A DNA stretch of 64,000 bases from a virus, in IMG/VR virus record IMGVR_UViG_3300045988_114464, positions 1-64,000 of that record; one strand, written 5' to 3'. The notes beneath the pieces are model-generated. The model was not told the DNA's origin and did not search any database. It saw only the letters and a list, made by a program, of their open reading frames with translations. This document shows, in pieces, positions 1 to 64,000 of the stretch (position 1 is its first letter; the number at the start of each line of letters is the position of its first letter). The position numbers and the translations under genes were made by a program.

Positions 1-135
1 ATCCATACTTAAAGAAACAAATTTCGGGACGTGAGAGAAAGTAATTTTTATTTCTTCGTTGCGGACTTCTGCTTCTTTGTATTCCGCAGTTAAGCCTTGC
101 GCTTGTAAAGGTTCTCCCATAATCTTTCCGTTCAT
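1..135 (-). CDS. type-B small paralog, N-terminal fragment (continues beyond window start)
   Basis: ATG at 135. MNGKIMGEPLQAQGLTAEYKEAEVRNEEIKITFSHVPKFVSLS aligns with the N-terminus of 9346..9669 (MNAKVMKEFVEQKNGLTAEY...SFSQAPSFVSLT). Confidence 0.6.
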   Translation of the reverse strand, partial: MNGKIMGEPLQAQGLTAEYKEAEVRNEEIKITFSHVPKFVSLSMD

Positions 136-232
136 CTACTCTGCCCCCCCCAAGTCTCATTGAGGTTTGCATATTATACATATTGCTCAAATCCTTTCTG
201 AGAGCAATGAGAAGGAGGTGAAGGATAAAAAG
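136..232 (-). promoter_or_regulatory. G-tract leader element A
   Basis: Gene sense reads TTGCTCTCA-gaaaggat-TTGAGCAA hairpin, then ATGTATAATATGCAAACCTCAATGAGACTT-G8-CAGAGTAG-ATG. The plus-strand C8 is at 144-151, and the G run ends 8 nt before the start at 135. Confidence 0.7.
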
Positions 233-562
233 TCAAGACAAAGTGCCTAATTCAAGATACTTAAAATAGGGCGAAATTGAATTATTATAATAGTTTGCAA
301 CCTTGAAATGTCCCTCTCCGAAATAAAAATTTACCGAAGGACTATTTTCGTCAAAGCTCCCAAACGGGAACTCCACTACTTCCTTAAAAACACTCACTTT
401 ACCAATCATTACGCTGTTGTCGGTCATCATCAGCTTAAAATATAAACTTGCATCTGTTGTTGCAATTTTTACAACTGAGCTACCTTCTGCTACATCTTGA
501 TGAATAGCACTCTTAAAATGAATTGTTCCTTCTACACCCTTACCAGTTACAATCCCATCCAT
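233..562 (-). CDS. type-A small paralog (MDGIVTGK...YLELGTLS)
   Basis: 109-aa ORF. It shares the family N-terminus M-N/D-G/A-I-V and the C-terminal LE.GTL motif with 8964..9323 and 30648..31043. Confidence 0.7.
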   Translation of the reverse strand: MDGIVTGKGVEGTIHFKSAIHQDVAEGSSVVKIATTDASLYFKLMMTDNSVMIGKVSVFKEVVEFPFGSFDENSPSVNFYFGEGHFKVANYYNNSISPYFKYLELGTLS

Positions 563-720
563 CAGCCGACACTTCCCTTCATGCCAGCCATCTCATTGCT
601 CATATTAAATTTTAGGAGAATGCTAACGCATTGCCCCCCCCAGTCGAAACTGAGGTTGACTGAATGTTAAACATAATGTTCTCCTTTTTGTGTAGTTATA
701 TTTGAGCAATGAGTAGAGGG
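563..720 (-). promoter_or_regulatory. G-tract leader element B with mini-ORF 612..674
   Basis: AAAAAGGAG-6nt-ATG mini-ORF encoding MFNIQSTSVSTGGGNALAFS. C8 at 634-641. Bracketed by the 11-bp inverted repeat CTCATTGCTCA (592-602) / TGAGCAATGAG (703-713). Confidence 0.8.
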
Positions 721-1065
721 TTATTCTAATAATCCAAAATCCACCGAGGAAATATACAAAGACAGATTATTATTGTTAAAACCCAGACCAACATTTTCTA
801 TTCCTTCATTATTAGTATAACTTATGCTAAACGAAGGAGACCAGTCGCCTGAACTATTTCTAAAAGTAAAATAATTAGTACCTCTTAAAGTTTCATACTT
901 AAAAATGCTAATTTGTCCATATAAATCAACGATTTTAACATATGGTGCAATCCTGTCTATAAGAAAGTTAATATGGAACGTATTTAACGCATCGTCTTTA
1001 TATGATTTTTTACTCATGAATGTCAAAGCATTAGCAGTAAATGGCTTATTAACAATCCCATTCAT
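721..1065 (-). CDS. type-A small paralog (MNGIVNKP...SSVDFGLLE)
   Basis: 114-aa ORF with the family N-terminus. KIVDLYG resembles HLKIVDIDG and FLKIVDKL in other members. Confidence 0.7.
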   Translation of the reverse strand: MNGIVNKPFTANALTFMSKKSYKDDALNTFHINFLIDRIAPYVKIVDLYGQISIFKYETLRGTNYFTFRNSSGDWSPSFSISYTNNEGIENVGLGFNNNNLSLYISSVDFGLLE

Positions 1066-1217
1066 ACAGTCACCTGCTTTCGGTGACTCACATTGCTCAA
1101 ATATTCAGTTGTTAGGGAGTTATTGCCCCCCCAAGTGAAGCATAAGTTCACTCAGAGAAAACTTGATACGCATGGTATCACTCCTTGTTGTTTAATTGAG
1201 CAACGTGTGTGATGTAA
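1066..1217 (-). promoter_or_regulatory. G-tract leader element C with mini-ORF 1120..1173
   Basis: CAAGGAG-7nt-ATG mini-ORF encoding MRIKFSLSELMLHLGGQ. C7 at 1126-1132. Inverted repeat TTGCTCAA 1093-1100 / TTGAGCAA 1196-1203. GTCACC-gaaagca-GGTGAC hairpin just before the main ATG. Confidence 0.8.
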
Positions 1218-1583
1218 TTAGGATTTTAGATAGATGGCACAGCCACCTTGATTATAACCGTCACTTCTGGTAACTCTTATAGTGTCTGAATCGGTATCAA
1301 TAGTAATTTCTGTAATAGAAATGCTATCAATATTATGAGATTCTTCAAAAGACAAACGAGTAAAAGTTTTTGAAATTTTATTTACTTCAAAAATTGCTAA
1401 ACCCCAATAATAATAATCATAATTATTAGAATACCCGCTCATTACAATCATTTTAGAAATATCGGGGCTATATTGTTGATAAGCTGGGGTTTCATCATTG
1501 TGCTTAAATGCTATTATATTAGCAATATTATCAGCCGATAAATCAATTCCGACTTCAGCCAGCTTATTCACAATCCCATTCAT
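1218..1583 (-). CDS. type-A small paralog (MNGIVNKL...)
   Basis: ATG at 1583 preceded by AAGGGGG; the track used a GTG one codon upstream. Family N-terminus. Confidence 0.7.
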   Translation of the reverse strand: MNGIVNKLAEVGIDLSADNIANIIAFKHNDETPAYQQYSPDISKMIVMSGYSNNYDYYYWGLAIFEVNKISKTFTRLSFEESHNIDSISITEITIDTDSDTIRVTRSDGYNQGGCAIYLKS

Positions 1584-1752
1584 CACATGACCCCCTTACT
1601 TGCGTATAGGAGGTTGCCAATCCTGTTGCTCAAAGGAAAGGCGTTAATGACCATTAGAAGGTCAGAAGAACGCCCCCCCAAGTTAAAGCGAAGGTTCATA
1701 AATTTGTTCTCCTTTGTTTAATTTTGAGCAACATTAGATGGGTTAGATTGAT
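1584..1752 (-). promoter_or_regulatory. G-tract leader element D with mini-ORF 1583..1699 (currently stop/start-coupled)
   Basis: CAAAGGAG-9nt-ATG 38-codon mini-ORF (MNLRFNLGGRSS...ASKGVM). Its TGA (1583-1585) overlaps the main ATG as TGATG. C7 at 1673-1679. Inverted repeat TTGCTCAAA 1626-1634 / TTTGAGCAA 1723-1731. Confidence 0.8.
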
Positions 1753-2142
1753 TTATCCAAACACATAATAATGAACATTTTTTATTTGAGGGCTTTGATT
1801 ATTCAAATGAAAAGTTATTTTATTGTTTGAATAATCATAGTTCAAATTTTCTATGTCTATAGAAGAATATCGCACATAAGTTGGGTTGTCACCATCATAT
1901 TCATAAAGTCTATATGAAAACCCCGAAGTTGAGTTGAGTGGAATGAATTGAACAAATTGCGCTCTAATTAGCATAGATGACGGATTTGGAATAACCACTA
2001 CTGCCATCACTTGTGCGTCTGTTGGTAATGATTGAAAATCAAAAATAGGAAGTGATACTTCATGAATGTTACTTGAATAACTACCTTCAAATGAAAAACA
2101 TTTGTTTTGATTTACAAGTACAGGATTCACGACACCGTTCAT
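1753..2142 (-). CDS. type-A small paralog (MNGVVNPV...)
   Basis: ATG at 2142 preceded by AAGGGGGTGG. Lies 19 nt downstream of the type-B ORF 2162..2329, the same B-then-A pairing seen at 9346/8964. Confidence 0.65.
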   Translation of the reverse strand: MNGVVNPVLVNQNKCFSFEGSYSSNIHEVSLPIFDFQSLPTDAQVMAVVVIPNPSSMLIRAQFVQFIPLNSTSGFSYRLYEYDGDNPTYVRYSSIDIENLNYDYSNNKITFHLNNQSPQIKNVHYYVFG

Positions 2143-2161
2143 CAAGCCACCCCCTTAGGAG

Positions 2162-2329
2162 TTAACCGAAAGCTGTTAAAATATATCGAGTGCTTGATTG
2201 AACACCGTATACATATGCACGAATATAGTTGTCTGTGTAAGTGTAGTAGATGTCTGAAACATTTCCTATTATCGAACCCATGAGTCCTTTCTGAACTTGT
2301 GCAGGTTCTTGAATAATCTTTCCATCCAT
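2162..2329 (-). CDS. type-B small paralog, short form (55 aa), not in ORF track
   Basis: MDGKIIQEPAQVQKGLMGS... resembles MNGKIMGEPLQAQGL (1..135) and MNAKVMKEFVEQKNGL (9346..9669). SD is GGGAGGTGG. The track instead lists an overlapping 2142..2372 ORF in another frame. Confidence 0.55.
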   Translation of the reverse strand: MDGKIIQEPAQVQKGLMGSIIGNVSDIYYTYTDNYIRAYVYGVQSSTRYILTAFG

Positions 2330-2443
2330 TAGTACGCCACCTCCCGATGTTGCTCAACCGAGAGGTAAGCATCGGTGGGCTTACTTGGCGTATGCCCCCC
2401 CCCAGTTGCGGGGAGTTTTAGTCTTAATCATATGTATTTCTCC
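2330..2443 (-). promoter_or_regulatory. G-tract leader element E with mini-ORF 2381..2431
   Basis: TAAGGAG-8nt-ATG mini-ORF encoding MIKTKTPRNWGGAYAK. C9 at 2395-2403. Only the downstream TTGAGCAA half of the repeat is present (plus-strand TTGCTCAA, about 2350-2357). Confidence 0.75.
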
Positions 2444-2872
2444 TTACATATTGTCTACAATTTCATGCATCTTATCTTCTAAATGAATTGCAACGAACGA
2501 TAGTAACGCCCACGCAAAGCAAAAGAATAGATTGCACTGTCCAAAAAAGAAGGTAAATGGTAAATGGCTGTAGTCCCACACACCCATGTGTAAGATATTG
2601 TTCAGCACTACACCAGTCAATCCTTCAAGAACCGTGATAACCACAGTTCCAATTACTACTTGTTGCCATTGCTTGAATTGGCGCTTTCCTTCGTTTAGCA
2701 GTCCTACAATGACGAAACATAAGCCGCCGAGAACTGCCATAGTCCAGTTGGTTGGTTTACCCTTCCAGATGGTTTCGATGGCGAAGTAAAGCATACCTCC
2801 CATCACACCAAACAGCGCATGAACAAGTATTGAATTTAGTTTATGCTTCATGCTCATAATAATATTCCCCAA
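2444..2872 (-). CDS. integral membrane protein
   Basis: Four hydrophobic segments: ALFGVMGGMLYFAI, MAVLGGLCFVIVGLL, VVIGTVVITVLEGLTGVVL, FFCFAWALLSFVAI. Confidence 0.6.
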   Translation of the reverse strand: MGNIIMSMKHKLNSILVHALFGVMGGMLYFAIETIWKGKPTNWTMAVLGGLCFVIVGLLNEGKRQFKQWQQVVIGTVVITVLEGLTGVVLNNILHMGVWDYSHLPFTFFFGQCNLFFCFAWALLSFVAIHLEDKMHEIVDNM

Positions 2873-3551
2873 ATAATTCTTTCGCTTTATTTTGATAAGC
2901 TATTGACGCTTCTTCAGGAGTGTCAAAACTTCCTAAATGATAAGTAATTTTATTATGAGTAATTATCGCAATATATCGAGAACCTTTCTTTTGCACCCCT
3001 GTAAAACCCGAAGTATTATCACTTCGTTTCTTGCGATTCCAGTCATTTTGTTGTAACGAACAAATTCTTAAATTAGCTTTACGATTATCAGAAGGGTTAT
3101 GGTTTATATGGTCTACAAATTCTTTACTGTTTGATGGCTTCATTATCATTCTATGTAACTGTTTGAATTGTGCATTCGAGTCACCTGTAATAACATAACC
3201 TTTATTATTCATTACCCAACAAAAATCTTTTATTAAATCATAATCTTCCAAATCAAAATAAAAGGGAATATTTTGTTGATTTGTATAACCGATTCCAAAA
3301 TCACCTGATAAATCGTATTTATTATAAAGTTTGTTCTTACTTCTTGCCAATTCTTTTCTAAGACAACCGCACGATTGTTTTGTACCATCTCTTAGATAAG
3401 CACCGTCAACAATAATGCCTTTTTTACCGCAAGAACAATCACATTCCCAACGTGAGCGTGATTGACCAGAAGGCAAATAACGGTTCGATACTCTTCTTAT
3501 GACTTTTAACCGATTAAAAGTCATACCTGTCAAATCTTTAACTTTACCCAT
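2841..3551 (-). CDS. HNH homing endonuclease with AP2-like DNA-binding domain
   Basis: HINHNPSDNRKANLRICSLQQN (HNH) and GFTGVQKKGSRYIAIITHNKITYHLGSFDTPEEASIAYQNKAKELFGEY (AP2-like). Cys cluster WECDCSCG...CGC. Paralog of 5829..6584. Confidence 0.75.
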   Translation of the reverse strand: MGKVKDLTGMTFNRLKVIRRVSNRYLPSGQSRSRWECDCSCGKKGIIVDGAYLRDGTKQSCGCLRKELARSKNKLYNKYDLSGDFGIGYTNQQNIPFYFDLEDYDLIKDFCWVMNNKGYVITGDSNAQFKQLHRMIMKPSNSKEFVDHINHNPSDNRKANLRICSLQQNDWNRKKRSDNTSGFTGVQKKGSRYIAIITHNKITYHLGSFDTPEEASIAYQNKAKELFGEYYYEHEA

Positions 3552-4233
3552 TTAGTTTAGTTAAAACAGCTTCAATTTGCGCTGAAGCAGAAGATAGAAT
3601 AGATTCATATTGTTCTTGATAATTTGAAGGCAGTTGTGTATTCAAAATAATTGAACGAATTGTTTCTTTATCTTTGCTTTCGTTGACCCACTTTTTTAGC
3701 AAATTACATTTAGTTGTTAGAGCAGTAATTTTTTGCTCCATTGCTACATAAAGCGATACAATATCAGCCTTTGGATAAATCGCACATTCCTTGCCGTCAG
3801 CGTGATAAGGATATTCCTCAACGCCCATAACAACTGCATTGAAGATGTTGCCAATATTGGCTTGGTCGTTTGCTGTTAGGCTGAAATGTTCATCGCCGTA
3901 AGAAGTCTTAACGTCAACGCCAGCATAAATAGTCTGCTCAGTAGCATCATTGAGTGACTTAATAGCTTCTGCACGAACTTCTTCGATAGTCGGTTCGTAT
4001 GGTGTTGGCTCAACTTCTTCGTCTACATTGATATGAACAGCGTTACCTGTACACTTCCATACCTTGTAATCAGCCTTTTCATATGCTACCAGTAGCTTGC
4101 CATCATCAGAAGTGAACATTAGTTCGTTACCAAGTTCAATATCGTGATTGCCGTTAAGATACATGGTACATACCTTATCGTTCAGCATACCAGTTACATT
4201 GTTATATGTCTTGCCATTAGTTAGTAGTTTCAT
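3544..4233 (-). CDS. hypothetical protein (tail-fibre-associated by position only)
   Basis: 229-aa ORF whose start overlaps the stop of 4233..4631. No motif recognised. Confidence 0.5.
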   Translation of the reverse strand: MKLLTNGKTYNNVTGMLNDKVCTMYLNGNHDIELGNELMFTSDDGKLLVAYEKADYKVWKCTGNAVHINVDEEVEPTPYEPTIEEVRAEAIKSLNDATEQTIYAGVDVKTSYGDEHFSLTANDQANIGNIFNAVVMGVEEYPYHADGKECAIYPKADIVSLYVAMEQKITALTTKCNLLKKWVNESKDKETIRSIILNTQLPSNYQEQYESILSSASAQIEAVLTKLNG

Positions 4234-4631
4234 TACTGCACCTCACCTACAACTTGAACAACAAACCCTGATTGTGGAGCAGAATTACCGCTTGTAGTAA
4301 GAGTTAGTGTGTTATTGCCTGTCTGACCATAATCTGCAAGCAGAGCGAACGCGGCTTTTTCATTTGCCGCTGTTGCTGAGTCAGAAGATGGTAGAAGATA
4401 AATGATTGGCTGATAGCGCATTGTTTCAGCAAGACCTTGAATAGTCTGCGTCTGCTTGTAAACACTGCCTTGCTGTGTCCAGCCAGCTTTCGTAAAGGTT
4501 GCAGTACCGAACACTGTTTTACCAACTTCAAGGTTGGTTCGTGCTCCCAGCGCCGTAGTAGCGCCAGTACCGCCATCGGGGATTGAAACTGGGGTGGAAA
4601 TGCCCTGTCCCAGTATACCGCCAAAACCCAT
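4233..4631 (-). CDS. short tail-fibre-like protein
   Basis: The N-terminal SIPDGGTGATTALGARTNLEV resembles the GGTGA.T...AR.NLG motif common at N-termini of phage tail-fibre proteins. Has its own consensus promoter. Confidence 0.45.
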   Translation of the reverse strand: MGFGGILGQGISTPVSIPDGGTGATTALGARTNLEVGKTVFGTATFTKAGWTQQGSVYKQTQTIQGLAETMRYQPIIYLLPSSDSATAANEKAAFALLADYGQTGNNTLTLTTSGNSAPQSGFVVQVVGEVQ

Positions 4632-4687
4632 ACTTTGTCACTTCCTTTTCTATAAATTTAGGCGAATCTCTCGCCTTTGATATTAGC

Positions 4688-4716
4688 ATTATACCACATC
4701 CTTATACACTTGTCAA
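4688..4716 (-). promoter_or_regulatory. sigma-70-type promoter
   Basis: Minus sense: TTGACA (4711-4716), 17 nt, TATAAT (4688-4693), upstream of 4233..4631. Confidence 0.7.
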
Positions 4717-4738
4717 GGGGTAAATTGTAAATAATTTG

Positions 4739-5878
4739 TTAATTATTCAGAATATCAATCGTCCGCGCTTCATACAGCTTTTGCCATGTCTGAAAATCGT
4801 GGTCTACTGCATTTTCCTTGCGCTCAAGCAGACCCAAGCTGTCCCACACAACATCAACTTGTGCAAGACCAGACCATAGTTCAGCTTGCTTCATAATTTT
4901 GTTGTTCCATTGCTCAAACTCTGCATCTGTACCGCCAGTAGCATCATTATCTACAATAAGGACAACATGATTAACGCCCAACTTTAGCAGTTGATTCCTA
5001 CGCTGTAAGCCAAGCTGTGAGCCAAACATAGCGACTGCCGTTGATTGTGAGCCAAGAAAACTATGCAATTTAAGCACAGCTTTCTCACTTTCGGCAATCA
5101 TTACAGTACCAGTACGCTCTATTTCATATTGGTTCTGTGCCAATCCATATAGAACCGCGTTAGTAGGGAACTTATAGATAGTGCCATCCAACAGTTGCAA
5201 AGGTCGATATTTACCATTTATTGCATTTTCACCCCAATACCTACAGCGAATCCCTACTAAATCATAGTTTTCATTAAACACAGGAATGGTCGTTCCCCAT
5301 TCTCGCCCATACCAACCGATACGAAACAAGGCTTGTGTTTCTTCACTTATACCCTCATCCACCCATGCTTGACACGGTGTATTGGGTATAGCGTCAAGAA
5401 TAGATGCGTCATAAGTTGGCAATAAACTACCGCCGTTTCGCACTGTAATGAACTTCTCAAGTCCAGACCAATCCGTGATATTGGGGTTGGCTACACGCTG
5501 AACTTGAGAAGATTCAATACCAGTAACGTCAAGAATGTAATTTACTGCGTCTACGAAAGAACAAGGTTGCTTTAGTAGAGATAATCGTGTTTGAACAAGA
5601 GAAATAATATCATAACTTCTTGATGCAGTATAACCACAATAAACATCAGTGTCTTTATAATAAACCAATTTTCCCGCTGACCCTTTATACGGGTCTACGT
5701 TTTTATCTCCTGTCCACCATTGAATTTCTGTTTTGTTTTCATAATACATTGGAATACCAAGAGATTTAAGAATTTTCTTATGGTTTTCACATGATAAAGA
5801 AGATTTTAATAATTTGGTATTTATCTTTTTATATCCCATATTCTTCAAACATAAAACTTTGTCCAGCAAAATCGCCAA
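4739..5878 (-). CDS. DNA primase (Toprim domain)
   Basis: MIAESEKAVLKL (Toprim Glu) and VVLIVDNDATGG (DxD). The start is uncertain; an alternative ATG at 5839 gives MGYKKINTK. Confidence 0.6.
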   Translation of the reverse strand: MAILLDKVLCLKNMGYKKINTKLLKSSLSCENHKKILKSLGIPMYYENKTEIQWWTGDKNVDPYKGSAGKLVYYKDTDVYCGYTASRSYDIISLVQTRLSLLKQPCSFVDAVNYILDVTGIESSQVQRVANPNITDWSGLEKFITVRNGGSLLPTYDASILDAIPNTPCQAWVDEGISEETQALFRIGWYGREWGTTIPVFNENYDLVGIRCRYWGENAINGKYRPLQLLDGTIYKFPTNAVLYGLAQNQYEIERTGTVMIAESEKAVLKLHSFLGSQSTAVAMFGSQLGLQRRNQLLKLGVNHVVLIVDNDATGGTDAEFEQWNNKIMKQAELWSGLAQVDVVWDSLGLLERKENAVDHDFQTWQKLYEARTIDILNN

Positions 5879-6584
5879 ACAATTCTTTTTCTTTTTTCAA
5901 TCTGGCAATTATAGCTTCTTCTTTTGTCTCATAATAACCCAAATTATAATATACTTTATCATATTCAATAAACGCGCCCCATTTATTGCAATTTTTATGA
6001 AAAAACACACCTATTATTCCCGATTTTCCTTGGGGTACTTTTCGATTCCAAGAATTTTCTTTAGGCAAGCATTTTCTTAAATTTTCTTTTTTGTTATTTT
6101 TTATGTTACCGTCTATGTGGTCAACAACAACTGATTCATTTGTAAGAGGAAAACTTTGTTTTTCAACTCCCATTACAAAACGATGAAAAGCTACTCTTTC
6201 ACCTTTGGTCAAAGAAAATAAATACCCATGACCATCTTCAGTCCAACAATAATCTTTAATTTTATTATAATCTTCATAATCAAAATAAAAAATATTGTTG
6301 CTATTGCTTGCGTATAAAAAACAATTATTTTTATCGGACAAATTATAAATATTATTTTTACGATGGTTTAATATTGTGCTTTCTTTCTGCAAGCATCCGC
6401 ATGATTGTGTAATTCCTTTTAATAAATTTCCAGAACTAATTTTTTTTATGGTGCGCTTTTCACAATCACATTGGCAAAGCCACATAGTCTTTTGTTGTCC
6501 TTTAGGGCTGACATAATTTTCCGCTCGTTCAAGAACTGTTAAACGTCCAAATTGTCGCCCAGTTAAATCCTTAAAATTACCCAT
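5829..6584 (-). CDS. HNH homing endonuclease with AP2-like domain (paralog of 2841..3551)
   Basis: VDHIDGNIKNNKKENLRKCLPKENS (HNH) and GIIGVFFHKNCNKWGAFIEYDKVYYNLGYYETKEEAIIARLKKEKELFG (AP2-like). N-terminus MGNFKDLTGRQFGRLTV parallels MGKVKDLTGMTFNRLKV. Confidence 0.75.
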   Translation of the reverse strand: MGNFKDLTGRQFGRLTVLERAENYVSPKGQQKTMWLCQCDCEKRTIKKISSGNLLKGITQSCGCLQKESTILNHRKNNIYNLSDKNNCFLYASNSNNIFYFDYEDYNKIKDYCWTEDGHGYLFSLTKGERVAFHRFVMGVEKQSFPLTNESVVVDHIDGNIKNNKKENLRKCLPKENSWNRKVPQGKSGIIGVFFHKNCNKWGAFIEYDKVYYNLGYYETKEEAIIARLKKEKELFGDFAGQSFMFEEYGI

Positions 6585-6603
6585 ATCAGCCCGTCTCCTT
6601 TAC

Positions 6604-7020
6604 TTACTCGATTTCTGCTTCGTAATATCCTGAGGCTACATAGAAGTGAATCCCATCGTCCGCGTTAATTGCAAACAGAATAGAATTGCCACAAGCGACA
6701 GACTTTAGTGATTCATCTGGGTGAGCAAGGAAATAATCAATGGCTTCACGAATCCAATCGTTAATCTCTTGGTCACTCTGCTGAACACCGCCATTAAAAT
6801 CATAAAAATCTTCTGGAAAACGCGGTGGGTTGTTCAGCGAGAATGTTTCTGCACAAAAACCATTACATTCAGGACAAATCACATATGCGTTGTTGTGAAT
6901 ATCGCGCTGTACATCATCACTATCGTACTCAAATTCACAACCACAAATAGGACAAGTTACACGCTTTGTTACAATTTCGCGTGCGGTACTCTTAGTATCA
7001 CCGTGCTTAATTACCTTCAT
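6604..7020 (-). CDS. zinc-ribbon protein
   Basis: CPICGC...CPECNG pairs. Start chosen at the ATG 6 nt after AGGAGG (MKVIKHGD). Confidence 0.55.
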   Translation of the reverse strand: MKVIKHGDTKSTAREIVTKRVTCPICGCEFEYDSDDVQRDIHNNAYVICPECNGFCAETFSLNNPPRFPEDFYDFNGGVQQSDQEINDWIREAIDYFLAHPDESLKSVACGNSILFAINADDGIHFYVASGYYEAEIE

Positions 7021-8134
7021 TTTCATCCTCCTGTTCTTCTTGCGAAATGCCATAGGTTACAATAAATTCCTTTACTGCCTTGGCAAATTCATCAATCTCG
7101 GCTTGTGTAGTAGGGGTAACACCACCATCAAAACTTAGTCGAATACATTCGCTTGCTTCTTTTTCAGAATAACCAGCGTGCATTAGTACGCGATAACGCT
7201 CCTTACCATCTTCACATGAACTGTGTCCTACGCCAATATAAATCCTCTTACTTGCGAGAAAAACCTGCAATGCGTCAGCGTATACACCGTTGATACGAAG
7301 GCACACAATATCAGTGATGTAATCTTCTGCGCCAGATAGAGCCATTGTACTGTACTTAACGCCTTGCTCAAATAGTGCATTTCTAACAGCGTTATCCCAT
7401 TCTTCTGTACAGCGATGATTATAATGCACTACACTACGCATAAGTGCATAAGCTGTACTTGTTGCACCAGCAACGTCAGGAGTACCGATATAATCAATAC
7501 CATTCAGCCATTCATTAAATCGGTCACTTACCCAAATAAAGCCTTGACCCTTTTCGCCATGAAATTTGTGAGCACTTGCGATAACGCAATCACAGAAATC
7601 TTCAAGATGCTCTGGAATGTCATACTTGCCAATGCTTGCGGTCATATCACAAACAAAAAAGCCGTTAAGTTCTCGCGTCACAGTGCCAATATCAGCAACA
7701 GGAAAAACTTCACCAGTGATATTAGAGACAAGCTGACAAAATGTGATAGGTGTCCTATTAAGACAACAATCTTTTACCACTTTTTTATCGCACAGTTCTT
7801 CAATATTATAAGCAAACACTGGATTGCTGGCAATACATTCGTGCTCATAGGGTGAACTCATCATACGATAATTCTTGTCTGGAACATCGTCATCGTCAAA
7901 GGCTTCAACCCAAGCGTCAGCAATCCTATCAAATAGATACTTAAACATCTTGCTTGCCGTACCGCCAAACACAACCTTGCCAGAACTTACACCAAGGGAA
8001 TGCTTTACGCTATTTTCTGCGTTAAATAGCGCTTCACGGCTCTCAGCACCATAAGGCGTGTTAGCGTTCAACCAAGAACAACTATAAGACGGGTACTTAG
8101 GGAAAGTGGTAGCCGCACTATCAAGATAAATCAT
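7007..8134 (-). CDS. class V aminotransferase / cysteine desulfurase-like PLP enzyme
   Basis: N-terminal IYLDSAATT and SAHKFHGEKG (SxHK PLP-lysine motif); about 375 aa. Confidence 0.6.
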   Translation of the reverse strand: MIYLDSAATTFPKYPSYSCSWLNANTPYGAESREALFNAENSVKHSLGVSSGKVVFGGTASKMFKYLFDRIADAWVEAFDDDDVPDKNYRMMSSPYEHECIASNPVFAYNIEELCDKKVVKDCCLNRTPITFCQLVSNITGEVFPVADIGTVTRELNGFFVCDMTASIGKYDIPEHLEDFCDCVIASAHKFHGEKGQGFIWVSDRFNEWLNGIDYIGTPDVAGATSTAYALMRSVVHYNHRCTEEWDNAVRNALFEQGVKYSTMALSGAEDYITDIVCLRINGVYADALQVFLASKRIYIGVGHSSCEDGKERYRVLMHAGYSEKEASECIRLSFDGGVTPTTQAEIDEFAKAVKEFIVTYGISQEEQEDENEGN

Positions 8135-8340
8135 TCGTCATCACCTCGTGTATTCAGTTCAATAAACAAATCAGCAAGAACCATAACTACAATATTAACG
8201 CCCCAGAAGATAACGCTGAAGCCCATTTCTATGGAAGATACATTAACAGACAAACTCTCTGTTTGCATTGCCATATCAGCCAGTTGGTACGCTGTTCTAA
8301 TACAGCCTATAAGCAGATAAATTAAAACAAAAAACCACAT
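8131..8340 (-). CDS. small membrane protein
   Basis: Two hydrophobic segments (MWFFVLIYLLIGCI, FSVIFWGVNIVVMVLADLFI). Start and stop overlap the neighbouring genes. Confidence 0.5.
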   Translation of the reverse strand: MWFFVLIYLLIGCIRTAYQLADMAMQTESLSVNVSSIEMGFSVIFWGVNIVVMVLADLFIELNTRGDDE

Positions 8341-8705
8341 TATTCGTTTTCTCCTAAATCCCTAATCATACAAAGTTGCTTGATATGCTTTACACCGTCC
8401 CTGTTAATAATGTCAATAAAATATGAATAGAACCAAATTTGGTGATTGTATTCGTAAGTGTACAAGAAGTGAATACTACCGTCTGCGGCAGTTACACTTT
8501 CGCTTGCCAGTAGCTTTCCGTTTCTATCCAGAACTTCGGGTGGCATGATAAGGTGAATCTGCTGTTCAGTGTAAACACGAGTTTCACCATCATCATAAGT
8601 AATCGTATACTTAATAACAGGCGAACTCATGCAATCAATATCAACAATCGTGCCAATACCATATGGTGTAGCTACACTACAACAATTTTCATAACGAACG
8701 TTCAT
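8340..8705 (-). CDS. hypothetical protein
   Basis: 121-aa ORF lying tightly against its neighbours. Confidence 0.5.
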   Translation of the reverse strand: MNVRYENCCSVATPYGIGTIVDIDCMSSPVIKYTITYDDGETRVYTEQQIHLIMPPEVLDRNGKLLASESVTAADGSIHFLYTYEYNHQIWFYSYFIDIINRDGVKHIKQLCMIRDLGENE

Positions 8706-8706
8706 A

Positions 8707-8871
8707 TTACTGCTCCTTTCTCCAATTAAACCAAGTTACATATCCCCAGCCACACGTTGCAATACCCCATAGAGTGCCAAGTAGAATTTGATTTAGTTGA
8801 AACTTCATGATTGTTTCTAACAGTGTGGCAATGAAGCCAGCCAATGATAGAACCCTTAGTGCGATTTTCAT
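8707..8871 (-). CDS. small membrane protein (not in ORF track)
   Basis: AAGGAGG SD followed by MKIALRVLSLAGFIATLLE...GIATCGWGYVTWFNWRKEQ. Confidence 0.45.
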   Translation of the reverse strand: MKIALRVLSLAGFIATLLETIMKFQLNQILLGTLWGIATCGWGYVTWFNWRKEQ

Positions 8872-8897
8872 AATTAGACCTCCTTAATATAATAGGA

Positions 8898-8946
8898 AAC
8901 GCTGTTCCTTTGTGATTATTGTATCACAGGAACAGCGTTTTGTCAA
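8898..8946 (-). promoter_or_regulatory. promoter with overlapping 12-bp inverted-repeat operator
   Basis: Minus sense: TTGACA (8941-8946), 17 nt, TACAAT (8918-8923). The perfect inverted repeat AACGCTGTTCCT (8898-8909) / AGGAACAGCGTT (8928-8939) brackets the -10. Confidence 0.6.
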
Positions 8947-8963
8947 TAAGGAATTATGAAATT

Positions 8964-9323
8964 TTATTGTAAAGTTCCAACTTCAAGCGCACTTACATAA
9001 TTATATAGCGTATAGTCAGCACCGTCATAAATAAATGAAACGTAATCGCTACCTGATGTTGCGATATAACCGTTACCTTGTGGACTTCCATCACTATTAT
9101 AACAATATACTAAAGTGCCTGTTCTTGAATAACTTCCCAATACGCTAATTTTAAGAAATGTAATATTTCCATCAATGTCTACAATTTTAAGATGACATTT
9201 TGAAACTTCTTCAGAAGTTAAACTTTTGTCAGAATAATCTTGTGATAAACTCATTGAATATAACTTTTTCCAAGTCATACTTCCAATGGGTGCTTCTTGC
9301 TTACCAGAAATAATTGCGTTCAT
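8964..9323 (-). CDS. type-A small paralog (MNAIISGKQEAPIGS...ALEVGTLQ)
   Basis: Clear similarity to 30648..31043 (MDAIVSGKVEKPEGS, FLKIVD, SLEIGTL). Confidence 0.7.
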   Translation of the reverse strand: MNAIISGKQEAPIGSMTWKKLYSMSLSQDYSDKSLTSEEVSKCHLKIVDIDGNITFLKISVLGSYSRTGTLVYCYNSDGSPQGNGYIATSGSDYVSFIYDGADYTLYNYVSALEVGTLQ

Positions 9324-9345
9324 GCAATCACCCCTTTTCTGGTGT

Positions 9346-9669
9346 TTAGAAGAAGCCTACTGCGAAAACCTTGCTTGCATTGACTGAAGATAATTTTATA
9401 TTTTTCCCAGAAAATTTTACATAAAATGAACTGGTTTGTGAACTTTCCAAAGCGTAATACACATAGCAATTGTCTGGAAACCATGCTATATTCGCGCTGT
9501 ATGCTGTATTTGAAGTGTACTTTTGAGGACTCCAAAGTGTTAGGCTTACAAAACTCGGCGCTTGGGAAAAAGAAAGCGTGACTTCTTGTTGATAGACTGC
9601 TTTTTCGAGATACTCTGCCGTCAGCCCGTTTTTCTGCTCTACAAATTCCTTCATTACTTTTGCATTCAT
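9346..9669 (-). CDS. type-B small paralog (full length)
   Basis: MNAKVMKEFVEQKNGLTAEY...; homologous to the fragment 1..135. Followed 22 nt later by its type-A partner. Confidence 0.65.
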   Translation of the reverse strand: MNAKVMKEFVEQKNGLTAEYLEKAVYQQEVTLSFSQAPSFVSLTLWSPQKYTSNTAYSANIAWFPDNCYVYYALESSQTSSFYVKFSGKNIKLSSVNASKVFAVGFF

Positions 9670-9809
9670 TTAATCTGCCCCCCCCAACTCGCGCCAAGGT
9701 TGACAGATTACAGCTTACATCACCGTGTAAGCCCCCCCCAAGTGAAGCGGAGGTTTGGTAAATTGAACATATAAATGTCCTCCTTTAATTTATATTATGA
9801 GGAAATTCC
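9670..9809 (-). promoter_or_regulatory. double G-tract leader element F (F2 with mini-ORF 9720..9770, then F1)
   Basis: AAAGGAGG-8nt-ATG mini-ORF encoding MFNLPNLRFTWGGLTR. C8 at 9732-9739 (F2) and C8 at 9678-9685 (F1). F1 reads GTTGGGGGGGGCAGATTAA-ATG, like element A. Confidence 0.75.
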
Positions 9810-11348
9810 TCACTTTAACTTAGGTTTTGGAATTGATACAAATTTATTGTAAGAATCACATACAAAGAAATCAGTATTACGCATAGTACCCATGTCAAAA
9901 TAATGAAATATCTTGAGTTTACGGTCTTGATATTCGCCAAATCGTGACTTGTAAATATAGGTGATACGATTAGGAACAAGTGTACTGTTTAGACCCTTTT
10001 CCTTTTGGTGCTTAATAAACGGCTCTACCAGCTTCATTTCCTTGTTGCGGTCTTTAGCTGGTAAGATAACACAGCCAAAGTCAACCTTGGTTCTTGAAGC
10101 CTTAGAAGAAGAAATACAGCTTTCGTCAGGGAAATCTAATTGCTTCTCATTGCCATTGGTTTGCGTCATTGTAAGCAAGCCAACATTGTACTTCTCTGCG
10201 TATGCTTTAAGGTCTGTTGCCAGTCCTCGTAGTGCCATATCTTCACGCGCTTGTACACCTGTATTTGCACGATACTCCATAGACAATGCGCTGTTAAGCA
10301 TCATGTAGTCGAAACAGCCGTACACTGCGCCATATCCTTCTACACACTCTTTAATCTTACGGTCGATATTAGCCGATGTAAAATCAGGCATATCAATCAA
10401 TCTAAGGTCGCAGTTCTTGATAATCTCTGCGGCTTTGATAACTCGCTTGCGCTCTTCTTCAGTACACTTACCCATAGTGATTGTGTTTGAAGGCACATTG
10501 GCTACACACGCAAGAAACATAGGTTGCATTTCTGTACGCTGTGCTAACTCAGTGTGGATAAAGAATCCTGCGCCTTGATAATTGGGATTGGGGATAAAGT
10601 CTTGCGCTTCATCGTCCCACATTTGGTCTACGCAAAGACCGCAAATATCGGCTACTGCCATTCTGGACTTTCCAACTCCCGAGGGCATTGACCGCATAAA
10701 CAAGTGTCCACGATTAAATCCATGCGCTAATTCCGTTTGATAAGGTGAATACAAGAACGCGCCATAAGACGGCTTTTCATCAAACTCAGCAAGCAATCCT
10801 TCAATATCTTCGCCTACTGTCATTTCTTCGCGCACATACTTGCTATCGTACTTTGTTCTTAGGCTATTTGCTTTATATTCAACAGCATTAAGAATCTGCT
10901 CAATAGTCAGCTTTTCCAGCTTTGCACGTTCATCGGATTCATTGCCAAGCGTATCATAAAATTCTTTAATATCCATGCCTTGTTCATCAAGTTCTCTTAG
11001 CAAAGCAAACTTGCGGATAACAGAATAATAATATTCATAGTTATCTGGGTTTGCCAATTCCTTTACCGTGTAAATAAAATCAAGATAATTGTTGTCTCGA
11101 CAAATCTCCATTTGTGGAACATGATTCTGAAGTACAGATTCAATTTCAACTTCTGTAATTTCGCCTACGCCACTTCTTGCCAACTTTGCAATGCACACAA
11201 AGATGACTTGATGAAAGTTTGATGGAGCAAATGTGGCTTTATCCAACGGATATTCTGGTAATGACAGCAACTGTGGTCGCTTCATTAAACTGCCAAGCAT
11301 CAATGATGCAAGGTTTACATCATAAAGTTCCATCGGAATCAACCCCAA
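9810..11348 (-). CDS. DnaB-like replicative helicase
   Basis: Walker A SMPSGVGKSR within a RecA-like C-terminal half; helical N-terminal domain; about 510 aa. The true start is probably an internal ATG (MELYDVN). Confidence 0.65.
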   Translation of the reverse strand: MGLIPMELYDVNLASLMLGSLMKRPQLLSLPEYPLDKATFAPSNFHQVIFVCIAKLARSGVGEITEVEIESVLQNHVPQMEICRDNNYLDFIYTVKELANPDNYEYYYSVIRKFALLRELDEQGMDIKEFYDTLGNESDERAKLEKLTIEQILNAVEYKANSLRTKYDSKYVREEMTVGEDIEGLLAEFDEKPSYGAFLYSPYQTELAHGFNRGHLFMRSMPSGVGKSRMAVADICGLCVDQMWDDEAQDFIPNPNYQGAGFFIHTELAQRTEMQPMFLACVANVPSNTITMGKCTEEERKRVIKAAEIIKNCDLRLIDMPDFTSANIDRKIKECVEGYGAVYGCFDYMMLNSALSMEYRANTGVQAREDMALRGLATDLKAYAEKYNVGLLTMTQTNGNEKQLDFPDESCISSSKASRTKVDFGCVILPAKDRNKEMKLVEPFIKHQKEKGLNSTLVPNRITYIYKSRFGEYQDRKLKIFHYFDMGTMRNTDFFVCDSYNKFVSIPKPKLK

Positions 11349-11421
11349 TCTGCTTTGTCATTTACTGCTATCAAAAAAGCAATAGCAATGATTAAAATAA
11401 ACCATTTTGCCATTTCTGTCA

Positions 11422-11991
11422 TTAAAAATCAACTGCCTTCACATTGTAGTTAGTTCGGTTTCCATCTCGCTCGATTTCTACAGTTTCTTCTTCGGGCAGA
11501 ACAAACGTCTTATTTGCCTTCAGCTTTTCCATGAACTGATAAAACGGCTCAATATATCGAGGGAAAAACTGTGTCAAGCTAATCTTCGGGTCGAACTGGT
11601 GATTATCATACATCAGTGCATATACTATTATACCACGAAGCTGAGAATAGTCAAGACCAAATTTCTCCATATAGTTGCTGGCTTGACGTTGCCACAATGG
11701 GAAGTTACGGCAATCTTCTGGATATGTTACGTTAAGCAAATCCAAGAACTTACGATATTCACCATCACCATTATCTCGCATATCTTTTTGGCGTTGCTTC
11801 TCTTCGCGCTTTTGTCGTGCTTTTTCTTCACGCGCTCTTGCTTTGGTTTCGTCTTGAATTTGACGTTCTTCTGCCTTGGCAAGTAAGTATGCGTCATAGC
11901 ACTCTTGACTGCAAAAATGGTTCGTTTTATAACGCTTACCATTATATCGCTGACCTCTGGGGATGTCTACCCCACATACGTCACAAGTCAC
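11422..11991 (-). CDS. hypothetical protein with N-terminal zinc finger
   Basis: CDVCG...CSQEC, a charged coiled segment, then a C-terminal globular part. Confidence 0.5.
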   Translation of the reverse strand: MTCDVCGVDIPRGQRYNGKRYKTNHFCSQECYDAYLLAKAEERQIQDETKARAREEKARQKREEKQRQKDMRDNGDGEYRKFLDLLNVTYPEDCRNFPLWQRQASNYMEKFGLDYSQLRGIIVYALMYDNHQFDPKISLTQFFPRYIEPFYQFMEKLKANKTFVLPEEETVEIERDGNRTNYNVKAVDF

Positions 11992-12079
11992 ATTTGTTCA
12001 CCTCCAATACAAAGACCGTAGCTATCTCTAACCACGGTCTTAGTATATCACATATTTATCAGTTTGTCAAGAAAAATTT

Positions 12080-13132
12080 TTAATCTTCTACAATAATTCC
12101 CATATCACAAGCAAAAGTTACAAGCTGATTATAGATATTCTCAAGTTCAACGAGATTGTCATTAGTGCATTCGCTAATCTTGTGACCTTCACCAAGTTCA
12201 ACGGCAATAACTTCCTTAACCTTCTCTGGATACTTATGACCAACAGCGGCGAAGTAAGGCTTAATCATGGCAATCCATGTATCCTTGTCATAGCCGTCAT
12301 GGCTTTCAGTCCAATCAGACAGTTCAGCGCCTTCTTCCTTTGCGGAACGCTCAATAGCCTTAGTAATGGCTTCTTCAAGTCCCTTTGCGGTAAACGGCTT
12401 AATGTAAGTCTGTACAGCATAACGAGAACGAGCGAATACGGTCTTTGTCTGCTTGCAAATAGCAGTAGAAGGAATTACATCACCATTTTCATCAATACCG
12501 TTTGGCTTCAAGTAGAAACAGAAATCGCAAATATCACGGACAAAACGAGTAGAGGACTTGATATTATTAGTGCCCTTTGGCTGAGTAAATTCAAACTTCT
12601 CGCCAGAAATCTCGTCAGCGACTTCAATCTTTTCTTCGTGACCAATAAATACAACTGTATAGCCAACAGAACATAGACGGTTAATCTGTGTGCGAAAATC
12701 CTTACGATAAATAGAATAGCCATTCTGCTTACCAGTAATCTCACTTAGGTCGCGTACACCAAATTCTTGACAAACAGAATTTTCAGCCAATTCTACAAGG
12801 TTTTCAACGGGGTCAATAACGATTGTCTGGAATTTACGTTGCATAATCTTCCAAGATTCAATTTTTTCTCCCTTGTTCTCTGGGTCATCAATCAGCTTAT
12901 CATTGACAAGCTGATTGATAAAATCCTTAAATACACTCCAACGAGTGACTGGGGTCTTATAACATTTTACACCATTACCACCCGGCTCAAGCATAAGCAA
13001 TAGTGGCTTGGGAAGTTTAGAACAAACATAGCTTTTGCCTGTACCATTTGTTCCGTATAGGTAAATTTTCTGACCCTTAATAGAACCAACGATTGATTCT
13101 TCTTTAAGGTCTAATAGATTAACTTTAGCCAT
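12080..13132 (-). CDS. AAA/RecA-like ATPase (Sak4/AAA_24-like)
   Basis: Walker A LYGTNGTGKS and Walker B TIVIDPVE; located in the replication/recombination block. Confidence 0.6.
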   Translation of the reverse strand: MAKVNLLDLKEESIVGSIKGQKIYLYGTNGTGKSYVCSKLPKPLLLMLEPGGNGVKCYKTPVTRWSVFKDFINQLVNDKLIDDPENKGEKIESWKIMQRKFQTIVIDPVENLVELAENSVCQEFGVRDLSEITGKQNGYSIYRKDFRTQINRLCSVGYTVVFIGHEEKIEVADEISGEKFEFTQPKGTNNIKSSTRFVRDICDFCFYLKPNGIDENGDVIPSTAICKQTKTVFARSRYAVQTYIKPFTAKGLEEAITKAIERSAKEEGAELSDWTESHDGYDKDTWIAMIKPYFAAVGHKYPEKVKEVIAVELGEGHKISECTNDNLVELENIYNQLVTFACDMGIIVED

Positions 13133-13149
13133 TGGGATTCACCTCTTGA

Positions 13150-14265
13150 TTAAAACTCAATGTTATCAATGTCGTATGGGTCGCCATCTGGTACTGGGTC
13201 TGCAATCGGCTTCTCCTTCTGAGCGGATGCAACTGCCTTTGCCTTGGCACGAGCCTTGCTACTGTTGAATGCAGAATTGCCAGAGGTAGGAGCGCTATTC
13301 TGCTGTGGCTTGCCCTTAATTGCTTCAGCTTCAAGTGCTTCAACCTTTTCCTTACGAACCTTTAGAGCCGCCTTAATGATTTCTGGGTCAAGCCACATAG
13401 TATCAATAGCGACTTCATCGCCCTCTTCATCAGTATAGGTCTTTTCTTCTGGCTCTTCGACCTGCATTGGGTCAATCTCACGCAGTACCATAATACTACG
13501 GTACATAGAGTTATTGTTCTCGGACGGGTCATCGCCAGTACGAGCCTTCTTGCCAATAACACGACCCTTAGTAGGCTTCTTAACTTCGACCTGCTGACCC
13601 ATAGCATTAACAAGTTCCATCTTTAGATTAGAACGAGTCTGTGCTGGCTCAAAAGCGTCAAAATCGCTGTCACCTTCAAGGATAAGTTCGCCCGCATCTT
13701 CATCGGTGGTAATCTCAATCGGGAATACCTCGCCATTATAAGTAACGCCAAGCATCTTAATTAGCGCACGACCAGTTTCTTCATCGTTTACAATCTCAGG
13801 AGCAACCTTAGTTACAAAACCGTTCTTTAGATTGATATTGAAGAAATCTTCTACATCGTCTGGTACGTTAGTAGATGCAGAACGAATGCTGTAACGCAGA
13901 GAATAACCTGCCTTCTTTTCCTTGTAAGAAGGATAATCGTTCGGCTGAATCTCGCCCTTAATACGGACACGAGTAGCAGGGATATTGGAATTGCCGTTAA
14001 TCATCGGATTCCATTCCATCATGGATTGTGCCATACCCCACTGACGCGCTTCACTGCCATCAAAACCGACAGAAGGGAAGTATGCTCGAAGGGTAGTAAT
14101 CAGATTATTGGTCTTAATTGCTACAGTGCCACGGACTACCTGACATGGTACGGTTTCCTGACCGTGGTTAATCTTCTGCGTACCGTCAACCAGTTCAAGT
14201 TTTAACTCGCTTACAGTTCCCACACAAGCAAATACAAAATCGGTCTTATTTAGTGTCGTTTCCAT
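13150..14265 (-). CDS. putative single-stranded DNA-binding protein
   Basis: The acidic C-terminal tip DPYDIDNIEF resembles SSB tails. Sits next to the ATPase. No other motif recognised. Confidence 0.35.
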   Translation of the reverse strand: METTLNKTDFVFACVGTVSELKLELVDGTQKINHGQETVPCQVVRGTVAIKTNNLITTLRAYFPSVGFDGSEARQWGMAQSMMEWNPMINGNSNIPATRVRIKGEIQPNDYPSYKEKKAGYSLRYSIRSASTNVPDDVEDFFNINLKNGFVTKVAPEIVNDEETGRALIKMLGVTYNGEVFPIEITTDEDAGELILEGDSDFDAFEPAQTRSNLKMELVNAMGQQVEVKKPTKGRVIGKKARTGDDPSENNNSMYRSIMVLREIDPMQVEEPEEKTYTDEEGDEVAIDTMWLDPEIIKAALKVRKEKVEALEAEAIKGKPQQNSAPTSGNSAFNSSKARAKAKAVASAQKEKPIADPVPDGDPYDIDNIEF

Positions 14266-14322
14266 AAATAAATCTCCTTATTAAATAAATGAAAATAAAT
14301 ATTATAAGCGGGTTAAACCCGA

Positions 14323-14574
14323 TTATTTCTTGTTTGCGATAATATCTTCAATAGAATCCATCGCTTCAAGCGTCTTGCTATCCATACTTAGCTTCTTCTG
14401 AATACGTTCAGCTTCAGCGTTAAAATATTCAATAGCGTCCTTCTTATTCATCTTGTTGGCAATGCGCTTAGAAGCAATCATCGCCGCACAATAGCCAATA
14501 AGAATACCAATGTTGCGCTGTTCAGTGAAACGCTTGGTTAGTTCTTCCTTGAGTACAGTCTGAAAATCGTCCAT
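14323..14574 (-). CDS. hypothetical protein
   Basis: 83-aa ORF. Confidence 0.45.
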   Translation of the reverse strand: MDDFQTVLKEELTKRFTEQRNIGILIGYCAAMIASKRIANKMNKKDAIEYFNAEAERIQKKLSMDSKTLEAMDSIEDIIANKK

Positions 14575-15185
14575 TACTGCACCTTCTTTAGACCCTTTCG
14601 GTCAATAAGAAAATACTTCTTGTTCTGTTCATTAACAATTAGATAGACTTCCTTAGTCTGCTCAAAAACAGCGGAATCAACAACACGAAATGTGCCAGAA
14701 TCATAATTTGACAGTCTCCCGCCCCAATCAAGAAGAATATCATTTGCCAACTTTGTATTACCTAAGTCGCGCTGTGCATTGGCAAACGTAACAATCCAAT
14801 CACGAGCCGTTGGGTAACACCAACCGTGGTCTACTACTGTTACCTTATCAGTAACCAAAATCTCGTCCTTATGCTCAAGGTAATCGTTCAGTACCCAACC
14901 AGCGTCAAACTTATCGTCTGGATGGCACTTGTAACTCTTGCTCTTATCGCGGTTTTTCCCGTAGAAATGCACCGCATCTTCAAAGCCAACAGGAGTGATA
15001 AGGGTTTCATTGCCGTTAATCGTCACCATATAAGTGCCTTCAATTTCATTGGGTGTTTTGTTCTTGTCCATTGTTTTTACCTCCGTTTTGTTGTCTGTGT
15101 TATTTTTGCGTGGATAAACTCTAAGCAACGTATCGTCATACCATGATTCACACCATTCTTCGTAAAGTTTCATCCATTCTTTCAT
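14574..15185 (-). CDS. hypothetical protein
   Basis: 203-aa ORF with start and stop overlapping its neighbours. Confidence 0.5.
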   Translation of the reverse strand: MKEWMKLYEEWCESWYDDTLLRVYPRKNNTDNKTEVKTMDKNKTPNEIEGTYMVTINGNETLITPVGFEDAVHFYGKNRDKSKSYKCHPDDKFDAGWVLNDYLEHKDEILVTDKVTVVDHGWCYPTARDWIVTFANAQRDLGNTKLANDILLDWGGRLSNYDSGTFRVVDSAVFEQTKEVYLIVNEQNKKYFLIDRKGLKKVQ

Positions 15186-16021
15186 TAGAACACCAGTCCC
15201 TTCATAGCTTCGTTAATCTGAGCCTGTTCATGCTTAATGTAACGAGTAGTAGTAGCGATAGAATTATGCCCCAACATTGCACTAATAGTTGCTACACCTA
15301 CGCCATTAGCATTAGCAATAGTAGCCGCTCCCGCTCTAAGCGCATGATTAGTGATTTCATTCCAGAACGGAATGCCAGCACGCTTTGCAGTCAGCTTCAG
15401 CATCTTGTTAAGATTGCTATTATCAAGATGTTCACCACGCTCAGAAGTGAACAAATACTCACCGTCTGCACGCTCAAACTTGATATAGTTATCAATGCTT
15501 TCCTTTGCCTGTTCGTTGACGTAAATCGTGCGTTCCTTCGCACCCTTACCGAGAATAACAATCTGATTATCAATCATGTTATTGTAGTCCTCAAAAGTGA
15601 TGGAAGTCAACTCGCTGAAACGAAGTCCAGTAGAGCAATACAGAGCAATAACTGCAATATCTCTGAACTTTTTGCAGTTGTGAAGCATCTTGCTTACATC
15701 TTCTGCGGAGATATAATGCTTTTCCTTATTCTTAATCTTAGGAGAAGTAAGGTCAAGAGCAGGATTCTCATTGATAACCTTGGCAGAAGTCAGAAACTTG
15801 AAGTAATTCCTAACTGCACTAATCTGGATGTTCATGGACGCGGTAGACAGATTGCTGATAGACGCTTTCCATGCAGTCAAGTCGAGAAAAGAGATTTCTT
15901 CGACAGGCTTATTAACGAATGCCAGCATCTTATCTACATAAAGCAGATAGTTCTTGATGGTGTTTGCAGATTTCTTGTCTGCAACCAAAGAAGCCTTATA
16001 ATACTCGTTAATGTTAGTCAT
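15185..16021 (-). CDS. tyrosine recombinase / integrase (XerC/D-like)
   Basis: LYCSTGLRFSEL (catalytic Arg), HALRAGAATIA (HxxR) and LGHNSIATTTRYI (His...Tyr). Start is the ATG after GGAGAG (MTNINEYY). Confidence 0.8.
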   Translation of the reverse strand: MTNINEYYKASLVADKKSANTIKNYLLYVDKMLAFVNKPVEEISFLDLTAWKASISNLSTASMNIQISAVRNYFKFLTSAKVINENPALDLTSPKIKNKEKHYISAEDVSKMLHNCKKFRDIAVIALYCSTGLRFSELTSITFEDYNNMIDNQIVILGKGAKERTIYVNEQAKESIDNYIKFERADGEYLFTSERGEHLDNSNLNKMLKLTAKRAGIPFWNEITNHALRAGAATIANANGVGVATISAMLGHNSIATTTRYIKHEQAQINEAMKGLVF

Positions 16022-16084
16022 TGAAATCTCTCCTTCGTTTCTTGATGTGCTTATTGTAACACGGCACAAGCCAAAAGTCAATAG

Positions 16085-16141
16085 GTTTTTTCAAAAAATC
16101 AGAAAAGAATTTCCCACCCTCGGCAGGTATGAGGGTGGGAA
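16085..16141 (-). terminator. rho-independent terminator after the tRNA cluster
   Basis: 11-bp stem TTCCCACCCTC/GAGGGTGGGAA (16111-16141), followed in minus sense by a T-rich tract. Confidence 0.6.
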
Positions 16142-16199
16142 TTAAAATGGAGGTGAAAACCATGAAAGGCAAATGCCTTTCTTATGGCACAGATATGGG

Positions 16200-16274
16200 T
16201 GGCACAAGACTTAGGACTTTAACCTAAACGAACAGTTTTGGAGACTGTCATGCTAACAATTACATCAGTCTTGC
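16200..16274 (-). tRNA. tRNA-Trp (CCA)
   Basis: Hand-folded cloverleaf: acceptor GCAAGAC/GTCTTGT, anticodon stem ACAGT/ACTGT, loop CTCCAAA, T arm TTAGG-TTAAAGT-CCTAA, encoded CCA. Confidence 0.75.
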
Positions 16275-16277
16275 GTA

Positions 16278-16352
16278 TGGAGCGCTATGGCGTAATCGAA
16301 ACGCCATCTTCAGTTTGGAAAACTGAGGTTCTTACCATTAAACTAATAGCGC
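16278..16352 (-). tRNA. tRNA-Gly (UCC)
   Basis: Acceptor GCGCTAT/ATAGCGC, anticodon stem TCAGT/ACTGA, loop TTTCCAA, T arm GGCGT-TTCGATT-ACGCC, encoded CCA. Confidence 0.8.
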
Positions 16353-16468
16353 AAATCGCCCCGCGACCAAAAGGTACGTCATGCGCGCTTGACTTGTTTT
16401 CCACTGGGAATCGCAGTACAGTCATGGGCTAAACCGCAATAAGCGTGAACTTAACAAACGGGGAACAC

Positions 16469-16544
16469 TGGCAGGGATGGTGTGATTCGGACACACGAAT
16501 GTCGGCTTCAAAGACCGATGCCTTGACCGCTTGGCTACACCCCT
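16469..16544 (-). tRNA. tRNA-Gln (UUG)
   Basis: Acceptor AGGGGTG/CATCCCT, anticodon stem TCGGT/GCCGA, loop CTTTGAA, T arm GTGTG-TCCGAAT-CACAC, encoded CCA. Confidence 0.75.
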
Positions 16545-16701
16545 ATATTTCTCCTACGCTGACGAGACGCAGGAGAGAAATTAAATTGTATGCCGACACG
16601 TTTGAGCGTGTCTATTAAATTGTTTGTCTGCCGTACCAGACGGTGTGTGTGAGTGGAGTTTTTGCTCACGGACAATAAAATTTACCTTGTACGGAAGGCA
16701 T

Positions 16702-16777
16702 TGGTCTACCATCGCAGGCTCGAACTGCGGACTTCTTGATTAAAAGTCAAGTGCTCTACCAACTGAGCTAATGGTAG
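16702..16777 (-). tRNA. tRNA-Lys (UUU)
   Basis: Acceptor CTACCAT/ATGGTAG, D arm GCTC-AGTTGGTA-GAGC, anticodon stem CTTGA/TCAAG, loop CTTTTAA, T arm CGCAG-TTCGAGC-CTGCG, encoded CCA. Confidence 0.85.
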
Positions 16778-16945
16778 ATTTGATTGGGGCATATGCCCCA
16801 TCACTTATCGCAGATTGTAACGGTCTACACCGCGCATATTCTTCTGCATCTCAAGGTTTGCTTCATACAGACCACGGAAGAAATGCTTGATATTGCTCTT
16901 AACGCCCATTGGTTTCACTTCCTTTCTGATTACTTTAGTATTATA

Positions 16946-17575
16946 TCACATAACAACTAAGTTGTCAAGTGCTTTTTTAACTTTATTTTTCATTTCTTCT
17001 CGCTCTTTCTTAGAGTCATATCTCATGCGACAATAAGGGCGAGTGCCTTCTCTGTAATGTTTCTGCAAAATTCGTATTTGCTTATTTACCATTTCTTTAG
17101 AAACATCTAACTTATCAGCCACTTCTTGACACGTTTTACATTCTGTTAGCTTTGCGTATATGACTTTAAGCATAGCAGTCGAAGCATACTCGATAAACCA
17201 ATCAGCCCAATCTTTACCAGCAACATATTCTTCATTCTTTGCGCCACTGTCAATAACAGCTTCAAGCGGTACATCTTCATTATAGACGGTTTTAACTTCA
17301 GTGTTCAATGAAATAACACGACTATCATTGCGCTTCTTTGCTAACTGAGTGCGCTTTGCCTTTTTTACTTCATTGTGCATACAGTAATAAGCAAATGTAC
17401 TAAAGCGGTTACTGCCATCATAAGCCATACCAGCCTTGCACAAACCAATAGCACAAATGTCATACCATGTGTTGAAGTCAAGTTTATACTTTGTTAAGAA
17501 GCCGTAGATTAAATCGTGATTATCTTCGACTAATTTCTTCTGCTCAGTATTTAATTTGATATTTGGCTTGCTCAT
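16946..17575 (-). CDS. sigma-70 family sigma factor
   Basis: Region 2-like DLIYGFL...DICAIGLCKAGMAYDGSNRFSTFAYYCMHNEVKK and a region 4-like HTH TCQEVADKLDVSKEMVNKQIRILQK. Confidence 0.7.
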   Translation of the reverse strand: MSKPNIKLNTEQKKLVEDNHDLIYGFLTKYKLDFNTWYDICAIGLCKAGMAYDGSNRFSTFAYYCMHNEVKKAKRTQLAKKRNDSRVISLNTEVKTVYNEDVPLEAVIDSGAKNEEYVAGKDWADWFIEYASTAMLKVIYAKLTECKTCQEVADKLDVSKEMVNKQIRILQKHYREGTRPYCRMRYDSKKEREEMKNKVKKALDNLVVM

Positions 17576-17774
17576 AACAGTTGTTTCCTTTAGTTTGAAA
17601 TAATGGAGCGAATGACGGGTACTGCCCCCGCGTCCTCAGTTTGGGAAACTGAAATTCTACTATTGAACTACATCCGCATATGATAACAGGGAATGAGTTA
17701 GAAAGAAGGTATGTCAAAAGAAGGAGAAAAAATCTCATTCCCTGCTATTTATTTATATTTGTTATGCTTAGAAG

Positions 17775-17912
17775 TTATCGCTTAAACTTCGGCAGAAGAT
17801 TATGATTTGCGTCCTCAAGCATATTCTGCACTGCAAGGTCATACTTCTGCTTCTCGGTCATAGGCTTGTTCTTCTTTTCGTTTTCCTTTGCTCGGCGGTT
17901 ATTCTTTGCCAT
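17775..17912 (-). CDS. small basic protein (not in ORF track)
   Basis: AAAGGA SD followed by MAKNNRRAKENEKKNKPMTEKQKYDLAVQNMLEDANHNLLPKFKR. Confidence 0.35.
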   Translation of the reverse strand: MAKNNRRAKENEKKNKPMTEKQKYDLAVQNMLEDANHNLLPKFKR

Positions 17913-17934
17913 TTTCGTTTCGTTCCTTTCAAAA

Positions 17935-18591
17935 TCAGTTTACAAGGTATACATTTCTATATTGAACTCCCCAACTATCTGCTTGACCATAGCCAACCAG
18001 TAAGTCGAAGCGATTCGACCCTTTAATTGCCCCACCACAATCCTGTGCTGACACATATCCTACACCTTCGATATAGAACTTTGTGCCATATCGCCAATAG
18101 GATGGGTCAATAGCTACAATAGACCACTCATTACCAGCAAGGCTACGACCTGTTGCTGTCAATGTGCTACCGCCATTCTCTGACGGACTTGGCGTATATG
18201 CAGTAATTTTGAACTTGCCTAAAAGTCTCCCTTTAGAGTTCTCTTGAGCCTTCTTCTTAGCTTCTTCTTCAGCCTTACGCTTTGCTTCTGCTTCGCGTTC
18301 AGCCTTGAGAGCCTTGTTATAATCTTCTGTTAGTGCTACTACGGTTTCATTATGCTCATCCCACTTATCCTTGGCATGGAGAATAATGAAATCGTCCTCT
18401 TCTGCTCCCAGTGTTCTTGCACATTCAGCAAGCTGGTGAGCAGTGTTTCGCATTGTGATTGCTTCATCGAGATTGGATTTAATCTCCGCACTTGTTTGCG
18501 TCTGGCTTGAAGCAAAAGCCGATGTAGAAAGACATACACCAACCATCACTACGGTAGCGAAACTTTTTGTTAGTTTGTTTCCAAACTGCAT
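17935..18591 (-). CDS. secreted 3D-domain protein (cell-wall-active candidate)
   Basis: Signal peptide VVMVGVCLSTSAFA, a coiled EAK-rich linker, and a C-terminal FKITAYTPSPSENGGSTLTATG...VAIDPSYWRYGTKFYIEGVGYVSAQDCGGAIKGSNRFDLLVG that matches the 3D-domain pattern. Confidence 0.7.
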   Translation of the reverse strand: MQFGNKLTKSFATVVMVGVCLSTSAFASSQTQTSAEIKSNLDEAITMRNTAHQLAECARTLGAEEDDFIILHAKDKWDEHNETVVALTEDYNKALKAEREAEAKRKAEEEAKKKAQENSKGRLLGKFKITAYTPSPSENGGSTLTATGRSLAGNEWSIVAIDPSYWRYGTKFYIEGVGYVSAQDCGGAIKGSNRFDLLVGYGQADSWGVQYRNVYLVN

Positions 18592-18642
18592 TGGTATCGC
18601 GTCCTTTCGCTTATTTTGGTTTTTGTTTTAGCCCTTTTGGGC

Positions 18643-18716
18643 TGGTGGTTCGGGTGAATCCTGACATCACAATCTGCGGTTATGAGCCGCATCGTTTTCC
18701 TTTAGCGTACCGAACC
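18643..18716 (-). tRNA. tRNA-like, anticodon CAU (Met/Ile2), atypical D and T arms
   Basis: Perfect acceptor GGTTCGG/CCGAACC plus ACCA; anticodon stem TGCGG/CCGCA with loop CTCATAA. The D stem has only 2-3 bp and the T stem has a mismatch. Confidence 0.45.
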
Positions 18717-19263
18717 ATATATCGAGGGCATATTGCCCTCAGTATGTTATTTTGTTGAATGCTTTTTAGAGCAATCATATTCATAAAGCCAAGATTCATA
18801 GTCCTTGCTATGGTCATACTGATAACCCATGATACTTACCTCCTTCGTTTCACTTAAACATTCTACCACGACCTTTCGCCGTTGTCAAGTATGATTTTTA
18901 ATTATTGTGCTCTAAAAACCGCATCTACTCAAGCACTTGAATTTCCCCACACATCCGTCTCCAAGACAGAACTTGCCATTGCACCTCGGATAGTACAACT
19001 ACGACTATCAGTTCCGATGCTGACAGTATGAAATTCGTTACCGTTTTTTCTGCGAGTAAATCGCTGTGTTTGACTTCGCAGGACTTGAACCTGTAACTCA
19101 CTTACTTTCGCAAAGCGTGTTCCCTATTACACCATCAGTCAATATAAACCGTCTTTATTCATCAAACCTGCGGCAACAGGTAACGGTTGTGATGATTATT
19201 TTTGAAAGGAGTCGTGCTTCTGGTAGTAGAAGCACATGAAAAAATGAAAAAGATGTGGTCTAT

Positions 19264-19959
19264 TTAATCTTCTAACCCATAAACATTAAACCACGTTTGA
19301 TGTGATTTTCTTGTTTTGGTTAAGTCTTGTTTTCTTCTTCTAATAAACTCAACAACCATTTCTTTTGAATATTTTCTTAAAAGCATATTGATTGTATTTG
19401 TTCCGAGATTCAAAACATCAGCCCATTCTCGACCTGTATGTTCCTCTTCGTCTACTTTTAAGATTTTGGTTGTTGATTTGTATTTAGAATTATCGCTACC
19501 TGTAATCCATCGACAATTCTCAGGACAATAATCTTTAGATTCGTCAATACGGTCAATCGTTAAACCTTTTTGGTAGCCATTTGCCAAAGCCCATTGTTCA
19601 AACGAAAGTCTGTTTTCTAACCATTCTTCACAAATTTTAATACCCTTTTTGCCATACCATCGGTATGCTCTATCTTCTGGATTGTAGCATCTGGTAACAA
19701 TACCGTTAAAAATATGTTGCAGTCTTTTATTACTCCAACGATAATCACCTATATAATATTTTTTATTGTTTATTGTCACACAATGCTTGCATTGTCGAGG
19801 AATTTTAATATGCCTATATTGCATATCAGTTTCCCAGCCACATTCAACACATCTAACATGATACATTGTATGTCCATCATTTGATTTGAAATCACATTTA
19901 TACATGATTTCAAAAATACTTTGTACTGTTCCAACACAGTTCTTTTCTTGTTCTGTCAT
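19264..19959 (-). CDS. HNH homing endonuclease (free-standing)
   Basis: DRIDESKDYCPENCRWITGSDNSKY (HNH_3-like), N-terminal Cys clusters CVECGW...CKHC, and a C-terminal helix-turn-helix-like REWADVLNLGTNTINMLLRK. Confidence 0.6.
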   Translation of the reverse strand: MTEQEKNCVGTVQSIFEIMYKCDFKSNDGHTMYHVRCVECGWETDMQYRHIKIPRQCKHCVTINNKKYYIGDYRWSNKRLQHIFNGIVTRCYNPEDRAYRWYGKKGIKICEEWLENRLSFEQWALANGYQKGLTIDRIDESKDYCPENCRWITGSDNSKYKSTTKILKVDEEEHTGREWADVLNLGTNTINMLLRKYSKEMVVEFIRRRKQDLTKTRKSHQTWFNVYGLED

Positions 19960-20057
19960 AATTTCCGTCCTTAAATTATATTTTATAATCAAGGCTCAAT
20001 AAAGGCGGTATTGTTATCTCAACAAATAGCTAATTTGTTGCTACCCTTGATTATAAT

Positions 20058-20142
20058 TGGTAGGGGATGTGGGATGTGCGCCCACACGCCTTTCGGCACG
20101 AGTTTTTGGGACTCGCGAGTCTACTGGTTCCTCCAATCCCCC
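20058..20142 (-). tRNA. tRNA-Leu (CAA), class II with long variable arm
   Basis: Acceptor GGGGGAT/ATCCCCT, D arm GAG-GAACCAGTAGA-CTC, anticodon stem CGAGT/ACTCG with loop CCCAAAA (C33 is unusual), variable arm TGCC-GAAA-GGCG, T arm GTGGG-CGCACAT-CCCAC, ACCA. Confidence 0.65.
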
Positions 20143-20772
20143 ATATTCATTTTATATTTTCCACGGCATAGCCCATCACCGTGGTAGGGGTCTATTGGCT
20201 ATCAAAATACCCTTTGTGTAATTCTCTTGATTACCAGTCATCCCAATTCTTCATCTCAAAGAGAGTCAAGCATTATGGGATTAGCTTGATTTAATTTCAA
20301 ATTCTTATTTTTTGAAGAGTACGCTGACCAACTAACAAAGAACTTGAAGTGCTGTTCATCTCTGAACTGTTTATATTGTACCACACATTTTACTGTGTGT
20401 CAATACCTTTTTGAAAAATTTCTTTTTCAATTTTCCAGACGATGTGTCCAGACCTATATGTTTGACAATCATATCATATATTATACCATATATTTTTTGA
20501 TTTGTCAACCCTAAATTTGAATTTTGGATGAAAAATTTTGAATTTGAATTTTCCTGCTCGTTTTTCGATTTCGATTATCTAATTCATTTCTGCAATAAGA
20601 ATCTCAATTTCGATTTTCCAGCTATCAATTTCAATTTGAAATCTGGAACTCAAATCTCGATTTCAATTTTGCAATTATTTGTTTTTGAAACAGAACCAAA
20701 TAGCGTAAATAGTGATAATCATGCAAGTAATAAAACAAGCGAAGCACAATCCTTTAAGAAACATTAACTCTG

Positions 20773-21129
20773 TCATGTTGATTCCTCCTCTGGAAAGATG
20801 ACTTGAACTGTGACGTAAGCATTGAGAATCTTGAGCGTCACCGTATTAGAATTGTGCTCTTGCTCTAAAACTGATAACGTTTCTGTTATCGCGCCAAACA
20901 TCCGTGCAATATCAAATTCGTTTACATCGGGAAACAAGTCTGGATGATTGTTTATGTCAATATTGCAGTCTGTCATCATTGCTCGAATCCAACGATTTAA
21001 TTCATGGATGTCCATGTTTGCGTATCTTCGCACTGAACTCATTGCAATGTTCAGTCTTGTTTCCAAGCAATGACCGCACTGTAATATCATATCTGTTAGC
21101 CATCTCGTCACCTCCTTGACTGTGACCAT
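20773..21129 (-). CDS. hypothetical protein
   Basis: 118-aa ORF. Confidence 0.45.
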   Translation of the reverse strand: MVTVKEVTRWLTDMILQCGHCLETRLNIAMSSVRRYANMDIHELNRWIRAMMTDCNIDINNHPDLFPDVNEFDIARMFGAITETLSVLEQEHNSNTVTLKILNAYVTVQVIFPEEEST

Positions 21130-21164
21130 TGTATCACACCGTCACCAACTTGTCAACAACTTTT

Positions 21165-21314
21165 TCAAAAGAAAACAATCTTTAGCCACATCACTTTATC
21201 CACGATATTGGCTATTGTCAGTATCAGCATAGACGCTACAATGAACGATGACACAATCAGCCGTGCTACGTCCGCAGTATACATATCTTTCAGCGTTCTT
21301 AACTTTCTTTTCAT
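21165..21314 (-). CDS. small membrane protein (not in ORF track)
   Basis: AGGAGAATG SD followed by MKRKLRTLKDMYTADVARLIVSSFIVASMLILTIANIV... Confidence 0.4.
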   Translation of the reverse strand: MKRKLRTLKDMYTADVARLIVSSFIVASMLILTIANIVDKVMWLKIVFF

Positions 21315-21705
21315 GCGCTACATTCTCCTTTCTATCCTATCAGCCGTGAAAAATATATCCATACGCTAACCATCCCACACGCGATTCTGCCGTCTGTCAC
21401 ACAAGGAATAACCGTAGTACGAACCAAAGTATTAACTATTATATGAATAATATATATAATCAGAATTGAATTACTAATTAACTGATAACAATACCATCTA
21501 TTATTCATATGTATAGCGGGGGATTTTTCGCGTTCGCATAATGCGCGTGACCATCACCATATATAGGTGTGTATATGTGGGGAAAATTTTAATCTCGCGT
21601 AATGCGCGAAGGCTCTCCCCACCTTGCGGGAAAATTCCAAATCCTGTAAACTCTGGGGATTTTTGGAAAAACTTTAGCGATTTAACGCTTTAACACGCTA
21701 AAACC

Positions 21706-21790
21706 CTGTATTCCTATCGGAATTTCCTCAATCCCCTGCACTCCTATAGGAATTATCGGAAACTTTAATTCCCTGTATTCCTATAGGAAA
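21706..21790. promoter_or_regulatory. three CTGTATTCCTATAGGAA-type palindromic sites
   Basis: TTCCTATCGGAA 21711-21722, CTCCTATAGGAA 21741-21752, TTCCTATAGGAA 21778-21789. The same palindrome recurs at 28781-28792. Confidence 0.6.
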
Positions 21791-21944
21791 CACACCATAC
21801 AGAACCAACGACAAAAAGAAAAAGCGCAAAACCTAAACACTGAATAATCAGCGAATAAAGTTTTGCGCTTGCCGTGTCTTTTCCCTTGTGGGTAAGTGTC
21901 GCATATGCTGGAATTTAACCTTGTTCAATTTACTTGTCTATTGT

Positions 21945-21980
21945 ACCACAAAAAAAGAGCGCTTGTCAAGCGCTCTCTTT
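21945..21980 (-). terminator. rho-independent terminator
   Basis: AGAGCGCTTG-tca-AGCGCTCT stem (21956-21976), followed in minus sense by T7. Confidence 0.75.
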
Positions 21981-21986
21981 GAATTT

Positions 21987-22154
21987 TTATCGGTATTCAA
22001 TAACGAGTGTTTCGCCGTTATCTTCTACCAATAACACCGGAAGATTTTCCAGTGCTTGCGCTTGCGATTTTGCCATATAACGCAAATCGCTTTTCAGAAT
22101 CGCCCTATCTTCAAAAATAAGGCGTTTCCAATTCGGGAAATCTTTTACTTTCAT
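21987..22154 (-). CDS. hypothetical small protein (not in ORF track)
   Basis: TAGGAGGTG SD followed by MKVKDFPNWKRLIFEDRAILKSDLRYMAKSQAQALENLPVLLVEDNGETLVIEYR. Confidence 0.5.
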   Translation of the reverse strand: MKVKDFPNWKRLIFEDRAILKSDLRYMAKSQAQALENLPVLLVEDNGETLVIEYR

Positions 22155-22739
22155 TTTGTTTCACCTCCTATATATAATATATCACACTCAATAACATTTG
22201 TCAAAACATTTATTAAAATATATTGCACAAAAACTTTTTCAAATTTTGTTCATTATACCCTTGACTTTTTCATACTTTAACAGACTAAAGCAAAATGGGT
22301 ATCCTTCCCCTCCCCTCACTTGTGGCTTTCTCGGTACTGCCATTTCGCTAACCATTTTTTATTGTATCTATATTATAGCACTTTCGCGGCGTTTTACAAT
22401 AGGCAAACTGCACAAATTATCGTTTTCTTTTTGTGCGTTTTCCGTTCGTCCTTTGCTCCGCTCCTTCTCCGCTTCTGCTCCTGCTCTGCATATCCATAAC
22501 ATAACGATAAACGCACGAGAACGCGCTTAAAATCGTTTGTAAGCTGTTAGCCGTATAACTTAACCTTAAACGCCTAAAACGCAATATAGCGCATTCTCAG
22601 CCAATTATACTATATAGCTTTATAATCGGCTCAGAACGCGCCACAAGCGCACGAACGGGTAAAACCTATAAACATACGTCAGACCAACTAAAAACGATTA
22701 TAACGCATTCTCGTACCAAAGAAAGCATTTAAACGGCTA

Positions 22740-22781
22740 AAAACAGGCAAAAGAAAAGAACGGTTATCAAACCGTTCTTTT
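22740..22781 (-). terminator. rho-independent terminator overlapping the stop of 22767..23027
   Basis: AAAAGAACGGTT-atca-AACCGTTCTTTT (22754-22781), followed in minus sense by a T-rich run. Confidence 0.7.
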
Positions 22782-23027
22782 ACCTAAATATTCTTTTACT
22801 AATTCTGTTCCCATTCCCTTATATTTTTGCGGTTTACATTCATCCATTGCGTATTGTTCCGCGTTTGCTATAATATTCATAGCTTCATTTATTGAAATAA
22901 AGCCGCGTTCGCAATTATGAAGTGCGTTTTGAATACGTCTATTATAAAATTGTCCACAAACACTATTATATAAAAACGGATTATTTGCAAGCCTATAGTT
23001 TGCATACTCTTTAATAAATCTTTTCAT
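22767..23027 (-). CDS. hypothetical protein
   Basis: 86-aa ORF. Confidence 0.5.
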   Translation of the reverse strand: MKRFIKEYANYRLANNPFLYNSVCGQFYNRRIQNALHNCERGFISINEAMNIIANAEQYAMDECKPQKYKGMGTELVKEYLGKRTV

Positions 23028-23554
23028 CTTTCAAACCTCCTCGACAAGTAAAATCGTGATTTCGGGATTCCAAACAAAATTAAAGTATTCTTCCCACGAG
23101 TCAAAAAAGCCATCGTTCAAAGTGCCCTTCAAAGTCCACATAGCATAAACTTTATTCATTGTTTACACCTCCACCAATTCAAAAATATCTTCAAACTTTA
23201 CCGCGCTTGTATCATCGCCATAATCATAATTGATTTTTGCGTATTCGTGCGCCTTCGTGAACGTGTCGAACAATTCGCCCGTCTGCTTATCCTTCAACAT
23301 CTTGAAAATCTCCCTTCAAAAGTCGTTTGCTTTTGTTTACGTCTATAATTATATCATTTGTCCGCCCAAAGTCAAGAATTTTCCGCTAAAAATCTTCCGT
23401 CATTCTGCACAAATAAAAACTTTAATTTTGTTTATTTTGACATTGAATTTTCTTGACTTTAGCGTTATAATTATGTTAGTTTGGAAGAGCATTATATAAA
23501 AAAAGAAAACGGAACATAGAAAAAGCTGGAAGTTATGCGCTCCCAGCTTTTTGT

Positions 23555-24091
23555 TTACTTGTTCATAAGTCTTGTCAACTTTGCAAACTGTTCATGATTA
23601 GTATTAGATAAAATTGCGATAGAAACATCTAAATTCATATAAACACACATTGTAAAAATAGTGTTTCTTAAATATGCTTTGCCAAATGTACACCATCGAA
23701 TAGGCTTGACATATTTTTCATCATATGCGAACAGCTTTTCGCCGTCTGTAAAAGCGTAAATTGTGCGCCATGCATCTTCTGCGCTAACGCCAGTATAGTA
23801 CAGCGAACCATCTTCTAATGTTGGCATAAATTCCGCTATTGTCTGCTCACTCTTAACGCAATAATCGCCCAAACACCTAACGCAAAAATTGCCGCCAGCG
23901 ATAAAATTAAACGTTTCTTGCAGAAAATCAATCATATTTTCGCGGACAACGGCAAAACTTGCAATAAATTCGCCGTTAGAAAAATAAATAGTTGCATCCT
24001 TGCGCTGAATATATACTTTCCTCTGTTTCGTCTCCTTCTTCGCCAACTTGATATAATATTCAAGAACTTTTTCAGCACTCATCTTTTTCAT
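23555..24091 (-). CDS. hypothetical protein
   Basis: 178-aa ORF preceded by conserved leader copy 1. Confidence 0.5.
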   Translation of the reverse strand: MKKMSAEKVLEYYIKLAKKETKQRKVYIQRKDATIYFSNGEFIASFAVVRENMIDFLQETFNFIAGGNFCVRCLGDYCVKSEQTIAEFMPTLEDGSLYYTGVSAEDAWRTIYAFTDGEKLFAYDEKYVKPIRWCTFGKAYLRNTIFTMCVYMNLDVSIAILSNTNHEQFAKLTRLMNK

Positions 24092-24130
24092 TTTTCAACA
24101 CTCCATTTCAAATTTGTTCCCGTGTGGTAT

Positions 24131-24166
24131 GGTTGCGGACTTTTTAAGGGTAAATCCGCGAGAACC
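24131..24166 (-). promoter_or_regulatory. conserved leader hairpin, copy 1
   Basis: GGTT-ctc-GCGGA...TCCGC-AACC in minus sense, inside an approximately 85-nt repeat shared with 25638-25723. Confidence 0.6.
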
Positions 24167-24175
24167 TTTGAAACG

Positions 24176-24736
24176 TTAGAAAGTGGTATCTAATACCAGA
24201 TAATACAAATCATTATTTTCATTCTTGAAGCTATCTTTTGCAAGATTCTTTCGTACTTCTTCAATAGCTTTTTTATAGTTTGTAAATGCTGTTTTAGCAT
24301 TTTCTTTTTGCTTTTTCAAATCTTCAAGCCGATTCGCCAGATATTCGATACGGTTTGCAATTGCTTCTTTAATATCCTCCATATCATAAATATAAATCTG
24401 ATTCAACATTGTGATTTTAGGCGCAAGATTTTCTGGTTTGCGTGTCGGCTTGTCACTGTTGCTCATATACTTTACAATTTCGTAACAGGAAATTGTATCT
24501 TTAATATATCCCGTATTCCGTGTGCAAGCATAAATTTCAAGTTCATTTTCGTGTGCTTGCATTGCGTAAGGATTAGGAACAAATTTTGCGCCTTTAAAAT
24601 TCTTGCTCATGTTCTTAAACGGCGTGCCGTCTTTCTTTGTCGGAAATGTCACGTTCTGCCACGCTTCAAGAAATGCGCCAGTTTCCGCAATTCTCTTGTC
24701 CATTTCCTTTTCGATATCCTCAATATTACGATACAT
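24176..24736 (-). CDS. hypothetical protein
   Basis: 186-aa ORF. Confidence 0.5.
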   Translation of the reverse strand: MYRNIEDIEKEMDKRIAETGAFLEAWQNVTFPTKKDGTPFKNMSKNFKGAKFVPNPYAMQAHENELEIYACTRNTGYIKDTISCYEIVKYMSNSDKPTRKPENLAPKITMLNQIYIYDMEDIKEAIANRIEYLANRLEDLKKQKENAKTAFTNYKKAIEEVRKNLAKDSFKNENNDLYYLVLDTTF

Positions 24737-24951
24737 ATAAAAAACTTCCTTTCAAAAACCGTTTGCCTTTCGACAATACTAATATATCACATTTGCGCTA
24801 TCTTGTCAAGCTAAAACTTCGATAATCTCAATATCTCTTTCAATGGTTTCCGCTCCATCGAAAAAGTCAAAATAAACCGTATTGTTTAAGATTTGAAAGT
24901 GCTTCACTTTTTCAAGTCGAACAATGCTAATTTCATCCCGAAAAATAACCG

Positions 24952-25212
24952 TCATGCTTCTACCTCCATTTTATCCACCTGTTTTTCTGTCCATAGCCAA
25001 CAACTAATTAAACCGTTGCGCGTCCATAGCTTGCAATTATGTTTTGACGGCTCACCCTTGCGAGGTCTATAACCTTGCGCTACCCAAAAGCCGTAAGTCC
25101 CCAATTTGAGGGAAGAGGGAATTTTGTTCTCCCTCTTATACTTCTCAAGCAAAAGCGCGTTTAACATTGTTTTCGTTTGTCTTGTCATGCCAATACCTCT
25201 TAACCGTAGCAT
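24952..25212 (-). CDS. hypothetical protein
   Basis: 86-aa ORF. An internal start giving MTRQTKTML is likely. Confidence 0.45.
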   Translation of the reverse strand: MLRLRGIGMTRQTKTMLNALLLEKYKRENKIPSSLKLGTYGFWVAQGYRPRKGEPSKHNCKLWTRNGLISCWLWTEKQVDKMEVEA

Positions 25213-25637
25213 TCGACAAGATAAATCTTTGTGCCATCAGGCTTGAGATATTCGCCCGCACACATCAGACAATCACGCATCGCGCTTTCTCCCATTCCGT
25301 CACATCCAACACTAAAGCGCATTCCCGCACGGCGCAAAGCGGATTCAAGAGCTGCGCTTGCTCTATGATAACCGTAACCGCCAGCCTTGCCAGCACCACG
25401 AGCAGACCCACAAGTATTATAATAATCATTATCATAATACCGAACATTCAGCCAAACCGAAGCGTAGTGGCAATTATCAGTTGCACCGAGTCGAGCGTCT
25501 ACCAACTCGACCATTTCACCATTTACAACGGTTACAACCTTGTAACCGTTGTAAAAGTGCTTTTCTTCGCGGTCACGGTATGCACGGGGCATATCCTGCG
25601 AGGGTACGAACGAAACAATCTTGTTTTCCATTTCCAT
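25200..25637 (-). CDS. hypothetical protein
   Basis: 145-aa ORF preceded by conserved leader copy 2. Confidence 0.5.
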   Translation of the reverse strand: MEMENKIVSFVPSQDMPRAYRDREEKHFYNGYKVVTVVNGEMVELVDARLGATDNCHYASVWLNVRYYDNDYYNTCGSARGAGKAGGYGYHRASAALESALRRAGMRFSVGCDGMGESAMRDCLMCAGEYLKPDGTKIYLVECYG

Positions 25638-25679
25638 TTTTCAACACTCCATTTCAAATTGTTTACGCTTTGCGCGTAT

Positions 25680-25715
25680 GGTTACGGACTTTTTAAGGAT
25701 AAATCCGTTAGAACC
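25680..25715 (-). promoter_or_regulatory. conserved leader hairpin, copy 2
   Basis: Same hairpin as copy 1, with a compensatory pair change (GCGGA/TCCGC becomes ACGGA/TCCGT). Confidence 0.6.
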
Positions 25716-25723
25716 TTTAAGCC

Positions 25724-25960
25724 TTAACCGAAAATAAAAACTGCGCTTGTGCGTGCCGTAATTGCGTAAAGCGTGCCACTGTTACGACCTTGCAACAACA
25801 TTCCGTTGCATCCATATACGCCAGCAGAATAGCCAACCTGCCGTAACCAACCTTCTTTCTTTTCCAGTTCCTCCCGCACGTTGTTGTCTGCGTTCGTGAT
25901 GTTCTCCGCGATTCCATCAGTTACCATTGCGCGAAGCTGTTTCTGTGTGTACTTAGTCAT
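25724..25960 (-). CDS. hypothetical protein
   Basis: 78-aa ORF. Confidence 0.5.
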   Translation of the reverse strand: MTKYTQKQLRAMVTDGIAENITNADNNVREELEKKEGWLRQVGYSAGVYGCNGMLLQGRNSGTLYAITARTSAVFIFG

Positions 25961-25989
25961 TTTGAATTGCTTCCTTCAAATTGTCGGTT

Positions 25990-26226
25990 TTATAATGCGG
26001 AATATTCTTTTTTATTCATTCCGCAAAATGCTTTAATGTGCTTTCCCGTTGTAACCGTCCAGCCGTTCCAATGCTTTACAAGTTCGCCGTTTGGCTTTCT
26101 CGAAATAATTTTAGTATTGTAAGAAAACAGCGTTTCCGTGCCGTCATCGCTAACTTCGACTACCGCTTTACAGCCGAAAGACTTTTGATTCTGCTCCGCT
26201 GTCGGCATAAGATAATATTTTTTCAT
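25990..26226 (-). CDS. hypothetical protein
   Basis: 78-aa ORF. Confidence 0.5.
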   Translation of the reverse strand: MKKYYLMPTAEQNQKSFGCKAVVEVSDDGTETLFSYNTKIISRKPNGELVKHWNGWTVTTGKHIKAFCGMNKKEYSAL

Positions 26227-26307
26227 TTTTATTTGCTCCTTTCAAAAAGCACCTTGTTTGTTTGTGATACTAATATAACATTTTTGTTTTAACTTGTCAA
26301 GTGTTAT

Positions 26308-26514
26308 TTACAAAATATATTCGCCTGTTTTTAACGATTGCGGTATTAACTGTGCATAATCTGGATGACTTACAAATTTTACATATTTCAATATATATTT
26401 CTCTGCATTGTTTAATTCCTCTTCGTCCATTTCATTCGCATCTTTCAAATCAAGTTTGAATTTTTGTGAAACATTATTTATAACATCCTCAATCGGATAA
26501 TATTTTTTACTCAT
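26308..26514 (-). CDS. hypothetical protein (start re-called)
   Basis: ATG at 26514 after GGAGA (MSKKYYPIEDV). The 5' part of the track ORF overlaps 26534..26701 in another frame. Confidence 0.45.
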   Translation of the reverse strand: MSKKYYPIEDVINNVSQKFKLDLKDANEMDEEELNNAEKYILKYVKFVSHPDYAQLIPQSLKTGEYIL

Positions 26515-26533
26515 GATATTTCTCCATTGCTCC

Positions 26534-26701
26534 TTAATTAGCGCATTTTTCGCTATCTTTATAAATTTTATACGCTTGCCCGTTCCATGTCCAAACATCA
26601 AAACTTTCATGTTCGTTAAATAAATAACGCTCTTCTTCCCAAGTGCCTAAACTTTCGATTTTGGCAATGGTTTCTATATCTTTTCTGTCTACGGTTCGCA
26701 T
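26534..26701 (-). CDS. hypothetical small protein (not in ORF track)
   Basis: MRTVDRKDIETIAKIESLGTWEEERYLFNEHESFDVWTWNGQAYKIYKDSEKCAN. The ATG follows the upstream TGA stop after 2 nt. Confidence 0.4.
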   Translation of the reverse strand: MRTVDRKDIETIAKIESLGTWEEERYLFNEHESFDVWTWNGQAYKIYKDSEKCAN

Positions 26702-26703
26702 TT

Positions 26704-26943
26704 TCATTTTGCGTTGCTCCTTTTCTTTGTAATAATTCTTTTTGCTTTGATAACTATTTCATTGTTATCGAATTTAGTAAGTCCAGCGTTTATAATACTA
26801 ATTGCATTTACACAGTCAATATTATATTCTCTTAAATCTTGACTAAAAATTTTCATATACAAAACGCCATTGCTAAAAAAACATTCTTTATCTTTTATTT
26901 TTTCAAAAGCAATTTCGTTTTCTTTCTTGTATTCTATAAGCAT
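26704..26943 (-). CDS. hypothetical protein
   Basis: 79-aa ORF. Confidence 0.5.
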   Translation of the reverse strand: MLIEYKKENEIAFEKIKDKECFFSNGVLYMKIFSQDLREYNIDCVNAISIINAGLTKFDNNEIVIKAKRIITKKRSNAK

Positions 26944-27102
26944 GTTATTTTTCGCTCCTTCGCTTTAGCTTGTCCTAATAATAACACACGTTCCGCAATC
27001 CGTCAACCATTTTCAATCACAATTTTCTAATTTTGTATATATTGTTTAAATTTCGATATAAACTCAATGGATATATAGCAAAACTGCATAAATAAGCAAT
27101 AG

Positions 27103-27131
27103 ACACGAAAAAAGAGGGCTTTAGCGCCCTC
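27103..27131 (-). terminator. rho-independent terminator
   Basis: GAGGGC-tttagc-GCCCTC stem, followed in minus sense by T6. Confidence 0.6.
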
Positions 27132-27267
27132 TTCTTCTCGCCTTACGTGCTCTTGTCTGCCTTGCGTGCTCCTCTACTTTACACATAAGCAGTACACAAG
27201 TAACAACGGCAATCATAACGGGAACACCGACCATCAAACGGTCAGCCAAACTAAACCAATCAAACAT
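27121..27267 (-). CDS. small membrane protein (not in ORF track)
   Basis: AAGGGAAGG SD followed by MFDWFSLADRLMVGVPVMIAVVTCVLLMCKVEEHARQTRARKARRRGR. Confidence 0.4.
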   Translation of the reverse strand: MFDWFSLADRLMVGVPVMIAVVTCVLLMCKVEEHARQTRARKARRRGR

Positions 27268-27282
27268 AATGTATACCTTCCC

Positions 27283-27570
27283 TTAGTCCATTGCAACCGC
27301 AATCAATACGCGGTCATCCTCGATGTTATCAGTTCCCATGTCTTCAAATACGACAGCATACAAACGGCTTGCATCTAAAGTGCCATACACTCCCCAAACG
27401 TTACCATCTTCAGTTTGAAGGTAACATAAGCCTTTATCTTGCGGCACTACTTCTACGGCGTGCTCAATCCGCAAATTGTCATCACTCCAAACAATGGGAG
27501 CGGTAGAGGTAGGAACGTTGCCTGCAAGTAACGCAGAAATAAGAGAAGCACAGATACCAAAATTTAACAT
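27283..27570 (-). CDS. small secreted protein
   Basis: N-terminal signal-like MLNFGICASLISALLAGNV. Confidence 0.5.
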   Translation of the reverse strand: MLNFGICASLISALLAGNVPTSTAPIVWSDDNLRIEHAVEVVPQDKGLCYLQTEDGNVWGVYGTLDASRLYAVVFEDMGTDNIEDDRVLIAVAMD

Positions 27571-27739
27571 GATTGATTGACTCCTTTCAAAAGTCGGTAT
27601 TTTGTTTATTGCCTTTTCCCTTTCGGCATACTAAGTATAACATAACACAAGCCACAACACAAGACTTTTTTCTTCATCAGATTATACAAATTCATCATTG
27701 CTCATTTGTGCATTATTTCATACTATATAATACATAATA

Positions 27740-28460
27740 GAGAACGTATACTATTTTAGTATACTTTACATCCGACCGCTCAAGACTTCCAATTCCTGTA
27801 AATAACTTGTCAATAGCAATCTTATACAAAACGACCTAATCAATCTTGTGTACTTTACCTATTGACAGAAAATAAACGATAACTCATATCATTAAGCAAT
27901 AGGATAGGTTATAATCGGCTCAGAATCGCCCAGAATCGCTTTTCAATGCCAAACGTAAAACTATAAGCCGACTTTCTAAAAATCGACGCTGACGCGATTT
28001 GTCAAAACCAGCGCTTTAATTTTGTATACTTTGCCTATTGATTGTGCAAATTCCGTGCTATTTAGTAAACATATACAAAAGCAGTCTTATATCTTTGTTA
28101 CTATTGCACAAGCGACTGAAGATATAGAACATCATGAATGATAATAAACATTTGAATATATGAATGTGCAATATGATATTCGATATTCAATATCATACAC
28201 GATATATAATAACTATACAAAGGCAATGCATACGATATGGATACACTTTATCAAACTAAAATCTACTATTGAAGTATACAATTCTAATAATGAATACTGT
28301 TTTAGTATACAATAATCATATACTAAATGAGTATATGTTTACTGATATAGTGCGCTTTACTATGATAACACTACACTTAACTAAAGTATACTATAGTTGT
28401 ACACATTGACGCGCTGATGCTATAGTATACTATACGAGTATATGATAAATGTATACAAGA
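27740..28460. repeat. cluster of AGTATAC(T) iteron-like motifs in an ORF-free region
   Basis: At least 10 copies or near-copies, for example GTATACTattttAGTATAC at 27746-27765, others near 28273, 28304, 28385, 28424 and 28451, and two more near 29240-29260. Confidence 0.65.
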
Positions 28461-28470
28461 TAAGTAGACA

Positions 28471-28655
28471 TTGAAGGGAGGAAGGGAGCGAGTGGATATA
28501 TATACAATATGATGAATAAAGAGAAGGTGATGAGATGATGATATATGATGATGATTGAAGGTGGTTTATGATGTTATATGATATAGAGATGAATACTATA
28601 TAGGAAGGGAGGAAGGGAGGGAGAAAGGGGAAAGTGAAGGGAAAAGTGCGGGATT
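28471..28655. other. C-depleted purine-rich block
   Basis: About 185 nt containing only 4 C by hand count (GAAGGGAGGAAGGGAG...GGAAGGGAGGAAGGGAGGGAGAAAGGGGAAAG). Confidence 0.8.
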
Positions 28656-28730
28656 TATACCAGAAAAGAAAAAAATCGTAATATACACACGCGAGAAGTT
28701 ACAAAAACAAGGCTTTTCCAGCAGTTGTCA

Positions 28731-28795
28731 TATTCCTTGTATTCCGATAGGTTTAGTAGGAATTGCTTTATATTCCAGGTTTCCTATAGGAATAT
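28731..28795. promoter_or_regulatory. TATTCC/GGAATA site cluster including the perfect palindrome TTCCTATAGGAA
   Basis: TATTCCTTGTATTCCGATAGG...TAGGAATTG...TATTCCAGGTTTCCTATAGGAATATAGG. The palindrome is at 28781-28792. Confidence 0.6.
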
Positions 28796-28920
28796 AGGGG
28801 GAGGGTATTAGATTTACCATATAATCACAATTAGTCGGTGCTGATTGGTAACATTTTCCATTCTGTAGAGGGGGTAAATTCTGGATGAAGAACCATTTTT
28901 TGGAACTTTTTTCGGCATTA

Positions 28921-29110
28921 GTCCTCACCATCACACCACCCCTAATCACTCCCATTTCCACCATATTTTACCACCCCTTTCCCTCCTCTTTCCCCTCCAT
29001 TCATCCCTCTTCCTTCTCCATCCCCACACCCATCCACCAGCCGTCCCTTTCCGTTCCAATCGGTCATTTTCGCCATTTTCAACCCTTCAAATTTCCCCTT
29101 AAAATTCCGT
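28921..29110. other. G-depleted pyrimidine-rich block
   Basis: About 190 nt with 8 G by hand count, and only 1 G in the first approximately 110 nt (CACCATCACACCACCCCTAATCACTCCC...CCCTCCTCTTTCCCCTCC). Confidence 0.8.
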
Positions 29111-29367
29111 CACATTTTTATAGGGAGTTTTCACCTATATTCACACATTTTTATAGGGACTTCAAAAAAGTTAATAAAATGTTTACAATTTGTTCATATT
29201 GTTGTAATAAGTTTGTGATAGCGTTATAATGTGCGTCAAAGTATACCAAAATAGTATATATTCAGATTGCACTAAGCTGTACTAATTTACGTTGTTTAGA
29301 CAATAAAAATATACCTAAAATTATTCGTGGTTTTTCATGAGTTTTAAGGAGTAATAGAACCGTTAAG

Positions 29368-29491
29368 AATTTTTGGACAAAAAATGTATATATAACAAGG
29401 GCTATGATATATATACAAAAAATGTCCAAAAATTAAAATGGCTTTAGCCAGTATAGGTAATACGACATATTTTGTCTTATGTCCAAAAATT
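29368..29491 (+). promoter_or_regulatory. three copies of the 12-mer TGTCCAAAAATT (one inverted)
   Basis: AATTTTTGGACA at 29368-29379 (inverted); ATGTCCAAAAATT at 29422-29434 and 29479-29491. Confidence 0.55.
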
Positions 29492-30606
29492 TAGAAGGGG
29501 GCTTCTATGTGAGAGAACCAAAAAAGAATCCAATAGAAAGTATGAAAGGAGAAGAATTAGAAAAGTTTATTAGTAACTTGAGAAAGATACAAGGTCAGCC
29601 GTTATCTTATTCTAAACTATGTGAAGCATTGAATTTGCCGAAGAAGTCCAGTAATTCTAAAACAGCGCAATTAAATGACCTAAAGGTTATCTGTAATTTT
29701 GATATTAGTTCCAGCCCAACTCGATATACTATTACAGAAGTATTTAGCTATTTGCAACCGTGTATGGATTTCTTAAATTCTAATGTCATGCGGATTCAGT
29801 TGTCTATGGAATCAGCGCTCTTTCAAGCGTTCTTAAATAACAATGGCAAGAGCCTGTATCTATCTAACATGGAGTTGCTAAAGACCGTTGGAGCAGTTAA
29901 TGAAAATTTCGCTTACTGTATCGACTATAAGGCGCTAAACAAAATTGATAAGAACCTGCTTTATATGTCGGATATGGTTATGCCTGTTTATCGTTTGCTA
30001 TCAGTTTGGGTTAAAAGAAAGATTGAAAAGATGGTTATTCGTGGGACGTTCCATACAGGATTTGGCTTTAGGCTATATCGTTATCATAGAGGGCAGTATG
30101 GTATGTATATAACCAAGCATGATGTGCCGAGAGAAACCGAACTAAATAAAGAATGTATGGCGCTGTTCAATCAAGCCGTTAATCATTGTTTGCCAAGAAG
30201 TTGGGGAGGGGAATGGGTTTCAATCAAGACTTGGGAAAACTTTGAGAAGTATCTTGATGAAATTACACAAAAATACTTTGAAGGCAAAGGCGATTATTAT
30301 AAACTTCGGCGCATCACTGTCTATGAGCCGTCTAAAGATGAATGGATTTTACAACAGCTAAAAAATGTGAATGAGCAACTCAATGCTTTACAAGAAGTCA
30401 ATAGCAAGTCGAAATCAAAGATTCTTACAGGTAAACATATCGGTATTACTTATGATAAGCAAGGTGACGAAGTAATTGATAGCGACTTTACTATTATGCA
30501 ACGCGATAAATTTGTAGATTATAATATTGACCTGCATCCACCTGTTATTTTCAAAGAAGTGCTGAAGCAGATTAACTATTTAGAGTCGCTAAAAGAAAAG
30601 AAATAA
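29479..30606 (+). CDS. hypothetical protein, the only plus-strand gene inside the early block (DNA-binding/initiator candidate)
   Basis: 375-aa ORF. A better start is the GTG at 29509, 7 nt after AAGGGGG (MREPKKNP). There is an HTH-like stretch LSYSKLCEALNLPKKS. Function is not recognised. Confidence 0.55.
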   Translation: MSKNLEGGFYVREPKKNPIESMKGEELEKFISNLRKIQGQPLSYSKLCEALNLPKKSSNSKTAQLNDLKVICNFDISSSPTRYTITEVFSYLQPCMDFLNSNVMRIQLSMESALFQAFLNNNGKSLYLSNMELLKTVGAVNENFAYCIDYKALNKIDKNLLYMSDMVMPVYRLLSVWVKRKIEKMVIRGTFHTGFGFRLYRYHRGQYGMYITKHDVPRETELNKECMALFNQAVNHCLPRSWGGEWVSIKTWENFEKYLDEITQKYFEGKGDYYKLRRITVYEPSKDEWILQQLKNVNEQLNALQEVNSKSKSKILTGKHIGITYDKQGDEVIDSDFTIMQRDKFVDYNIDLHPPVIFKEVLKQINYLESLKEKK

Positions 30607-30615
30607 ACAAAAGAA

Positions 30616-30643
30616 AAAGACCTTGATATTACTCAAGGTCTTT
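30616..30643. terminator. bidirectional terminator between convergent genes
   Basis: AAAGACCTTGA-tattac-TCAAGGTCTTT flanked by A-run and T-run. Confidence 0.7.
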
Positions 30644-30647
30644 ATTG

Positions 30648-31043
30648 TTAAGTTGTTTCAAGTGTTCCTATTTCTAATGAACTAATACAGTTATTTATAT
30701 CACTTAAAGTATTATTTAGCTTAAATGCTAAGTGCCATCCATTATATGAGTAATAACAACTAATTGCTGTTCCATATCCAGCGTCCCCATATCCAGAAGC
30801 ATTGCCATCATGCAAGTAAAAAGCAGGGATGGTAACTGTATTAGAATAAGAAGGTAAGTGGTTTATCGCAATTAAAATTATAGATTGTAGTTTATCTACA
30901 ATTTTCAAAAAATGTGTATCATAATCATGTTCTGAAATTAGTATTTCATCATATGTGGAAACAAATTTATAATTATTGTTTACCTTAAACACGCCCAAAC
31001 TTCCTTCTGGCTTTTCAACCTTACCACTCACAATAGCATCCAT
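30648..31043 (-). CDS. type-A small paralog (MDAIVSGKVEKPEGS...SLEIGTLETT)
   Basis: ATG at 31043; the track used a TTG two codons upstream. Closest relative is 8964..9323. Confidence 0.7.
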   Translation of the reverse strand: MDAIVSGKVEKPEGSLGVFKVNNNYKFVSTYDEILISEHDYDTHFLKIVDKLQSIILIAINHLPSYSNTVTIPAFYLHDGNASGYGDAGYGTAISCYYSYNGWHLAFKLNNTLSDINNCISSLEIGTLETT

Positions 31044-31147
31044 CAGCAATCACCACCTTTCGGCAGTTGATTACTTAACCAATGCCCCCCCCAAGTGGCG
31101 AGGTAGTTTGATAATGCTAAATGTTCTCATAGGGAACACTCCTTTTC
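31044..31147 (-). promoter_or_regulatory. G-tract leader element G with mini-ORF 31071..31130
   Basis: AAAAGGAG-8nt-ATG mini-ORF encoding MRTFSIIKLPRHLGGALVK. C8 at 31085-31092. Confidence 0.8.
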
Positions 31148-31555
31148 TTAGTCTATTACCATTATTTCGACTTCAACTCTGGGACGCTTTGGGTCAACTT
31201 GAAATTCATGTTCAAACCCTACCACGTTCTTCCAGCCGTCATTATCAATGATATGAAACCTAACCAAAGCATCTTCGATAACTTTCATTCCAAAAGAGCA
31301 TATATTTGACTTATCTCGTGCTTGATTAGGCTCATACCAATGATATATGATATAAACGCTTAAATGCTCCAAGCTATCTAAAGGCTTGAAATATCGCTTT
31401 ATCTTGTTTTCCCAAGATTGCTTAAAACTCTGAGCAGTTGAACTTCCTTGATAGCATTGAGCGATATAAGCGTTAAGCGAAGGCAAAATAAACGGTATTG
31501 TGATTTTATATGAATTATCTTTAAGATGAACGCAATCAGGGCGATAGCTCATCAT
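31148..31555 (-). CDS. rusA: RusA-like Holliday junction resolvase
   Basis: IPFILPSLNAY, ARDKSNICSFGMKVIEDALVRFHIIDNDGW and PRVEVEI match the RusA pattern; about 130 aa. Confidence 0.6.
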   Translation of the reverse strand: MMSYRPDCVHLKDNSYKITIPFILPSLNAYIAQCYQGSSTAQSFKQSWENKIKRYFKPLDSLEHLSVYIIYHWYEPNQARDKSNICSFGMKVIEDALVRFHIIDNDGWKNVVGFEHEFQVDPKRPRVEVEIMVID

Positions 31556-31563
31556 AATTCTCC

Positions 31564-31902
31564 TTATTCAGCAAGTTCGCCAGCATCTTCATGCGCTTCA
31601 GCTTCGCCAGTTGGCGCTTCGTCAGCGCTCTTATCTTCAATAGTAAGCATTAGCTTAACATACTTGCCATCTTCGCGTCTCCACTGATAACCACTACCCG
31701 TATCTTCATTCTCAATCTGAGCAAAAAGATAATCGCGTACAGCTTGGATAGCTTCAGAAGTCATGTCATGTGGGTCTACCCACTTATCGTTTTCTACTGT
31801 ACCACCGACAATTACTGGAATAGTCTTATCTTCGTTATTGATGGAAGTACAAATCAGCTTAAATTCCTGCTTGGTTTCTTCGGCAATCTTCTTCTTAGCC
31901 AT
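31564..31902 (-). CDS. hypothetical acidic protein
   Basis: 112-aa ORF with an acidic C-terminus. Confidence 0.5.
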   Translation of the reverse strand: MAKKKIAEETKQEFKLICTSINNEDKTIPVIVGGTVENDKWVDPHDMTSEAIQAVRDYLFAQIENEDTGSGYQWRREDGKYVKLMLTIEDKSADEAPTGEAEAHEDAGELAE

Positions 31903-31920
31903 AGTAATTTCTCCTTTATG

Positions 31921-32199
31921 TTAATTCTTTTTATGGATATTTCTCATTCGTTCAGCCATCTGTGCCTTTTGTTCTTCAGTGAACTCGCGCTTAATTGGTG
32001 GCTTCGGTGCTCTGAACCAACTTAGCGGTACATGAGCGTAAATATAATTGCCATCGTCCTTAACAATAGTTACTTCGTTTGGATGGCTTTCAGCTAACTT
32101 ACGAAGTTGGTTCATAAACTTGCGTTCGCTTGTCCCATACTCCATATATTCATGGTCACTGTCGCGTAAGACATTTGTTTCAAAATTATATTTAGCCAT
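31921..32199 (-). CDS. hypothetical protein
   Basis: Start re-called at the ATG at 32199 (MAKYNFETN). Confidence 0.5.
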   Translation of the reverse strand: MAKYNFETNVLRDSDHEYMEYGTSERKFMNQLRKLAESHPNEVTIVKDDGNYIYAHVPLSWFRAPKPPIKREFTEEQKAQMAERMRNIHKKN

Positions 32200-32350
32200 T
32201 AGCAACTTCCTTCTTTTCTTCAACAACTACATTGTATGTACCACACTGACACTTCTTGCCACAACATTGACACTTATCTTTCTTAGTGAAAGCATATAGC
32301 TTATCAGCCAGCATATCGTTAGCGCAAGTTGAACATAGAATCATTCGCAT
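32192..32350 (-). CDS. small Cys-rich protein (not in ORF track)
   Basis: AAAAAGGAGA SD followed by MRMILCSTCANDMLADKLYAFTKKDKCQCCGKKCQCGTYNVVVEEKKEVANG. Confidence 0.45.
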   Translation of the reverse strand: MRMILCSTCANDMLADKLYAFTKKDKCQCCGKKCQCGTYNVVVEEKKEVANG

Positions 32351-32352
32351 AG

Positions 32353-32676
32353 TTAATTCTCCTTTTTATTAAAAAGTGTCTTAGTTGGTAAATGACCAGT
32401 TTTAACTGTTAACATAGGATTTTCAACATCTGATTCAGCAATCATTGCGTCAATTTTTTCCTTGTGCTCAAGATAATCAATCAACTTGGCGAGATACCAT
32501 TGCGCTTTCCGAACATCCTCCAAGCCGTTTTTAGCTTCGTATCTCCAAAGATACTTGATTACATTTGCCACACATACAGCTTCAAGTCCAGTCTTATTTA
32601 CTGTTGCCGATTCAAGAGCGTCAATACATTCGACTTTACCTTGCTTATAGTGCGAAGGGTTGATAGCGTCTGCCAT
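32353..32676 (-). CDS. DUF3310-family phage protein
   Basis: INPSHYKQGKVECIDA...NVIKYLWRYEAKNGLEDVRKAQWYL matches the family pattern as I remember it. Confidence 0.55.
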   Translation of the reverse strand: MADAINPSHYKQGKVECIDALESATVNKTGLEAVCVANVIKYLWRYEAKNGLEDVRKAQWYLAKLIDYLEHKEKIDAMIAESDVENPMLTVKTGHLPTKTLFNKKEN

Positions 32677-32770
32677 AGCTTAGACCTCCTTATGTCTTTG
32701 TTTTTATTGTATCACAATTTAGGCAAAAAGTCAATAATTAAATTGTGAACAAATTGTTAATAAAGTTAAT

Positions 32771-34096
32771 CTATACTCGTTTAGGATGTTCTTTGTATTT
32801 GGGGTATAAATCATAATTATAAGCCGTGTCATATTGCCAAGTAAATCCACCGCAGTGTTTATATTTACCTGTACAGCATTTTTGGATATTTTGTGCCAGT
32901 ATGCCTGTTTCAAACGAAGCTGAAGAAGCGTCAAGATAGTGAGTATTTGTTTCGACACAATATACTGGTGTACTACCTTTTATTGGTTTGTTTATAATAG
33001 CTTGAATTTCTTCAAGTTCTAATTGAGAGTATTCGTCATAAAACATCCATTTTAAGTATTGTCCTTCGGCAAATCCAGCATATTCGCTTTTGTGTTCGGC
33101 ACAATTTCTAATAGAATCGCTGAATTTGATATTAGCGTAATCTCTTGCTTCTACCTGTGTTTTATAAATTTTTCCTGTGTTTAAGCATACAATAGGTGGG
33201 TTGACATTAGTCCATCGTTGGACAATAATTTCTGTGATAGTTTCATTTGTAAGTTCTTCATAGTCGTTAATATAAATAAAAATTTGCCCGTAAGTAGTTT
33301 TTTTATCGCCACGGCAACTGCCAGCAACAAGACTATAGGGAATATCGTAATATTCGCTGGCTTTTGAAGGATTGTCAAAAATTTTACCATCAATCAAATT
33401 CATGACAGGGTTAAATTTAAGGCTTTGTAGATAATTCGCGTGTTGCTTTTTTCTATCTTCAAAAAGTTGTTGATAATCTTCAAGAGACTTAGATTTATCA
33501 TATTTTTCCCAAAACAAAGGAGCGCCTTCAATATTTTTGCCCGCAGTCCATTGTCGGCTATTTGTTTCAAATATATGAGATATATTTCGTTCATGGCAAC
33601 CTGTGCATCCTTGTTTGGTCTTTTCTTCTCCTGCAATGGTTAAAGACGGAAAAATCTCTAAGGTGTTTAAGCAAATAACAGGAATGTTTACAGATAGATT
33701 TGCTCTATCGTGATGTTTTCCATAAAAACTATTGTTCTTCCCCTTTCTTGTTTCAGAAAAAAGTTGTTTGGTTTCTTCGCTATGATGCCTACCAAACATA
33801 GGCGCACTACCGCCGATTGAAAGATTATATCCAATCTTAGGGTCACGAGCATGATATTTGTCAATTAGTTCAATTTCTTTTTGAAAGGCTTCTTCTTGAG
33901 TTAGGCCTTCAATCAAAATTTCTTTTATGAAATTATTTTCGCCATATTTTTGAATAGCATGATGCAAACGAGGGTTGCCTTTATATCCATACCCACTTTG
34001 CCATCTTTCTTTTAGAGTTCGTGAAGTGATGCCTATATATATTAAACCGTTGTGTTTATCGGTATATTTGTATACCTTCCAAGTGTTGTTGCACAT
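32771..34096 (-). CDS. GIY-YIG homing endonuclease with NUMOD-like repeats
   Basis: VYKYTDKHNGLIYIGITSRTLKERWQSGYGY...N (GIY-YIG core), then repeated PMFGRHHSEETK / GKNNSFYGKHH modules. Confidence 0.75.
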   Translation of the reverse strand: MCNNTWKVYKYTDKHNGLIYIGITSRTLKERWQSGYGYKGNPRLHHAIQKYGENNFIKEILIEGLTQEEAFQKEIELIDKYHARDPKIGYNLSIGGSAPMFGRHHSEETKQLFSETRKGKNNSFYGKHHDRANLSVNIPVICLNTLEIFPSLTIAGEEKTKQGCTGCHERNISHIFETNSRQWTAGKNIEGAPLFWEKYDKSKSLEDYQQLFEDRKKQHANYLQSLKFNPVMNLIDGKIFDNPSKASEYYDIPYSLVAGSCRGDKKTTYGQIFIYINDYEELTNETITEIIVQRWTNVNPPIVCLNTGKIYKTQVEARDYANIKFSDSIRNCAEHKSEYAGFAEGQYLKWMFYDEYSQLELEEIQAIINKPIKGSTPVYCVETNTHYLDASSASFETGILAQNIQKCCTGKYKHCGGFTWQYDTAYNYDLYPKYKEHPKRV

Positions 34097-34422
34097 AATA
34101 TCCTCCTATGCAATAATCCTTAAAATCGAGTAGAAGAATTATTCTACCTATTTATTATTATACTACAAAAGGATAAAAATGTCAACTCAAAAATTGACAA
34201 AATTGGACACCAATATTTATATTTGTGTGGTAAGCACGATTTCTTAAAGACAGTGTAGCACACTGCTGACTTGAAGTCAATAGTAATCATTGGCTAAAGC
34301 ACGAAATTTTTTATTTAAGTAGCAACGGTAGTGAAAAAGTTTATCTGCGGAAAGGTAAGAAGGAAAATTGTAGTCGAAAGCAAAGGAAACAACTGTTGTG
34401 TAAAAGAAATAAGTGAAGGGGG

Positions 34423-34451
34423 TTGACGAAAGTGTAGAAGAGCGGTATAAT
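34423..34451 (+). promoter_or_regulatory. sigma-70-type promoter
   Basis: TTGACG (34423-34428), 17 nt, TATAAT (34446-34451). Confidence 0.6.
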
Positions 34452-34507
34452 TAAAGCGCAGAAATTAGCAAGTTTGGCTAAACCGAAACGAACCTTTTCT
34501 TTTATTT

Positions 34508-34610
34508 AATTTTCTTTTAGTTATAAAAAACCATTTTATCTATATATAAGTCCTGCTTACGCAGTCCTTATATATATCTAAAGCCGTTATTTTATAACTA
34601 AAAGAAAATT
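34508..34610. repeat. 103-bp palindromic element with perfect 21-bp arms
   Basis: AATTTTCTTTTAGTTATAAAA (34508-34528) / TTTTATAACTAAAAGAAAATT (34590-34610). The inner part is an imperfect palindrome centred on CTGCTTACGCAG. Confidence 0.8.
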
Positions 34611-34807
34611 TTCCAAGCGTTAATTACTTTAGTGATTTAACGCTTTAGTACGTTAAAGTGTATACGCAGTTAATCTCTGATTAACGTAGTACATATATAT
34701 TATAATATATTTATATATTATAATCGCGTGCGCGTAGCACATATTTGTTAAAAAGTCAAGACCTAAATTGTAAATAATTTGTGAACAAAATATGAACGGA
34801 GTATGAC

Positions 34808-34836
34808 TTGACTTTTTTGTAAAAATGTGCTACAAT
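34808..34836 (+). promoter_or_regulatory. sigma-70-type promoter of the rightward operon
   Basis: TTGACT (34808-34813), 17 nt, TACAAT (34831-34836). Confidence 0.65.
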
Positions 34837-34870
34837 AGTTATAATAAATAATAGAATCGAGGTGAGAGAG

Positions 34871-35050
34871 ATGGCTTGGACAGAAATGAGTTATAACAGA
34901 AATTTTTTTGATGACACACTTGACGAAGATACAATTTGTCATAAGAAGTCATTAAGTGAATCATATACTTTGCGCTTACAGAAACGACAAGAGATGGAAA
35001 GTAAGCGTCAAGAGCGACTAAAGAAGAAGTACAAGGGTGAGCAACAATGA
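34871..35050 (+). CDS. hypothetical small protein
   Basis: GAGGTGAG SD followed by MAWTEMSYNRNFF.... The stop overlaps the next start. Confidence 0.5.
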   Translation: MAWTEMSYNRNFFDDTLDEDTICHKKSLSESYTLRLQKRQEMESKRQERLKKKYKGEQQ

Positions 35051-37671
35051 GCCTAACAAATCAAATTCATGCTTATTCGGTGGGTACGGACGCATTTTAT
35101 GATGAATCTGAGCAATTTATTCATAAGCGTTTATTGAAACTGTATAAGCTACGAGCAGTTAATCGCAAGTATAAAGAAAAAGAAACTGAATATTCATGGG
35201 GTACAGCGTGTATCAATCGAGTAATCAAGAAAGAAAAAGAACAACTTGAACAATTACTCAATAAGCGTCTGGAAAGCACTGAACCGCGCACAATGAATCC
35301 AGAAGTTTTGAAGGATAAAAATGTTATTTCATTGTTTGTTAGTTCGCTTACTCGTGCTATTGGAATTGAACACAATCAGTTGTCTGAAGATATTTTTGTT
35401 ATCAGCGTTTATTTCTTTCAAGTATTTCATAACATTGTTCGTGATGGGTTTATATATAATGGAGAAAAATATATTTTTCTTACGGCTTCGGCAGGACAAA
35501 TACGCACAAAGAAAGCGGTTTTTATAAAAGAATCGACTTTTAATCGTATTAAGATGCGAATGATGTGCGGACTAACCGTTGAAGAAATCAACGAAGCTGG
35601 TGGCACAAATGAGAATAAGTTTCTTGCTTATCTTGCTCTTGGTAATTCTGCTACAGATGTTTGGGAAGATTTTGATATTGATAAGTCGATTGTAGTCGAT
35701 GACTTTGAAACAGAAATTCAAACTGAAGTTGACCACATTTCTGCTGATTATAGCATTAAGCGTGAAGTTACTGGTACAGTAATTCCTCACATGGATGGTT
35801 GTGGAATAATGTTGGATAAACCTACGAGAATGGTTCGCGCTCCGTGGATTAAAGGCTTGCTTGTGCATTTTCCTTTTGACAAGTTTATTCAAGAAAAATG
35901 TGACGGCAAAGCAATAGTAACTGATATTTACGGTCAAGACCATGATATTCTTGCTGAAGATATTCGATATATTTTCACAAAAAGCCAGTTTAAGATGTAT
36001 AAGTTTTATCAATCATGGGAAGATTACAAGCAAAAGTTTAAGCAATATCGTTGTGAAGCGTGCTATTGTAATATGGAAGAACAAGATATTCCTCGCGCCA
36101 GAATCAATTATCAGATGCTTCAAACGCTTACTGATATGACCGATGAAGAAATTGCTACATTGACCAAAGAGACAGTTGAAGAAATTGCAGCTATTGGTAA
36201 TGATTTTCAAACTTCTATGAAATTGATTGGCGCAACTTCATATAACAAAAATCCAAGTTATGTGCAAGAAGCGTTAATGATTTATCCAGAACTTATGCGT
36301 GACCAGTATAGCCGTGATATTTTGAAAGAAACTAAAAAGAGTTTGATTAAGCAAGCAAAATCAGGGCGGTTAAGAGTGAATGGCAAATATCTCTTTTTAT
36401 CTCCTGACCTATATGCGTTTTGTGAATGGCTGTTTCTTAATGAAGTGAACCCAAAAGGATTGCTTCAAGACGGCGAAGTGTTTACTACGCAGTTTAGTAA
36501 TGGTGATGAAGTTGCTTGTTTGAGAAGTCCGCATTTGTATCGTGAATGGGCGATTCGCAAAAATGTAAAGAATGAAGATTTGAACAAGTGGTTTGGGGAA
36601 ACGAAATGTGTGTATACCAGTTGTCATGATTTGATTTCAAGGATTCTTCAATTTGATGTGGACGGAGACAAGAGTTTGGTCATTAAAGACAAATTGTTGA
36701 CTTCTATAGCAAAACGTAATATGGCAGGAATTTGCACACTTTCTTATGATTTGAAGAAAGCAAAGGTTGGCGCTATCTCTCCTGACAATATTTACCATAG
36801 TATGACCAAGGCTTATACAGGTGGTAATATTGGTGTAATTAGTAATCAGATTACAAAAGTATGGAATAGTCCTAATTTAACAAAAGATTATGATAGCGCT
36901 CTAAAGACAGTAAAGTTGTTTACTTATATCAATAATCAAGTAATCGACTATGCTAAGACGCTGTGGAAAGTTGACCCACCTTTTGAAGTTGAAGAAATGA
37001 TGAAACGATATACCAAAGCGAAACCACCATATTTTTTCATTTATGCTAAAGACAAGAAGAAATCACAAGTAGAACCGCCAAACAATTCTACCATGAATCG
37101 TATTTGTCAGTCAATCCCCAATAATCGAGTTAAGTTTGCGAAAATGTGTGATAATTTTGATTATCGTATGTTGATGAATCTTGATTATGGTTTTAGTATT
37201 AGTGAAGATAATCAGATAATTGAAAGATATAACTATTGGAATCGACACCAATATTTGTTTAATACTGAAGCTGAAAATGCAAAGCAAGAAGATATGTATA
37301 TGTTTCAACAAATTCGTAAACATATTCTTGCAGAAACTAACGAAGATATTAACGTGGTAGTTAATACGTTGGTCATGTATCTTTACACTATTAAAACAAA
37401 CAACATGAAGAAAACATTATGGGCTTCTTTTGGTGATATACTTGTTGAAAATCTGAAAAAGAATACGGCAAGTCTTGGTAAGGTTTGTGAAGAATGCGGA
37501 GATAGATTTATTTCATTGCAAAGTAATCATCGGTTCTGTTCTGATGAATGTTGTAAGAAAGCAAGAGCTAAAAGATTAAAGCAAAAGCGCAAGTTTTGTA
37601 CGCTCGTTCAGAGCGAAAAAGTTGCAAATATCGAAGATATTTCTCAAAATAAACAAAATAGTGTAGATTAA
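35047..37671 (+). CDS. YonO-like single-subunit two-barrel RNA polymerase (candidate)
   Basis: 874 aa. ILQFDVDGDK (about 36652-36669) fits the DbDGD metal-binding motif of two-barrel RNAPs and RdRPs. ACLRSPHLYREWA (about 36523-36540) upstream of it resembles the R-N/S-P-x-x-H motif of that family. C-terminal zinc ribbon CEECG...CSDEC. Confidence 0.5.
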   Translation: MSLTNQIHAYSVGTDAFYDESEQFIHKRLLKLYKLRAVNRKYKEKETEYSWGTACINRVIKKEKEQLEQLLNKRLESTEPRTMNPEVLKDKNVISLFVSSLTRAIGIEHNQLSEDIFVISVYFFQVFHNIVRDGFIYNGEKYIFLTASAGQIRTKKAVFIKESTFNRIKMRMMCGLTVEEINEAGGTNENKFLAYLALGNSATDVWEDFDIDKSIVVDDFETEIQTEVDHISADYSIKREVTGTVIPHMDGCGIMLDKPTRMVRAPWIKGLLVHFPFDKFIQEKCDGKAIVTDIYGQDHDILAEDIRYIFTKSQFKMYKFYQSWEDYKQKFKQYRCEACYCNMEEQDIPRARINYQMLQTLTDMTDEEIATLTKETVEEIAAIGNDFQTSMKLIGATSYNKNPSYVQEALMIYPELMRDQYSRDILKETKKSLIKQAKSGRLRVNGKYLFLSPDLYAFCEWLFLNEVNPKGLLQDGEVFTTQFSNGDEVACLRSPHLYREWAIRKNVKNEDLNKWFGETKCVYTSCHDLISRILQFDVDGDKSLVIKDKLLTSIAKRNMAGICTLSYDLKKAKVGAISPDNIYHSMTKAYTGGNIGVISNQITKVWNSPNLTKDYDSALKTVKLFTYINNQVIDYAKTLWKVDPPFEVEEMMKRYTKAKPPYFFIYAKDKKKSQVEPPNNSTMNRICQSIPNNRVKFAKMCDNFDYRMLMNLDYGFSISEDNQIIERYNYWNRHQYLFNTEAENAKQEDMYMFQQIRKHILAETNEDINVVVNTLVMYLYTIKTNNMKKTLWASFGDILVENLKKNTASLGKVCEECGDRFISLQSNHRFCSDECCKKARAKRLKQKRKFCTLVQSEKVANIEDISQNKQNSVD

Positions 37672-37730
37672 AATTGCAAAAACGCATTTTATCTTTTTTG
37701 AAAGCGCGTCTATTATGGAGAGAAATACGG

Positions 37731-37786
37731 GATTCCTCCGATGGGCGGGTATATAAATTGGGGTTTAGCCCGCCCATTGAGGAATC
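37731..37786 (+). other. strong intergenic hairpin
   Basis: GATTCCTC-cg-ATGGGCGGG (37731-37749) pairs with CCCGCCCAT-tg-AGGAATC (37769-37786). No T-run follows. Confidence 0.7.
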
Positions 37787-37807
37787 ATCAACGAAAGGAA
37801 AATAACA

Positions 37808-39007
37808 ATGGAACGACAGGAAACGCAGTCTTATCTTGCTTTCGTTGAAGAAGCAACTAAGGCTCTGCAAAATGATGAAATTTCTTACACTGAATGGTGT
37901 AAAGCGATTGTTGGTGAAAAGATTTATTCTGACGAAACCCTAAGACGATGCGCTGTGCTGTTTGGTGAATTTTTAGAGCGACTTGACGCAGATGAGATTA
38001 AAACTCTAAATGACGAAGATAGAGTTAATCGTCTTATTGAAGCAAAAGAAGAATTAGTTAAGGAACGGAAGAAAATTCAAAGCGCTAATCTTGAACACCA
38101 AGAATATTATCGCAAGGTTGCTCGACACGAACTTCTTGACGAAATGATTGTAGACGCGATTAAGCGCCTTGAGCCAGTTAAGATTAAACACGAACATTTT
38201 ACCAAGCCTTCTAAAAGTACAGGCGTTCTTGTGCTTGCTGATGAACACTTTGATTCAACGTTTGTACTCAAAGGGTTAAATGGTGAGATTATCAACGCTT
38301 ACGACAAGGAAATTTTCAAAGAACGTATGTGGCGATTGCTTTCTATGATTGAAAGCGATAACTTTGATTATGACGAACTGCTGATTGTTAGTTGTGGGGA
38401 TGCAATCGAAAATGTCCTCCGCATGGGTAGTTTGCAAAAGTTGCGTTCTAATGTTGTAGATGCAGTTATTGAATTTTCTGAGTTTATGTCACAATGGCTT
38501 ATTGTTGTTCAAGAAAAGTTGAAAGTTCCAGTGAAATTTGCTATTATTTCTGGCAATCACGATGTTAATAGAATTTTAACTCAGCCAGCCGTATTCCCAG
38601 AAGAAACGTTTGCTAAGATTATTCATAAGTTTATTGAAATGCGTCTTGAAGGGTGTAAACCAGATATTACAGTAGAACCGTATGGCGATGTATACTTTAC
38701 TTGTTTATATGGTAATAATCTACTGTTTGCTCATGGCGAAACAAATAATCTTATTGAATTGGCAAATTATTATGAGAATTTCTATGATATTCAGATTGAT
38801 TGCTTGTATGCTGGTCATCTTCATAGAAGCGAAACTAAGCCAGCGGGTGTTGGTTATATGGGCGACCGCGAAGTGATTCGTGTACCGTCTACTGTAGGCA
38901 CTGACCCTTATGCCAAGAGTATTCAAAAGCATAGTCGTGCTGGCGTTTACTTTGCCGTGTATAATGAAAACGGCAGAGATTTAAGCAAAATTTATTATTT
39001 GAATTAA
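37808..39007 (+). CDS. metallophosphoesterase
   Basis: Motifs SCGDAIEN, ISGNHDVN, FAHGE and AGHLHR. Confidence 0.7.
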   Translation: MERQETQSYLAFVEEATKALQNDEISYTEWCKAIVGEKIYSDETLRRCAVLFGEFLERLDADEIKTLNDEDRVNRLIEAKEELVKERKKIQSANLEHQEYYRKVARHELLDEMIVDAIKRLEPVKIKHEHFTKPSKSTGVLVLADEHFDSTFVLKGLNGEIINAYDKEIFKERMWRLLSMIESDNFDYDELLIVSCGDAIENVLRMGSLQKLRSNVVDAVIEFSEFMSQWLIVVQEKLKVPVKFAIISGNHDVNRILTQPAVFPEETFAKIIHKFIEMRLEGCKPDITVEPYGDVYFTCLYGNNLLFAHGETNNLIELANYYENFYDIQIDCLYAGHLHRSETKPAGVGYMGDREVIRVPSTVGTDPYAKSIQKHSRAGVYFAVYNENGRDLSKIYYLN

Positions 39008-39183
39008 ACAAAGTAATCTGGCATAGGATATGTTAGATTGTAGAATAAACAACGTAAGGAGGTCACTACTTTTGTCCACTTGTGAAATTTTCACTAAAGC
39101 ATGAAAGGAGTTGGTCTTGGGCGTAAGCCTTATCTCGGTGTAAGTCGTTCTTCGACACGATACTGCACAGCGTTGGAAAAAAC

Positions 39184-39219
39184 AGGGCGGGAGCAATAGT
39201 TCCTGCCCTTGTTATTTTG
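39184..39219 (+). terminator. rho-independent terminator
   Basis: AGGGCGGGA-gcaatagt-TCCTGCCCT stem followed by TGTTATTTT. Confidence 0.6.
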
Positions 39220-39238
39220 AAAGAAAGGAAAATTTGAA

Positions 39239-40150
39239 ATGGCAACTACACCTCCAAAACAGTTACGCAGAACAGACCGATGTTGTCCTATTTGCGGAAC
39301 TGTTAAGTTAGCGAACTATTTCAATGAAAGTCCTGCCCCATATCACGATAAGTATATTCCTATTTGTCGTAACTGTTGCAATATACTGTTAAAGAGATAT
39401 ATTGCTGAAACGAAAAGTGAAGCCGCGGGCTTGTGGTTACTGTTAGCCCAAGTAAATATTCCATTTATCAATGAAATTTATGAGAAAGCTATTCTTAGGC
39501 TTCAAGACGCTTCTACAAAGAAGCCAAGTTTATTTGTGACATATCTTAGCTTTATGGCACAATGGAATGAACCGTATACTGGTTTTTTGCAGTCTACCAA
39601 TATGCTGACTGATTTTCTAAAGACGGTTGAAGTAGAAGCGGAAAAAATTCGCACCGAACAAAAACCGCTGAAGAATATGAAGGAAGAAATTGAGAAGTGG
39701 GGTAAATTTACAGGAGTTGACGGCAAAATTGACAGAGATTCTTATGATTTTTTGAATAGAACCTTTGATGAGTATACCGCCGATATTCTTGAAATGGACA
39801 CTAACTTAATGAATCGTTACCGCGATTTGTGCAAATGCGAATTGCGTTTGCGTAAAGCTAATGAATCGGGTGACGGTGCTGAGATTAGTAAAGCACAAGA
39901 TGCTTTGAACAAACAATTGGCTCTATTAAAGCTAAATGATTTCCAATCTAAGAACATTAGCGATGAGCAGAAGGCTTTTGAAAAGAAAGTCGCTATGATT
40001 GAATATAGCAAACCTGCTGAGTGTGAAGATTTACAGAAATATCTTGACATGGTAGGTTACGAGAAAGAAAAAGCAATGCTAAAGCGTTCTCTTAGAAATG
40101 CTGTAACTGGTTCTCGTGAATATCCTGATGTAACATTGCAGGAGGGATAA
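39239..40150 (+). CDS. terminase small subunit candidate
   Basis: Lies immediately upstream of the large terminase. Has an N-terminal zinc finger CCPICG...CRNCC. Assigned by position only. Confidence 0.35.
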   Translation: MATTPPKQLRRTDRCCPICGTVKLANYFNESPAPYHDKYIPICRNCCNILLKRYIAETKSEAAGLWLLLAQVNIPFINEIYEKAILRLQDASTKKPSLFVTYLSFMAQWNEPYTGFLQSTNMLTDFLKTVEVEAEKIRTEQKPLKNMKEEIEKWGKFTGVDGKIDRDSYDFLNRTFDEYTADILEMDTNLMNRYRDLCKCELRLRKANESGDGAEISKAQDALNKQLALLKLNDFQSKNISDEQKAFEKKVAMIEYSKPAECEDLQKYLDMVGYEKEKAMLKRSLRNAVTGSREYPDVTLQEG

Positions 40151-40151
40151 T

Positions 40152-42017
40152 ATGGGAAATAGCTTACCAGCTATGGGCGGTATTCGCCGTAAGTTTATGG
40201 CAAAAGAACTCCGAGGAACAGTTAGTGGTGCTGACTTGCTTGAGAAAGAGCAAGAAGAAAAAGTAATTGAATGGGACACATTATTTAGACGTAATTGGGA
40301 TATATACGCAGAATTTTATCTTGGTATTGGTCTAAAGCCATATCAGCGTGAAGCGTTGCATGAGATTGGCACATCCGATGTGTTCTTTTGGCGTGCTGGG
40401 CGTGGTGGTGCAAAGTCATTTATTACTGCTCTTGCCGCAATTTGTAAACTGATGCTTTATCCAAACTGTTGGATTGTTGTTACTGCTTCTACTATTGACC
40501 AAGCAAATAAAATTGTAGAAGATAAGATATTGAGCGAATTGGTTAAAAAATTATCACCATATTTGTTGTATCTTTATGAAAAGCAGTGGCTTGTTATTAC
40601 TAAACCACAAGACGGCTATAAGATTGAAAATACGCTGAACAATAGTGTATTGCGTGTTCTTGCTCCTGTTGAGTCCAGCCGTGGTGTGCGTTCAAATTTC
40701 ACAATTTATGACGAAGTGGCTATTATGAAGAAGGCGAGTATCGACCAAATCTTTGATGGTATGCTTTATCCGCGTCAACCAGTATTTTTGAATAACAATC
40801 CAGAATATGCAAACAACCCACGTTGGCTTGAAGAATCAAAGGCTATTTATCTAACTTCTTCCAAATATAAATATCAATGGTGGTATGGACTTTGGAAGGA
40901 ATGTGTTAAAGGTTGGTTTGATGATAAAAAGACAGTGTTCAATGTTTTTGCTTCAGACTTTTTCGATAATATTGATAATGGTCTAAAGACATGGGGCGAC
41001 TATCGCCGTGCTAAAAAGACTACGGAAGAATTTTCTTTCCGTATGGAGTATCTTAATGAAGCAATAGGTGAAAATGAACACGCCTATTTTACCATTCAGC
41101 AATTCAAAGAAAACCAAACGCTTGAAAAAGCATTTGTTCCTCCAACAAATATCGAAGTTATAACTCAAACCGCGCCTTACAATCCACCGAAGGGCGAAGA
41201 TGAAGTACGCTTGATTCTTGTTGACTACGCATTTGCTAATACAGTAAAGGGTGCTGGTCGAAAAGCAAACGACAATACGATTATTATTTGTATGTCTTTG
41301 CATTGGAAAGAGAATCATTTTGAGCGTCATGTTGATTATATTCAAGGTTGGGAGGCTTCTGATTCCACTGGTGCAGTAAATCGTATTCGTGAATTATATT
41401 GGGACTATCAAACCGACTATATTGTTGATGACCAACAATCTGGCGGTGAAGTAATTTATAATTTATTTACTCAACCTTGGGAACATCCAGAAAGAGGACG
41501 TGCATGGAATAGTCATGGTTTTACTATCAGTGATAAAACTGAATATGTTTCAGCAGTGGCTATTGATAGTAAAATTGAAGATTATAAAATGCGTACAGTT
41601 GACCCGCACGCTATCCCTTGTATTATTCCTGTTAAGGGTTCTTCAACACTTAACGATATTGTGTGGAAAGAAATGCGCCGTCAGCTTGAGTATGGTAATG
41701 TTAAGTTCTTGATTGACACTAACGATTTCCAAGAAACTTTAGTTGACAATGGCGAATATTTCAAAATGACTTCTGAACAGTATGGCGTTGCTTGTGCTCC
41801 ATACAATCATACAGAAGAATTGATAAAAGAAGCAGTAAACCTTAAAGCTGAGTTTAAGCAAGATAAGGTGCGTCTTTCTGAGCCGTTAAACGGTACAAAA
41901 GACCGTATTGTTGCTTTAGCCTATGGTAATTATATTGCTACTTTAATTGAAAACAGATGGAATAAAGATATAGCACAAGATGAATTTGATATTGATTCAA
42001 TTCAGCTTGTGTGGTGA
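40152..42017 (+). CDS. terL: terminase large subunit
   Basis: Walker A WRAGRGGAKS and Walker B FTIYDEVA, with a C-terminal nuclease-sized half; 621 aa. Confidence 0.8.
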   Translation: MGNSLPAMGGIRRKFMAKELRGTVSGADLLEKEQEEKVIEWDTLFRRNWDIYAEFYLGIGLKPYQREALHEIGTSDVFFWRAGRGGAKSFITALAAICKLMLYPNCWIVVTASTIDQANKIVEDKILSELVKKLSPYLLYLYEKQWLVITKPQDGYKIENTLNNSVLRVLAPVESSRGVRSNFTIYDEVAIMKKASIDQIFDGMLYPRQPVFLNNNPEYANNPRWLEESKAIYLTSSKYKYQWWYGLWKECVKGWFDDKKTVFNVFASDFFDNIDNGLKTWGDYRRAKKTTEEFSFRMEYLNEAIGENEHAYFTIQQFKENQTLEKAFVPPTNIEVITQTAPYNPPKGEDEVRLILVDYAFANTVKGAGRKANDNTIIICMSLHWKENHFERHVDYIQGWEASDSTGAVNRIRELYWDYQTDYIVDDQQSGGEVIYNLFTQPWEHPERGRAWNSHGFTISDKTEYVSAVAIDSKIEDYKMRTVDPHAIPCIIPVKGSSTLNDIVWKEMRRQLEYGNVKFLIDTNDFQETLVDNGEYFKMTSEQYGVACAPYNHTEELIKEAVNLKAEFKQDKVRLSEPLNGTKDRIVALAYGNYIATLIENRWNKDIAQDEFDIDSIQLVW

Positions 42018-42040
42018 TTATTAAAGAAAGGAGGATTTGA

Positions 42041-43621
42041 TTGGCAGATTCTATTTCAAAACAGGACGTACAGGACGTCATTGATTTTGCACAAGCCATT
42101 GCCGCTATGTCAGGTGAATATGGTATGTATTCTCCAATGATGAGTAATCAACTATTGCAAAATCTAAACAACAATCCTCGTATTCCTTCGCTTGAATCTA
42201 TTCAACAAGCATTATCATCTTATAAAGAAGATGCTGGCACGTTGCAATCCTTTATGGATTTTATGAATAACTATGATATGGTATTTAAGCGTACTTTATA
42301 TAGTTATGCGAATGTGCTTGCTTTTGACTTATCTATGACTTGTACTAATGCTTATTCTCAGCAAGATTACAATTCTAAAGAATACGAAGAAGATAAGAAG
42401 CGAGTATATGATTTTCTTGACAAGTTTAAGTATAAAGACGAGTTTAGAAAATGTGTAGTTGAAGTTCTACTACATGGTGCTTACTTTACTTGGTTTAGAA
42501 AGACTAAGTGGAAGAATCAAGGTATGAAATATGCGCTACAAATAATGCCGCAACAATATTGTATGCTCACAGGATATTGGGAGAAAGGTTTGCTATATGA
42601 CTTTGATTACAGCTATTTCCTAAATCCCGGTGTTGATATTGAAGGATTTGACCCTTCTATGGCTAAGATGTATCGTCAAATGTTTATTGATGGCGATGGT
42701 AGATTGTATAATTATCGTCCTACTCAACCGTTAAATAGACGTACTGGTAAATATGCTTATTGGGGACAGACTTCCCCTGAGGATGGTTCGTGGGTTTTTA
42801 AGCAAAATCCAGAGAACTTTAATACTACGCCATATCTTGCTCCTTTCTTGAAAGACGCTATTACTTCTGCCGAAATCCAGAAGTTACAGCGAGATAAGGA
42901 TATTATTGGTGCTTCAGCTATTCTCGCGGGTGAGATTCGATTGTTCGATAGTGCAAAATCTCAAAAAGCTAATCAATTTGCTATCGACCCAAAAACCCTT
43001 GGTGGTTTTATGGCAAAGGCAAAGGCTGGTCTTGGCAATTTGCTAAAGATTGCGGCGCTACCGCTTGAAAATACCAAATTCTATCAGTTCGTTGATAGCA
43101 ATAGCGATATGTATGAAAATACGCTTGCTACTACCGCTGGCGTTGGCTCTGGTATCAGTCGTGTTATTTATTCGTCTGACCGAATGAGTAATGCTGAAAT
43201 CGAAGCAGGTATTATTGACCAATATAATACTATGAAGCCACTGTATTATCAATTTGAGAATTTTCTTGATTTCTTTGTTAATAAGTTGACAAAGAAATAT
43301 AAATTCCATTTTACTTTTGATGGATGCTCTTATCCATTTGAACGTGAGAAACGATTTGATAAACTAACCAAGATGGCTGATAAAGGTTTGGTTATGAATG
43401 CTTCACAATGGGCTTCGGCTATTGGCGTTGAACCACAAGTATTTGAACGTAGCCTTGCGGAAAGTAAGTACACGGGCTGGGTTGAAGAATATAGCCAGTT
43501 GCTTATGAATGTTAATACGGCTAATACTGGTAGTACTGGTGAAAGTGGCAGACCCAAGAAAGAAGATGGAGATTTGTCCGATTCGGGCGAATTGAATAGA
43601 GATAGTGAGGAAGGTATCTAA
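42041..43621 (+). CDS. portal protein
   Basis: 526 aa, located directly after terL, with an acidic C-terminus. Assigned by position and size. Confidence 0.55.
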   Translation: MADSISKQDVQDVIDFAQAIAAMSGEYGMYSPMMSNQLLQNLNNNPRIPSLESIQQALSSYKEDAGTLQSFMDFMNNYDMVFKRTLYSYANVLAFDLSMTCTNAYSQQDYNSKEYEEDKKRVYDFLDKFKYKDEFRKCVVEVLLHGAYFTWFRKTKWKNQGMKYALQIMPQQYCMLTGYWEKGLLYDFDYSYFLNPGVDIEGFDPSMAKMYRQMFIDGDGRLYNYRPTQPLNRRTGKYAYWGQTSPEDGSWVFKQNPENFNTTPYLAPFLKDAITSAEIQKLQRDKDIIGASAILAGEIRLFDSAKSQKANQFAIDPKTLGGFMAKAKAGLGNLLKIAALPLENTKFYQFVDSNSDMYENTLATTAGVGSGISRVIYSSDRMSNAEIEAGIIDQYNTMKPLYYQFENFLDFFVNKLTKKYKFHFTFDGCSYPFEREKRFDKLTKMADKGLVMNASQWASAIGVEPQVFERSLAESKYTGWVEEYSQLLMNVNTANTGSTGESGRPKKEDGDLSDSGELNRDSEEGI

Positions 43622-44124
43622 TGATTGTAACACAAAAAACACAAGACGCTGTTGAACAGCTTATTGGTCAAGCATTTTTTATGAATCGCAAGATTGACCG
43701 TATGGTTAGTGTGTTGGGTGTTAAATTTGCGTTTAATCAAACGTCAAGTTTGATTCATCTTAATATCGCTCATTATTTTCCGCTTGTAGCGGATGTTCTG
43801 GGCGAGAAATGCCTTGAACGCTATAATATTCCAGTATACTATCCTGCTACGCCAGAAGGCAATGAAGATTATCAACTGCCAAGCGAAATTATTCATCGTC
43901 TTGAAGAACTACTACTTGAATATCAAACTATGCTTATGGGCGCTTGTAAAGTGGCTCAAAACAATAACGATATTCATGTTTATGCAGATTTGCTTGAAGT
44001 ATTAAAAGAGTTTAATGTGTATGTTGAGCAAGGTATACTGCTTGTTGATAAGATTGATGCTTATGGCAATGTTCAAGCATTTGACCATGATATTAACAAA
44101 TTCTGGATTTTAGGAGAAAAGTAA
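43621..44124 (+). CDS. hypothetical protein
   Basis: 167-aa ORF with a start/stop overlap. Confidence 0.5.
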   Translation: MIVTQKTQDAVEQLIGQAFFMNRKIDRMVSVLGVKFAFNQTSSLIHLNIAHYFPLVADVLGEKCLERYNIPVYYPATPEGNEDYQLPSEIIHRLEELLLEYQTMLMGACKVAQNNNDIHVYADLLEVLKEFNVYVEQGILLVDKIDAYGNVQAFDHDINKFWILGEK

Positions 44125-44125
44125 T

Positions 44126-44308
44126 ATGTGCAGAATCGGTGAGCCTTCAGATTTATCATTATATAAATATACTGATGACCCAAATATTATTCTAAGAGTA
44201 CACCAAGCAGGATTCCCCCCAGAGTGGAAAGATTTTTCTGGTGTTGTATATTGGCGTATTACTAATAAGTTGATTAAGGCGTTAAAGAAACACAATATCG
44301 ACCTTTAA
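44126..44308 (+). CDS. hypothetical small protein
   Basis: 60-aa ORF. Confidence 0.4.
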   Translation: MCRIGEPSDLSLYKYTDDPNIILRVHQAGFPPEWKDFSGVVYWRITNKLIKALKKHNIDL

Positions 44309-44350
44309 GCCTTGATATAATCTTAAAACAGAAGGAGGTGAGTCAGAATA

Positions 44351-46174
44351 TTGGAAAAGAAATATACTTTCGCGGTAGACGATATTCAGCGTATTCAAGC
44401 TGACGATTATGCAGAAGATGAGTTTTGTTTGGCGCGTCTTGGCTTTCTAAGCACACGCCCTAATGCTCATGGACTAATTATTTCTGAAGAAGTGCTTCGT
44501 GAATCTGCGCCAACCATTCTCAATAAATGGCTTGTGGCAGATATGACCGCAGTATATGACGCTTCTACTCACACTGATAAAGAACAGATTGTCGGACGCA
44601 TTCCAGACAATCAAGAAGTAGAATTTGTTGAAGATGAAGATGGCTATCTACGAGCATATGTAGATGTAGTTATTAGTAAAATCTACGCTAAGAATTTTTG
44701 CGAAATGTTTGAACGAAACAACAATCGTTCAGTTAGTGTGGAAATGATTACTTGGGGAACTGAAGAAAATGAAAATGACCTTGTAGGCTTTCGTATTGTA
44801 GGCTGTACTGTTTTGGGTCAGTCAGTTAGTCCCAGTTGTCCTCAATCGGATATTACTTTTACACGCTTTTCAGCCGAAGAAGCTGATAGTTTCTTTGCAC
44901 AAGCTATTGGTGGACTCACCGATTTAACTAAATTTGTGAATGAAAGGAAACGCGCTATGGCTGATAAATCTTACAAAGTAGATAAGTCCAAAGAAGCTAT
45001 GTCGGACGATAATTGGGGTTCTGTTGACAAGACTTCAATGCGTAATAAGATTATGGACGCTTCTAACAAATCCAGTCTTGTAAAATCAGTTTACGCACTG
45101 GTTGAGAGTGGATGGGAAGAATCTCCATCCGAACATCTTAAATATCCAATTATGCAGTTAAAGGGCGACACGTTTGTTTATAATCGTGGTGCGCTATCTT
45201 CTGCGCTTGGGTACGCTAAAAAAGAAGAAGAAACCGCAGTAGTTTCTAAAATTGAAAAGATTTATAAGAAACTTGGTCTTGACTCTGAAGGAAAGGAGGA
45301 AACCGAGAAAATGTCTAAGGAAATTAAATTTGCCGCTGTTAACCTTGACAATCTATGGAGCGCTTTGCGCTCTGCTATGAATGACCATTCTTGGTATTAT
45401 TATATTGACGGTATTTATGAAGAAGATAATCAGAAGTTCGCTATTATTATTGATGACAGAGATGCAGTTAAGAAATATCGTCTTGATTTTAATTACACAG
45501 AAGATGGTCTAACCGTTGCTGATGAAATCACTGAAGTAAAGGTTGATTTTGTTCCTACTGAGAACATAAAGAAGTTTGCCGAACCAGAGAACGCCGAAGA
45601 AGTCAAAAAGTGCGCCGAGCCTGAGAAAAAGGAAGGCGAAGATGGCGATGACGGCAAGGACAATAAGAAGAACGCAGACGGTAAAGCCGAAGGTGAAGAG
45701 GGCGATGATAACGAAAAGAAGAAGCTATCAGACCCAGAGCCAGCAAAAATGTCTGTAGAAGAAATGGAAAAGAAACTTGCTGAACTCCAAAATGATGTTG
45801 AAGAAAAAGAAAACATCATTATGGAAAAGGATAAGAAGCTATCTGAGCAAGAAGCAGAACTTTCCGACCTTCGTGAGTTCAAGGCTGGTATTGAGAAGGA
45901 AGGTCTTTCTAAGGATGTTGAGAAGGTAATGGCAGACGTTAAGGACTTTATTGATAACACTAAGTTTGCCGAACTGCGCGAAGAAGGTCTTGCTTGTGAT
46001 ACTACCAATTTTGATGCGTGGTCTAACAAGGTTAAGGCTACTTGCTTCTCTGCTATTCAGAAGAAGGGGCTAAAGAAGCAGACCAATACTGTTTGGTCTT
46101 TCTCTGCACCAACCGAAACTGAATCGAATGTACCGACCGATTTTTGGTCACAAATGAAATCAAAATATAACTAA
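44351..46174 (+). CDS. prohead protease / scaffold fusion candidate
   Basis: Globular N-terminal third, then a long acidic coiled-coil region (EKKEGEDGDDGKDNKK..., EEMEKKLAELQNDVEEKE). Located between the portal and capsid genes. Confidence 0.4.
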   Translation: MEKKYTFAVDDIQRIQADDYAEDEFCLARLGFLSTRPNAHGLIISEEVLRESAPTILNKWLVADMTAVYDASTHTDKEQIVGRIPDNQEVEFVEDEDGYLRAYVDVVISKIYAKNFCEMFERNNNRSVSVEMITWGTEENENDLVGFRIVGCTVLGQSVSPSCPQSDITFTRFSAEEADSFFAQAIGGLTDLTKFVNERKRAMADKSYKVDKSKEAMSDDNWGSVDKTSMRNKIMDASNKSSLVKSVYALVESGWEESPSEHLKYPIMQLKGDTFVYNRGALSSALGYAKKEEETAVVSKIEKIYKKLGLDSEGKEETEKMSKEIKFAAVNLDNLWSALRSAMNDHSWYYYIDGIYEEDNQKFAIIIDDRDAVKKYRLDFNYTEDGLTVADEITEVKVDFVPTENIKKFAEPENAEEVKKCAEPEKKEGEDGDDGKDNKKNADGKAEGEEGDDNEKKKLSDPEPAKMSVEEMEKKLAELQNDVEEKENIIMEKDKKLSEQEAELSDLREFKAGIEKEGLSKDVEKVMADVKDFIDNTKFAELREEGLACDTTNFDAWSNKVKATCFSAIQKKGLKKQTNTVWSFSAPTETESNVPTDFWSQMKSKYN

Positions 46175-46194
46175 GTAAAGGAGATTAGATAATT

Positions 46195-46746
46195 ATGGCT
46201 ATGAATCATGCTATTCTTGATGGTAGTTCTACCATGTACTGGGATAATGATGCCCTAAACATGGCTGGCGTTTGCGCTACCACCGACCTCGATAATGGTC
46301 AGCTTGTTACCCTAAAGAAGATTAACCGTGTTACTGGCACTGGTGCAGTGGAGGGCTTTGAGTACGAAGTAGCTCCTGCTGAAGCTGGCGCTGACAACGT
46401 ATGGATTGTTGCATCCCCAGAAGTGGGCTATGACCTTGAGTCTCAGCTTCACGATGACCCGCGTTACTTCTTCAATCCGAAGGGTAAGGCAATGTCTGTT
46501 AAGGCTCTTATGGGCGGTGTAGACGTAATTAAGGTAACTAAGGAAGTATTTGCCGCTAACGCACTTCCTGTTGCTAGCGATGTTGATAAGTTTATTCCTG
46601 TTGCCGCTGATGGTAAGTATGGTGCTGTACAGGCAGAAGCACCCGCTTCTGGCGCTTATTTCCGTGTAGAAGGCTTTGGCGCTTTCACTTGCGGTATGGA
46701 AGAAGTACCTGCTGTATACCTTCGTTGTATGGCAAATTATCACTAA
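46195..46746 (+). CDS. head-associated protein (decoration/auxiliary candidate)
   Basis: 183 aa, immediately upstream of the capsid gene. Assigned by position only. Confidence 0.3.
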   Translation: MAMNHAILDGSSTMYWDNDALNMAGVCATTDLDNGQLVTLKKINRVTGTGAVEGFEYEVAPAEAGADNVWIVASPEVGYDLESQLHDDPRYFFNPKGKAMSVKALMGGVDVIKVTKEVFAANALPVASDVDKFIPVAADGKYGAVQAEAPASGAYFRVEGFGAFTCGMEEVPAVYLRCMANYH

Positions 46747-46767
46747 TTGAAAGGAGAGTAGATATAT

Positions 46768-47697
46768 ATGATTATGAATCCTGAACTCGTAAAGTTTGCG
46801 GCTGATTCTCAGACTGGTTTCTATGATGCTGCTATGCGCTATTTCTGCGATGGCGAAAAGACCGCAGATAACAAGGAACTAATGCACAAGGCTTTTATGG
46901 CTGAAGTAGAGCACAAGTCTCACTTTGCTCGTGAAGGTCTTGACGTTAATGCTTGGATTGGCAACCCGTCTGTTTCTTGGGCGGCAATGAGTATCGTTGA
47001 CTCCACCATCCGTGCAATTATTCCTGTGACCATTCTACCACACTTTAATCTATTTGCTGATTTCCGCACCCAAGGCTTTGGTGATATTACCAAGTTTACT
47101 ATTCAGCCACGTTCTTTCTATGTTGTTTCTAAGGGCGGTCGTGCGGAACGTACTTCTTTCCGTCAGAGAAAGTTCAATTCTGATGTTACTCTGACCCCAG
47201 AAGAGCACATTATTACTATCTTTGAGAAGATGTATAATGTACTGTCTGGTCGTGTAAACATTGCTGACTTCATGGCATGGGTAATGCTGTCTGTTCAGAC
47301 CGAGATGTACACTGACGCTCTGATTGCTCTGAACGGCGGTCTTGCTACCATTCCAAACGGTTCTCTGAATGTAAACGGCGCATTTGACATGAAAACTCTT
47401 GTTAAGATGTGCGAAACTGTTCAGTACCGTAACGGTGGCGTAAAGCCGATTATTGCTGGCTCTGCAACCGCTCTAATGAACGTACTACCAGATTCTACTT
47501 CTGGCTATCGTATGAACGTAGATGGTGAAGGCAATGGTTCTATCGAACTACTCCGCAATATTATGGGTTACACCGTAATGAAGCTGGATAATGCTGTTAC
47601 TAAGGCTGGTGAACTGATTCTGCCTGATGATAAGATTTATGTTATTAGCCCATCTCAGGATAAGCTACTGAAGGGTGACTTATGCCCTGCTTGTTAA
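46768..47697 (+). CDS. major capsid protein, exon 1 (the ORF reads on into the intron)
   Basis: 309-aa ORF in the capsid position. Its last few codons (about 47677-47697) are probably intronic. Confidence 0.55.
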   Translation: MIMNPELVKFAADSQTGFYDAAMRYFCDGEKTADNKELMHKAFMAEVEHKSHFAREGLDVNAWIGNPSVSWAAMSIVDSTIRAIIPVTILPHFNLFADFRTQGFGDITKFTIQPRSFYVVSKGGRAERTSFRQRKFNSDVTLTPEEHIITIFEKMYNVLSGRVNIADFMAWVMLSVQTEMYTDALIALNGGLATIPNGSLNVNGAFDMKTLVKMCETVQYRNGGVKPIIAGSATALMNVLPDSTSGYRMNVDGEGNGSIELLRNIMGYTVMKLDNAVTKAGELILPDDKIYVISPSQDKLLKGDLCPAC

Positions 47698-48997
47698 GTG
47701 ATTAGCAAGTATTTTGCGTTAAATGCTTTGAATCCCTAAAGCCTACAAAACTCAAACAGTAATTGGAAACGATAAGCTGTGTAGTTACGAAAGTAGAAAA
47801 AATTTGTAGGATATTCATAAGGTTAAATCCTAAGTGAATGTAAATGGGTCTTTAGCAAGGAATGTCCTAAGTATAATATTGACTATTATTGCAAAGTATG
47901 CTATAATATATTATATATGGAAAACCTTCAACGATTATCTCCTTATGGGAGAGTAGGCTACAAGCTAATGGTAGTCGAAAAATGCAACTCTTATACATTA
48001 TAAAAATTTTTAAGAAAGGAGGGAAAAATATGTTAGTCCCCAATCAATATATTACTGTTAATTGGCATCCAAGAAATAAAGTACATTTGGAAAGTAAAGG
48101 ATATATTTACACACACATTGGTCTACCTGTTCAAGTTAAAGTTGAAGATATGATGGCAGGTTCAAAATGCAGAGTAAAAGTACAATGCGATTATTGTGGA
48201 AAAATATATACCAAGGTATATAAAGATTATTTTGCTCAAAGACAAAACGGAAAAGATTGTTGCGCTAAATGTGCTTCTAAAAAGCGAGGAGAAACCAATC
48301 AAGAATTGTATGGCGGTAATGCTCCTGCTTGTTCTCCTAAAGTTGTAGAGAAAATGCAAAAATCTTGTTTAGATAAATATGGCGTTAAAGTGCCTTCTAA
48401 ATCGTCAAAGGTAAAGGCAAAAATGAGAGAAGTTAATATGGAACGATACGGTTTCCCTGTTCCATGCCAAAATCCAAGTGTACGCGCTAAATTTATTGAA
48501 ACAAATCAAAAGCGACATGGTGGTAATGGAAGTCAATGCAATCCAGAAGTTCGTAAGAAAACCATGCAATCTTTTATAAAACATGGTACGATTTGTTCTT
48601 CTGAACCAGAACGCGAAATGGTTAAAAAATTACAAAAGCTATATGGTTCTCAGAATTGCTTTCCACAATATTTGCTTGATAAAATTGTGTTTGATTGTTT
48701 GGTTATTGTTAATGGTGTCAAAATTGATGTAGAATTTGATGGAAAATATTGGCACAAAGACAAACACAAAGATATTCGGAGAGATTATTACAGTTTTTCT
48801 CAAGGATATAAAGTATTACGCTTTAGTGGGGATAACGATGCCCCTACTGAAGAGCAAATTCAACAAGGAATAGACTTTTTGGTGACAACCACTCACCGCC
48901 ATTTAATTATTGATGTATAAGATGAAGATATAATCTGGACTCATATGAAAGTATGAGAAGTTTAATTTATAGGGGATTAAACTGGACGGACGTTGCG
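47680..48997 (+). mobile_element. group I-like intron 1 carrying a homing endonuclease gene (boundaries approximate)
   Basis: Splits the capsid ORF. Its noncoding blocks 47717-47790, 47843-47876 and 47917-47982 are homologous to blocks in intron 2. Internal promoter TTGACT 47879-47884 / TATAAT 47902-47907. Confidence 0.65.
48030..48920 (+). CDS. intron-encoded homing endonuclease (Vsr/DUF559-like C-terminal nuclease)
   Basis: AAAGGAGGG SD. C-terminal KIDVEFDGKYWHKDKHKDIRRDYYSFSQGYKVLRFSG. Repeated modules of about 30 aa of the type YG..P.QNP.V..K. Paralog of 53588..54505. Confidence 0.7.
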   Translation: MLVPNQYITVNWHPRNKVHLESKGYIYTHIGLPVQVKVEDMMAGSKCRVKVQCDYCGKIYTKVYKDYFAQRQNGKDCCAKCASKKRGETNQELYGGNAPACSPKVVEKMQKSCLDKYGVKVPSKSSKVKAKMREVNMERYGFPVPCQNPSVRAKFIETNQKRHGGNGSQCNPEVRKKTMQSFIKHGTICSSEPEREMVKKLQKLYGSQNCFPQYLLDKIVFDCLVIVNGVKIDVEFDGKYWHKDKHKDIRRDYYSFSQGYKVLRFSGDNDAPTEEQIQQGIDFLVTTTHRHLIIDV

Positions 48998-49156
48998 AAT
49001 CCGTTTGAACACACTCGTGTAATGACTACAACCCTATCTAATTCTAACCAGTTCTACGATAATGCAGACCTAACTACTAACTTTACTCAGCGAGTAGAAT
49101 GGGGCTTCATGTTCGCAACTTCTGCATACGCAGGTGTCTACACTATCAACCAGTAA
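48953..49156 (+). CDS. major capsid protein, exon 2 (the true exon probably starts near 48998)
   Basis: This frame is open from 48926. The C-terminal ...NPFEHTRVMTTTLSNSNQFYDNADLTTNFTQRVEWGFMFATSAYAGVYTINQ has no SD or start context of its own. Confidence 0.5.
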   Translation: MRSLIYRGLNWTDVANPFEHTRVMTTTLSNSNQFYDNADLTTNFTQRVEWGFMFATSAYAGVYTINQ

Positions 49157-49198
49157 TAATTGGTAATCGAAATTAAAGGAACGAAAGGAAAATATAAA

Positions 49199-49834
49199 AT
49201 GGCTGAAACTAAGTCCACTGGGCGTGGTCGTCCAAAGAAGGTAGAATCTACTGAAATTGAAGCGCAAGCGCAGATGCAAAATGTAGAAGCTGAAAATGAC
49301 GCGCTAAAGAAGGAACTTACAGACATTAAGGCTCAAATGCAACTGCTGATGAGTTCTATGACTGCGCCTTCTGTGCCAACTCCTACTAAGAAAAATGAAC
49401 GTCTTATTCGTATCGTTAATATGACTAATGGTATGGCGGTGCTTCGTGGTTCTACTATTTGGAAGATTGACGGTCAGTTTAATTACCAAGATTTCTTGGA
49501 AACCGAAGCAAGTATTATTGTTGCTAATATGAGTAATATGGTACGTTCTGGTAGTATCTATATTGACGATGAACAGTTCCGTGCAGACCACAATCTAACG
49601 GACATTTATCGTTATCTACTTAGCAAAGACCAACTGCAACATCTACTGGATAATGACCCAAAGTATGCTATTGAAGCATATAAGGGCGCTAATGACAATC
49701 AGAAGCAGATTATTCTTGATATGATTTGTGATAAGTTGGATAAGGGGCAAGAAGTTGATGGTAATATTCTTATCACTCTGTCTAAGCTAAGTGGCAAGGA
49801 CTTGCTTGAAATGCAAAATGCCAAGGAGGAATAA
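49199..49834 (+). CDS. hypothetical protein with AT-hook-like N-terminus
   Basis: MAETKSTGRGRPKKVE. Start re-called at the ATG after AAAGGAA. Confidence 0.5.
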   Translation: MAETKSTGRGRPKKVESTEIEAQAQMQNVEAENDALKKELTDIKAQMQLLMSSMTAPSVPTPTKKNERLIRIVNMTNGMAVLRGSTIWKIDGQFNYQDFLETEASIIVANMSNMVRSGSIYIDDEQFRADHNLTDIYRYLLSKDQLQHLLDNDPKYAIEAYKGANDNQKQIILDMICDKLDKGQEVDGNILITLSKLSGKDLLEMQNAKEE

Positions 49835-49837
49835 CCA

Positions 49838-50275
49838 ATGGGTACTCCTTTTGACCGTGTAGAAGATTTGGCTACACGAAAAGTACATGACTGGAAACTT
49901 GGCAAAATCTATAATCGGTCACTTGAAGGATACAATGCTTGGTGTGATGGCTTTCTGTTAAATGCTATTCCAAACTTTGCCAATGATTGTTGGCAAAGTT
50001 TGGAATACAATGAAGAAACTCGTGAGTTTGTATCTGACCTTACACCTACTGAGATTGATATTCTTGCTTGTTTTTGGGTGCTTGAATGGTGGGAACGTGA
50101 AACAAATGATTCGGCGCAAAACGCCGCAAAAATGCAAACATCTTCGTTTAGTACACATTCTCCTGCACAGCATATGAAGGAAGAACAAGTGATTATCAAC
50201 ACAAAGCGTGAATCAGCATATCAGAAAATCAATGATTATCTGGTGCAAGACCTTGATAAGATTGGAGGTCTATAA
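49838..50275 (+). CDS. head-completion/neck module protein (by position)
   Basis: 145-aa ORF. Confidence 0.4.
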   Translation: MGTPFDRVEDLATRKVHDWKLGKIYNRSLEGYNAWCDGFLLNAIPNFANDCWQSLEYNEETREFVSDLTPTEIDILACFWVLEWWERETNDSAQNAAKMQTSSFSTHSPAQHMKEEQVIINTKRESAYQKINDYLVQDLDKIGGL

Positions 50276-50523
50276 TGGATAGAATTGATGAAATCTTCAA
50301 TGTGCTTGTTCAATATGAAAAGGCGATTGATGATAATGATACTTCTGCTACGCTGGATTCTTACCTTAGTTATGTAGATAAGCTATATGTACGGTATTTT
50401 GGTCAGAACCATAGCGATATTAGTGCTTATCTAAAAGGATTGTATTTACTGGGTGCAGACGCACATCATGATACTGTAAAACGAGTAGTATTTGATATTA
50501 TCCATATTCTTGAAAAGGAGTGA
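50275..50523 (+). CDS. hypothetical protein (neck module by position)
   Basis: 82-aa ORF. Confidence 0.4.
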   Translation: MDRIDEIFNVLVQYEKAIDDNDTSATLDSYLSYVDKLYVRYFGQNHSDISAYLKGLYLLGADAHHDTVKRVVFDIIHILEKE

Positions 50524-50527
50524 GCCA

Positions 50528-51796
50528 ATGGCTAACAAATTTTTTGAGAATGAAATGGCTATGGGTATGTGTATGACTCCCAATGACGCATATAGAGGGG
50601 TACAACAAGCCTTTATTGATGACCAGTGGGAAAATACTGCTGTCGAAACCATTGTAGAAGAACAAGATTACATTGGTGCAGATACCTACCATAAAGTTCA
50701 TGTGTGGATGAATAAGGTTATTGGCACTACCACTACTTTTATGAAGAATGGTACTGATTATCGTTCACTAATGTACAGAGAGTTAGATTACTTTCCAGAG
50801 CGCGGTACTTATTTTAAGTATGATAACAACTACTGGATTTCTGATTTCGTAAATCCTTCTGATGGTGTAGTGGGCGGCAATACTATTCGCCGTTGCACTA
50901 ACTTTCTCAGAATTATCGACCCAGAAAACGGCTCAATCTTTACTGTTCCATGTGTACTTGATTACGATATGACTTCACCTTCAGTGCAAGTATCAAACGC
51001 CATTATTACACCAAATAACCATGCGATTGTTATTGTTCAAGCCAATCCAGATACTATGCGTTTGTTTACATACAATAAACGTTTTATTATTGGTGGGCGT
51101 GCGTTCAAATTAACCGCATATCAAAATGCGCTAATGGCAAACGTAGAAGAAAAAGAACCAACTATTCTTTATCTTGATTTGTCACTCGATGAGTTGCATG
51201 ACGGTGATGATTTGGTACATCAAGTAGCTAACAATGGCGCTTATGATTACGCTGTAGTTCTCAATCATTCTGACTTTGCCGTTCCTGATGCTATTGAATC
51301 GCTTGATATTGTGGCTTGCGTTACTCTTAATGGTGAGCAAGTTGACAGACCTATGGTATGGAGTTCAAGTGACACTGCTGTTATCACAGTTAATGGCGGA
51401 AAATTACAAGTTGTTGGGAAAGGTGTAACCACTATTAAGGCACAGCTTAAAGGTAATTATGATGTTTACGCTGAAGTTAAAGTTACAGTTGCCGATAAAC
51501 AAGAGATTGTTCCAGTTGTAACAATGGAAAACGCATTCGATAGTATTAGGCAGTTTGAAGTTAAGCACGCACAATTTAGCGTCAATGGCGAAAAGCTAAC
51601 TAATCTTATATGTACACTGGATAAGGGTGTGACCAATAATAAGGTTTTACGTCTATCCAGTGATGGGACAATTATGACTATTGAATGTATCAATCCATCA
51701 AAAGACGTACAGACATTGTATGTTGAAGGTGATACAGAGAGTTACGGTCATGTATCAGCACAATTTAATATTAAAGCACTCAGTATGATGGGGTAA
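50528..51796 (+). CDS. structural protein with C-terminal Ig-like (Big_2-type) domain(s)
   Basis: Start after AAAAGGAG. VWSSSDTAVITVNGGKLQVVGKGVTTIKAQLKGNYDVYAEVKVTVA fits the Big_2 pattern. Confidence 0.5.
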   Translation: MANKFFENEMAMGMCMTPNDAYRGVQQAFIDDQWENTAVETIVEEQDYIGADTYHKVHVWMNKVIGTTTTFMKNGTDYRSLMYRELDYFPERGTYFKYDNNYWISDFVNPSDGVVGGNTIRRCTNFLRIIDPENGSIFTVPCVLDYDMTSPSVQVSNAIITPNNHAIVIVQANPDTMRLFTYNKRFIIGGRAFKLTAYQNALMANVEEKEPTILYLDLSLDELHDGDDLVHQVANNGAYDYAVVLNHSDFAVPDAIESLDIVACVTLNGEQVDRPMVWSSSDTAVITVNGGKLQVVGKGVTTIKAQLKGNYDVYAEVKVTVADKQEIVPVVTMENAFDSIRQFEVKHAQFSVNGEKLTNLICTLDKGVTNNKVLRLSSDGTIMTIECINPSKDVQTLYVEGDTESYGHVSAQFNIKALSMMG

Positions 51797-51805
51797 GGTG
51801 ATAAT

Positions 51806-52372
51806 ATGTATAACAGTATGAAAGCGTTACCTCAAATTCCATATAACATTTTAACGTATTTGGCAAAAAACGATGAAATTATCTGGAAACTGCTAAAGTA
51901 TAATAGCTACGATGCTTTAAGCAAACCAGACCTTACTTTTGCAGAGAAGTTAAACCTTATTTGGAAAACTGGGGCACAAGCAGATTATAGCATCTTTCTT
52001 ACTCCCCTTGTGGAAGATGTTATGGCTGAAAGCAAGTGTATTTTGAAAATTTATGATTATTATATTCATGCCAAAGAATTGTATGTGGCAACACCAGTAT
52101 ATGCGTTTGATTTCTTGTATGGCGGTCAAATGTCTTTGGTAGAATATGAAAATATTCCTGTATCTCGTGGAGATTTGTTTATTCACCGCGCTATGGCTGT
52201 GCTTAATGGCGCATATGTAGCGGGTATTGGTAAACTAACCTTTAGTGATGATATGTCAAGATACAATCTTGCACGAAGCACTATAGGAAATAGTAAAACA
52301 TTTACAGGCGTTCAACTTTATATGAGTACGCTTGTGGGCGATTCTGGTAAGGATGTTGCTTGTGGCGATTGA
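51806..52372 (+). CDS. hypothetical structural-module protein
   Basis: 188-aa ORF. Confidence 0.45.
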   Translation: MYNSMKALPQIPYNILTYLAKNDEIIWKLLKYNSYDALSKPDLTFAEKLNLIWKTGAQADYSIFLTPLVEDVMAESKCILKIYDYYIHAKELYVATPVYAFDFLYGGQMSLVEYENIPVSRGDLFIHRAMAVLNGAYVAGIGKLTFSDDMSRYNLARSTIGNSKTFTGVQLYMSTLVGDSGKDVACGD

Positions 52373-53195
52373 TTTACAATACCTCAAAGAAGTATATTTT
52401 GCTTACGATGAACCAGTCCCCTATAAATGTAAGGGGGGTAACACTATTAACATTATTCCTGTTGATGTAAAACATGGGCTTGTTTTTCAATCCAGTGTTG
52501 ATATTATAGCATTTGACAAAAATAGTGTCAATGATGCAAAGGTAATTTCTATGAGTTATCTTGAGTTTATTATTGGTATGATGGCTGAAGCGCCAGTTTT
52601 TGTCCAAAAGTTTGTCAATATTTTGAAACTTTGTTTAGGGTTAGAGCATCCTGCGATAACTTTTAATGAACAAACTAACAAGCCGTTAATAGTGGATGAA
52701 GAAGCAGGAATAAAAATTACTCACAAAGATTTTGAAGATATTCGGAGAATTATTCTCTACCAGAATATTCCAAAATATGATGATGAGTATATTAACCCAG
52801 ACTTGAAAAAAGCAATGGAAGAAACTGATAGGCTGAGAAACAAAGATATTGATATGCCGACTTTTGAGCGAAAGTGTGCAATTATTACGGCTCATTGTGG
52901 CTTATCCAAGAAAGAACAGCTTGAGATGACGTTACGTTCTCATATTATGCTTTTTGACGAAGTTTGCGGCGAAATTGAATTTACAACGGTTCGTCCCGTG
53001 GCACTTTTTGGTGGCAAGGGTAATGAACTTGAACATTGGATTTTCCATAAAAAGAAGGGTAAATTCGATGGATACATTACAGAGAAAGACCAGCTTGTTA
53101 AGCAGATGGGTGGTGAAGGTAGCTTCACTAATGCGTCTACTGATACAAGTCGTGGTGATTCTCTGGAACAATTATTTAATCAAGGAGGAAATTAA
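52332..53195 (+). CDS. hypothetical structural-module protein (start uncertain; GTG at 52362 is possible)
   Basis: 287-aa ORF. Confidence 0.45.
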   Translation: MWAILVRMLLVAIDLQYLKEVYFAYDEPVPYKCKGGNTINIIPVDVKHGLVFQSSVDIIAFDKNSVNDAKVISMSYLEFIIGMMAEAPVFVQKFVNILKLCLGLEHPAITFNEQTNKPLIVDEEAGIKITHKDFEDIRRIILYQNIPKYDDEYINPDLKKAMEETDRLRNKDIDMPTFERKCAIITAHCGLSKKEQLEMTLRSHIMLFDEVCGEIEFTTVRPVALFGGKGNELEHWIFHKKKGKFDGYITEKDQLVKQMGGEGSFTNASTDTSRGDSLEQLFNQGGN

Positions 53196-53198
53196 AGT

Positions 53199-53417
53199 AT
53201 GGCTTCTGCTAATATTTTCACCGCTGGCCCTGCTCGTGCGCTGTTTTTCTACGGTCAGGACTTGATTGGTGTTGGTACTACTCTAAGTGATACCACTTTC
53301 GATTCTTCTATCACCGCCGAGGAAGTACGCGGTGGTCAGGGCAACCTGCTCTACGGTCAATACTTCCATGATTCTTCACTGACCGTTTCTATTACCGATG
53401 TAACTTGCATTGCTTAA
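53199..53417 (+). CDS. major tail (tube) protein candidate, exon 1
   Basis: 72-aa ORF ending just inside noncoding sequence homologous to intron 1. The protein continues in 54720..55604. Confidence 0.5.
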   Translation: MASANIFTAGPARALFFYGQDLIGVGTTLSDTTFDSSITAEEVRGGQGNLLYGQYFHDSSLTVSITDVTCIA

Positions 53418-54717
53418 TTGGTGACAATTAAGTACCGAGTGTTTAATGCTTTGAAAATGCCCTAAAGCCCTTTTACCCAAACAGTAGTTGGAAACAACAA
53501 GCTGAGTGGTTATAAAAAGTAAAGGGATTGATTTTATTGACTTTTAAGTATTATTATGATATAATATAAGAAAGGGGATGATAAAATTTGCTGTTAAAAG
53601 ATAATTTAGTTGAAATGAAATGGCATCCAACTAATAGAGTTAAATATGCAACTCGTGGTTATAAATTTACCGCTTTTGGCGAAAAGTTTTATGCAAAAGC
53701 GAGTGATGTACTTGAGTTAAGTAGTGGTGCTAAAATTCCTGTGCAATGCGATTATTGTGGCAAAATTTATTATCCTACTTCTCGTAATTATGAGAAATCA
53801 CAGTTACGAAAAGAGAAAGATTGTTGTGTTGCTTGTAAAGGTAAAGAAATTCGCGCAACCGTACAAAAGAAATATGGTGTTAATAATGTAGTAGAGTTGG
53901 ATGAAGTACGCATGAAGATGAAAGAAACTTGTCTTTCAAAATATGGTACTTCTTCTCCGCTTGAGAATAAAGAAATTTTTCAGAAAACACAAGATAGTTT
54001 TAATTCTCATTATGGAACAGAAAACGGTATTAAAGATTTGCGTTCTGTTCCAGAAATTGCTACAAGAATTGAGAATACTAATATTTCTAAGTATGGTGGC
54101 AAAGCACCAATATGCTCTTCTAAAATTAGGAACAAAATCAACCAAACAATGTATGAAAACGGAACTTGCAAAACTTCAGAAAAACAACTGTTATTGAATC
54201 AAATGGTAATTGATTTATACGGTAATTCTGAGTTGAATTATCCTTGCGATAAAGTGTCTTTGGATTGCATGACGATTGTCAATGGAATTAAAATTGACAT
54301 TGAATATGATGGTTGGTATTGGCATAAAGACAAACAAGAAGAAGATAAGCGCAGAGATTTCTTTGTAGAGTCTAAAGGTTATAAAGTTATTCGCTTTATA
54401 GCTTATGAAAACAGACTCCCTACCGAAGAAGAATTACGCAACGCAATTCATAAAATTACAACAACAAGTAGAAAATTTACTAAAGTCAAATTAAATAAAA
54501 TCTAATGGGTAGTTTAGCAGGGAAAGTCCTAAGTCTATAAAGATATGGAAAACCCCCAACGACTATCTCTTGGCGAGAGAGTAAGCTACAAGCTAATGGT
54601 AGCTGAAAAATCCTCCCCTCTTTGTAGAGGTGAACAAATAGTCTGAACATCTATCGAAAAGATAGAGCAGTTCTTTAAGAACGGCATAGGGAGTTGCGTC
54701 CTTATGTGAACATATTG
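53406..54717 (+). mobile_element. group I-like intron 2 carrying a homing endonuclease gene (boundaries approximate)
   Basis: Blocks 53441-53515, 54506-54540 and 54545-54612 are homologous to intron 1. Internal promoter TTGACT 53537-53542 / TATAAT 53560-53565. The endonuclease gene sits between block i and block ii, unlike in intron 1. Confidence 0.65.
53588..54505 (+). CDS. intron-encoded homing endonuclease (paralog of 48030..48920)
   Basis: MLLKDNLVEMKWHPTNRVKY parallels MLVPNQYITVNWHPRNKVHL. C-terminal KIDIEYDGWYWHKDKQEEDKRRDFFVESKGYKVIRF. Confidence 0.7.
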   Translation: MLLKDNLVEMKWHPTNRVKYATRGYKFTAFGEKFYAKASDVLELSSGAKIPVQCDYCGKIYYPTSRNYEKSQLRKEKDCCVACKGKEIRATVQKKYGVNNVVELDEVRMKMKETCLSKYGTSSPLENKEIFQKTQDSFNSHYGTENGIKDLRSVPEIATRIENTNISKYGGKAPICSSKIRNKINQTMYENGTCKTSEKQLLLNQMVIDLYGNSELNYPCDKVSLDCMTIVNGIKIDIEYDGWYWHKDKQEEDKRRDFFVESKGYKVIRFIAYENRLPTEEELRNAIHKITTTSRKFTKVKLNKI

Positions 54718-54719
54718 CA

Positions 54720-55604
54720 ATGTTTAATCTTCAGTACGTTGCCGCAAACCTTGGTGTAAACCTTGAGCAAGGCGGTCTATCCGTAACTGAAGAAGAACTA
54801 ACTGTTGGCGCAGTTGGTGGCGCAGTAACACTAACTAACAAGCCAATCGCATTCTCTGGTTCTTATATCGGCTGGTATAAGAAGCCTTCTGACGCTGATT
54901 GGACTATTGGTACTATTGACGCTGACCAGAAGAAGATGAATATTGCTGGTGCAAAGGAAAATGAGCACTATTGTGTTAAGTATTTCTATCAGAATGAGAA
55001 CGCTAAGTCTATTACTATTAAGGCTCAGTTCGTTCCAAAGGTGCTACACCTTGTTCTGATTAACGACCTATTCTCTGGTTCTACCGCTGATGTAGCGGCT
55101 TCTACTTCTAAGTATGGTCGTCTAATTACCGATATTCCTCAGTTCCAACTCGATGGCGCACAAAATCTGGCATGGGCGGCAGCTTCTGCGGCAACCGTTT
55201 CTCTGTCTGGTAAGGCACTGGCATATTCTGATACCGAGTCTTGCGAAGTAGACCCAGTATACGGTACTATGACTCAAGAGATTTTTGGCGCTAAGTGGCA
55301 GGATGATGTTGTAGCACTCGCTTGCGAGAACGCTGAGATTGACCTTGCTGAATCTGGTACTGAAACTCTGATTGTTCGTGCGGTATTCGGTGGCGCAATT
55401 GCTTCTCAGCGCAAGGAAAACTCCAACTTTACCTTTGCTATTGTAGATGCCCCTGCTTCTACTGCAACTGGTACTACTGTTGGTGCTAATACTGGTATTG
55501 TAACTGCTGGTACTACTGCTGGCACTGCTGTAATTTCTATTACACTTACCAATTATCCGAACGTACCACCCGCATACGCTACCGTAACCGTAACTGTTGG
55601 TTAA
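54720..55604 (+). CDS. major tail (tube) protein candidate, exon 2, with C-terminal Ig-like domain
   Basis: This frame is open from 54690. (M)FNLQYVAANLG... and the C-terminal FTFAIVDAPASTATGTTVGANTGIVTAGTTAGTAVISITLTN...ATVTVTV look Big_2-like. Confidence 0.5.
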   Translation: MFNLQYVAANLGVNLEQGGLSVTEEELTVGAVGGAVTLTNKPIAFSGSYIGWYKKPSDADWTIGTIDADQKKMNIAGAKENEHYCVKYFYQNENAKSITIKAQFVPKVLHLVLINDLFSGSTADVAASTSKYGRLITDIPQFQLDGAQNLAWAAASAATVSLSGKALAYSDTESCEVDPVYGTMTQEIFGAKWQDDVVALACENAEIDLAESGTETLIVRAVFGGAIASQRKENSNFTFAIVDAPASTATGTTVGANTGIVTAGTTAGTAVISITLTNYPNVPPAYATVTVTVG

Positions 55605-55664
55605 TCTGAATAGGGAGGAAGGTTATTCCTTTCTCCCTATTTTTTCATAACAGGAGGTAACATT

Positions 55665-55961
55665 ATGTGTGAATATACTAATGGTAATTTGTGCAAAGTT
55701 ACCAATTCTGTTTGTCCTTATATGATGTACTGCGAAAAAATTCAAGGATATAAGCCGTCAAGATATATGCCTGACGATTGTCCACAAAAGATAAAAGCCC
55801 AAATTCCTGCTGGCTATCGCAGAGTTATTCAAGAACGAAAAGGCAAACTTTATATTGAAATTGGAGAACAAGCAGTTATTGTTCCAAATCCTTTTGACCA
55901 CGTTCCACTTTATGTCAAAGCGACAAAATTAAAGAATGGAACATGGCGATTAAAGGAATGA
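55665..55961 (+). CDS. small Cys-rich protein
   Basis: 98-aa ORF with C..C..C...C in its N-terminal part. Confidence 0.45.
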   Translation: MCEYTNGNLCKVTNSVCPYMMYCEKIQGYKPSRYMPDDCPQKIKAQIPAGYRRVIQERKGKLYIEIGEQAVIVPNPFDHVPLYVKATKLKNGTWRLKE

Positions 55962-55976
55962 TGGGAGGGTTGCTAA

Positions 55977-56357
55977 ATGGCAGATGACATCGGTATCTTA
56001 TATCATAAGGTGAACGACCTGTCTGAACGAGTGACAGAATTAGAAAGCACCCGACCGTTTATGCAGGAAATGATAGAGAGAGAAATTAAAGTAAGTGAAA
56101 AATTAGATGCTACTCTTGACGCTGTTCAGTTGTCTATGGTGCAAATGAATGTAAAGATGGACGAACAATCAAAGGCGATTGAAATGTTGCAGAAAAATTC
56201 TGCGGAGTCTAATAAAAAATTAAACAATCGACTTGACGACCTTGAAGAAAGAGGACAATTTGATTTCTTAACTTATATTAAAACAAATTTGCCAACAATT
56301 ATTCTTACTGGTATAGTTGTTGGTGCTTATGTTGCAAAACATTTTAATCTCTTGTAA
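55977..56357 (+). CDS. coiled-coil protein with C-terminal transmembrane anchor
   Basis: C-terminal LPTIILTGIVVGAYVAKHF. Confidence 0.5.
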   Translation: MADDIGILYHKVNDLSERVTELESTRPFMQEMIEREIKVSEKLDATLDAVQLSMVQMNVKMDEQSKAIEMLQKNSAESNKKLNNRLDDLEERGQFDFLTYIKTNLPTIILTGIVVGAYVAKHFNLL

Positions 56358-56380
56358 TGAAAGAAAGGAACTAAAAGGAA

Positions 56381-56803
56381 ATGGCAATTATTCCAGAAAA
56401 AGAAACTACATATCTTGATAAGTACGGTGTTACCGTCAATCGTTATCTGACTTATGCTCAGATTCAGCAAATTGCTGAATCAACTATGAAATTCCATACT
56501 TGGGCTGAACGTCAACAGAATATTGATATGCTAATTCTTGTTCATGCTACGGATATGACCGTTGAAGAAATTGAGAAGCATACACATGACGAACTTTTGC
56601 AGTGTAGCCTTATTGATGAAGTAATGTTTCATGTTGACAACGTTTATAGGATTTATGACGCTCTTGAATATCATGAATCTACTCAGCGTGCGCTTGCTCA
56701 AATTCTTGGGGAAATCAACAAGTTTATGGATACACCTGTTGGGAAGAATGTAGTGCAGAAATTTGCACGCAAGGCAATGAACGATGGCGATAACAAGCAT
56801 TGA
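56381..56803 (+). CDS. tail assembly chaperone candidate (by position)
   Basis: 140-aa ORF upstream of the tape measure gene. Confidence 0.35.
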   Translation: MAIIPEKETTYLDKYGVTVNRYLTYAQIQQIAESTMKFHTWAERQQNIDMLILVHATDMTVEEIEKHTHDELLQCSLIDEVMFHVDNVYRIYDALEYHESTQRALAQILGEINKFMDTPVGKNVVQKFARKAMNDGDNKH

Positions 56804-57233
56804 AGCCTTAATGTCAATATGCGCTCCTGCAATTCAAAGCGCGTTAAAGTATACAGTGGAAAAGATTAAAGAAAAGAATGAGCAAGTTGTTAATCAGATA
56901 GTATATGCTGTTTATTCACCTCAAATGTATCCTCGTACTTTTGAATTACGAGAAGCATGGAAAGGCGAAGCCAATGCTTCTGGTGCAAGCGGTCATGCAA
57001 CGTTTGAATATGACCCAAGCAAGATTAGTGCTCATTCTAATTTAACTGACGAAGCTGTTCCTTATTTGGCAGAAATTGTATATCAAGGTCTGGCGGGTAA
57101 GATTTACGGTGAAGGCGCTTGGACACAGGCTCGTGACGCATGGCAAGCCCTATTAGACGCTTGTAGTGAAGATGCTATTAAAGAATGGTTTTATCAAGGC
57201 TGTAGACAAGCAGGATTGCCAATAGAAAGATAA
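56784..57233 (+). CDS. hypothetical protein (second chaperone-position ORF)
   Basis: Overlaps the previous ORF by 20 nt in the +1 frame. I could not identify a slippery site. Confidence 0.35.
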   Translation: MAITSIEALMSICAPAIQSALKYTVEKIKEKNEQVVNQIVYAVYSPQMYPRTFELREAWKGEANASGASGHATFEYDPSKISAHSNLTDEAVPYLAEIVYQGLAGKIYGEGAWTQARDAWQALLDACSEDAIKEWFYQGCRQAGLPIER

Positions 57234-57264
57234 AATAAGGTATAGTACAGAATTGAGGATAACT

Positions 57265-57798
57265 ATGGTTTATTGTGGTATTGATGCTTCAACCACTGCG
57301 GTAGGGTGGAGTATATTCAATGGTACTGACCTTATTGATTATGGGTGCTTTAGACCTAATGGTGATGATTGGCGCGACCGCACTCAGCAAATCGCGCCTT
57401 TCATTAAGCAACTATTAGAAAAGTATCATGTTAATAAGGTGATATTAGAAGATGTTCCTTTAATGGGTAAGCGAGGTAATAAAACCTTGGTTATCCTTGG
57501 TGCTGTGCAAGGAATGTTATTAGGAGTAACATCTTCTATGAATATTCCTACCGAGTTTATTTTACCAAGCGCGTGGAGAAGTCCGATTGGACTTTTTGAT
57601 GGTACGAAAGCTGGTACTCGTAGGGATGAAATGAAAAGAAAGTCAATAGAAAAAGCAAATGAACGATTCGGTCTTGAACTAAAGTGGGTGTCGCCTTGTA
57701 GTAAGAAGAACGATGACGATATTGCTGACGCTATTCTGGTAGCATACTCACAGATAAGCAAAGTTCGCTTTGTCAAAAACCCAAAAGTGAAGGAGTGA
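57265..57798 (+). CDS. ruvC: RuvC-like Holliday junction resolvase
   Basis: VYCGIDASTTAVGWSIF, VILEDVP and NDDDIADAILVAY give the catalytic acidic residues in RuvC order. Confidence 0.65.
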   Translation: MVYCGIDASTTAVGWSIFNGTDLIDYGCFRPNGDDWRDRTQQIAPFIKQLLEKYHVNKVILEDVPLMGKRGNKTLVILGAVQGMLLGVTSSMNIPTEFILPSAWRSPIGLFDGTKAGTRRDEMKRKSIEKANERFGLELKWVSPCSKKNDDDIADAILVAYSQISKVRFVKNPKVKE

Positions 57799-57802
57799 GT
57801 TT

Positions 57803-58384
57803 ATGGCAGATTTTAAGATTTCTATTGATACTGAATTAAAAACTTCGCAAATTGATTCACAAATTAGTGAAATAAAATCTAAACTTGAAAATGCGGTTAA
57901 GGATGTTCCTTTAAGTATTAACTTAAATCAAGTAAATAATCAGATTGATGATTTACAAACACGTTTAAGAACCGCGTTTGACAATATCAACGCAAACGTC
58001 AACTTCGGCAATGCTACACAACAAGCAGAGCAATTAGGGCAAAACTTGAGAACTGCTGGTGATAACTTTAATAGTATCGGTAGTGGCGGTGGTGGTAATA
58101 ATGCAAATAACCAATTATTGCAATTAACACAAGGTGCTCAAAATGCTTCTGAGCAAATTCGTGAAACAGCGACCGCAGTTGAAGAATCTACGCTTTCTTA
58201 TCAAGAGTGGAACGTTGTTCTAAACGCTTGTATTGATACTATTAAAAGTTTTGCAGAACAAACTTTTGAAATGGACTCTGCTCTTACAGATTTTAAGAAA
58301 GTATCTGATTTAAGCGGAGATAGTCTAAATCAATATGTAGATAAATTACAAGACCTTGGTTCTACCGTTGCTCGTACTGGCTAA
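57803..58384 (+). CDS. tape measure protein, exon 1
   Basis: Coiled N-terminal 190 aa ending ...LQDLGSTVART(G). Continues at about 58966 in another frame. Confidence 0.7.
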   Translation: MADFKISIDTELKTSQIDSQISEIKSKLENAVKDVPLSINLNQVNNQIDDLQTRLRTAFDNINANVNFGNATQQAEQLGQNLRTAGDNFNSIGSGGGGNNANNQLLQLTQGAQNASEQIRETATAVEESTLSYQEWNVVLNACIDTIKSFAEQTFEMDSALTDFKKVSDLSGDSLNQYVDKLQDLGSTVARTG

Positions 58385-58965
58385 TAATAACCAGAGTGTA
58401 TAGATGGTAAATATGCACTGAGAAGTGTTCAAAACCCTTGAAAGCCTAAGAGCCTTACTACCACAACATAAGGATGAGATACGCCTAAGTGTGACGGTAT
58501 GGAAACTCAAAAAACAGTAAGGATGATATATGGTGGAAACGCCTAAGTATTGATATAAATATTGTATAGTGTTGATATAAAAATGTCAATAGTGTAAAGT
58601 ATTTATATAAAATGGCAGTTTGGGCGCGAAGTCCTGATGAGGGATGTGTCAACAGAGTAAAAGTTCACTTCCCTCCAAAATATATAGGGAAAAGAAGTAT
58701 TCGGGCTGTAAGAGAAATCTTATAGAATTATCTTGACAACGCTAAATAATATGATATAATAGGCTTATAAAAGGAGTTGAATATCATGGAGATTATTAAG
58801 ACGTTGGCTGAATGTTTTGCCGTTCAGTGTTTCTTCTGGCTTATTGGCGGTACGGTTAATTATTTCCGTACTGGCAAGTTCTTTATTGTACATTATAAGG
58901 CACAAAGGAATGATGAAAAATCTAAGGAGATTTATTCTAAAAGCTGGTGGGATAAAAGATAACTG
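58379..58965 (+). mobile_element. group I-like intron 3 with a small ORF (boundaries approximate)
   Basis: About 590 nt of noncoding sequence plus ORF between two halves of one tape measure gene. Internal promoter TTGACA 58733-58738 / TATAAT 58755-58760. Confidence 0.55.
58786..58962 (+). CDS. intron-borne small ORF (58 aa, hydrophobic N-terminus)
   Basis: AAAAGGAG SD followed by MEIIKTLAECFAVQCFFWLIGG.... No nuclease motif recognised. Confidence 0.4.
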   Translation: MEIIKTLAECFAVQCFFWLIGGTVNYFRTGKFFIVHYKAQRNDEKSKEIYSKSWWDKR

Positions 58966-61900
58966 TCGGAAATGGTAGAAGGTGCGACTGAGTTCCGCAA
59001 AAACTCTTTCAATGATGAAGATTCTGCGAACTTAGCGCAAGTTTCAGCTATGTTTCAAAACGTAGCGGATGAATCACTATCTGCTGGTGATTCTGCTTCG
59101 TTTATTATCGCACAAATGAAAGCGTTTGGCATTGAAGCTGACAATGCCATCCATATCGTAGACGCGGTGAACGCCGTTTCTAACAATTTTGCGGTTTCAT
59201 CTGGCGACCTCGCTACGAACCTTGGTAATATGTCTGCCGCACTTGCAGTAGGTAATAATACATTTGAGCAGTCTTTGGCAATGCTTACGGGTATTACCGA
59301 AGTTACTCGTAATGCGTCTAAGGGTAGCCGTGCGTTGGTGTCCGTGCAGAGCCGTCTTAACCAAGTCGTTGATGAAAGTTCAAGCACAGGTCAAAAATTA
59401 ACTAATTGGTATAATGACCATAATATTGCGATTTATGACCAAGAAGGCGAATTAAGAAGTCTGTATGAAATCTTAGGTGACGTTTCTAAACAGTGGGACG
59501 GACTATCTAAGAATGAGCAGTCTTATTTTCTAAACATACAAGCGGGTGCAAATCAGTCTCAGAACCTTGCTTCACTTCTCTCAAACTGGGATTCTGTAGT
59601 AAAGGCTCAAGATGTAGCACTTAATTCCGCAGGTTCAGCCGCAAAGGAAAATACGGCATATATGGACAGCCTTGAGTCCAAGGTTGCGGCTCTAAAGGCT
59701 TCTTTCCAAGAACTTGCTAACGCTGTAATTACCAAAGAAATGGTATCAGAAGTGTTGAATTTGGTCAACGCTTTTACTAAACTTGCTGATACTGGTGTAG
59801 GTAGAGCAATTATTAAATTTGCGCTATTCTCTACTACCATGAGAGCGGCTTCTGCTATTTTTGGCAATACGGCAAGAGTATTGCTTCAGATGTTCACAGG
59901 CATGAGCACTGGACAAAGAACCATTACTGAGTTGATGAATGCTGGCGGTAGAATTGGTTCGATATTCACCAATTTGATGGGTATTTTTAACGATGTTCGT
60001 ATGTCTGCTTCTGGTATGGCTGGACCGATGACAGCTTCTTCCAGTGCGTTGTCAGGAATGGCTTCATCTGCACTTTCGGCTCTTACTTCGCTAAATCCAC
60101 TTGCGATTGGCATAGGTGCTGTTGTTGCCGCTGGCGCTGGGCTTGCAATAGCTATTAAACATTATGCTAATGAAGAAAAGAATCTTCAGAAGTCAGTAGA
60201 CGAACATAAAAATTCTGTTAGTGATATTCAAAGTCAAATTGACGAATACAATTCGACCCTTGAATCTAACAAACAACGTCTTGAAGAAATCAATTCCTTA
60301 AAGGGTACTTCAAAGTGGAATGGCGAACTTGAAAATGAAGCAAACACGCTTGAACGCCAAAATACTCTTATCGAAAGACAGATTACTCTACAAGAGCAAA
60401 AGCTAAAGGCAGAGCAAGCCGCACTTTGGCAAGAACAATCTAAGTTGTTTGATAAGCAGTATGGCGATAAAATGCGCTATACTACAAAGCAACAAAATCT
60501 TCGTGGTGAAGAAGTATCTGTTACTCTTACTGGCGAAAAAGCCTATAAACAAAAATTAACAGATTTACAAACAACTATCCATAAGTTTACACAAACACAA
60601 AATCTTGATTATAAAGAAGCCGCTACTGAAGCTGAAAGTTCGATTCTATCAATTATTTCTGAACTTGAAGAATATAAAGAAGCGGCTGTATCTGCTGGCG
60701 ATACTACTAAAGCTGATTACATTCAATCTTTAATTGATTTGGCTGAAGCCAGTGATTCTGTAAGCGGTGGTACTATTGGTGATGCACTTGACGGCGATTC
60801 AAAAGCAATGGAGAACGCCGCCGATAAAGCAGAACAATTACACGACCGTATAGTAAATCTTGCACAAGATTTGGGAACAACTGTTGCTCAACTTGGCATT
60901 AAAGCTAAAGACGCTTTTTCTACAGAAGAATGGTTGGAAAAACTTGACCCATCTTCTTTGAACAATCTTGAGCAAATACTAAATCTGATAGGCGACCGTG
61001 CGGGTTGGCTTGGCTCACAGCTTAGCAATATGTCAACAGAAGAAACCGTCACTTATCTATCAGAAGTTATGCGCCGATTTACTGGTGCTGTGCAAGACGC
61101 TACTGGCGCTTATGATGAATTTGACAAGGCTTTAGAAACAGATTTTGCAAAGCCTTTGCAACAAATGAATGAAATGGCTGACTACATTGAGCAGTCAGAT
61201 AAACATGGCATTCAGAATATGCAAGCGTATAACAAGGCTTTGGAAGGCGTATACGGTACAACTGATAAGAATATTATTGCGCTTCAAGACCAGAAAGCCG
61301 CTATGTCGGATTTCCGTACAACTACGGTTGAAACGGCTACTGCTCTTGATAATATGAAAGCCTACTATGATTCAGCGGGTAATTTCTTAGGCGATAAACT
61401 TCTTAAAAATATTGAGCAAATTTCCAAAAACAAGGACAAGTTTGGCGACCTTGTTAATTTTGAGAAATTTGATGACGGCACTTTCAAAGTAGCTGTTAAG
61501 GATTTTGGCGACCTTGCGGACGCTCTTGGTATAACTCAGCCAATGTTGAGCAGTTTTATGGAAGCCCTTGGTGGTTCTGTAGACTTCCAAATGGGGGACA
61601 CCTTAAATGCCGCTCAAGCCGCTATTCAAGATATTCATGACGCTGTTTCTAATACAGATGCAGGTGGTATTTCAGACCTACTAAATAAACTTGGTAGTGC
61701 TGACCCCACGAATATTAAGAATAGAGTGCAAGATTTACAAGCGCTTAATGATAAACTTAATGACCTTTCATCCTATACAAATGTACCTTTTGATTTTGAC
61801 TTTAGTAAATTAGAAGGTCAAGATTTTACTGATGCCGCAAAGCAAGTTGAAGGTTACGCAAATGCACTTAAAACCTTTACTACGGATTCTGGTTCTTGGG

Positions 61901-64000
61901 ATTTAAGTGGTACTATTGACAAGGTTAATAGTGCGCTTAAAGACGCAAGTAAAGGTACTAAAATCGAACTTGATGGTAATAACATTAAGTTTGAGTCGGA
62001 AGATGCAGTCAATGAACTAAAGAGCCAAATCGAAGATGCCTTTGATGGTATGGACTTTGAAGATATTGTCAAAACTGATGCGGGCAAGAGCATACTTGCT
62101 AATCTTTTTGACGGTATGGAAATTGACGCTGACCAAGCGGGCGATGTAGGTAAAGATTTCGCTGACGCAGTAACCGAAGCTATTCAAGACCAATTAAACA
62201 CCACTCAAATCGCACTTAACGGTATTGGTGCTGAAGTCAAGGGCGAGTTAGGTTATCAAGTTGACGAAGGCATGAACGCTGTTCAAGAATCTGGTCAACG
62301 AACTGCTGATTGGTTCTCTAATAGCTTTGCGCCACAAGTACAGCAAGGTGTTCAGAGCGCTATGTCTGGTGCAGAACAATCCGCACAAAATAGCGTAAGT
62401 GTTCTACAAGGCATATTCTCTAACATGAATATTGCTGACCCAATGCAACAAGTTCAGCAAGGTATTCAAAACGTCAACGGCGAAGTTAATAACTTTAGTG
62501 CTGGTAACATGACAAGTCAGCTTGGTGAAGTTGGCACTGCCGCAGGGCAAGCAGGAGATAAATCTGAAGAAGCTAAAACTAAGGCTCAACAACTGAGTCA
62601 AGTTTCTATGTCGAACTTTATCACTGGTATGGTGAATGGCGCAAGTTCGGCTTCTGCGCTATCTTCTATTGCTTCTACTGCTTATAACAATGCTTCTAAG
62701 TTAAATACTACCTTTACTACCGTATTTAAGGCTGATACTTCTCAGTGGAAAGTTCCTTCTCTTCCTACGGGAGTAAAGAAGGCTGTGGGTCAAATTCCAG
62801 CTTATGCCAACGGTAAAATGGATGACCTTTCTGGCACTCAACCAATGCGTTCTCAATCCTCTAAGATTGCGCTCGTTGGTGAGGAAGGCGCAGAGTTCCG
62901 TATTACTGCTGATGGCAGAAAAGAACTTCTTGGTAAGAATGGTGCAGAATTTGTCAAGGTAAATAAGGGTGATACCATTATTCCTGCGAATGTTACTGAT
63001 ATGATTCGCAAGGGACAACTTCAAGGGTATGAAGCGGGCAAATTTGGTGGTAGAACTTCTGTTTCTGGTTCTGGTGTAAGCAATGGCAATCATACTATTC
63101 ATGTTGGCAAAACCGAAAGTCGATATGTTGGTGCGACCAGTAGTAGCACTAAGGCTACTCATGCTAATACTAAGGCGACTAATGCCAATACTTCTGCTAA
63201 GTCTGCTAACGCTTCTGCAAGTTCCAAAGCCGCTGAAGCAACAGACGAACTAACAGACGCACAGAAAAAGCAGAAAGAAGCCTTTGAAGAAGCTAACGAT
63301 GTAACCGAACACCATATTTTCTTGCGTGAAAAACAAGGCGCTTCTTACGCTGAACTCATTAAGATGAGTAAGGCTTATCAGAAGCAACTTAATAAGCAAG
63401 CAAATTGGTGGAGAAGCCAAGGGTTTAACGATGATTCTGAAGAAATCCGCAAAATCCAAAAGGATTGGTGGGGACTTCAAGATGACATAACTTCCTATCA
63501 AGAAAAGGCTTTTGACGAACGCTATCAGAAATCCAAAGATTACATTGATGACCGTAATGACCTTGAAGATTGGGGTGCTGACTCCGAAATTGAAGCATGG
63601 CATCGTGTTGAAAAGTGGATGGATGAATGGTATGCTCGTGGCGAGATTAGCTACAAGTATTACCTTGAAAAGCGTAAAGAAGCCACAAAAAAAGCCGCCG
63701 AAGCTGAAAAGAAGGCTTGGGAAGAAGCTAAAAAGTCTCAGATTAAAGAACTTGAAGATTGGCAAGACGTTTACGAAGATTTGTTTGACCTTGTAGCTGA
63801 CAAGGCTCAAGAAGAAATCGACAAACTGAACGAACAACGCGATACCGTTGAAAAATATTGGGACGATAAAATTGACGCGCTTGAAAAGGCGAACGATGAA
63901 CTTGACGACCAGATTGAAAAGGAAGAAGCACTTGACGCTTTGGCTCGTGCTCGTTCCACTAAAGTCATGGTTTATCAGAATGGTCGATTCCAATATATCA
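58966..64000 (+). CDS. tape measure protein, exon 2 (partial; absent from the ORF track)
   Basis: I read frame 1 codon by codon from 58963 to 64000 and found no stop. NLAQVSAMFQNVADESLSAGDSASFIIAQMKAFG...AVSNNFAVSSGDLATNLGNMSAALAVGNN...GITEVTRNASKGSRAL is the TP901-type tape measure core, followed by hydrophobic segments and long coiled coil. Confidence 0.85.

Follow-up and report, generated by a model that had tools for sequence, protein, structure and literature searches.

What are the small, highly diverged genes that lie in series at the start of this stretch of phage DNA, and how is it decided which of them is translated? The question arises from the window, i.e. the whole stretch of 64,000 nt analysed here (positions 1-64,000 of the IMG/VR record IMGVR_UViG_3300045988_114464, a human-gut phage). 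Gene content and GC, the only criteria used, point to a host that is probably a human-gut Firmicute.

The array and its surroundings

An initial annotation described the genes as an array of small paralogs of two types, A and B. All family ORFs are on the minus strand, eight of them complete and one cut:

1..135, minus strand, type B, N-terminal 45 codons (MNGKIMGEPLQAQGLTAEY...), truncated by the window edge
233..562, minus strand, type A, 109 aa, MDGIVTGK...YLELGTLS
721..1065, minus strand, type A, 114 aa, MNGIVNKPF...VDFGLLE
1218..1583, minus strand, type-A-like, 121 aa, MNGIVNKLAEV...AIYLKS, without the LExGTL end
1753..2142, minus strand, type-A-like, 129 aa, MNGVVNPV...HYYVFG, 19 nt 3' of type B
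2162..2329, minus strand, type B, short form, 55 aa
8964..9323, minus strand, type A, 119 aa, MNAIISGKQ...ALEVGTLQ
9346..9669, minus strand, type B, 107 aa, MNAKVMKEFVEQKNGLTAEY...FAVGFF
30648..31043, minus strand, type A, isolated, 131 aa, MDAIVSGKVEKPEGS...LEIGTLETT

The array of small genes as such is confirmed. The N-terminal start M[ND][GAS][IKV][IVM] is found in 8 of the 209 ORFs with 40 aa or more, with about 0.15 expected from composition, and all eight are family members. The C-terminal motif L-E/D-x-G-T/L-L, ascribed earlier to most type-A genes, is present in four of them (LELGTLS, VDFGLLE, LEVGTLQ and LEIGTLETT) and missing in 1218..1583 (..YLKS) and 1753..2142 (..YYVFG). There are two pairs in which a type-A gene comes after a type-B gene, as had been noted (2162/1753 and 9346/8964; intergenic gaps of 19-22 nt), and the picture of constant termini around a variable core is true of every relative found (e.g. 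MNAIVAGKQEKQAGSLVFK...SxExGTLE). The type-B gene at the window edge is 49% identical to that at 9346..9669 and its full-length orthologs have 106 aa, while 2162..2329 represents an MDGKIIQE... type (99-103 aa) with an internal deletion. Within type A, 30648..31043 and 8964..9323 are clearly related (E 1.5e-13, 34% identity), the matches among the genes at 233, 721, 1753 and 8964 are weak and collinear over the full length (E ~1e-3 in a tiny database; hhalign P 1e-3 to 1e-4), and 1218..1583 is tied to other type-A genes chiefly via its N-terminus. The suggestion that types A and B are paralogs of each other is not supported by their profiles, which have no significant similarity (hhalign probability 0.3). 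With a dN/dS of 0.03-0.47, the type-A genes are real.

The earlier reading that the proteins belong to no recognised family was borne out by Pfam, PHROGs, an exhaustive HMM scan, PDB and Foldseek, which returned no match to a known family. The PDB sequence search gave no significant match (E > 0.5), and Foldseek gave none with E < 0.02 (best E for type A 0.16 in PDB and 0.026 in BFVD; best E for type B 0.063; TM < 0.5 for both). The AF2 model of type B (9346..9669) is a confident 8-strand beta sandwich (pLDDT 86), the type-A model is a beta sandwich of ~8 strands (pLDDT 68), and in both models the N-terminal 12-13 residues are disordered.

The genes and candidate promoter 5' of the array are as follows:

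2444-2857, CmpB-like membrane-protein gene, between the tail-fibre-like genes and the array
2841-3551, HNH_3 endonuclease gene, likewise between them
3544-4233, minus strand, DUF4376 / tail-fibre PHROG protein (DUF4376 9e-6; phrog_1348 3e-8)
4233-4631, minus strand, 132-aa protein with the GGTGATTALGARTNLEV motif, weak tail-fibre PHROG matches
4688..4716, minus strand, sigma-A-type promoter candidate TTGACA-17-TATAAT with extended TG, by consensus match only

The genes at 4233-4631 and 3544-4233 are both conserved in the related loci L001 and L002. The claim that the array lies 3' of a tail-fibre-like gene on the same strand is correct as to position, and the tail-fibre similarity of that gene (4233-4631) is weak (best E 5e-4). 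The candidate at 4688..4716 is the only strong promoter-like site 5' of the array, and a scan of the junctions between the genes for promoter-like sites found none. The array shares its strand with the replication and lysis genes and not with the late structural operon, which is on the opposite strand downstream of a YonO-like polymerase gene. Neither a recombinase nor a reverse transcriptase was seen near the array.

The junction element

A conserved junction of ~100-170 nt lies 5' of each cassette and has four parts: a strong Shine-Dalgarno (SD) sequence and ATG that start a uORF of 7-14 codons; a G7-G9 run within this uORF; a predicted hairpin whose 3' arm is the G-run; and a second predicted hairpin that contains the SD of the paralog itself and ends 2-5 nt 5' of its AUG. 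This junction, together with a stop-free frame over type B (see below), is the most informative feature of the locus and was absent from the initial annotation. In the window, TGGGGGGG sites occur 8 times, with 0.33 expected, all on the minus strand and each 5' of a family gene; the polyG is G7-G9 at all eight, i.e. at least the ~7 nt needed for slippage. The junctions are:

136..232, minus strand, junction before type B; uORF ATG 181-179; G8 run 144-151, 8 nt 5' of the B start
563..720, minus strand, junction with SD AAGGAG; uORF ATG 674-672; G8 run 634-641
1066..1217, minus strand, junction; uORF ATG 1173-1171; G7 run 1126-1132
1583..1752, minus strand, junction; uORF 1699-1583 (38 codons), through the G7 run 1673-1679
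2330..2443, minus strand, junction; uORF ATG 2431-2429; G9 run 2395-2403
9670..9809, minus strand, junction with two G8 runs, 9732-9739 and 9678-9685; uORF ATG 9770-9768
31044..31147, minus strand, junction of the isolated type-A unit; uORF ATG 31130-31128; G8 run 31085-31092

Read unit by unit, the frames differ in where the uORF ends. The window has one unit in the coupling (predicted ON) frame, namely the uORF 1699-1583, which ends with UGAUG on the start of 1218..1583. At 563..720, the G8 stop lies 52 nt 5' of the start (predicted OFF) and G9 would give UGAUG (ON); here an inverted repeat of 8-10 nt, CATTGCTCA...TGAGCAATG, surrounds the SD, the uORF ATG, the G8 run, which is the 3' arm of the hairpin CCUCAGU-UUCG-ACUGGGG, and a second hairpin that adjoins the start codon. 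At 1066..1217, where the SD is hidden by the predicted hairpin GUCACC-GAAAGCA-GGUGAC, G7 gives an early stop (predicted OFF) and G9 would give AUGA (ON, as seen in L001 and L009). At 31044..31147, the SD is hidden by a predicted GAAA-loop hairpin, the G8 stop is at -30, and G7/G10 would give UGAUG. The early stop of this last unit sits at the foot of the SD hairpin. At 9670..9809, a hairpin GCUUACA...UGUAAGC lies between the two G8 runs and the uORF at present stops early. The two remaining junctions, both before type B, offer a third outcome. At 2330..2443, G9 gives an early stop, G8/G11 leads to UAAUG on the B start, and with G7/G10 the frame passes B and reaches the A start. At 136..232, G8 is read-through, G9 leads to AUGA on the B start and G7 to UAG-AUG; in orthologs of this junction (L001 11469, L007 1066) the pass-through frame has 126-134 codons and ends on the start of the next gene.

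The predicted RNA structure is conserved beyond the window. The G-run pairs with a 5' CCUC-type segment in all 54 contexts, and in one class of 13 distinct sequences 100% of cells pair, two pairs have compensatory changes, and none of 500 shuffles reached the covariation score of 0.433 (vs 0.28). A hairpin is predicted in 44 of 44 distinct pre-start regions (median z -2.6), with the SD usually in its 3' arm.

Reading frames and run lengths

The same arrangement recurs across related loci. Of 57 distinct units, 54 have one run-length class (mod 3) that places the uORF stop exactly on the paralog start (UGAUG, UAAUG or AUGA), the stop/start overlap of termination-reinitiation coupling, and in the remaining two classes the stop falls 30-87 nt 5' of the start. 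With the spacer shuffled, the number of units with a coupling frame drops to 20.6 +/- 3.5 (maximum 32). Across 25 loci the coupling frame is present in 91 of 99 units, the other eight lacking one by the start-codon pattern used; as assembled, 73 units are in an early-stop state, 19 are coupled to the first gene and six to the second. The polyG is not inside the coding sequence of the gene to be switched, its place being in uORFs or SD regions, and the family coding sequences of the clade contain no run of at least six G.

Type B adds a second open frame. In 27 of 31 distinct type-B coding sequences the +2 frame has no stop, compared with 3-18 stops in the +1 frame (7-18 in full-length genes). 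Among 16 diverged stop-free representatives, synonymous shuffles gave a P for zero stops of at most 0.002 in 14, and of 0.014 and 0.058 in the other two, the latter being the 55-aa gene 2162..2329 of the window. As an internal control, a B-like gene without a coupled downstream gene has 11 stops in this frame. The open pass-through frames have 96-152 codons; those of the two B-A pairs in the window are:

2142..2372, minus strand, stop-free +2 frame over 2162..2329, ending UGAUG on the start of 1753..2142; the uORF would enter it with G7 or G10
9320..9697, minus strand, stop-free overlapping frame over 9346..9669, ending AUGA on the start of 8964..9323

Because the +2 frame is stop-free, the third run-length class would read through B and stop on the start of the following gene. 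The raised dN/dS of type B (0.77-0.96 vs 0.03-0.47 in type A) is expected from a dual-frame constraint.

The runs themselves vary. Across orthologous sites in independent assemblies the polyG is 6-11 nt long (examples are {7:1, 8:10, 9:4}, {6:1, 8:3, 9:10} and {7:4, 8:9, 9:1}) and the predicted ON/OFF sets differ too; this comparison is between assemblies rather than within one sample, and single cases may be homopolymer sequencing or assembly errors. In 28 related loci, G runs of at least six are almost confined to the coding strand. The cassettes also change. Between the window and the related locus L021, junctions of ~200 nt are conserved (90-98%) and the gene bodies between them are unrelated, and cassette content varies among phages in which a flanking gene is 92-99% identical. 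Thus, of the proposal that the genes are interchangeable surface or receptor-binding modules, the interchange of bodies between conserved junctions is upheld, while the assignment to surface or receptor binding is not, the Foldseek resemblances to fibre tips and knobs being non-significant (best E 0.026).

A putative coupling switch and its alternatives

Based on these sequence features, we suggest that the locus is probably an array of exchangeable cassettes, each translated under the control of a polyG contingency switch that works on translational coupling. In this model, ribosomes in the coupling frame of the uORF would open the SD hairpin, reach their stop on the start codon and reinitiate there (ON), while in the non-coupling frames the SD hairpin would stay shut (OFF). 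Slippage of the G-run in phage DNA replication would change the frame in a heritable and reversible manner and, as a consequence, a phage population would express varying subsets of cassettes, i.e. bet-hedging. The early-stop frame, present in about three quarters of units, may still permit some expression, for example in the unit at 31044..31147, whose stop is at the foot of the SD hairpin. As for the proteins, context and analogy lead us to propose, tentatively, that they could be alternative tail-tip or adhesin-like modules docking by the shared disordered N-terminal arm, which is conserved among cassettes (MNGIV.., MNAKVMKE..).

Unrelated IMG/VR phages have the same uORF-polyG design 5' of Gp10_C tail-tip domains (PF21939, E 1.5e-15) that stand alone and form arrays, and one further phage lineage has the same three-state pass-through unit. 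It is quite possible, although we would not press the point, that this is a reusable and previously undescribed gut-phage module. In such a module, a short leader ORF would run across a hypermutable polyG whose length picks among up to three outcomes: the next gene is left uncoupled, is coupled, or is crossed in a stop-free overlapping frame so that the one after it is coupled. Several unrelated lineages would express varying tail-tip or adhesin subsets, giving a combinatorial and heritable host-range bet-hedging that is free of recombinase and reverse transcriptase.

The switch could also operate as described on proteins that remain in the cell, e.g. as anti-defence proteins or decoys, in superinfection exclusion, or as cell-wall-binding subunits of the neighbouring endolysin. 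Small, hypervariable genes of the early region commonly serve anti-defence, and the array is surrounded by replication and lysis genes on the non-structural strand and, in related contigs, is immediately 5' of an amidase-holin pair. The amidase has just 258-263 aa in L002 and L007, and type B has lectins and carbohydrate-binding modules among its weak, non-significant Foldseek neighbours. However, the tail-fibre-like and DUF4376 genes stand first in the gene block of the array, other phages have the same switch 5' of Gp10_C tail-tip arrays, and "tail fiber protein" models are among the weak BFVD neighbours of type A (probability 0.98, E 0.037). Overall, we regard an intracellular role as possible but somewhat unlikely.

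It is unlikely that the frame is instead chosen on the RNA, by a +1/-1 shift of the ribosome on GGG-GGG-GG or by RNA polymerase slippage, in which case every genome would direct a constant fraction of its ribosomes to each frame and the run length would tune ratios instead of acting as an ON/OFF switch. The G-run is inside a uORF that is predicted to be translated and is part of a conserved hairpin, the phage has a tRNA-Gly(UCC) gene whose product reads GGG, and the "OFF" length in most assemblies would be simpler to understand if OFF were leaky by design; but the shift needed from the commonest length varies by unit (-1; +1 or -2), and the genomic run length does vary between assemblies. A canonical -1 programmed frameshift site was considered separately and rejected: the conserved hairpin includes the run as its 3' arm, so that the usual stimulatory structure 5-9 nt downstream of a slippery heptamer is absent, and the required shift direction depends on the unit.

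Sequencing or assembly noise, with uORFs as fixed leader peptides and the array as a diverged paralog family, is very unlikely to explain the run-length differences. Homopolymers of 8-9 G are indeed error-prone, but lengths from 6 to 11 are seen at many sites in independent assemblies from different pipelines, and a three-outcome design with open pass-through frames of the lengths found here is sensible only where several frames are in use.

Finally, the G-run motif might be the DNA site of a protein, with the uORF frames incidental. The phage has a YonO-type polymerase (PF05183, E 2.7e-13), for which the promoter sequence is still undefined (PMC5467207), AACCTC..CACTTGGGGGGGG loosely resembles T7-type promoters, and in SPbeta a repeated 15-bp operator (SPBRE) 5' of many genes is bound by the repressor MrpR (PMC10516654). 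A YonO-like promoter or SPBRE-like operator is nevertheless highly improbable, since the motif, which the late-gene strand 3' of the YonO-like gene lacks, invariably comes after a strong SD-ATG and before a stop, in a leader predicted to be translated, and depends on strand and frame in its placement, and since such a site leaves the variable length, the compensatory changes and the stop-free type-B frame unexplained.

If the coupling switch exists as proposed, it would be a new viral route to diversify expression, in which a homopolymer in a leader peptide, and not in the gene, toggles coupling and an overlapping "conduit" frame gives a pair of genes a third state. Phage contingency loci, described in Campylobacter and T-even phages, would then be present in abundant uncultured gut phages as well, and would be tied to arrays of cassettes whose evolution proceeds through exchange at conserved junctions. 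The beta-sandwich proteins of ~100-150 aa with a common N-terminal arm would be candidate host-interaction modules. In practical terms, gene callers mis-annotate such loci, calling the conduit frame as a gene of 125-152 aa or missing type B, and homopolymer length at these sites in virome assemblies deserves treatment as a biological signal.

The closest known design is that of Campylobacter Fletchervirus phages, which have polyG runs of 7-11 in receptor-binding protein genes (Sorensen et al. 2021, Cell Rep 35:109214, as summarised in PMC12823448, bioRxiv 10.1101/2025.10.21.683753). Both systems have phage-borne runs of 7-11 G, and in Fletchervirus length changes switch alternative host-interaction proteins and give mixed progeny. 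There, however, the switched protein has the run within its own coding sequence, whereas here the run is in a separate uORF and is predicted to act via termination-reinitiation coupling, with up to three outputs per switch, in a phage of a gut host, and on proteins without a recognisable receptor-binding domain. Contingency loci have also been described in T2 and T4 (Gomez, Barrick and Waters, bioRxiv 10.1101/2025.10.21.683753). These likewise are phage homopolymers with hypermutable, reversible frameshifts and bet-hedging (predicted in our case), but the T2/T4 tracts are scattered A/T or short runs that are mostly within ORFs and inactivate genes, while here a dedicated regulatory module is repeated 5' of each member of a cassette array.

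The coupling itself has a parallel in the UGAUG-type coat-lysis junctions of RNA phages, where translation is coupled via hairpin opening (PMC9955659, PMC2268962). The UGAUG/UAAUG/AUGA overlap and the downstream SD closed in a hairpin (here a predicted one) are common to both. In contrast to the RNA phages, the upstream cistron here is a dedicated leader of 7-14 codons with its frame set by a hypermutable run, and in this way coupling is predicted to become a genetic switch. The cassettes resemble the internal-protein (IP) locus of T4-type phages, in which tandem small genes share an N-terminal peptide and their bodies are swapped by recombination at conserved junctions. Unrelated bodies, a common short N-terminus, a conserved 5' regulatory sequence and body exchange are found in both. 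The T4 IP peptide is a capsid-targeting sequence that is cut off by the prohead protease, and the IP locus is not known to involve a homopolymer switch. Finally, in invertible or shuffling tail-fibre systems (the Mu G segment, as cited in PMC12823448) and in DGR-varied receptor-binding proteins, alternative host-interaction modules are made from one genome, a role that our cassettes may share. However, these systems use a recombinase or reverse transcriptase, while the system described here is predicted to rely on run-length slippage and translational coupling.

The paralog genes and their products

Eight complete ORFs of the window, together with a ninth that is cut by the window edge, encode products starting with M[ND][GAS][IKV][IVM]; of 209 ORFs with 40 aa or more, the motif is present in 8, compared to about 0.15 expected, and in no more on either strand. 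The initial annotation was therefore right to single out co-oriented ORFs of two types, A and B, with a common N-terminal motif. It was also right that type B twice directly precedes type A (2162/1753 and 9346/8964), with gaps of 19-22 nt, and the C-terminal L-E/D-x-G-T/L-L that it described forms the end of four type-A members. Sequence evidence for its reading of the entire set as one paralog family is uneven. Homology is clear between genes 30648 and 8964 (34% identity, E 1.5e-13), and 233, 721, 1753 and 8964 give weak but collinear full-length matches among their cores. By contrast, profile comparison of type A with type B revealed no significant similarity. Gene 1218 is joined to the family mainly through its N-terminus.

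At codons 2-5, variation is synonymous and conservative (GGG/GGT/GGA/GCA/AGT; GTG/GTA/GTT/ATT), which indicates that the N-terminal motif is under selection at the protein level and is not merely junction sequence. Because orthologs of type-A subfamilies have dN/dS values of 0.03-0.47, the paralog genes are real. They belong to a very small, unannotated family, and the protein families are new. Among 5.8 billion proteins, there are 28 clusters for type A and 62 for type B, and an exhaustive HMM scan of 1.84 billion representative proteins gave 17 matches only. Sixteen of these are full-length (84-127 aa) with the family N-terminus, most of them also with the C-terminal motif, while the last one (protein record P0098, 1599 aa) aligned to profile positions 71-121 only. 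More distant type-A relatives follow the pattern MNAIVAGKQEKQAGSLVFK ... S-x-E-x-G-T-L-E, i.e. conserved termini around a variable core.

In AlphaFold2 models, type B is a confident 8-strand beta sandwich (pLDDT 86, pTM 0.76) and type A a sandwich of ~8 strands with lower confidence (pLDDT 68, pTM 0.66); the two models alike leave the conserved N-terminal 12-13 residues disordered. A conserved disordered arm on a variable sandwich suggests that the arm may dock to a common partner. The structural comparison proposed in the initial annotation thus yielded a predicted fold for both types, but Foldseek against PDB and BFVD gave no match with E below 0.02. Below significance, type A is nearest to the T7 fiber tip, adenovirus knobs and BFVD models labeled "tail fiber protein" (E 0.026 at best; in one case, probability 0.98 with TM 0.48), and type B to tailspike C-termini, galectins, carbohydrate-binding modules and Ena fiber subunits. 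Pfam and PHROGs searches with all members gave nothing above noise, and a PDB sequence search with the family proteins gave no match. Thus, in all of these searches, including the HMM scan, the family matches no known one, as originally stated.

Junctions, reading frames and run lengths

Each unit, comprising a junction and its gene and named here by gene or G-run coordinate, has a run of 7-9 Gs upstream on the coding strand; there are eight such sites in 64 kb, compared to 0.33 expected, all on the minus strand. Two of the places with such units, 9.3-9.8 kb and 30.6-31.1 kb, lie apart from the main array. In several units, the junction has an inverted repeat of 8-10 nt, TTGCTCAA ... TTGAGCAA, around the leader ORF and G-run hairpin:

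563-720, minus strand, inverted repeat
1066-1217, minus strand, inverted repeat
1584-1752, minus strand, inverted repeat

A strong SD (AAGGAG) is followed 6-10 nt later by the ATG of an upstream ORF (uORF); 7-14 codons into the uORF come the motif AACCTC..(T)CACTT and the G-run, and then a spacer and a hairpin ending 2-5 nt ahead of the paralog AUG. The motif is kept as nucleotides, while the reading frame through it differs from unit to unit and run length varies; a conserved leader peptide is therefore ruled out. In units directly before type B, the G-run is 8 nt ahead of the AUG and doubles as SD, and some type-B units have two G-runs in series (in the window, 9739 and 9685).

The G-run is predicted to pair with an upstream CCUC-type segment in all 54 distinct contexts. 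In the commonest hairpin class, GUC-AA-N7-N4-N3GGGG-GG-GGC (13 distinct sequences), 130/130 cells are standard pairs with compensatory changes at two pairs (11 cells), and the covariation score is 0.433 compared to 0.28 in shuffles (0/500 as high); in slid controls, pairing drops to 38-69%. A stable pre-start hairpin is predicted in 44 of 44 distinct regions (median z -2.6; 75% below -2). Its loop is often GAAA-type, its stem is highly varied, and most have an SD-like purine run in the 3' arm. At least in the 641 unit (gene 233-562), a downstream UUCUCC is the predicted pairing partner of the SD of the leader itself; this hints that leader translation may itself need ribosomes arriving from the preceding gene.

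We extended the uORFs with the observed run length, one additional G and two additional Gs in the units of the window and seven related loci. In all of them, exactly one length class (mod 3) per unit ends the uORF on the paralog start, by UGAUG or UAAUG (the stop starting 2 nt ahead of the A of AUG) or by AUGA, while in the non-coupling classes the uORF stop is 30-87 nt upstream. Across 25 loci of the same clade, a coupling frame is present in 91/99 units, and in 54 of 57 distinct units compared to 20.6 +/- 3.5 (maximum 32 in 500 trials) with shuffled spacers and an unchanged start context. Two such 37-codon leaders are already called as genes in L001, a contig of a related phage.

Type-B units have an additional frame that crosses the entire B gene (96-152 codons) and ends by UGAUG or AUGA exactly where the next gene starts:

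2142-2372, minus strand, pass-through frame
9320-9697, minus strand, pass-through frame

Of 31 distinct type-B coding sequences, 27 have a +2 frame free of stops; in the +1 frame, stops number 3-18 (7-18 in full-length genes). Synonymous reshuffling, which is conservative because it used the codon usage of the type-B genes themselves, gave P(no stop) <= 0.002 for 14 of 16 diverged stop-free representatives and 0.014 and 0.058 for the other two, the latter being the window's 55-aa type-B gene B2162. In the sole B-like gene that is not followed by a coupled gene (L001, 19736), the +2 frame is interrupted by 11 stops. The stop-free +2 frame is not due to chance. Type-B orthologs have raised dN/dS (medians 0.77-0.96), as expected if a second frame constrains synonymous sites. 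B2162 (2162-2329, minus strand) corresponds to the 99-103-aa MDGKIIQE... form with an internal deletion; because both termini and the stop-free frame are kept, its main role may now be that of a conduit to gene 1753-2142. At L001:2514-2972, L007:1039-1443 and L019:4432-5328 (all contigs of related phages) and in proteins P0058 and P0069, the conduit frame or a frame-shifted fusion, with a product ending in ...NEVIA, has been annotated or predicted, and the gene tables of L001 and L007 have no true type-B gene; existing annotation thus cannot be relied on at these loci.

At orthologous sites in independent assemblies, run length varies from 6 to 11.

G-run lengths at orthologous sites, with counts in parentheses
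721 unit: 7 (1), 8 (10), 9 (4)
2162 unit: 6 (1), 8 (3), 9 (10)
1218 unit: 7 (4), 8 (9), 9 (1)
30648 unit: 8 (3), 11 (1)

As a consequence, predicted states differ among genomes; in total, the uORF stops early in 73 cases, is coupled to the first gene in 19 and to the second in 6. A typical genome has one to four units in the coupling frame and the remainder in early-stop frames; the window itself has a single unit in the coupling frame, 1679 (gene 1218-1583). Phages in which the flanking CmpB-like gene is 92-99% identical also differ in cassette content. Between the window and the related contig L021, only four junction segments of ~200 nt can be aligned (90-98% identity), and the gene bodies are unalignable:

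1754-1554, aligned junction segment
1228-1050, aligned junction segment
723-529, aligned junction segment
224-7, aligned junction segment

This pattern is characteristic of cassettes being exchanged at conserved junctions and agrees with the earlier suggestion of interchangeable modules.

Gene neighborhood, related arrays and possible role

The window belongs to an uncultured phage with a genome of about 105-115 kb. When 12 kb were compared by Megablast with 50,697 GenBank phages, no match and no close relative emerged; closely related contigs originate from human-gut metagenomes. Genes referred to in this section are:

2841-3551 and 5829-6584, minus strand, two related HNH_3 endonuclease genes
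7007-8134, minus strand, class-V aminotransferase/cysteine-desulfurase-like gene (PF00266, E 9e-15)
16200-16777 and 17607-17677, minus strand, tRNA cluster: Trp, Gly(UCC), Gln, Lys and a fifth by Rfam only
32771-34096, minus strand, GIY-YIG/NUMOD3 homing-endonuclease-like gene
35047-37671, plus strand, YonO-type single-chain RNA polymerase of 874 aa (PF05183, E 2.7e-13), heading the late module
39239-40150, plus strand, YonG_N-like protein (so listed in the relatives' precomputed Pfam), after the YonO-type gene
40152-42017, plus strand, large terminase subunit, after the YonO-type gene

The plus-strand late module is SPbeta-like, a layout found here in an uncultured human-gut phage of ~110 kb. 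The array genes are all on the minus strand, in the orientation of a DnaB-like helicase, a Toprim protein, the aminotransferase (unusual phage cargo within the replication block), the HNH_3 endonucleases, a 132-aa fiber-like protein, a DUF4376 protein and a CmpB-like membrane protein. The 132-aa protein carries the GGTGATTALGARTNLEV motif and has weak tail-fiber PHROG matches (best E 5e-4); the DUF4376 protein has a tail-fiber PHROG match (E 3e-8). Downstream of the array, related contigs have a 71-aa gene, an amidase and a holin. Both HNH_3 genes, the first of which stands between the DUF4376 and CmpB-like genes, are probably mobile insertions because the gene tables of L001 and the related contig L002 lack counterparts, and the position of the GIY-YIG/NUMOD3 gene is occupied by another (SNIPE/T5orf172) gene in the related contig L006. 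Rfam at the gathering threshold found tRNAs only; tRNA-Gly(UCC) reads GGG/GGA, the codons of polyG leaders. Relatives of the CmpB-like gene are all distant (32-40%; Oscillospiraceae, Lachnospiraceae and Butyricicoccus MAGs and one 2.6-kb contig binned as Melainabacteria), and this gene was therefore dropped as uninformative on the host.

An IMG/VR scan with AAGGAG-N6-10-ATG-N18-45-YTGGGGGGGGC returned 28 stretches, about a third of them from the window's clade; several of the remainder come from unrelated phages that share the design:

L065:1-4000 and L066:1-2600 (both minus strand) and L040, tandem stand-alone Gp10_C (PF21939) tail-tip-like paralogs of 117-156 aa, MAxWxNLLDxIYPxGSxY...WYRTA
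L048:1590-2100, and also L045, L055 and L067, three-state unit of a third phage lineage

Thus, the module does not appear to be peculiar to the window's clade. In the Gp10_C arrays of L065 and L066/L040 (PF21939, E 1.5e-15 and 3.7e-12; tail PHROGs), which come after large ORFs, one of them matching a tail-protein PHROG (E 1e-6), polyG lies in leader ORFs whose end coincides with the start codon or is a few nt away from it, as well as inside coding sequences. In at least one other lineage, the module is therefore predicted to control small tail-tip paralogs. In the L048 unit, G8 gives an early stop, G10 an AUGA on a 90-aa gene, and G9 a 123-codon pass-through ending by AUGA on the next gene.

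Mainly by analogy with this predicted control of tail-tip paralogs elsewhere, we rank first the reading that the A/B/C proteins would be alternative tail-tip or adhesin modules. That they are instead not parts of virion or adhesin, e.g. anti-defense proteins or separately encoded wall-binding subunits, is in our judgment only slightly less probable: the array lies among replication and lysis genes outside the late operon, and the endolysin adjoining it is short in some relatives.

A model for expression and its relation to known systems

We suggest a model in which a ribosome loads at the strong SD of the leader and reads through the G-run. In the coupling frame, it would traverse the SD hairpin, terminate on the start codon and reinitiate, and the paralog would be made. 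In the non-coupling frames, it would terminate ahead of the hairpin, which would stay closed. At B-A pairs, there would be three classes, i.e. no coupling, coupling to B, and A without B via the conduit frame; upon coupling to B, A is possibly made too because the B stop is only ~20 nt upstream of the A start. G-run slippage during DNA replication would cause heritable, reversible changes of class, and one burst would give rise to progeny with differing expression sets. Alternatively, the frame could be set on the RNA by a ribosome or RNA polymerase slipping on the G-run. The phage encodes its own tRNA-Gly(UCC), which would fit; however, the shift direction needed is not uniform among units, and we regard slippage on the RNA as improbable.

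Control at translation is in line with the layout of the array. The junctions have no convincing sigma-A promoters or intrinsic terminators, and a perfect consensus match, TTGACA-17-TATAAT, is at 4716-4688 upstream of the fiber-like gene; the simplest reading is thus that the array belongs to a polycistronic mRNA. Three other candidates were rejected: the inverted repeat as MITE or attC-like ends (it folds as an RNA stem enclosing the uORF; no recombinase was seen in the annotated stretches), the G-run motif as a promoter of the YonO-like polymerase, the promoter sequence of which is still undefined in the literature (PMC5467207) (the late strand lacks the motif, which lies inside the leader ORF), and an SPBRE-like operator, which accords poorly with the frame dependence.

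Parts of this model have precedents. Phase variation by tracts of 7-11 Gs in receptor-binding genes is known from Campylobacter Fletchervirus phages (Sorensen et al. 2021, as cited in bioRxiv 10.1101/2025.10.21.683753), and the citing preprint recently described contingency loci in T2 and T4. Coupling via overlapping stop and start codons and hairpin opening is classical (discussed in PMC9955659, PMC2268962). However, in Fletchervirus and T2/T4 the tract is within the switched gene, while in the window's units it is in a separate leader ORF. Our literature search found no account of a leader-ORF homopolymer gating translational coupling, or of a stop-free conduit frame yielding a third state. 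Thus, phage polyG phase variation and translational coupling are both known, and the apparently new elements are the gating of coupling by a run in a leader ORF and the conduit frame.

Follow-up and report, generated by a model that had tools for sequence, protein, structure and literature searches.

A candidate G-tract switch of translational coupling in leader modules upstream of small-protein paralogs in a gut phage

Leader modules and downstream genes

The window (the whole 64-kb stretch of viral DNA analysed here) contains eight runs of seven to nine G on the minus strand. Fifteen G7 matches were observed versus 0.81 expected from shuffled sequences, and none of the shuffles reached 15. 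A single common module holds all eight runs, and downstream of the modules lie the genes of two small-protein families (Table 1). The module follows the consensus AACCTC-N7-8-(A)CTT-G7-9-C(A/T/G), the C/U-rich part of which varies. The initial annotation of this DNA had given the motif as AACCT(C/T)...ACTT-G7-9-CA, of which the run and its flanks are retained here and the remainder is refined.

Leader units begin with a strong Shine-Dalgarno (SD) sequence and ATG, followed by a mini-ORF, the G7-G9 tract, stops in two frames, and an open third frame of 13-30 codons that terminates at the start codon of the main gene (TGATG, ATGA or TAATG). An arrangement of AGGAG, ATG, mini-ORF and G run had been claimed for every unit. 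The tracts and modules were confirmed, including all five plus-strand C runs for which coordinates and lengths had been given, but two units depart from the scheme. Module A has AAAGGA and three in-frame ATGs without a canonical AGGAG, and the 9.7-kb unit (module F) has two tracts, with F1 inside the leader ORF and F2 8 nt 5' of the main ATG. The G run of module A also sits 8 nt upstream of its main ATG, where it probably doubles as a ribosome-binding site. The same motif is placed 8 nt 5' of the main ATG in A, F2 and H2, and the canonical leader is missing only in A.

Table 1. Tracts, leader modules, predicted structures and downstream genes in the window.
Feature	Positions	Strand	Details
Tract A	144-151	minus (plus-strand C run)	G8
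Tract B	634-641	minus (plus-strand C run)	G8
Tract C	1126-1132	minus (plus-strand C run)	G7
Tract D	1673-1679	minus (plus-strand C run)	G7
Tract E	2395-2403	minus (plus-strand C run)	G9
Tracts F2, F1, G	9678-9685, 9732-9739, 31085-31092	minus	G8 in all three
Module A	136-208	minus	hairpin ATTGCTC/GAGCAAT (208-182); in-frame ATGs 181, 172, 160; C/U-rich arm; G8; main ATG 135-133
Module B	563-709	minus	5' arm TTGCTCAA (709-702); SD AAGGAG (686-681); leader ORF 674-612; G8; main ATG 562
Module B structures	within 563-709	minus	hairpin 0 CCUCAGU-UUCG-ACUGGGG; hairpin 1 GGGG-CAAUGC..GCAUU-CUCC; 3' arm (A)TGAGCAA
Module B hairpin 2	within 563-709	minus	main SD in loop
Module C	1066-1203	minus	TTGCTCAA (1203-1196); SD (1186-1181); leader ORF 1173-1120; G7; TTGAGCAA (1100-1093); main ATG 1065
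Module C hairpin	within 1066-1203	minus	contains main SD AGGUGA
Module D	1584-1731	minus	TTGCTCAA (1731-1724); SD (1714-1709); leader ORF 1699-1583 (38 codons); G7; TTGAGCAA (1633-1626); main ATG 1583
Module D hairpin	within 1584-1731	minus	CCUCCU/AAGGGGG covering main SD
Module E	2330-2445	minus	SD AAGGAG (2445-2440); leader ORF 2431-2381; G9; TTGAGCAA (2357-2350); main ATG 2329
Module E hairpins	within 2330-2445	minus	CUCCCC/GGGGGG; CCUCUC/GGGAGG covering main SD
Module F (two tracts)	9670-9790	minus	SD AAAGGAGG; leader ATG 9770; F1 G8; hairpin; F2 G8; main ATG 9669
Module G	31044-31145	minus	SD AAAAGGAG; leader ORF 31130-31071; G8; hairpin covering main SD; main ATG 31043
Family 1 genes	233-562, 721-1065, 1218-1583, 1753-2142, 8964-9323, 30648-31043	minus	behind leader modules
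Family 2 genes	1-135 (partial), 2162-2329, 9346-9669	minus	behind leader modules

The leader peptides read MFNIQSTSVSTGGGNALAFS, MRIKFSLSELMLHLGGQ, MNLRFNLGGRSS... (38 codons) and MIKTKTPRNWGGAYAK, in agreement with the earlier readings, and the G-encoded glycines are their sole common feature across modules. Among the Gly codons of the long ORFs GGG is the least used (7%), and codon preference therefore does not account for the pure G run. Relatives that keep the peptide with synonymous Gly codons, which the initial annotation had named as evidence against its proposal, were absent: among some 100 copies of the module in related genomes, one (GGGGAGGGG) is interrupted, and the pure-G character of the Gly codons is otherwise conserved. 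G6 occurs in four of these copies, and in one of the four a T follows. The main genes of the window families contain no internal run of at least six G, and the tracts of the window are confined to the upstream mini-ORFs.

Paralogs are about 20% identical and share the conserved termini M(N/D)(G/A)I(V/I) and LE.G.L. The gated proteins have no match in Pfam, PHROG or PDB. An SD of its own precedes every main gene, which extends an earlier caveat raised for units D, E and G, and the three genes starting with MD each have the T(G/A)A at position -2 that had been described as an added stop overlapping their ATG.

Reading frames and tract length among relatives

Of the three frames that exit the tract in each single-tract module, exactly one is open to the main start, and the other two stop 3-19 nt past the tract. 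The stop of the open frame meets the main start in every module, as TGATG, ATGA, TAATG or TAG-ATG, and a change of length in any of the tracts shifts both the frame and the stop position of the leader ORF. Tract D, at its observed G7, is coupled in the window: its 38-codon leader ORF ends as TGATG on the main start. Tracts B (G8), C (G7) and E (G9) stop early at their observed lengths; the frame would end as TGATG with G9 or G6 in B, as ATGA with G6 or G9 in C, and as TAATG with G8 in E. The G8 of tract A carries the frame past the start, with G7 giving a TAG at -3 (TAG-ATG) and G9 giving ATGA, and tract G (observed G8) would give TGATG with G7. The earlier frame tracing for A-E, with D coupled at present and each of the others a single G away, was thus reproduced exactly.

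This layout, which had previously only been estimated to be unusual, is non-random by comparison with shuffled sequences. One coupled frame with two early stops is found in B, C, D, E and G, and in F1 of contig L016 and H1 of contig L018. All seven single-tract module types of the clade have a coupled frame (7/7), where the shuffle probability is 0.20-0.51 per module and the product is 2.5e-4. Among 31 non-redundant modules of unrelated IMG/VR phages, 27 have a frame whose stop falls no more than 6 nt from the main start, versus 8.6 expected (binomial tail about 8e-12, ignoring some shared ancestry). Of 52 OFF frames, 41 meet a stop in the first 15 nt after the tract, versus about 18 expected (0.34 per frame in shuffles; about 5e-11), and these p-values all overstate independence because paralogous modules share ancestry.

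Tract lengths range from G6 to G9 across relatives (A 6/8/9, B 8/9, C 7/8/9, D 7/8, E 8/9), and the set of units predicted to be ON varies from genome to genome. Comparison of lengths and downstream frames in relatives, which the initial annotation had proposed, showed states that flip as the frame tables predict: contig L017 has C at G9 (coupled), E at G8 (coupled) and D at G8 (stops early), the opposite of the window. The module G ortholog in the same contig (locus L043) is G9. Contig L025 shows no substitutions against the window over 11,065 nt, and the single indel is one G in tract C. In many relatives of 93-96% identity, orthologous tracts differ in length. Tract D is mostly G8 (stops early) in relatives, and tract E is G8 in both L017 and L023. 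In L023 the D spacer carries 6 inserted nucleotides, which leaves the coupled frame intact. Logan contig L026 starts exactly at tract D, the one possible hint of mixed tract lengths within a population.

The same tract lengths recur across independent studies. L025 and L026, two near-identical assemblies, have the same length at all six shared tracts, which indicates that switching is too slow to make every consensus differ. Some length differences between assemblies may be homopolymer errors. About 70% of the consensus states are OFF; this is near the expectation for unselected tract lengths, so the ON state shows no sign of being favoured.

RNA structure, proposed switch and alternatives

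RNAalifold analysis of nine B-type modules predicted hairpins 0 and 1, each with two compensatory pairs. The tract is the arm common to both, with its first four G's pairing upstream and its last four downstream. Fold z-scores of the intergenic regions are -3.1 to -4.0. The main ribosome-binding sites have a mean predicted unpaired probability of 0.31, versus 0.49 in 39 control genes (Mann-Whitney p = 0.003). These sites lie in or beside a predicted hairpin, with the main SD placed in a stem in modules C, D, E and G and in a loop in B. A CCUC/GGGG hairpin had been offered earlier as an alternative to the switch. The compensatory changes indicate that it is real, but it belongs to the same module and does not compete as an explanation. 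A search of the window with Rfam 15 returned tRNAs only, with the best match in 1-2600 no better than E = 6 and no sRNA family. No consistent promoter or terminator matches were found when the modules were scanned for transcription signals, which makes control at the level of translation plausible.

We regard it as fairly probable, on the basis of sequence, that the portable leader cassette works as a translational switch whose state is inherited yet can revert. When phage DNA is replicated, the polymerase would slip in the G run and lengthen or shorten the tract by one G. With the open frame, ribosomes on the leader would translate through the spacer and its structure, opening the hairpin, and would end on the main start, allowing good translation of the main gene (ON). 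With either of the other frames they would drop off just past the tract, leaving the main gene OFF or low because its binding site stays sequestered. We infer slippage as the cause, the effect on translation, the reversibility and any benefit. The tract-length switch of the initial annotation is thus supported in silico, with each sequence-level prediction that was tested holding. All main genes have their own SD, in B within a hairpin loop, and a substantial share of translation may occur without coupling. In module A the tract resembles a ribosome-binding site rather than a frame switch, and likewise for the placement of the motif in F2 and H2.

The frames would be incidental if the G run were a structural RNA element that serves in processing or stability, as a ribosome standby site, or as an SD-like site tuned by pairing in cis, with a C/U-rich RNA or with the 16S anti-SD; changes of length would then either be tolerated or work as a rheostat. 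Consistent with such an element are a pair of stacked hairpins (CCUC..GGGG and GGGG..CUCC) that share the run and carry compensatory pairs, the fold z-scores, the motif placement in A, F2 and H2, and the Helicobacter pylori precedent, where an mRNA leader has a G-repeat of varying length that pairs with a C/U-rich RNA (PMC8295292). We consider this account unlikely, as a hairpin arm does not need a homopolymer: GGAG would be the better partner for CUCC, but the run is pure G in about 99% of copies. It also leaves unexplained the frame open to the main start (27/31 versus 8.6) and the paired early stops, and no Rfam match was found for it. The three-frame layout fits equally well a ribosome or RNA polymerase that slips on the run, such that a fixed share enters the coupled frame and the ratio is not a heritable state. 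The sequence G GGG GGG is slippery in the formal sense, the run is SD-like, this phage rarely uses the codon GGG, and a hairpin follows immediately in the clade and in most unrelated modules. Recoding of this kind is nevertheless improbable, given that tract length differs in the DNA between relatives, even between otherwise identical genomes, and that no spacer separates the run from the hairpin, which abuts or includes it. In classical -1 frameshift sites the structure lies 5-9 nt downstream.

Attenuation by a leader peptide that senses glycine decoding would have two to three rare GGG codons stall the ribosome, so that the hairpins remodel and the main site is exposed or hidden. The run yields GGG codons in any frame, GGG makes up 7% of Gly codons, the phage encodes its own tRNA-Gly(UCC), and the alternative flanking hairpins resemble attenuator designs. 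However, tract lengths are not multiples of three, their phase relative to the leader ATG varies by module, no terminator lies downstream, and neither the two-frame stop traps nor the third frame open onto the start is explained, all of which makes attenuation very unlikely. The mini-ORFs could also be ordinary small genes beside the next gene, with the G runs as incidental Gly codons and the length differences as assembly or sequencing errors. Gene callers annotated leader ORFs of 37-38 aa adjoining the main genes in ON-state contigs, where the frame is open, a result that also speaks for the switch. Stop/start overlaps are common in phage genomes, and homopolymers are prone to error. Against this, the leader peptides are alike only in their G-encoded glycines, a broken gene would be implied in about 70% of assemblies, tract lengths repeat in independent studies (C is G8 in both L025 and L026), and stop traps in the other two frames would be unexpected; we assign this reading a very slight probability.

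Beyond this phage, we consider the chances evenly balanced that gut phages carry a widespread, portable three-frame leader cassette which gives each tandem paralog its own heritable, reversible switch, as a new mechanistic class of phase variation. In such a cassette a mini-ORF with a strong SD and ATG would lead into a hypermutable G7-G12 tract clamped between hairpins, with stop traps in two frames and the third delivering ribosomes to the main gene. Some tandem arrays behind such cassettes encode baseplate or tail-fibre-like Gp10_C proteins, and in Gp10_C arrays of other phages tracts are also found inside the coding sequence. The switched proteins would probably be host-interaction proteins.

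If the proposed switch is correct, human gut phages would own a compact, transferable device that toggles single genes at mutation-like but reversible rates and leaves the protein sequence untouched. This would be a third route to phage phenotypic diversity besides retroelement mutagenesis and DNA inversion, and a diversity generator distinct from diversity-generating retroelements, invertible segments and coding poly-G tracts. As each paralog has its own tract, a phage population would hold many combinations of expressed paralogs, a combinatorial protein repertoire. The switch would also explain the persistence of small-paralog arrays. One consensus genome would conceal many expression variants, with a bearing on host-range prediction and phage therapy. 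G-run mini-ORFs 5' of genes would be annotated as regulatory rather than as frameshift errors, and engineers would have a ready-made stochastic translational switch.

Comparison with known systems

No report of an upstream coupled leader-ORF design was found in the literature. Bacterial contingency loci carry poly-G/C tracts in genes or promoters of Neisseria, Haemophilus and Campylobacter, with frame-dependent ON/OFF states. The phage tracts resemble them as G/C homopolymers of at least seven that gain or lose one base between close relatives and occur at several independent loci per genome. All eight window copies have the length typical of contingency loci (about seven or more G/C), and the difference between the window and L025 fits polymorphism far above background mutation. 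Unlike those loci, the phage tract lies in a separate upstream mini-ORF, in neither the regulated gene nor its promoter, and is embedded in conserved RNA hairpins.

In Campylobacter phages, poly-G tracts are reportedly located inside receptor-binding-protein coding sequences. The window does not belong to this type, as its tracts are in upstream mini-ORFs. Both have a phage-encoded poly-G tract thought to diversify progeny phenotype, whereas the main genes of the window carry no tract, the cassette is repeated per paralog, and the host group is different, this being a phage of the gut Firmicute type. PMC12823448 cites work on hypermutable poly-G tracts of phages of Campylobacter as its reference 58 (Sorensen et al., 2021, Cell Rep 35:109214). 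For coliphages T2 and T4, homopolymer slippage has been proposed as bet-hedging; the runs are mostly short (at least 6 nt), inside ORFs and gene-inactivating, and that paper makes no mention of translational coupling and does not treat its few intergenic repeats as leader ORFs (Gomez, Barrick & Waters, bioRxiv 10.1101/2025.10.21.683753). Proposed homopolymer slippage in a phage genome is common to T2/T4 and to the present modules.

The variable G-repeat of the H. pylori tlpB mRNA leader is targeted by the C/U-rich sRNA RepG and sets downstream translation (PMC8295292). The phage modules likewise have, in a 5' leader, a G run whose length varies, together with a C/U-rich pairing partner, but the pairing is in cis (two covarying hairpins), the run is translated in a mini-ORF, and there is a frame logic. 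Translational coupling is exemplified by leader ORFs of the erm type. It is also found at the MS2 coat cistron, together with a structured downstream ribosome-binding site (PMC5934652). The window has two features of a coupled pair, with an upstream stop that overlaps or abuts the downstream start and a downstream binding site that is occluded by prediction (0.31 versus 0.49). As in MS2 and erm, the upstream ORF crosses an inhibitory structure and ends at or on the next start; coupling there is constitutive or depends on a drug or metabolite, whereas in the phage it would depend on mutable tract length.

Leader modules and their G tracts

A series of small genes occupies bases 1-2443 on the minus strand. 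Between them lie intergenic modules, about 100-170 nt in length, and every module contains a run of 7-9 G. Family 1 proteins (about 110-130 aa) begin M(N/D)(G/A)I(V/I), and family 2 proteins begin MNGKIMGE or MNAKVMKE. Eight G runs occur in the 64-kb window, all on the minus strand, and every run precedes a member of one of these families; G7 matches number 15, against 0.81 expected from shuffles. The initial annotation had placed the same module, a mini-ORF with an AGGAG ribosome-binding site leading into the G run, before every unit. The G runs do all stand before family members, but module A lacks the canonical AGGAG. Unit F has two tracts (F1 and F2). In module A and at F2 the run lies 8 nt 5' of the main ATG and is probably the ribosome-binding site.

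The leader peptides and all statements on frame tracing in the initial annotation were reproduced by script. Module D (G7) is coupled at present, its leader remaining open for 38 codons and ending as TGATG on the main start. The early stops claimed for B (G8), C (G7) and E (G9) fall 7-19 nt past the tract, as does the leader stop of module G (G8), and B, C, E and G each become coupled when one G is gained or lost. The module A leader runs past the main start at G8, and would give TAG-ATG at G7 and ATGA at G9. Fusion of leader and main ORFs was rejected because the main frames are closed 1-2 codons 5' of their ATG. In unit F, the frame reached from leader F1 at G7 is an alternative-frame ORF of 125 codons, an unusual length for an off-frame in DNA of 38% G+C, which covers the entire family-2 gene.

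Positions of G tracts and other features, with the tract lengths found among relatives
Feature	Position	Strand	Description	Lengths among relatives
Module A tract	144-151	-	G8	6, 8, 9
Module B tract	634-641	-	G8	8, 9 (B-type)
Module C tract	1126-1132	-	G7	7, 8, 9
Module D tract	1673-1679	-	G7	7, 8
Module E tract	2395-2403	-	G9	8, 9
Tract F1	9732-9739	-	G8	6, 8, 9
Tract F2	9678-9685	-	G8	8, 9
Module G tract	31085-31092	-	G8	
Module H2 tract				7, 8, 9
Inverted repeat 5' arms	702-709, 1196-1203, 1724-1731	-		
Inverted repeat 3' arms	1093-1100, 1626-1633, 2350-2357, 183-190	-		
B-type module	557-726	-		
125-codon ORF	9320-9697	-	Alternative frame	
Family-2 gene	9346-9669			
Weakly tail-fibre-like genes	4233-4631 (-), 3544-4233		DUF4376 and PHROG family "tail fiber"	
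Endonuclease genes	2841-3551, 5829-6584	-	HNH/AP2-type	
tRNA cluster	16200-17677	-	Trp(CCA), Gly(UCC), Gln(UUG), Lys(UUU)	
Fifth tRNA of cluster	17607-17677		Detected by Rfam only	
TnpB-like ORF	L016 16782-17891			
PF21939 arrays	L048 1-4600, L120 7000-10900, L032 1900-4500, L111 300-3400, L118 8300-11660	Module strand	Gp10_C, baseplate/tail	

Frame layout and RNA structure

When each spacer was shuffled with dinucleotides preserved and the start context held fixed, the chance of any frame ending on the main start was 0.20-0.51 per module; a coupled frame is present in 7/7 single-tract module types (product of shuffle chances, 2.5e-4). The cassette is widespread: scanning IMG/VR with the pattern AAGGAG-N4-10-ATG-N15-45-CTK-G7 returned 103 loci, many in phages unrelated to the window phage and with other downstream genes. 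Among 31 non-redundant, leader-type modules with a spacer >12 nt, a frame ends within 6 nt of the main start in 27, compared to 8.6 by shuffles (binomial tail about 8e-12, ignoring shared ancestry among some modules). Stops within 15 nt past the tract were found in 41/52 non-coupled frames from 26 modules, compared to 0.34 per frame in shuffles (tail about 5e-11, with the shared ancestry of some modules likewise ignored). Together, the frame endings and the excess of early stops argue for a three-frame device, in which two frames run into stops right past the tract and the third is kept open as far as the following start.

RNA folding z-scores of the intergenic regions were -3.1 to -4.0. In the consensus of nine aligned B-type modules, hairpin 0 forms across a UUCG loop, between a CCUC-type arm upstream of the run and its first four G's, and hairpin 1 between the last four G's and a downstream CUCC; each has two compensatory pairs. 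A third hairpin, with one compensatory pair, holds the main Shine-Dalgarno sequence, and predicted accessibility of the main ribosome-binding sites was 0.31 vs 0.49 in 39 control genes of the window (p = 0.003). The CCUC/GGGG hairpin that had initially been offered as an alternative reading of the tracts thus exists, as one part of this cassette. Sequence at the end of a gene pairs with sequence immediately preceding the following ribosome-binding site through an 8-nt inverted repeat (TTGCTCAA/TTGAGCAA), which forms an outer stem around modules B (with ATGAGCAA as 3' arm), C and D and a local hairpin upstream of module A; this repeat may be a processing site or may serve in coupling across a module. 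A miniature inverted-repeat mobile element (MITE) was rejected as a reading of this repeat on two grounds: outside the functional motifs its interior is unconserved, and in the fold of the leader RNA the repeat makes up the outer stem. Rfam detected tRNAs alone at gathering scores, with nothing convincing in 1-2600 at E <= 10. The modules were also scanned for promoters and terminators; as no consistent sites were found, a per-unit promoter, an SPO1-type AGGAGA -35 box and a terminator were dropped.

Relatives, gene context and tract-length variation

Portal, exonuclease, Sak4-type annealing protein, DnaB and primase genes identify the element as a phage, and its source samples are human gut metagenomes. 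Against GenBank phages (INPHARED) megablast gave no match and blastn short HNH-gene matches only, with no close relative there, and a host search with DnaB found no relative among 185,579 GTDB genomes. About 20 related contigs came from DNA-pattern and protein look-ups, with 83-100% identity to the window in the alignable parts, and relatives carry a lysis cassette. Runs and assemblies containing the phage are ERR13252809, SRR10682089, SRR1535377, SRR10692441, ERR1136711, ERZ27260741, ERZ28646366 and ERZ18707876. The window and contig L025 share two HNH/AP2-type endonuclease genes that are missing at the same positions in L018-L021; these genes resemble lineage-specific insertions of homing endonucleases. 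L019 has a LAGLIDADG intein in its DnaB.

Family 1 is very small: 5.8 billion proteins contain 32 clusters of it, none of them named. Proteins encoded behind the leaders had no match in Pfam or PHROGs and 0 matches in a PDB profile search. An AlphaFold2 model (38 sequences) is all-beta at low confidence (pLDDT 54), and Foldseek with this model against BFVD returned nothing at E <= 0.001. The small-gene cluster is flanked by weakly tail-fibre-like genes and, in relatives, by an endolysin/holin cassette; the endolysin has an SLH domain. In other phages the leader cassette is found ahead of arrays of PF21939 Gp10_C proteins (baseplate or tail type), a 415-aa protein with internally repetitive sequence, and many unknowns. 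A role in host interaction would be our guess.

The product of the minus-strand tail-fibre-like gene (132 aa, N-terminus GGILGQ...IPDGGTGATTALGARTNL) weakly matches tail-fibre PHROG families, and a protein with a similar N-terminus lies behind a G10 leader module in an unrelated phage (L034). The PF21939 arrays belong to unrelated large gut phages and consist of 6-7 small genes, each with a G8-G10 run, some 70-80 nt ahead of the stop, that codes for a conserved GGGQ motif at the C-terminus. These coding tracts alternate with leader-type modules, and in some copies the frameshifted C-terminus stops exactly on the start of the next gene.

Comparison of tract lengths across relatives, proposed in the initial annotation, demonstrated that the lengths vary and that the predicted ON set (leaders stopping on the main start) changes between genomes: D in the window, C and E in L017, B, C and D in L021, and D and E in L023. 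The annotation had also asked whether relatives break the run with synonymous Gly codons; an interruption (GGGGAGGGG) was found in one of about 100 module copies. Two contigs, L025 (ENA ERZ27260741) and L026 (Logan ERR1136711), match the window exactly over 11,065 nt and 1,680 nt, respectively, save one G in tract C. Gene callers annotated ORFs of 37-38 aa adjoining the main genes wherever the leader frame is open, and 6 nt inserted into the L023 D spacer keep the coupled frame. B-type modules of the window and L017-L021 are mosaics, with spacer variants and hairpin-0 variants (CCUCAGU/ACUGGGG or CCCUGAC/GUUGGGG) combined differently from one genome to another; conserved cassette pieces may serve as recombination junctions that shuffle the paralogs. 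Mixed tract length within a sample, if present, would be expected to cause assembly breaks, as at the first position of L026, exactly at the D tract, and the end of L022 (1315-1330), 8 nt past a C tract.

A candidate translational switch and its alternatives

We consider a tract-slippage translational switch a reasonably likely mechanism behind the modules. Slippage in the G run would shift the leader frame, presumably reversibly, with the strong leader Shine-Dalgarno sequence loading ribosomes. In one frame these ribosomes would traverse the structured spacer, terminate on the main start, expose its ribosome-binding site and start again (ON). Either of the remaining frames would stop them after a few codons, before they reach the inhibitory structure, and leave the gene OFF or low. 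Several findings count against a switch. Every main gene has its own Shine-Dalgarno sequence, the runs of A, F2 and H2 (a module of the same kind in relatives) sit at the ribosome-binding-site position, and a canonical leader is absent from A. Tract lengths are the same in L025 and L026 at 6/6 shared tracts. No ON-state enrichment was found among assemblies (about 30% ON), and the roughly 70% of consensus states that are OFF match the level expected for unselected lengths.

The covarying hairpins might constitute a structural RNA element and nothing more, an unlikely reading that leaves the purity of the run and the frame logic unexplained. Non-heritable recoding, through slippage of the ribosome or in transcription, could operate alongside the switch; as the explanation it is equally improbable, and the tract variation is seen at the DNA level. 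Attenuation at glycine codons would draw on GGG being the rarest Gly codon (7% in long ORFs) and on the phage-encoded tRNA-Gly(UCC), which can read GGG by wobble. However, neither the phase nor the length of the tract follows codon units, a terminator is absent downstream, and we regard this reading as more doubtful still. Least credible are ordinary small genes with sequencing errors: the leader peptides are unconserved, most copies would be broken, and the stop traps would be left unexplained.

Bacteria offer the classical examples of poly-G contingency loci. In Campylobacter phages, poly-G tracts reportedly lie inside receptor genes (Sorensen, 2021, cited in PMC12823448), whereas the tract of the window phage lies in an upstream coupled mini-ORF, an arrangement not found described in a full-text literature search. 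The short homopolymers reported in T2 and T4 are likewise coding (bioRxiv 10.1101/2025.10.21.683753), in contrast to the leader tracts of the window phage. The modules resemble the H. pylori mRNA leader with a variable G repeat that pairs with C/U-rich RNA (PMC8295292), as both place a length-variable G run in an mRNA leader; in the window phage the run is predicted to pair with C/U-rich RNA in cis.

Follow-up and report, generated by a model that had tools for sequence, protein, structure and literature searches.

Base-exclusion blocks at a predicted genome-end junction of a distant SPβ-like phage

Introduction

What is the role of two neighbouring DNA blocks that mirror each other in composition, one nearly free of C and the next nearly free of G, in a part of a phage genome that has no credible gene? 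The blocks are found in the virus record IMGVR_UViG_3300045988_114464 of IMG/VR, whose first 64,000 nucleotides were analysed as a whole and are called the 64-kb window here. In the preliminary description the layout was taken to suggest a bidirectional origin or a divergent control hub. Comparison with related phages points to another role. The two blocks probably flank a terminal repeat and packaging cut sites, and the region would be the genome-end or concatemer junction of an SPβ-like phage. SPβ has been a model phage for 50 years, and the literature still counts its replication and its packaging site among the unresolved points (PMC8270828).

The phage and its relatives

The window belongs to a distant SPβ-like phage. 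Its genes include one for a single-chain RNA polymerase of the YonO type (35047-37671; Pfam RdRP; phrog_8308) and, in this order, those for an exonuclease, a large terminase (40152-42017), and a portal protein. The exonuclease, terminase, and portal order is common to the window and its relatives PMBT24 and phiCD211. Among the products of the left arm are a primase, a helicase of the DnaB type, an annealase resembling Sak4, and proteins that resemble tyrosine recombinases and sigma factors. Enterocloster phages, including PMBT24, have large terminases with 42% identity to that of the window; the value is approximately 29% for YonF of SPβ and 25% for phiCD211. Nucleotide searches against GenBank phages with megablast and blastn returned nothing useful. 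Two IMG/VR contigs of approximately 112-114 kb are closely related to it. The matches of a host search are mostly gut MAG bins of doubtful assignment.

Composition of the blocks

The blocks lie in a gap of 1.6 kb without credible genes (27830-29478), which has a long minus-strand run of genes on its left and a plus-strand gene (29479-30606) on its right. Positions 28471-28655 comprise 71 A, 67 G, 43 T, and 4 C (185 nt), and positions 28921-29110 comprise 87 C, 60 T, 35 A, and 8 G (190 nt). The 4 C and 8 G of the preliminary description are exact counts, and both blocks are unique extremes of the 64-kb window. They are the only places in it with 10 or fewer C, or 10 or fewer G, per 185 nt, the runner-up minima being 12 C and 11 G. 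Shuffled sequences (n = 200) have minima of 11 C and 11 G, with means of 17.3 and 17.9. The binomial P is 1.8e-12 for the C-less block and 2.0e-9 for the G-less block.

Parts of the element

The left flank of the element (28140-28470) is AT-rich and holds an array of GTATAC-type repeats, both direct and inverted, in which there are matches to sigma-70-like promoters. The direct repeats belong to families D1, D2, D5, and D6, and the inverted repeats to I1, I5, I9-I12, I16, and I17. Promoter-like sites occur at 28398-28433, and the number of such sites is no higher than in shuffles. The array is probably an operator/promoter region for divergent early genes; AT-rich repeat arrays of this kind are equally typical of operators and of unwinding regions.

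The C-depleted block extends from 28436 to 28648 on the plus strand, contains 5 C in 213 nt, and is rich in G and A here. It is the predicted sub-terminal region of the right virion-DNA end. The first C past the block is at 28649, and the predicted left boundary of the terminal repeat, that is, the left terminus or packaging start, is placed at 28645-28655 with an uncertainty of about +/-10 nt. The centre (28649-28921) has an ordinary composition over approximately 273 bp and is the predicted terminal repeat or inter-cut segment of the concatemer junction. It carries a cluster of TATTCC/GGAATA half-sites at 28731-28794, and all the sites that had been reported there are present: TATTCC at 28731, 28740, and 28771, GGAATA at 28789, and the palindrome TTCCTATAGGAA at 28781-28792. 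The perfect palindrome is lost in the close relatives L001 and L002, which keep its arms and have altered central bases. The cluster is absent from other lineages and probably represents protein-binding sites specific to this lineage.

The right part of the centre is the conserved core (28870-28921, plus strand), which consists of GGGGG (28870-28874), 44 variable nt, and TAG (28919-28921). It is the predicted element for recognition and measuring at the right-hand cut. The G-depleted, C-rich block (28922-29110, plus strand) begins right after TAG, is the predicted sub-terminal region of the left virion-DNA end, and contains the conserved sequence CACACCACC at 28932-28940. It is followed on the plus strand by two direct copies of CACATTTTTATAGGGA(G/C)TT, 33 nt apart (29111-29162, family D7), which are conserved in L001 and expanded in L002. 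A match to a sigma-70-type promoter, TTGTAA-17-TATAAT, and then a GTATAC-type site are located at 29202-29262 on the plus strand; the latter is the inverted partner of 28387-28412 (I4). An equivalent promoter lies 3' of the G-less block in L010 (TTGACA-17-TAATAT with TG) and ahead of yonP in SPβ (TAGACA-17-TATAAT).

The plus-strand gene at 29479-30606 encodes a 375-aa protein and is found downstream of the element in several lineages. Only 11 homologues of the protein were found, and those of L015, L018, L073, and others are encoded directly downstream of the element. The protein has no Pfam or PHROG match and no terminase signature. Its AF2 model has a pLDDT of 81.8 and no significant PDB match.

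Conservation in close and distant relatives

The window was aligned with L001, which is 93% identical here, and with L002, which is 82% identical. The C-less block is the most variable part among these three, with whole segments swapped and only the composition kept. The stretch from about 28640 to about 29160 is strongly conserved in them, positions 28800-29000 are almost invariant, and so is the G-less block. The conserved centre is also shared by L008. In this lineage the element is approximately 93% identical and the product of the downstream gene only 36% identical, so that the element is a conserved module at a mosaic junction. The G-less block carries indels of 1-2 nt among the relatives, and L001, L002, and L008 have stops, which shows that the ORF at 28885-29229 is not coding. 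The earlier view that no credible ORF covers the region stands.

The distant set comprises 78 IMG/VR loci that were fetched by a YonO anchor and have 41-99% YonO identity. With YonO on the plus strand, about 25 loci have a C-less block and then, within 1.5 kb, a G-less block. The opposite order was never found at comparable strength among the YonO-anchored loci. The C-less blocks of relatives are 126-598 nt long and the G-less blocks 113-484 nt, often longer than in the window, and the centre ranges from about 150 to 420 bp. In 17 relatives the distance from the end of the C-less block to TAG is 179-418 nt, with a median of 223. Several lineages that bear the core are without a clear C-less block. 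The C-less block of most lineages is not purine-rich but rich in T or in G and T, with 16-25% G. Since most C-less blocks are neither purine- nor G-rich, the conserved trait is the exclusion of one base from one strand.

The full layout of C-less block, centre, and G-less block is also present in the Enterocloster phages PMBT24 and CB473P3, and SPβ and phiCD211 have a weaker version of the skew. The preliminary description had named the lack of a conserved mirrored skew in related genomes among the points that would refute it, and the skew does recur. Its persistence in relatives marks the region as a functional cis element.

The conserved core motif

In every lineage the boundary between the centre and the G-less block carries the core, GGGG(G)-N43/44-TAG, followed after approximately 10 nt by CCACACACC. 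The G-run is usually followed by TA, the spacer of 43-44 nt is unrelated in sequence across lineages, and all of them have a (C)CACA(C)ACC motif approximately 10 nt past TAG. A regular expression for the core (GGGG-N42-45-TAG, then a G-poor stretch of 80 nt) was run over both strands of 1.66 Mb and gave 40 matches, one per locus and all on the YonO strand. In 55 loci the sequence reaches 8 kb or more upstream of YonO, and 31 of these have the strict core, at 4.1-8.9 kb from the YonO gene; several further loci have relaxed versions. An ungapped, in-register alignment is obtained for the cores of SPβ, phiCD211, PMBT24, and the window.

RNAalifold over 20 diverse cores returned 0 pairs and no common structure. 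The fixed spacing, the free spacer sequence, and the lack of a shared RNA fold fit a protein that measures distance along DNA. Rfam searches of the window, L010, and the yonR-yonP side of SPβ gave only tRNAs above gathering scores and nothing credible at E<=10, and a structured non-coding RNA was rejected on both grounds. A leader peptide ending at TAG was rejected because its frame is not conserved. A role as YonO promoter was also discarded. The published YonO start site of SPβ is in another gap, yonN-yonK (PMC5467207), which is without the skew. No further copies of the word GGGGGTA occur close to the late genes in the window.

Mapped genome ends in relatives

phiCD211: PhageTerm reports a T7-type direct terminal repeat (DTR) of 378 bp for this Clostridioides phage (Garneau et al. 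2017; PMC5557969), and its record LN681537.2 carries the repeat at both ends. The phage has the same core as the window, GGGGGTA-N43-TAG, and TCCTTTCATTTCCAC follows it. The end of the repeat reads ...GGGGGTATTTTATGG...GTGTGTAGT, with TAG at positions 375-377, and it terminates as ...GTAGGGGGTATTTTATGGAAAGTGGCTTGTTTGTCAGTAGGATTTTGTGTGTAGT, in which GGGGG, 43 nt, and TAG are followed by a single base. The end of the repeat is thereby 1 nt past the conserved TAG, and the right boundary of the element is homologous to this mapped repeat boundary, at TAG+1 of the shared core. The sequence that follows the repeat at the left end (CCTTTCATTTCCAC) resembles the window and SPβ. The left boundary of the repeat follows a short C-poor stretch. 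The order of an HU-like gene, the exonuclease, and the terminase is the same as in the window. In contrast, phiCD211 is distant by its large terminase and has a weak skew, with 9 G in 100 nt after the repeat and 5 C in 70 nt before it.

PMBT24: A significant PhageTerm peak was obtained on one strand only, and the genome map was made to begin at the pac site (Sprotte et al. 2024; PMC11035940). At its end the record has a C-less block of 374 nt with 13 C (...GTGGATAGTGGGTGAATGTATCT), and it starts with the first bases of the centre (CATATTTTGAGGGTTCGCC...), which align with the start of the centre in CB473P3. Position 1 is 2 nt after the first C that ends the C-less block, so that the terminus falls on the boundary between this block and the centre. 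The centre is approximately 302 nt long with the core at about 251-303, and is followed by a G-less block of approximately 500 nt. The words repeat, skew, and G-rich are absent from the PMBT24 paper (PMC11035940). The direction of the peak in the final record is not stated. The packaging class differs between the two phages, PMBT24 being classed as headful pac from its single peak and phiCD211 as DTR.

CB473P3 and SPβ: The copy of CB473P3 lies in an unannotated gap of 2 kb and has a C-less block of 488 nt (23 C), a centre of approximately 294 nt with the core, and a G-less block of approximately 409 nt. In SPβ, restriction mapping places the potential pac site between or around yonR and yonP (PMC8270828). 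Read in the yonO direction, the yonR-yonP gap (TAG at about 64.53 kb of SPBc2) has a short C-poor stretch, ...ATATATGGGGGTATATTTACATC...CCCATAG and directly after it CACTTCCATTTCCACACCC, a G-poor tract of approximately 290 nt, and the yonP promoter. Both boundaries of the centre correspond to mapped ends, the left terminus in PMBT24 and the right terminus in phiCD211.

Contig ends were also considered as evidence of physical ends and are uninformative in this lineage. Five IMG/VR contigs begin elsewhere, just upstream of the YonO-operon promoter, and this site could be an alternative terminus. A Logan contig of this lineage begins 26 nt left of TAG and not at the predicted end. The IMG/VR relative 116681 assembles as a circle with an end overlap of approximately 139 nt and is uninformative on termini. 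The records of CB473P3 and of Thomasclavelia TR-TP1 begin in other AT-rich gaps.

Predicted organization of the genome ends

We infer from the aligned sequences that this phage cuts at positions homologous to the termini of its relatives. The order at the junction would be the C-less sub-terminal right end, the centre, and the G-less sub-terminal left end. The centre (28649-28921) would be bounded by two terminase cuts and is most likely a short T7-type direct terminal repeat; alternatively, the phage may make one pac cut with headful cuts after it, and the centre would then be the segment immediately behind that pac cut. For the left cut, the predicted place is the end of the C-less block, near 28,649-28,652. 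This boundary is without a conserved sequence motif and is defined by composition only. The right cut is predicted at 28,921/28,922, at the TAG 43-44 bp downstream of GGGGG(TA), and the G-less block starts at the next base. The predicted repeat of approximately 273 bp falls within the 179-418-nt range of the relatives. In the linear DNA of the virion, the left repeat would have the G-less block directly on its inner side and the right repeat the C-less block, and at both ends the 3'-ending strand would be C-free and the 5'-ending strand G-free.

Alternative explanations

The bidirectional origin of the preliminary description would work through inward, G-rich transcripts that form R-loops across the blocks and prime leading strands both ways. 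The element indeed lies where gene orientation diverges, with minus-strand replication and early genes on the left and plus-strand genes on the right, the AT-rich repeat array adjoins it, and its composition is mirrored. Positions 27.8-29.5 kb, however, have no DnaA box with one mismatch or fewer, compared to 32 in the whole window. R-loop propensity is not conserved, as the left block of most lineages has only 16-25% G and is dominated by T, and this block is replaced between phages that are 93% identical. The adjacent arms are skewed in the opposite sense to the blocks, there is no initiator gene beside the element, the neighbouring genes have no initiator family match, and both boundaries coincide with mapped DNA ends in relatives. 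An origin of this type is therefore not supported and distinctly unlikely, though it may exist as a second function. DnaA-box arrays were rejected as a component of the element, as TGTGGATAA occurs in one lineage and there is no cross-lineage enrichment and none in the element of the window. The promoter- and operator-like repeats of the 1.6-kb gap fit a control hub loosely, and to this extent the earlier reading holds. A device acting on transcription is unlikely as well, and it could coexist with packaging. It would be a two-way Rho (rut) insulator, or the core and the G-less tract would form a non-coding RNA or an RNA-polymerase pause site. C strongly exceeds G over 118-480 nt on each outward strand. 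A rut site calls for ~80 nt or more of weakly structured RNA that is rich in C and poor in G. Both outward strands resemble it, in composition only: the right one has 87 C and 8 G, and the complement of the left block has 67 C and 4 G. Several lineages have a TATAAT-like box 31-44 nt ahead of the G-run, and insulation would make sense ahead of the sigma-70-type promoter that follows the G-less block. The T7 repeat is likewise directly followed by a G-poor array, and RNA-polymerase pausing at the T7 concatemer junction is reported to aid concatemer maturation. Against such a device, the core has no Rfam match and no shared RNAalifold structure, promoter-like matches are no more frequent than in shuffles, and the mapped DNA ends at the boundaries are left unexplained.

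The blocks could also be converging polar guide arrays that steer a translocase, either the terminase motor or the host FtsK/SpoIIIE, to a cleavage or recombination site. KOPS or SRS sequences point to dif, and the G-rich strands here converge 5'-to-3' on the centre likewise, with a strictly conserved polarity. The block of the window contains GAGAAAGGGG, which we take to resemble the B. subtilis SRS GAGAAGGG. In contrast, no 6-8-mer beyond AT-rich words is common to both blocks, directly or inverted, or common among lineages, and many lineages have little G in the left block. This makes guide arrays very improbable. Even less credible are a long hairpin or cruciform formed by inter-block pairing in RNA or DNA, and a protein-coding gene in the G-less block; both were rejected after duplex-energy, compensation, and ORF checks. 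The blocks had been described as partly complementary in sequence. The best inverted repeat (I2) is 38 nt long at 74%, and the best inter-block duplex has -101.2 kcal/mol. This complementarity is an effect of composition only, since shuffled blocks give -100.4 +/- 6.8 kcal/mol (z = -0.12) and z in eight relatives ranges from -1.6 to +0.7. L001 has another sequence in place of the left arm of I2, and its right side shows no change that would compensate for this. The coding alternative has an ORF that spans 28885-29229, which is frame-shifted or stopped in L001, L002, and L008.

A/T phasing and the strand bias

Both blocks show an AA/TT periodicity of 11.25 bp (pooled z 5.8-8.2). Size-matched controls at 1.5-6 kb distance have z values of 0.1-2.4 and show codon periodicity only. 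This suggests that the phased blocks are curved DNA, which a packaging protein, plausibly the small terminase, may wrap or bind. A discrete repeated binding site was not found in the blocks.

Our preferred guess for the reason of the base exclusion is 5'-to-3' end resection, which would expose only C-free, unstructured strands beside the repeat. In such a "phage telomere", resection by the phage exonuclease, perhaps with the annealase, would bare C-free single-stranded DNA next to the terminal repeat. These strands would not fold via G:C pairs or mis-anneal with each other, and would offer no cytosine to ssDNA deaminases or C-dependent nucleases. The repeats would in this way anneal cleanly when the genome circularises or forms concatemers. 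That the blocks are a selected design of this kind, or otherwise polar tracks for the packaging motor, with GGGGG-N44-TAG as the measure-and-cut signal of SPβ-type terminases, is a speculative and rather doubtful extension of the genome-end reading.

Comparison with known systems

The 378-bp repeat of phiCD211 (PMC5557969) and the pac terminus of PMBT24 (PMC11035940) are already published. Within the literature searched, four points appear to be undescribed: the union of these termini and the SPβ pac interval in one homologous element, the GGGGG-N43/44-TAG signal, the base-exclusion blocks, and the helical phasing of these blocks. The statement that no phage element with such a layout had been described appears right within the same literature. 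The conserved GGGGG-N43/44-TAG, together with the left boundary defined by composition, is a concrete candidate, which can be checked at single-base resolution, for the genome ends of the whole SPβ-like, YonO-encoding group, including abundant human-gut phages. The sub-terminal blocks of the group reach approximately 600 bp, with one base nearly excluded from one strand and helical A/T phasing. If the function of this strand bias is to protect the ends, to aid annealing, or to guide the motor, a new principle in the design of phage genome ends would be at work. The motif would allow complete genomes of the group to be oriented and their ends to be predicted from sequence alone, and it flags spurious small ORFs annotated inside the blocks.

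T7 and T3: The concatemer junction of these phages, with the CJ pause site ATCTGTT and an SRL array, has a short repeat bounded by precise cuts, as is predicted for the element. The T7 repeat is duplicated during maturation, and right after it there is an array rich in C and A and poor in G (55 C and 19 G in 180 nt), comparable to the G-less block. In contrast, T7 has no C-poor block before the right repeat, and a repeated 7-mer can be recognised in its array; the sequences are not homologous, and the terminase belongs to another clade.

SPP1 and P1: The pac sites of these phages have two flanking binding arms around a central cut region, with bent or wrapped DNA. The flanking blocks around the centre and the phased A/T tracts of the element, which suggest bent or wrapped DNA, may correspond to this arrangement. 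The arms of SPP1 and P1 differ in being defined repeats and not base-exclusion blocks. Their pac sites are also in or beside the small-terminase gene, unlike the element, which lies approximately 11 kb upstream of the large-terminase gene.

Eukaryotic telomeres: These have terminal tandem repeats and telomerase, both absent here, where a unique repeat would form the very end, so that the resemblance is an analogy only. If the predicted cuts hold, the strand that runs 5'-to-3' towards each end contains G and is C-free, as in telomeres. The blocks of L010 resemble TG1-3 / C1-3A sequences.

Variants of the element and its right flank

In one lineage of relatives (L063, L067, L069, L074, and L078), the centre of the element, which lies between the C-less and G-less blocks, is 650-1040 nt long. 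In some lineages a GGGGGTA(N)TTTACAT-like motif occurs a second time, or the palindrome ATACCCCCTGGGGGTAT is present, inside or 3′ of the element, as found at 3581 and 4315 of L067 and at ~1470 of the related locus L012. The annotations of phage PMBT24 (OQ326496.2, 158-998) and of the compared locus L090 (1262-2597) include several small CDS labelled 'hypothetical protein', which fall in the centre, in the G-less block, and in the non-coding gap. These CDS are probably spurious because G-free sequence has few stop codons.

The element of L008, another compared locus, is ~93% identical to that of the window (L008 467-2717 against window 28436-30606), while the product of the gene immediately downstream is only 36% identical. 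A sharp recombination boundary thereby lies to the right of the element in this comparison. In the window, the downstream gene encodes 375 aa (29479-30606, plus strand), and its leader and start codon carry repeats of TTTTTGGACA / TGTCCAAAAA, some inverted and some direct, at 29368-29434 and 29477-29491. These repeats look like operator sites.

Comparison with T7

In the T7 genome (NC_001604), the terminal repeat of 160 bp and the ATCTGTT site are directly followed by a G-poor stretch at 161-340, whose 180 nt include 19 G and 55 C. The terminal repeat also includes CCCCCATAGGGGGTA. The sequence before the right repeat of T7 is not C-poor.

YonO, its operon, and the SPβ yonN-yonK gap

The YonO-type single-chain RNA polymerase of the window (35047-37671) matches Pfam RdRP PF05183 (E 2.7e-13) and phrog_8308 (E 2e-250), and it served as the anchor with which the relatives were located. 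The small-ORF/YonO operon has a strong promoter of the sigma-70 type, and five independent IMG/VR contigs (L007, L009, L011, L014, and L081) start 100-130 nt upstream of it. A Nextera adapter is present at the very start of L007. The shared starting place could be a second site at which DNA ends are concentrated, or it could reflect a mosaic junction where the assembly broke off.

The yonN-yonK gap of SPβ (NC_001884) is 1.7 kb long and contains the YonO start site known from the literature, along with an RNA that lacks annotation. Two Rfam matches lie on the minus strand of this gap (7410-7475 and 8720-8829 of the SPβ locus L083), to DUF3800-VIII (47.5 bits, gathering score 40.2) and to skipping-rope RNA (29.6 bits, below threshold).

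Other features of the window

DnaA-box-like 9-mers (TTATCCACA, at most one mismatch) occur 32 times in the whole window, compared to 18.9 ± 4.0 in shuffles, and no shuffle reached this number. The same whole-window scan placed none of them inside the element.

The minus strand encodes a tyrosine-recombinase-like protein (15185-16081) and a sigma-factor-like protein (16946-17575). A recombinase fold is found in the SPβ repressor MrpR (PMC10516654), and the tyrosine-recombinase-like protein could be its counterpart. A minus-strand cluster of tRNA genes for Trp, Gly, Gln, and Lys at 16200-17677 was identified with Rfam and ARAGORN. Rfam gives a fifth tRNA match at 17607-17677 (48.8 bits), where ARAGORN makes no call. 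Homing-endonuclease genes of the HNH and GIY-YIG-like kinds number at least four and are dispersed across the window (2841-3551, 5829-6584, 19264-19992, and 32771-34096), one of them within the minus-strand cluster that separates the element from YonO.
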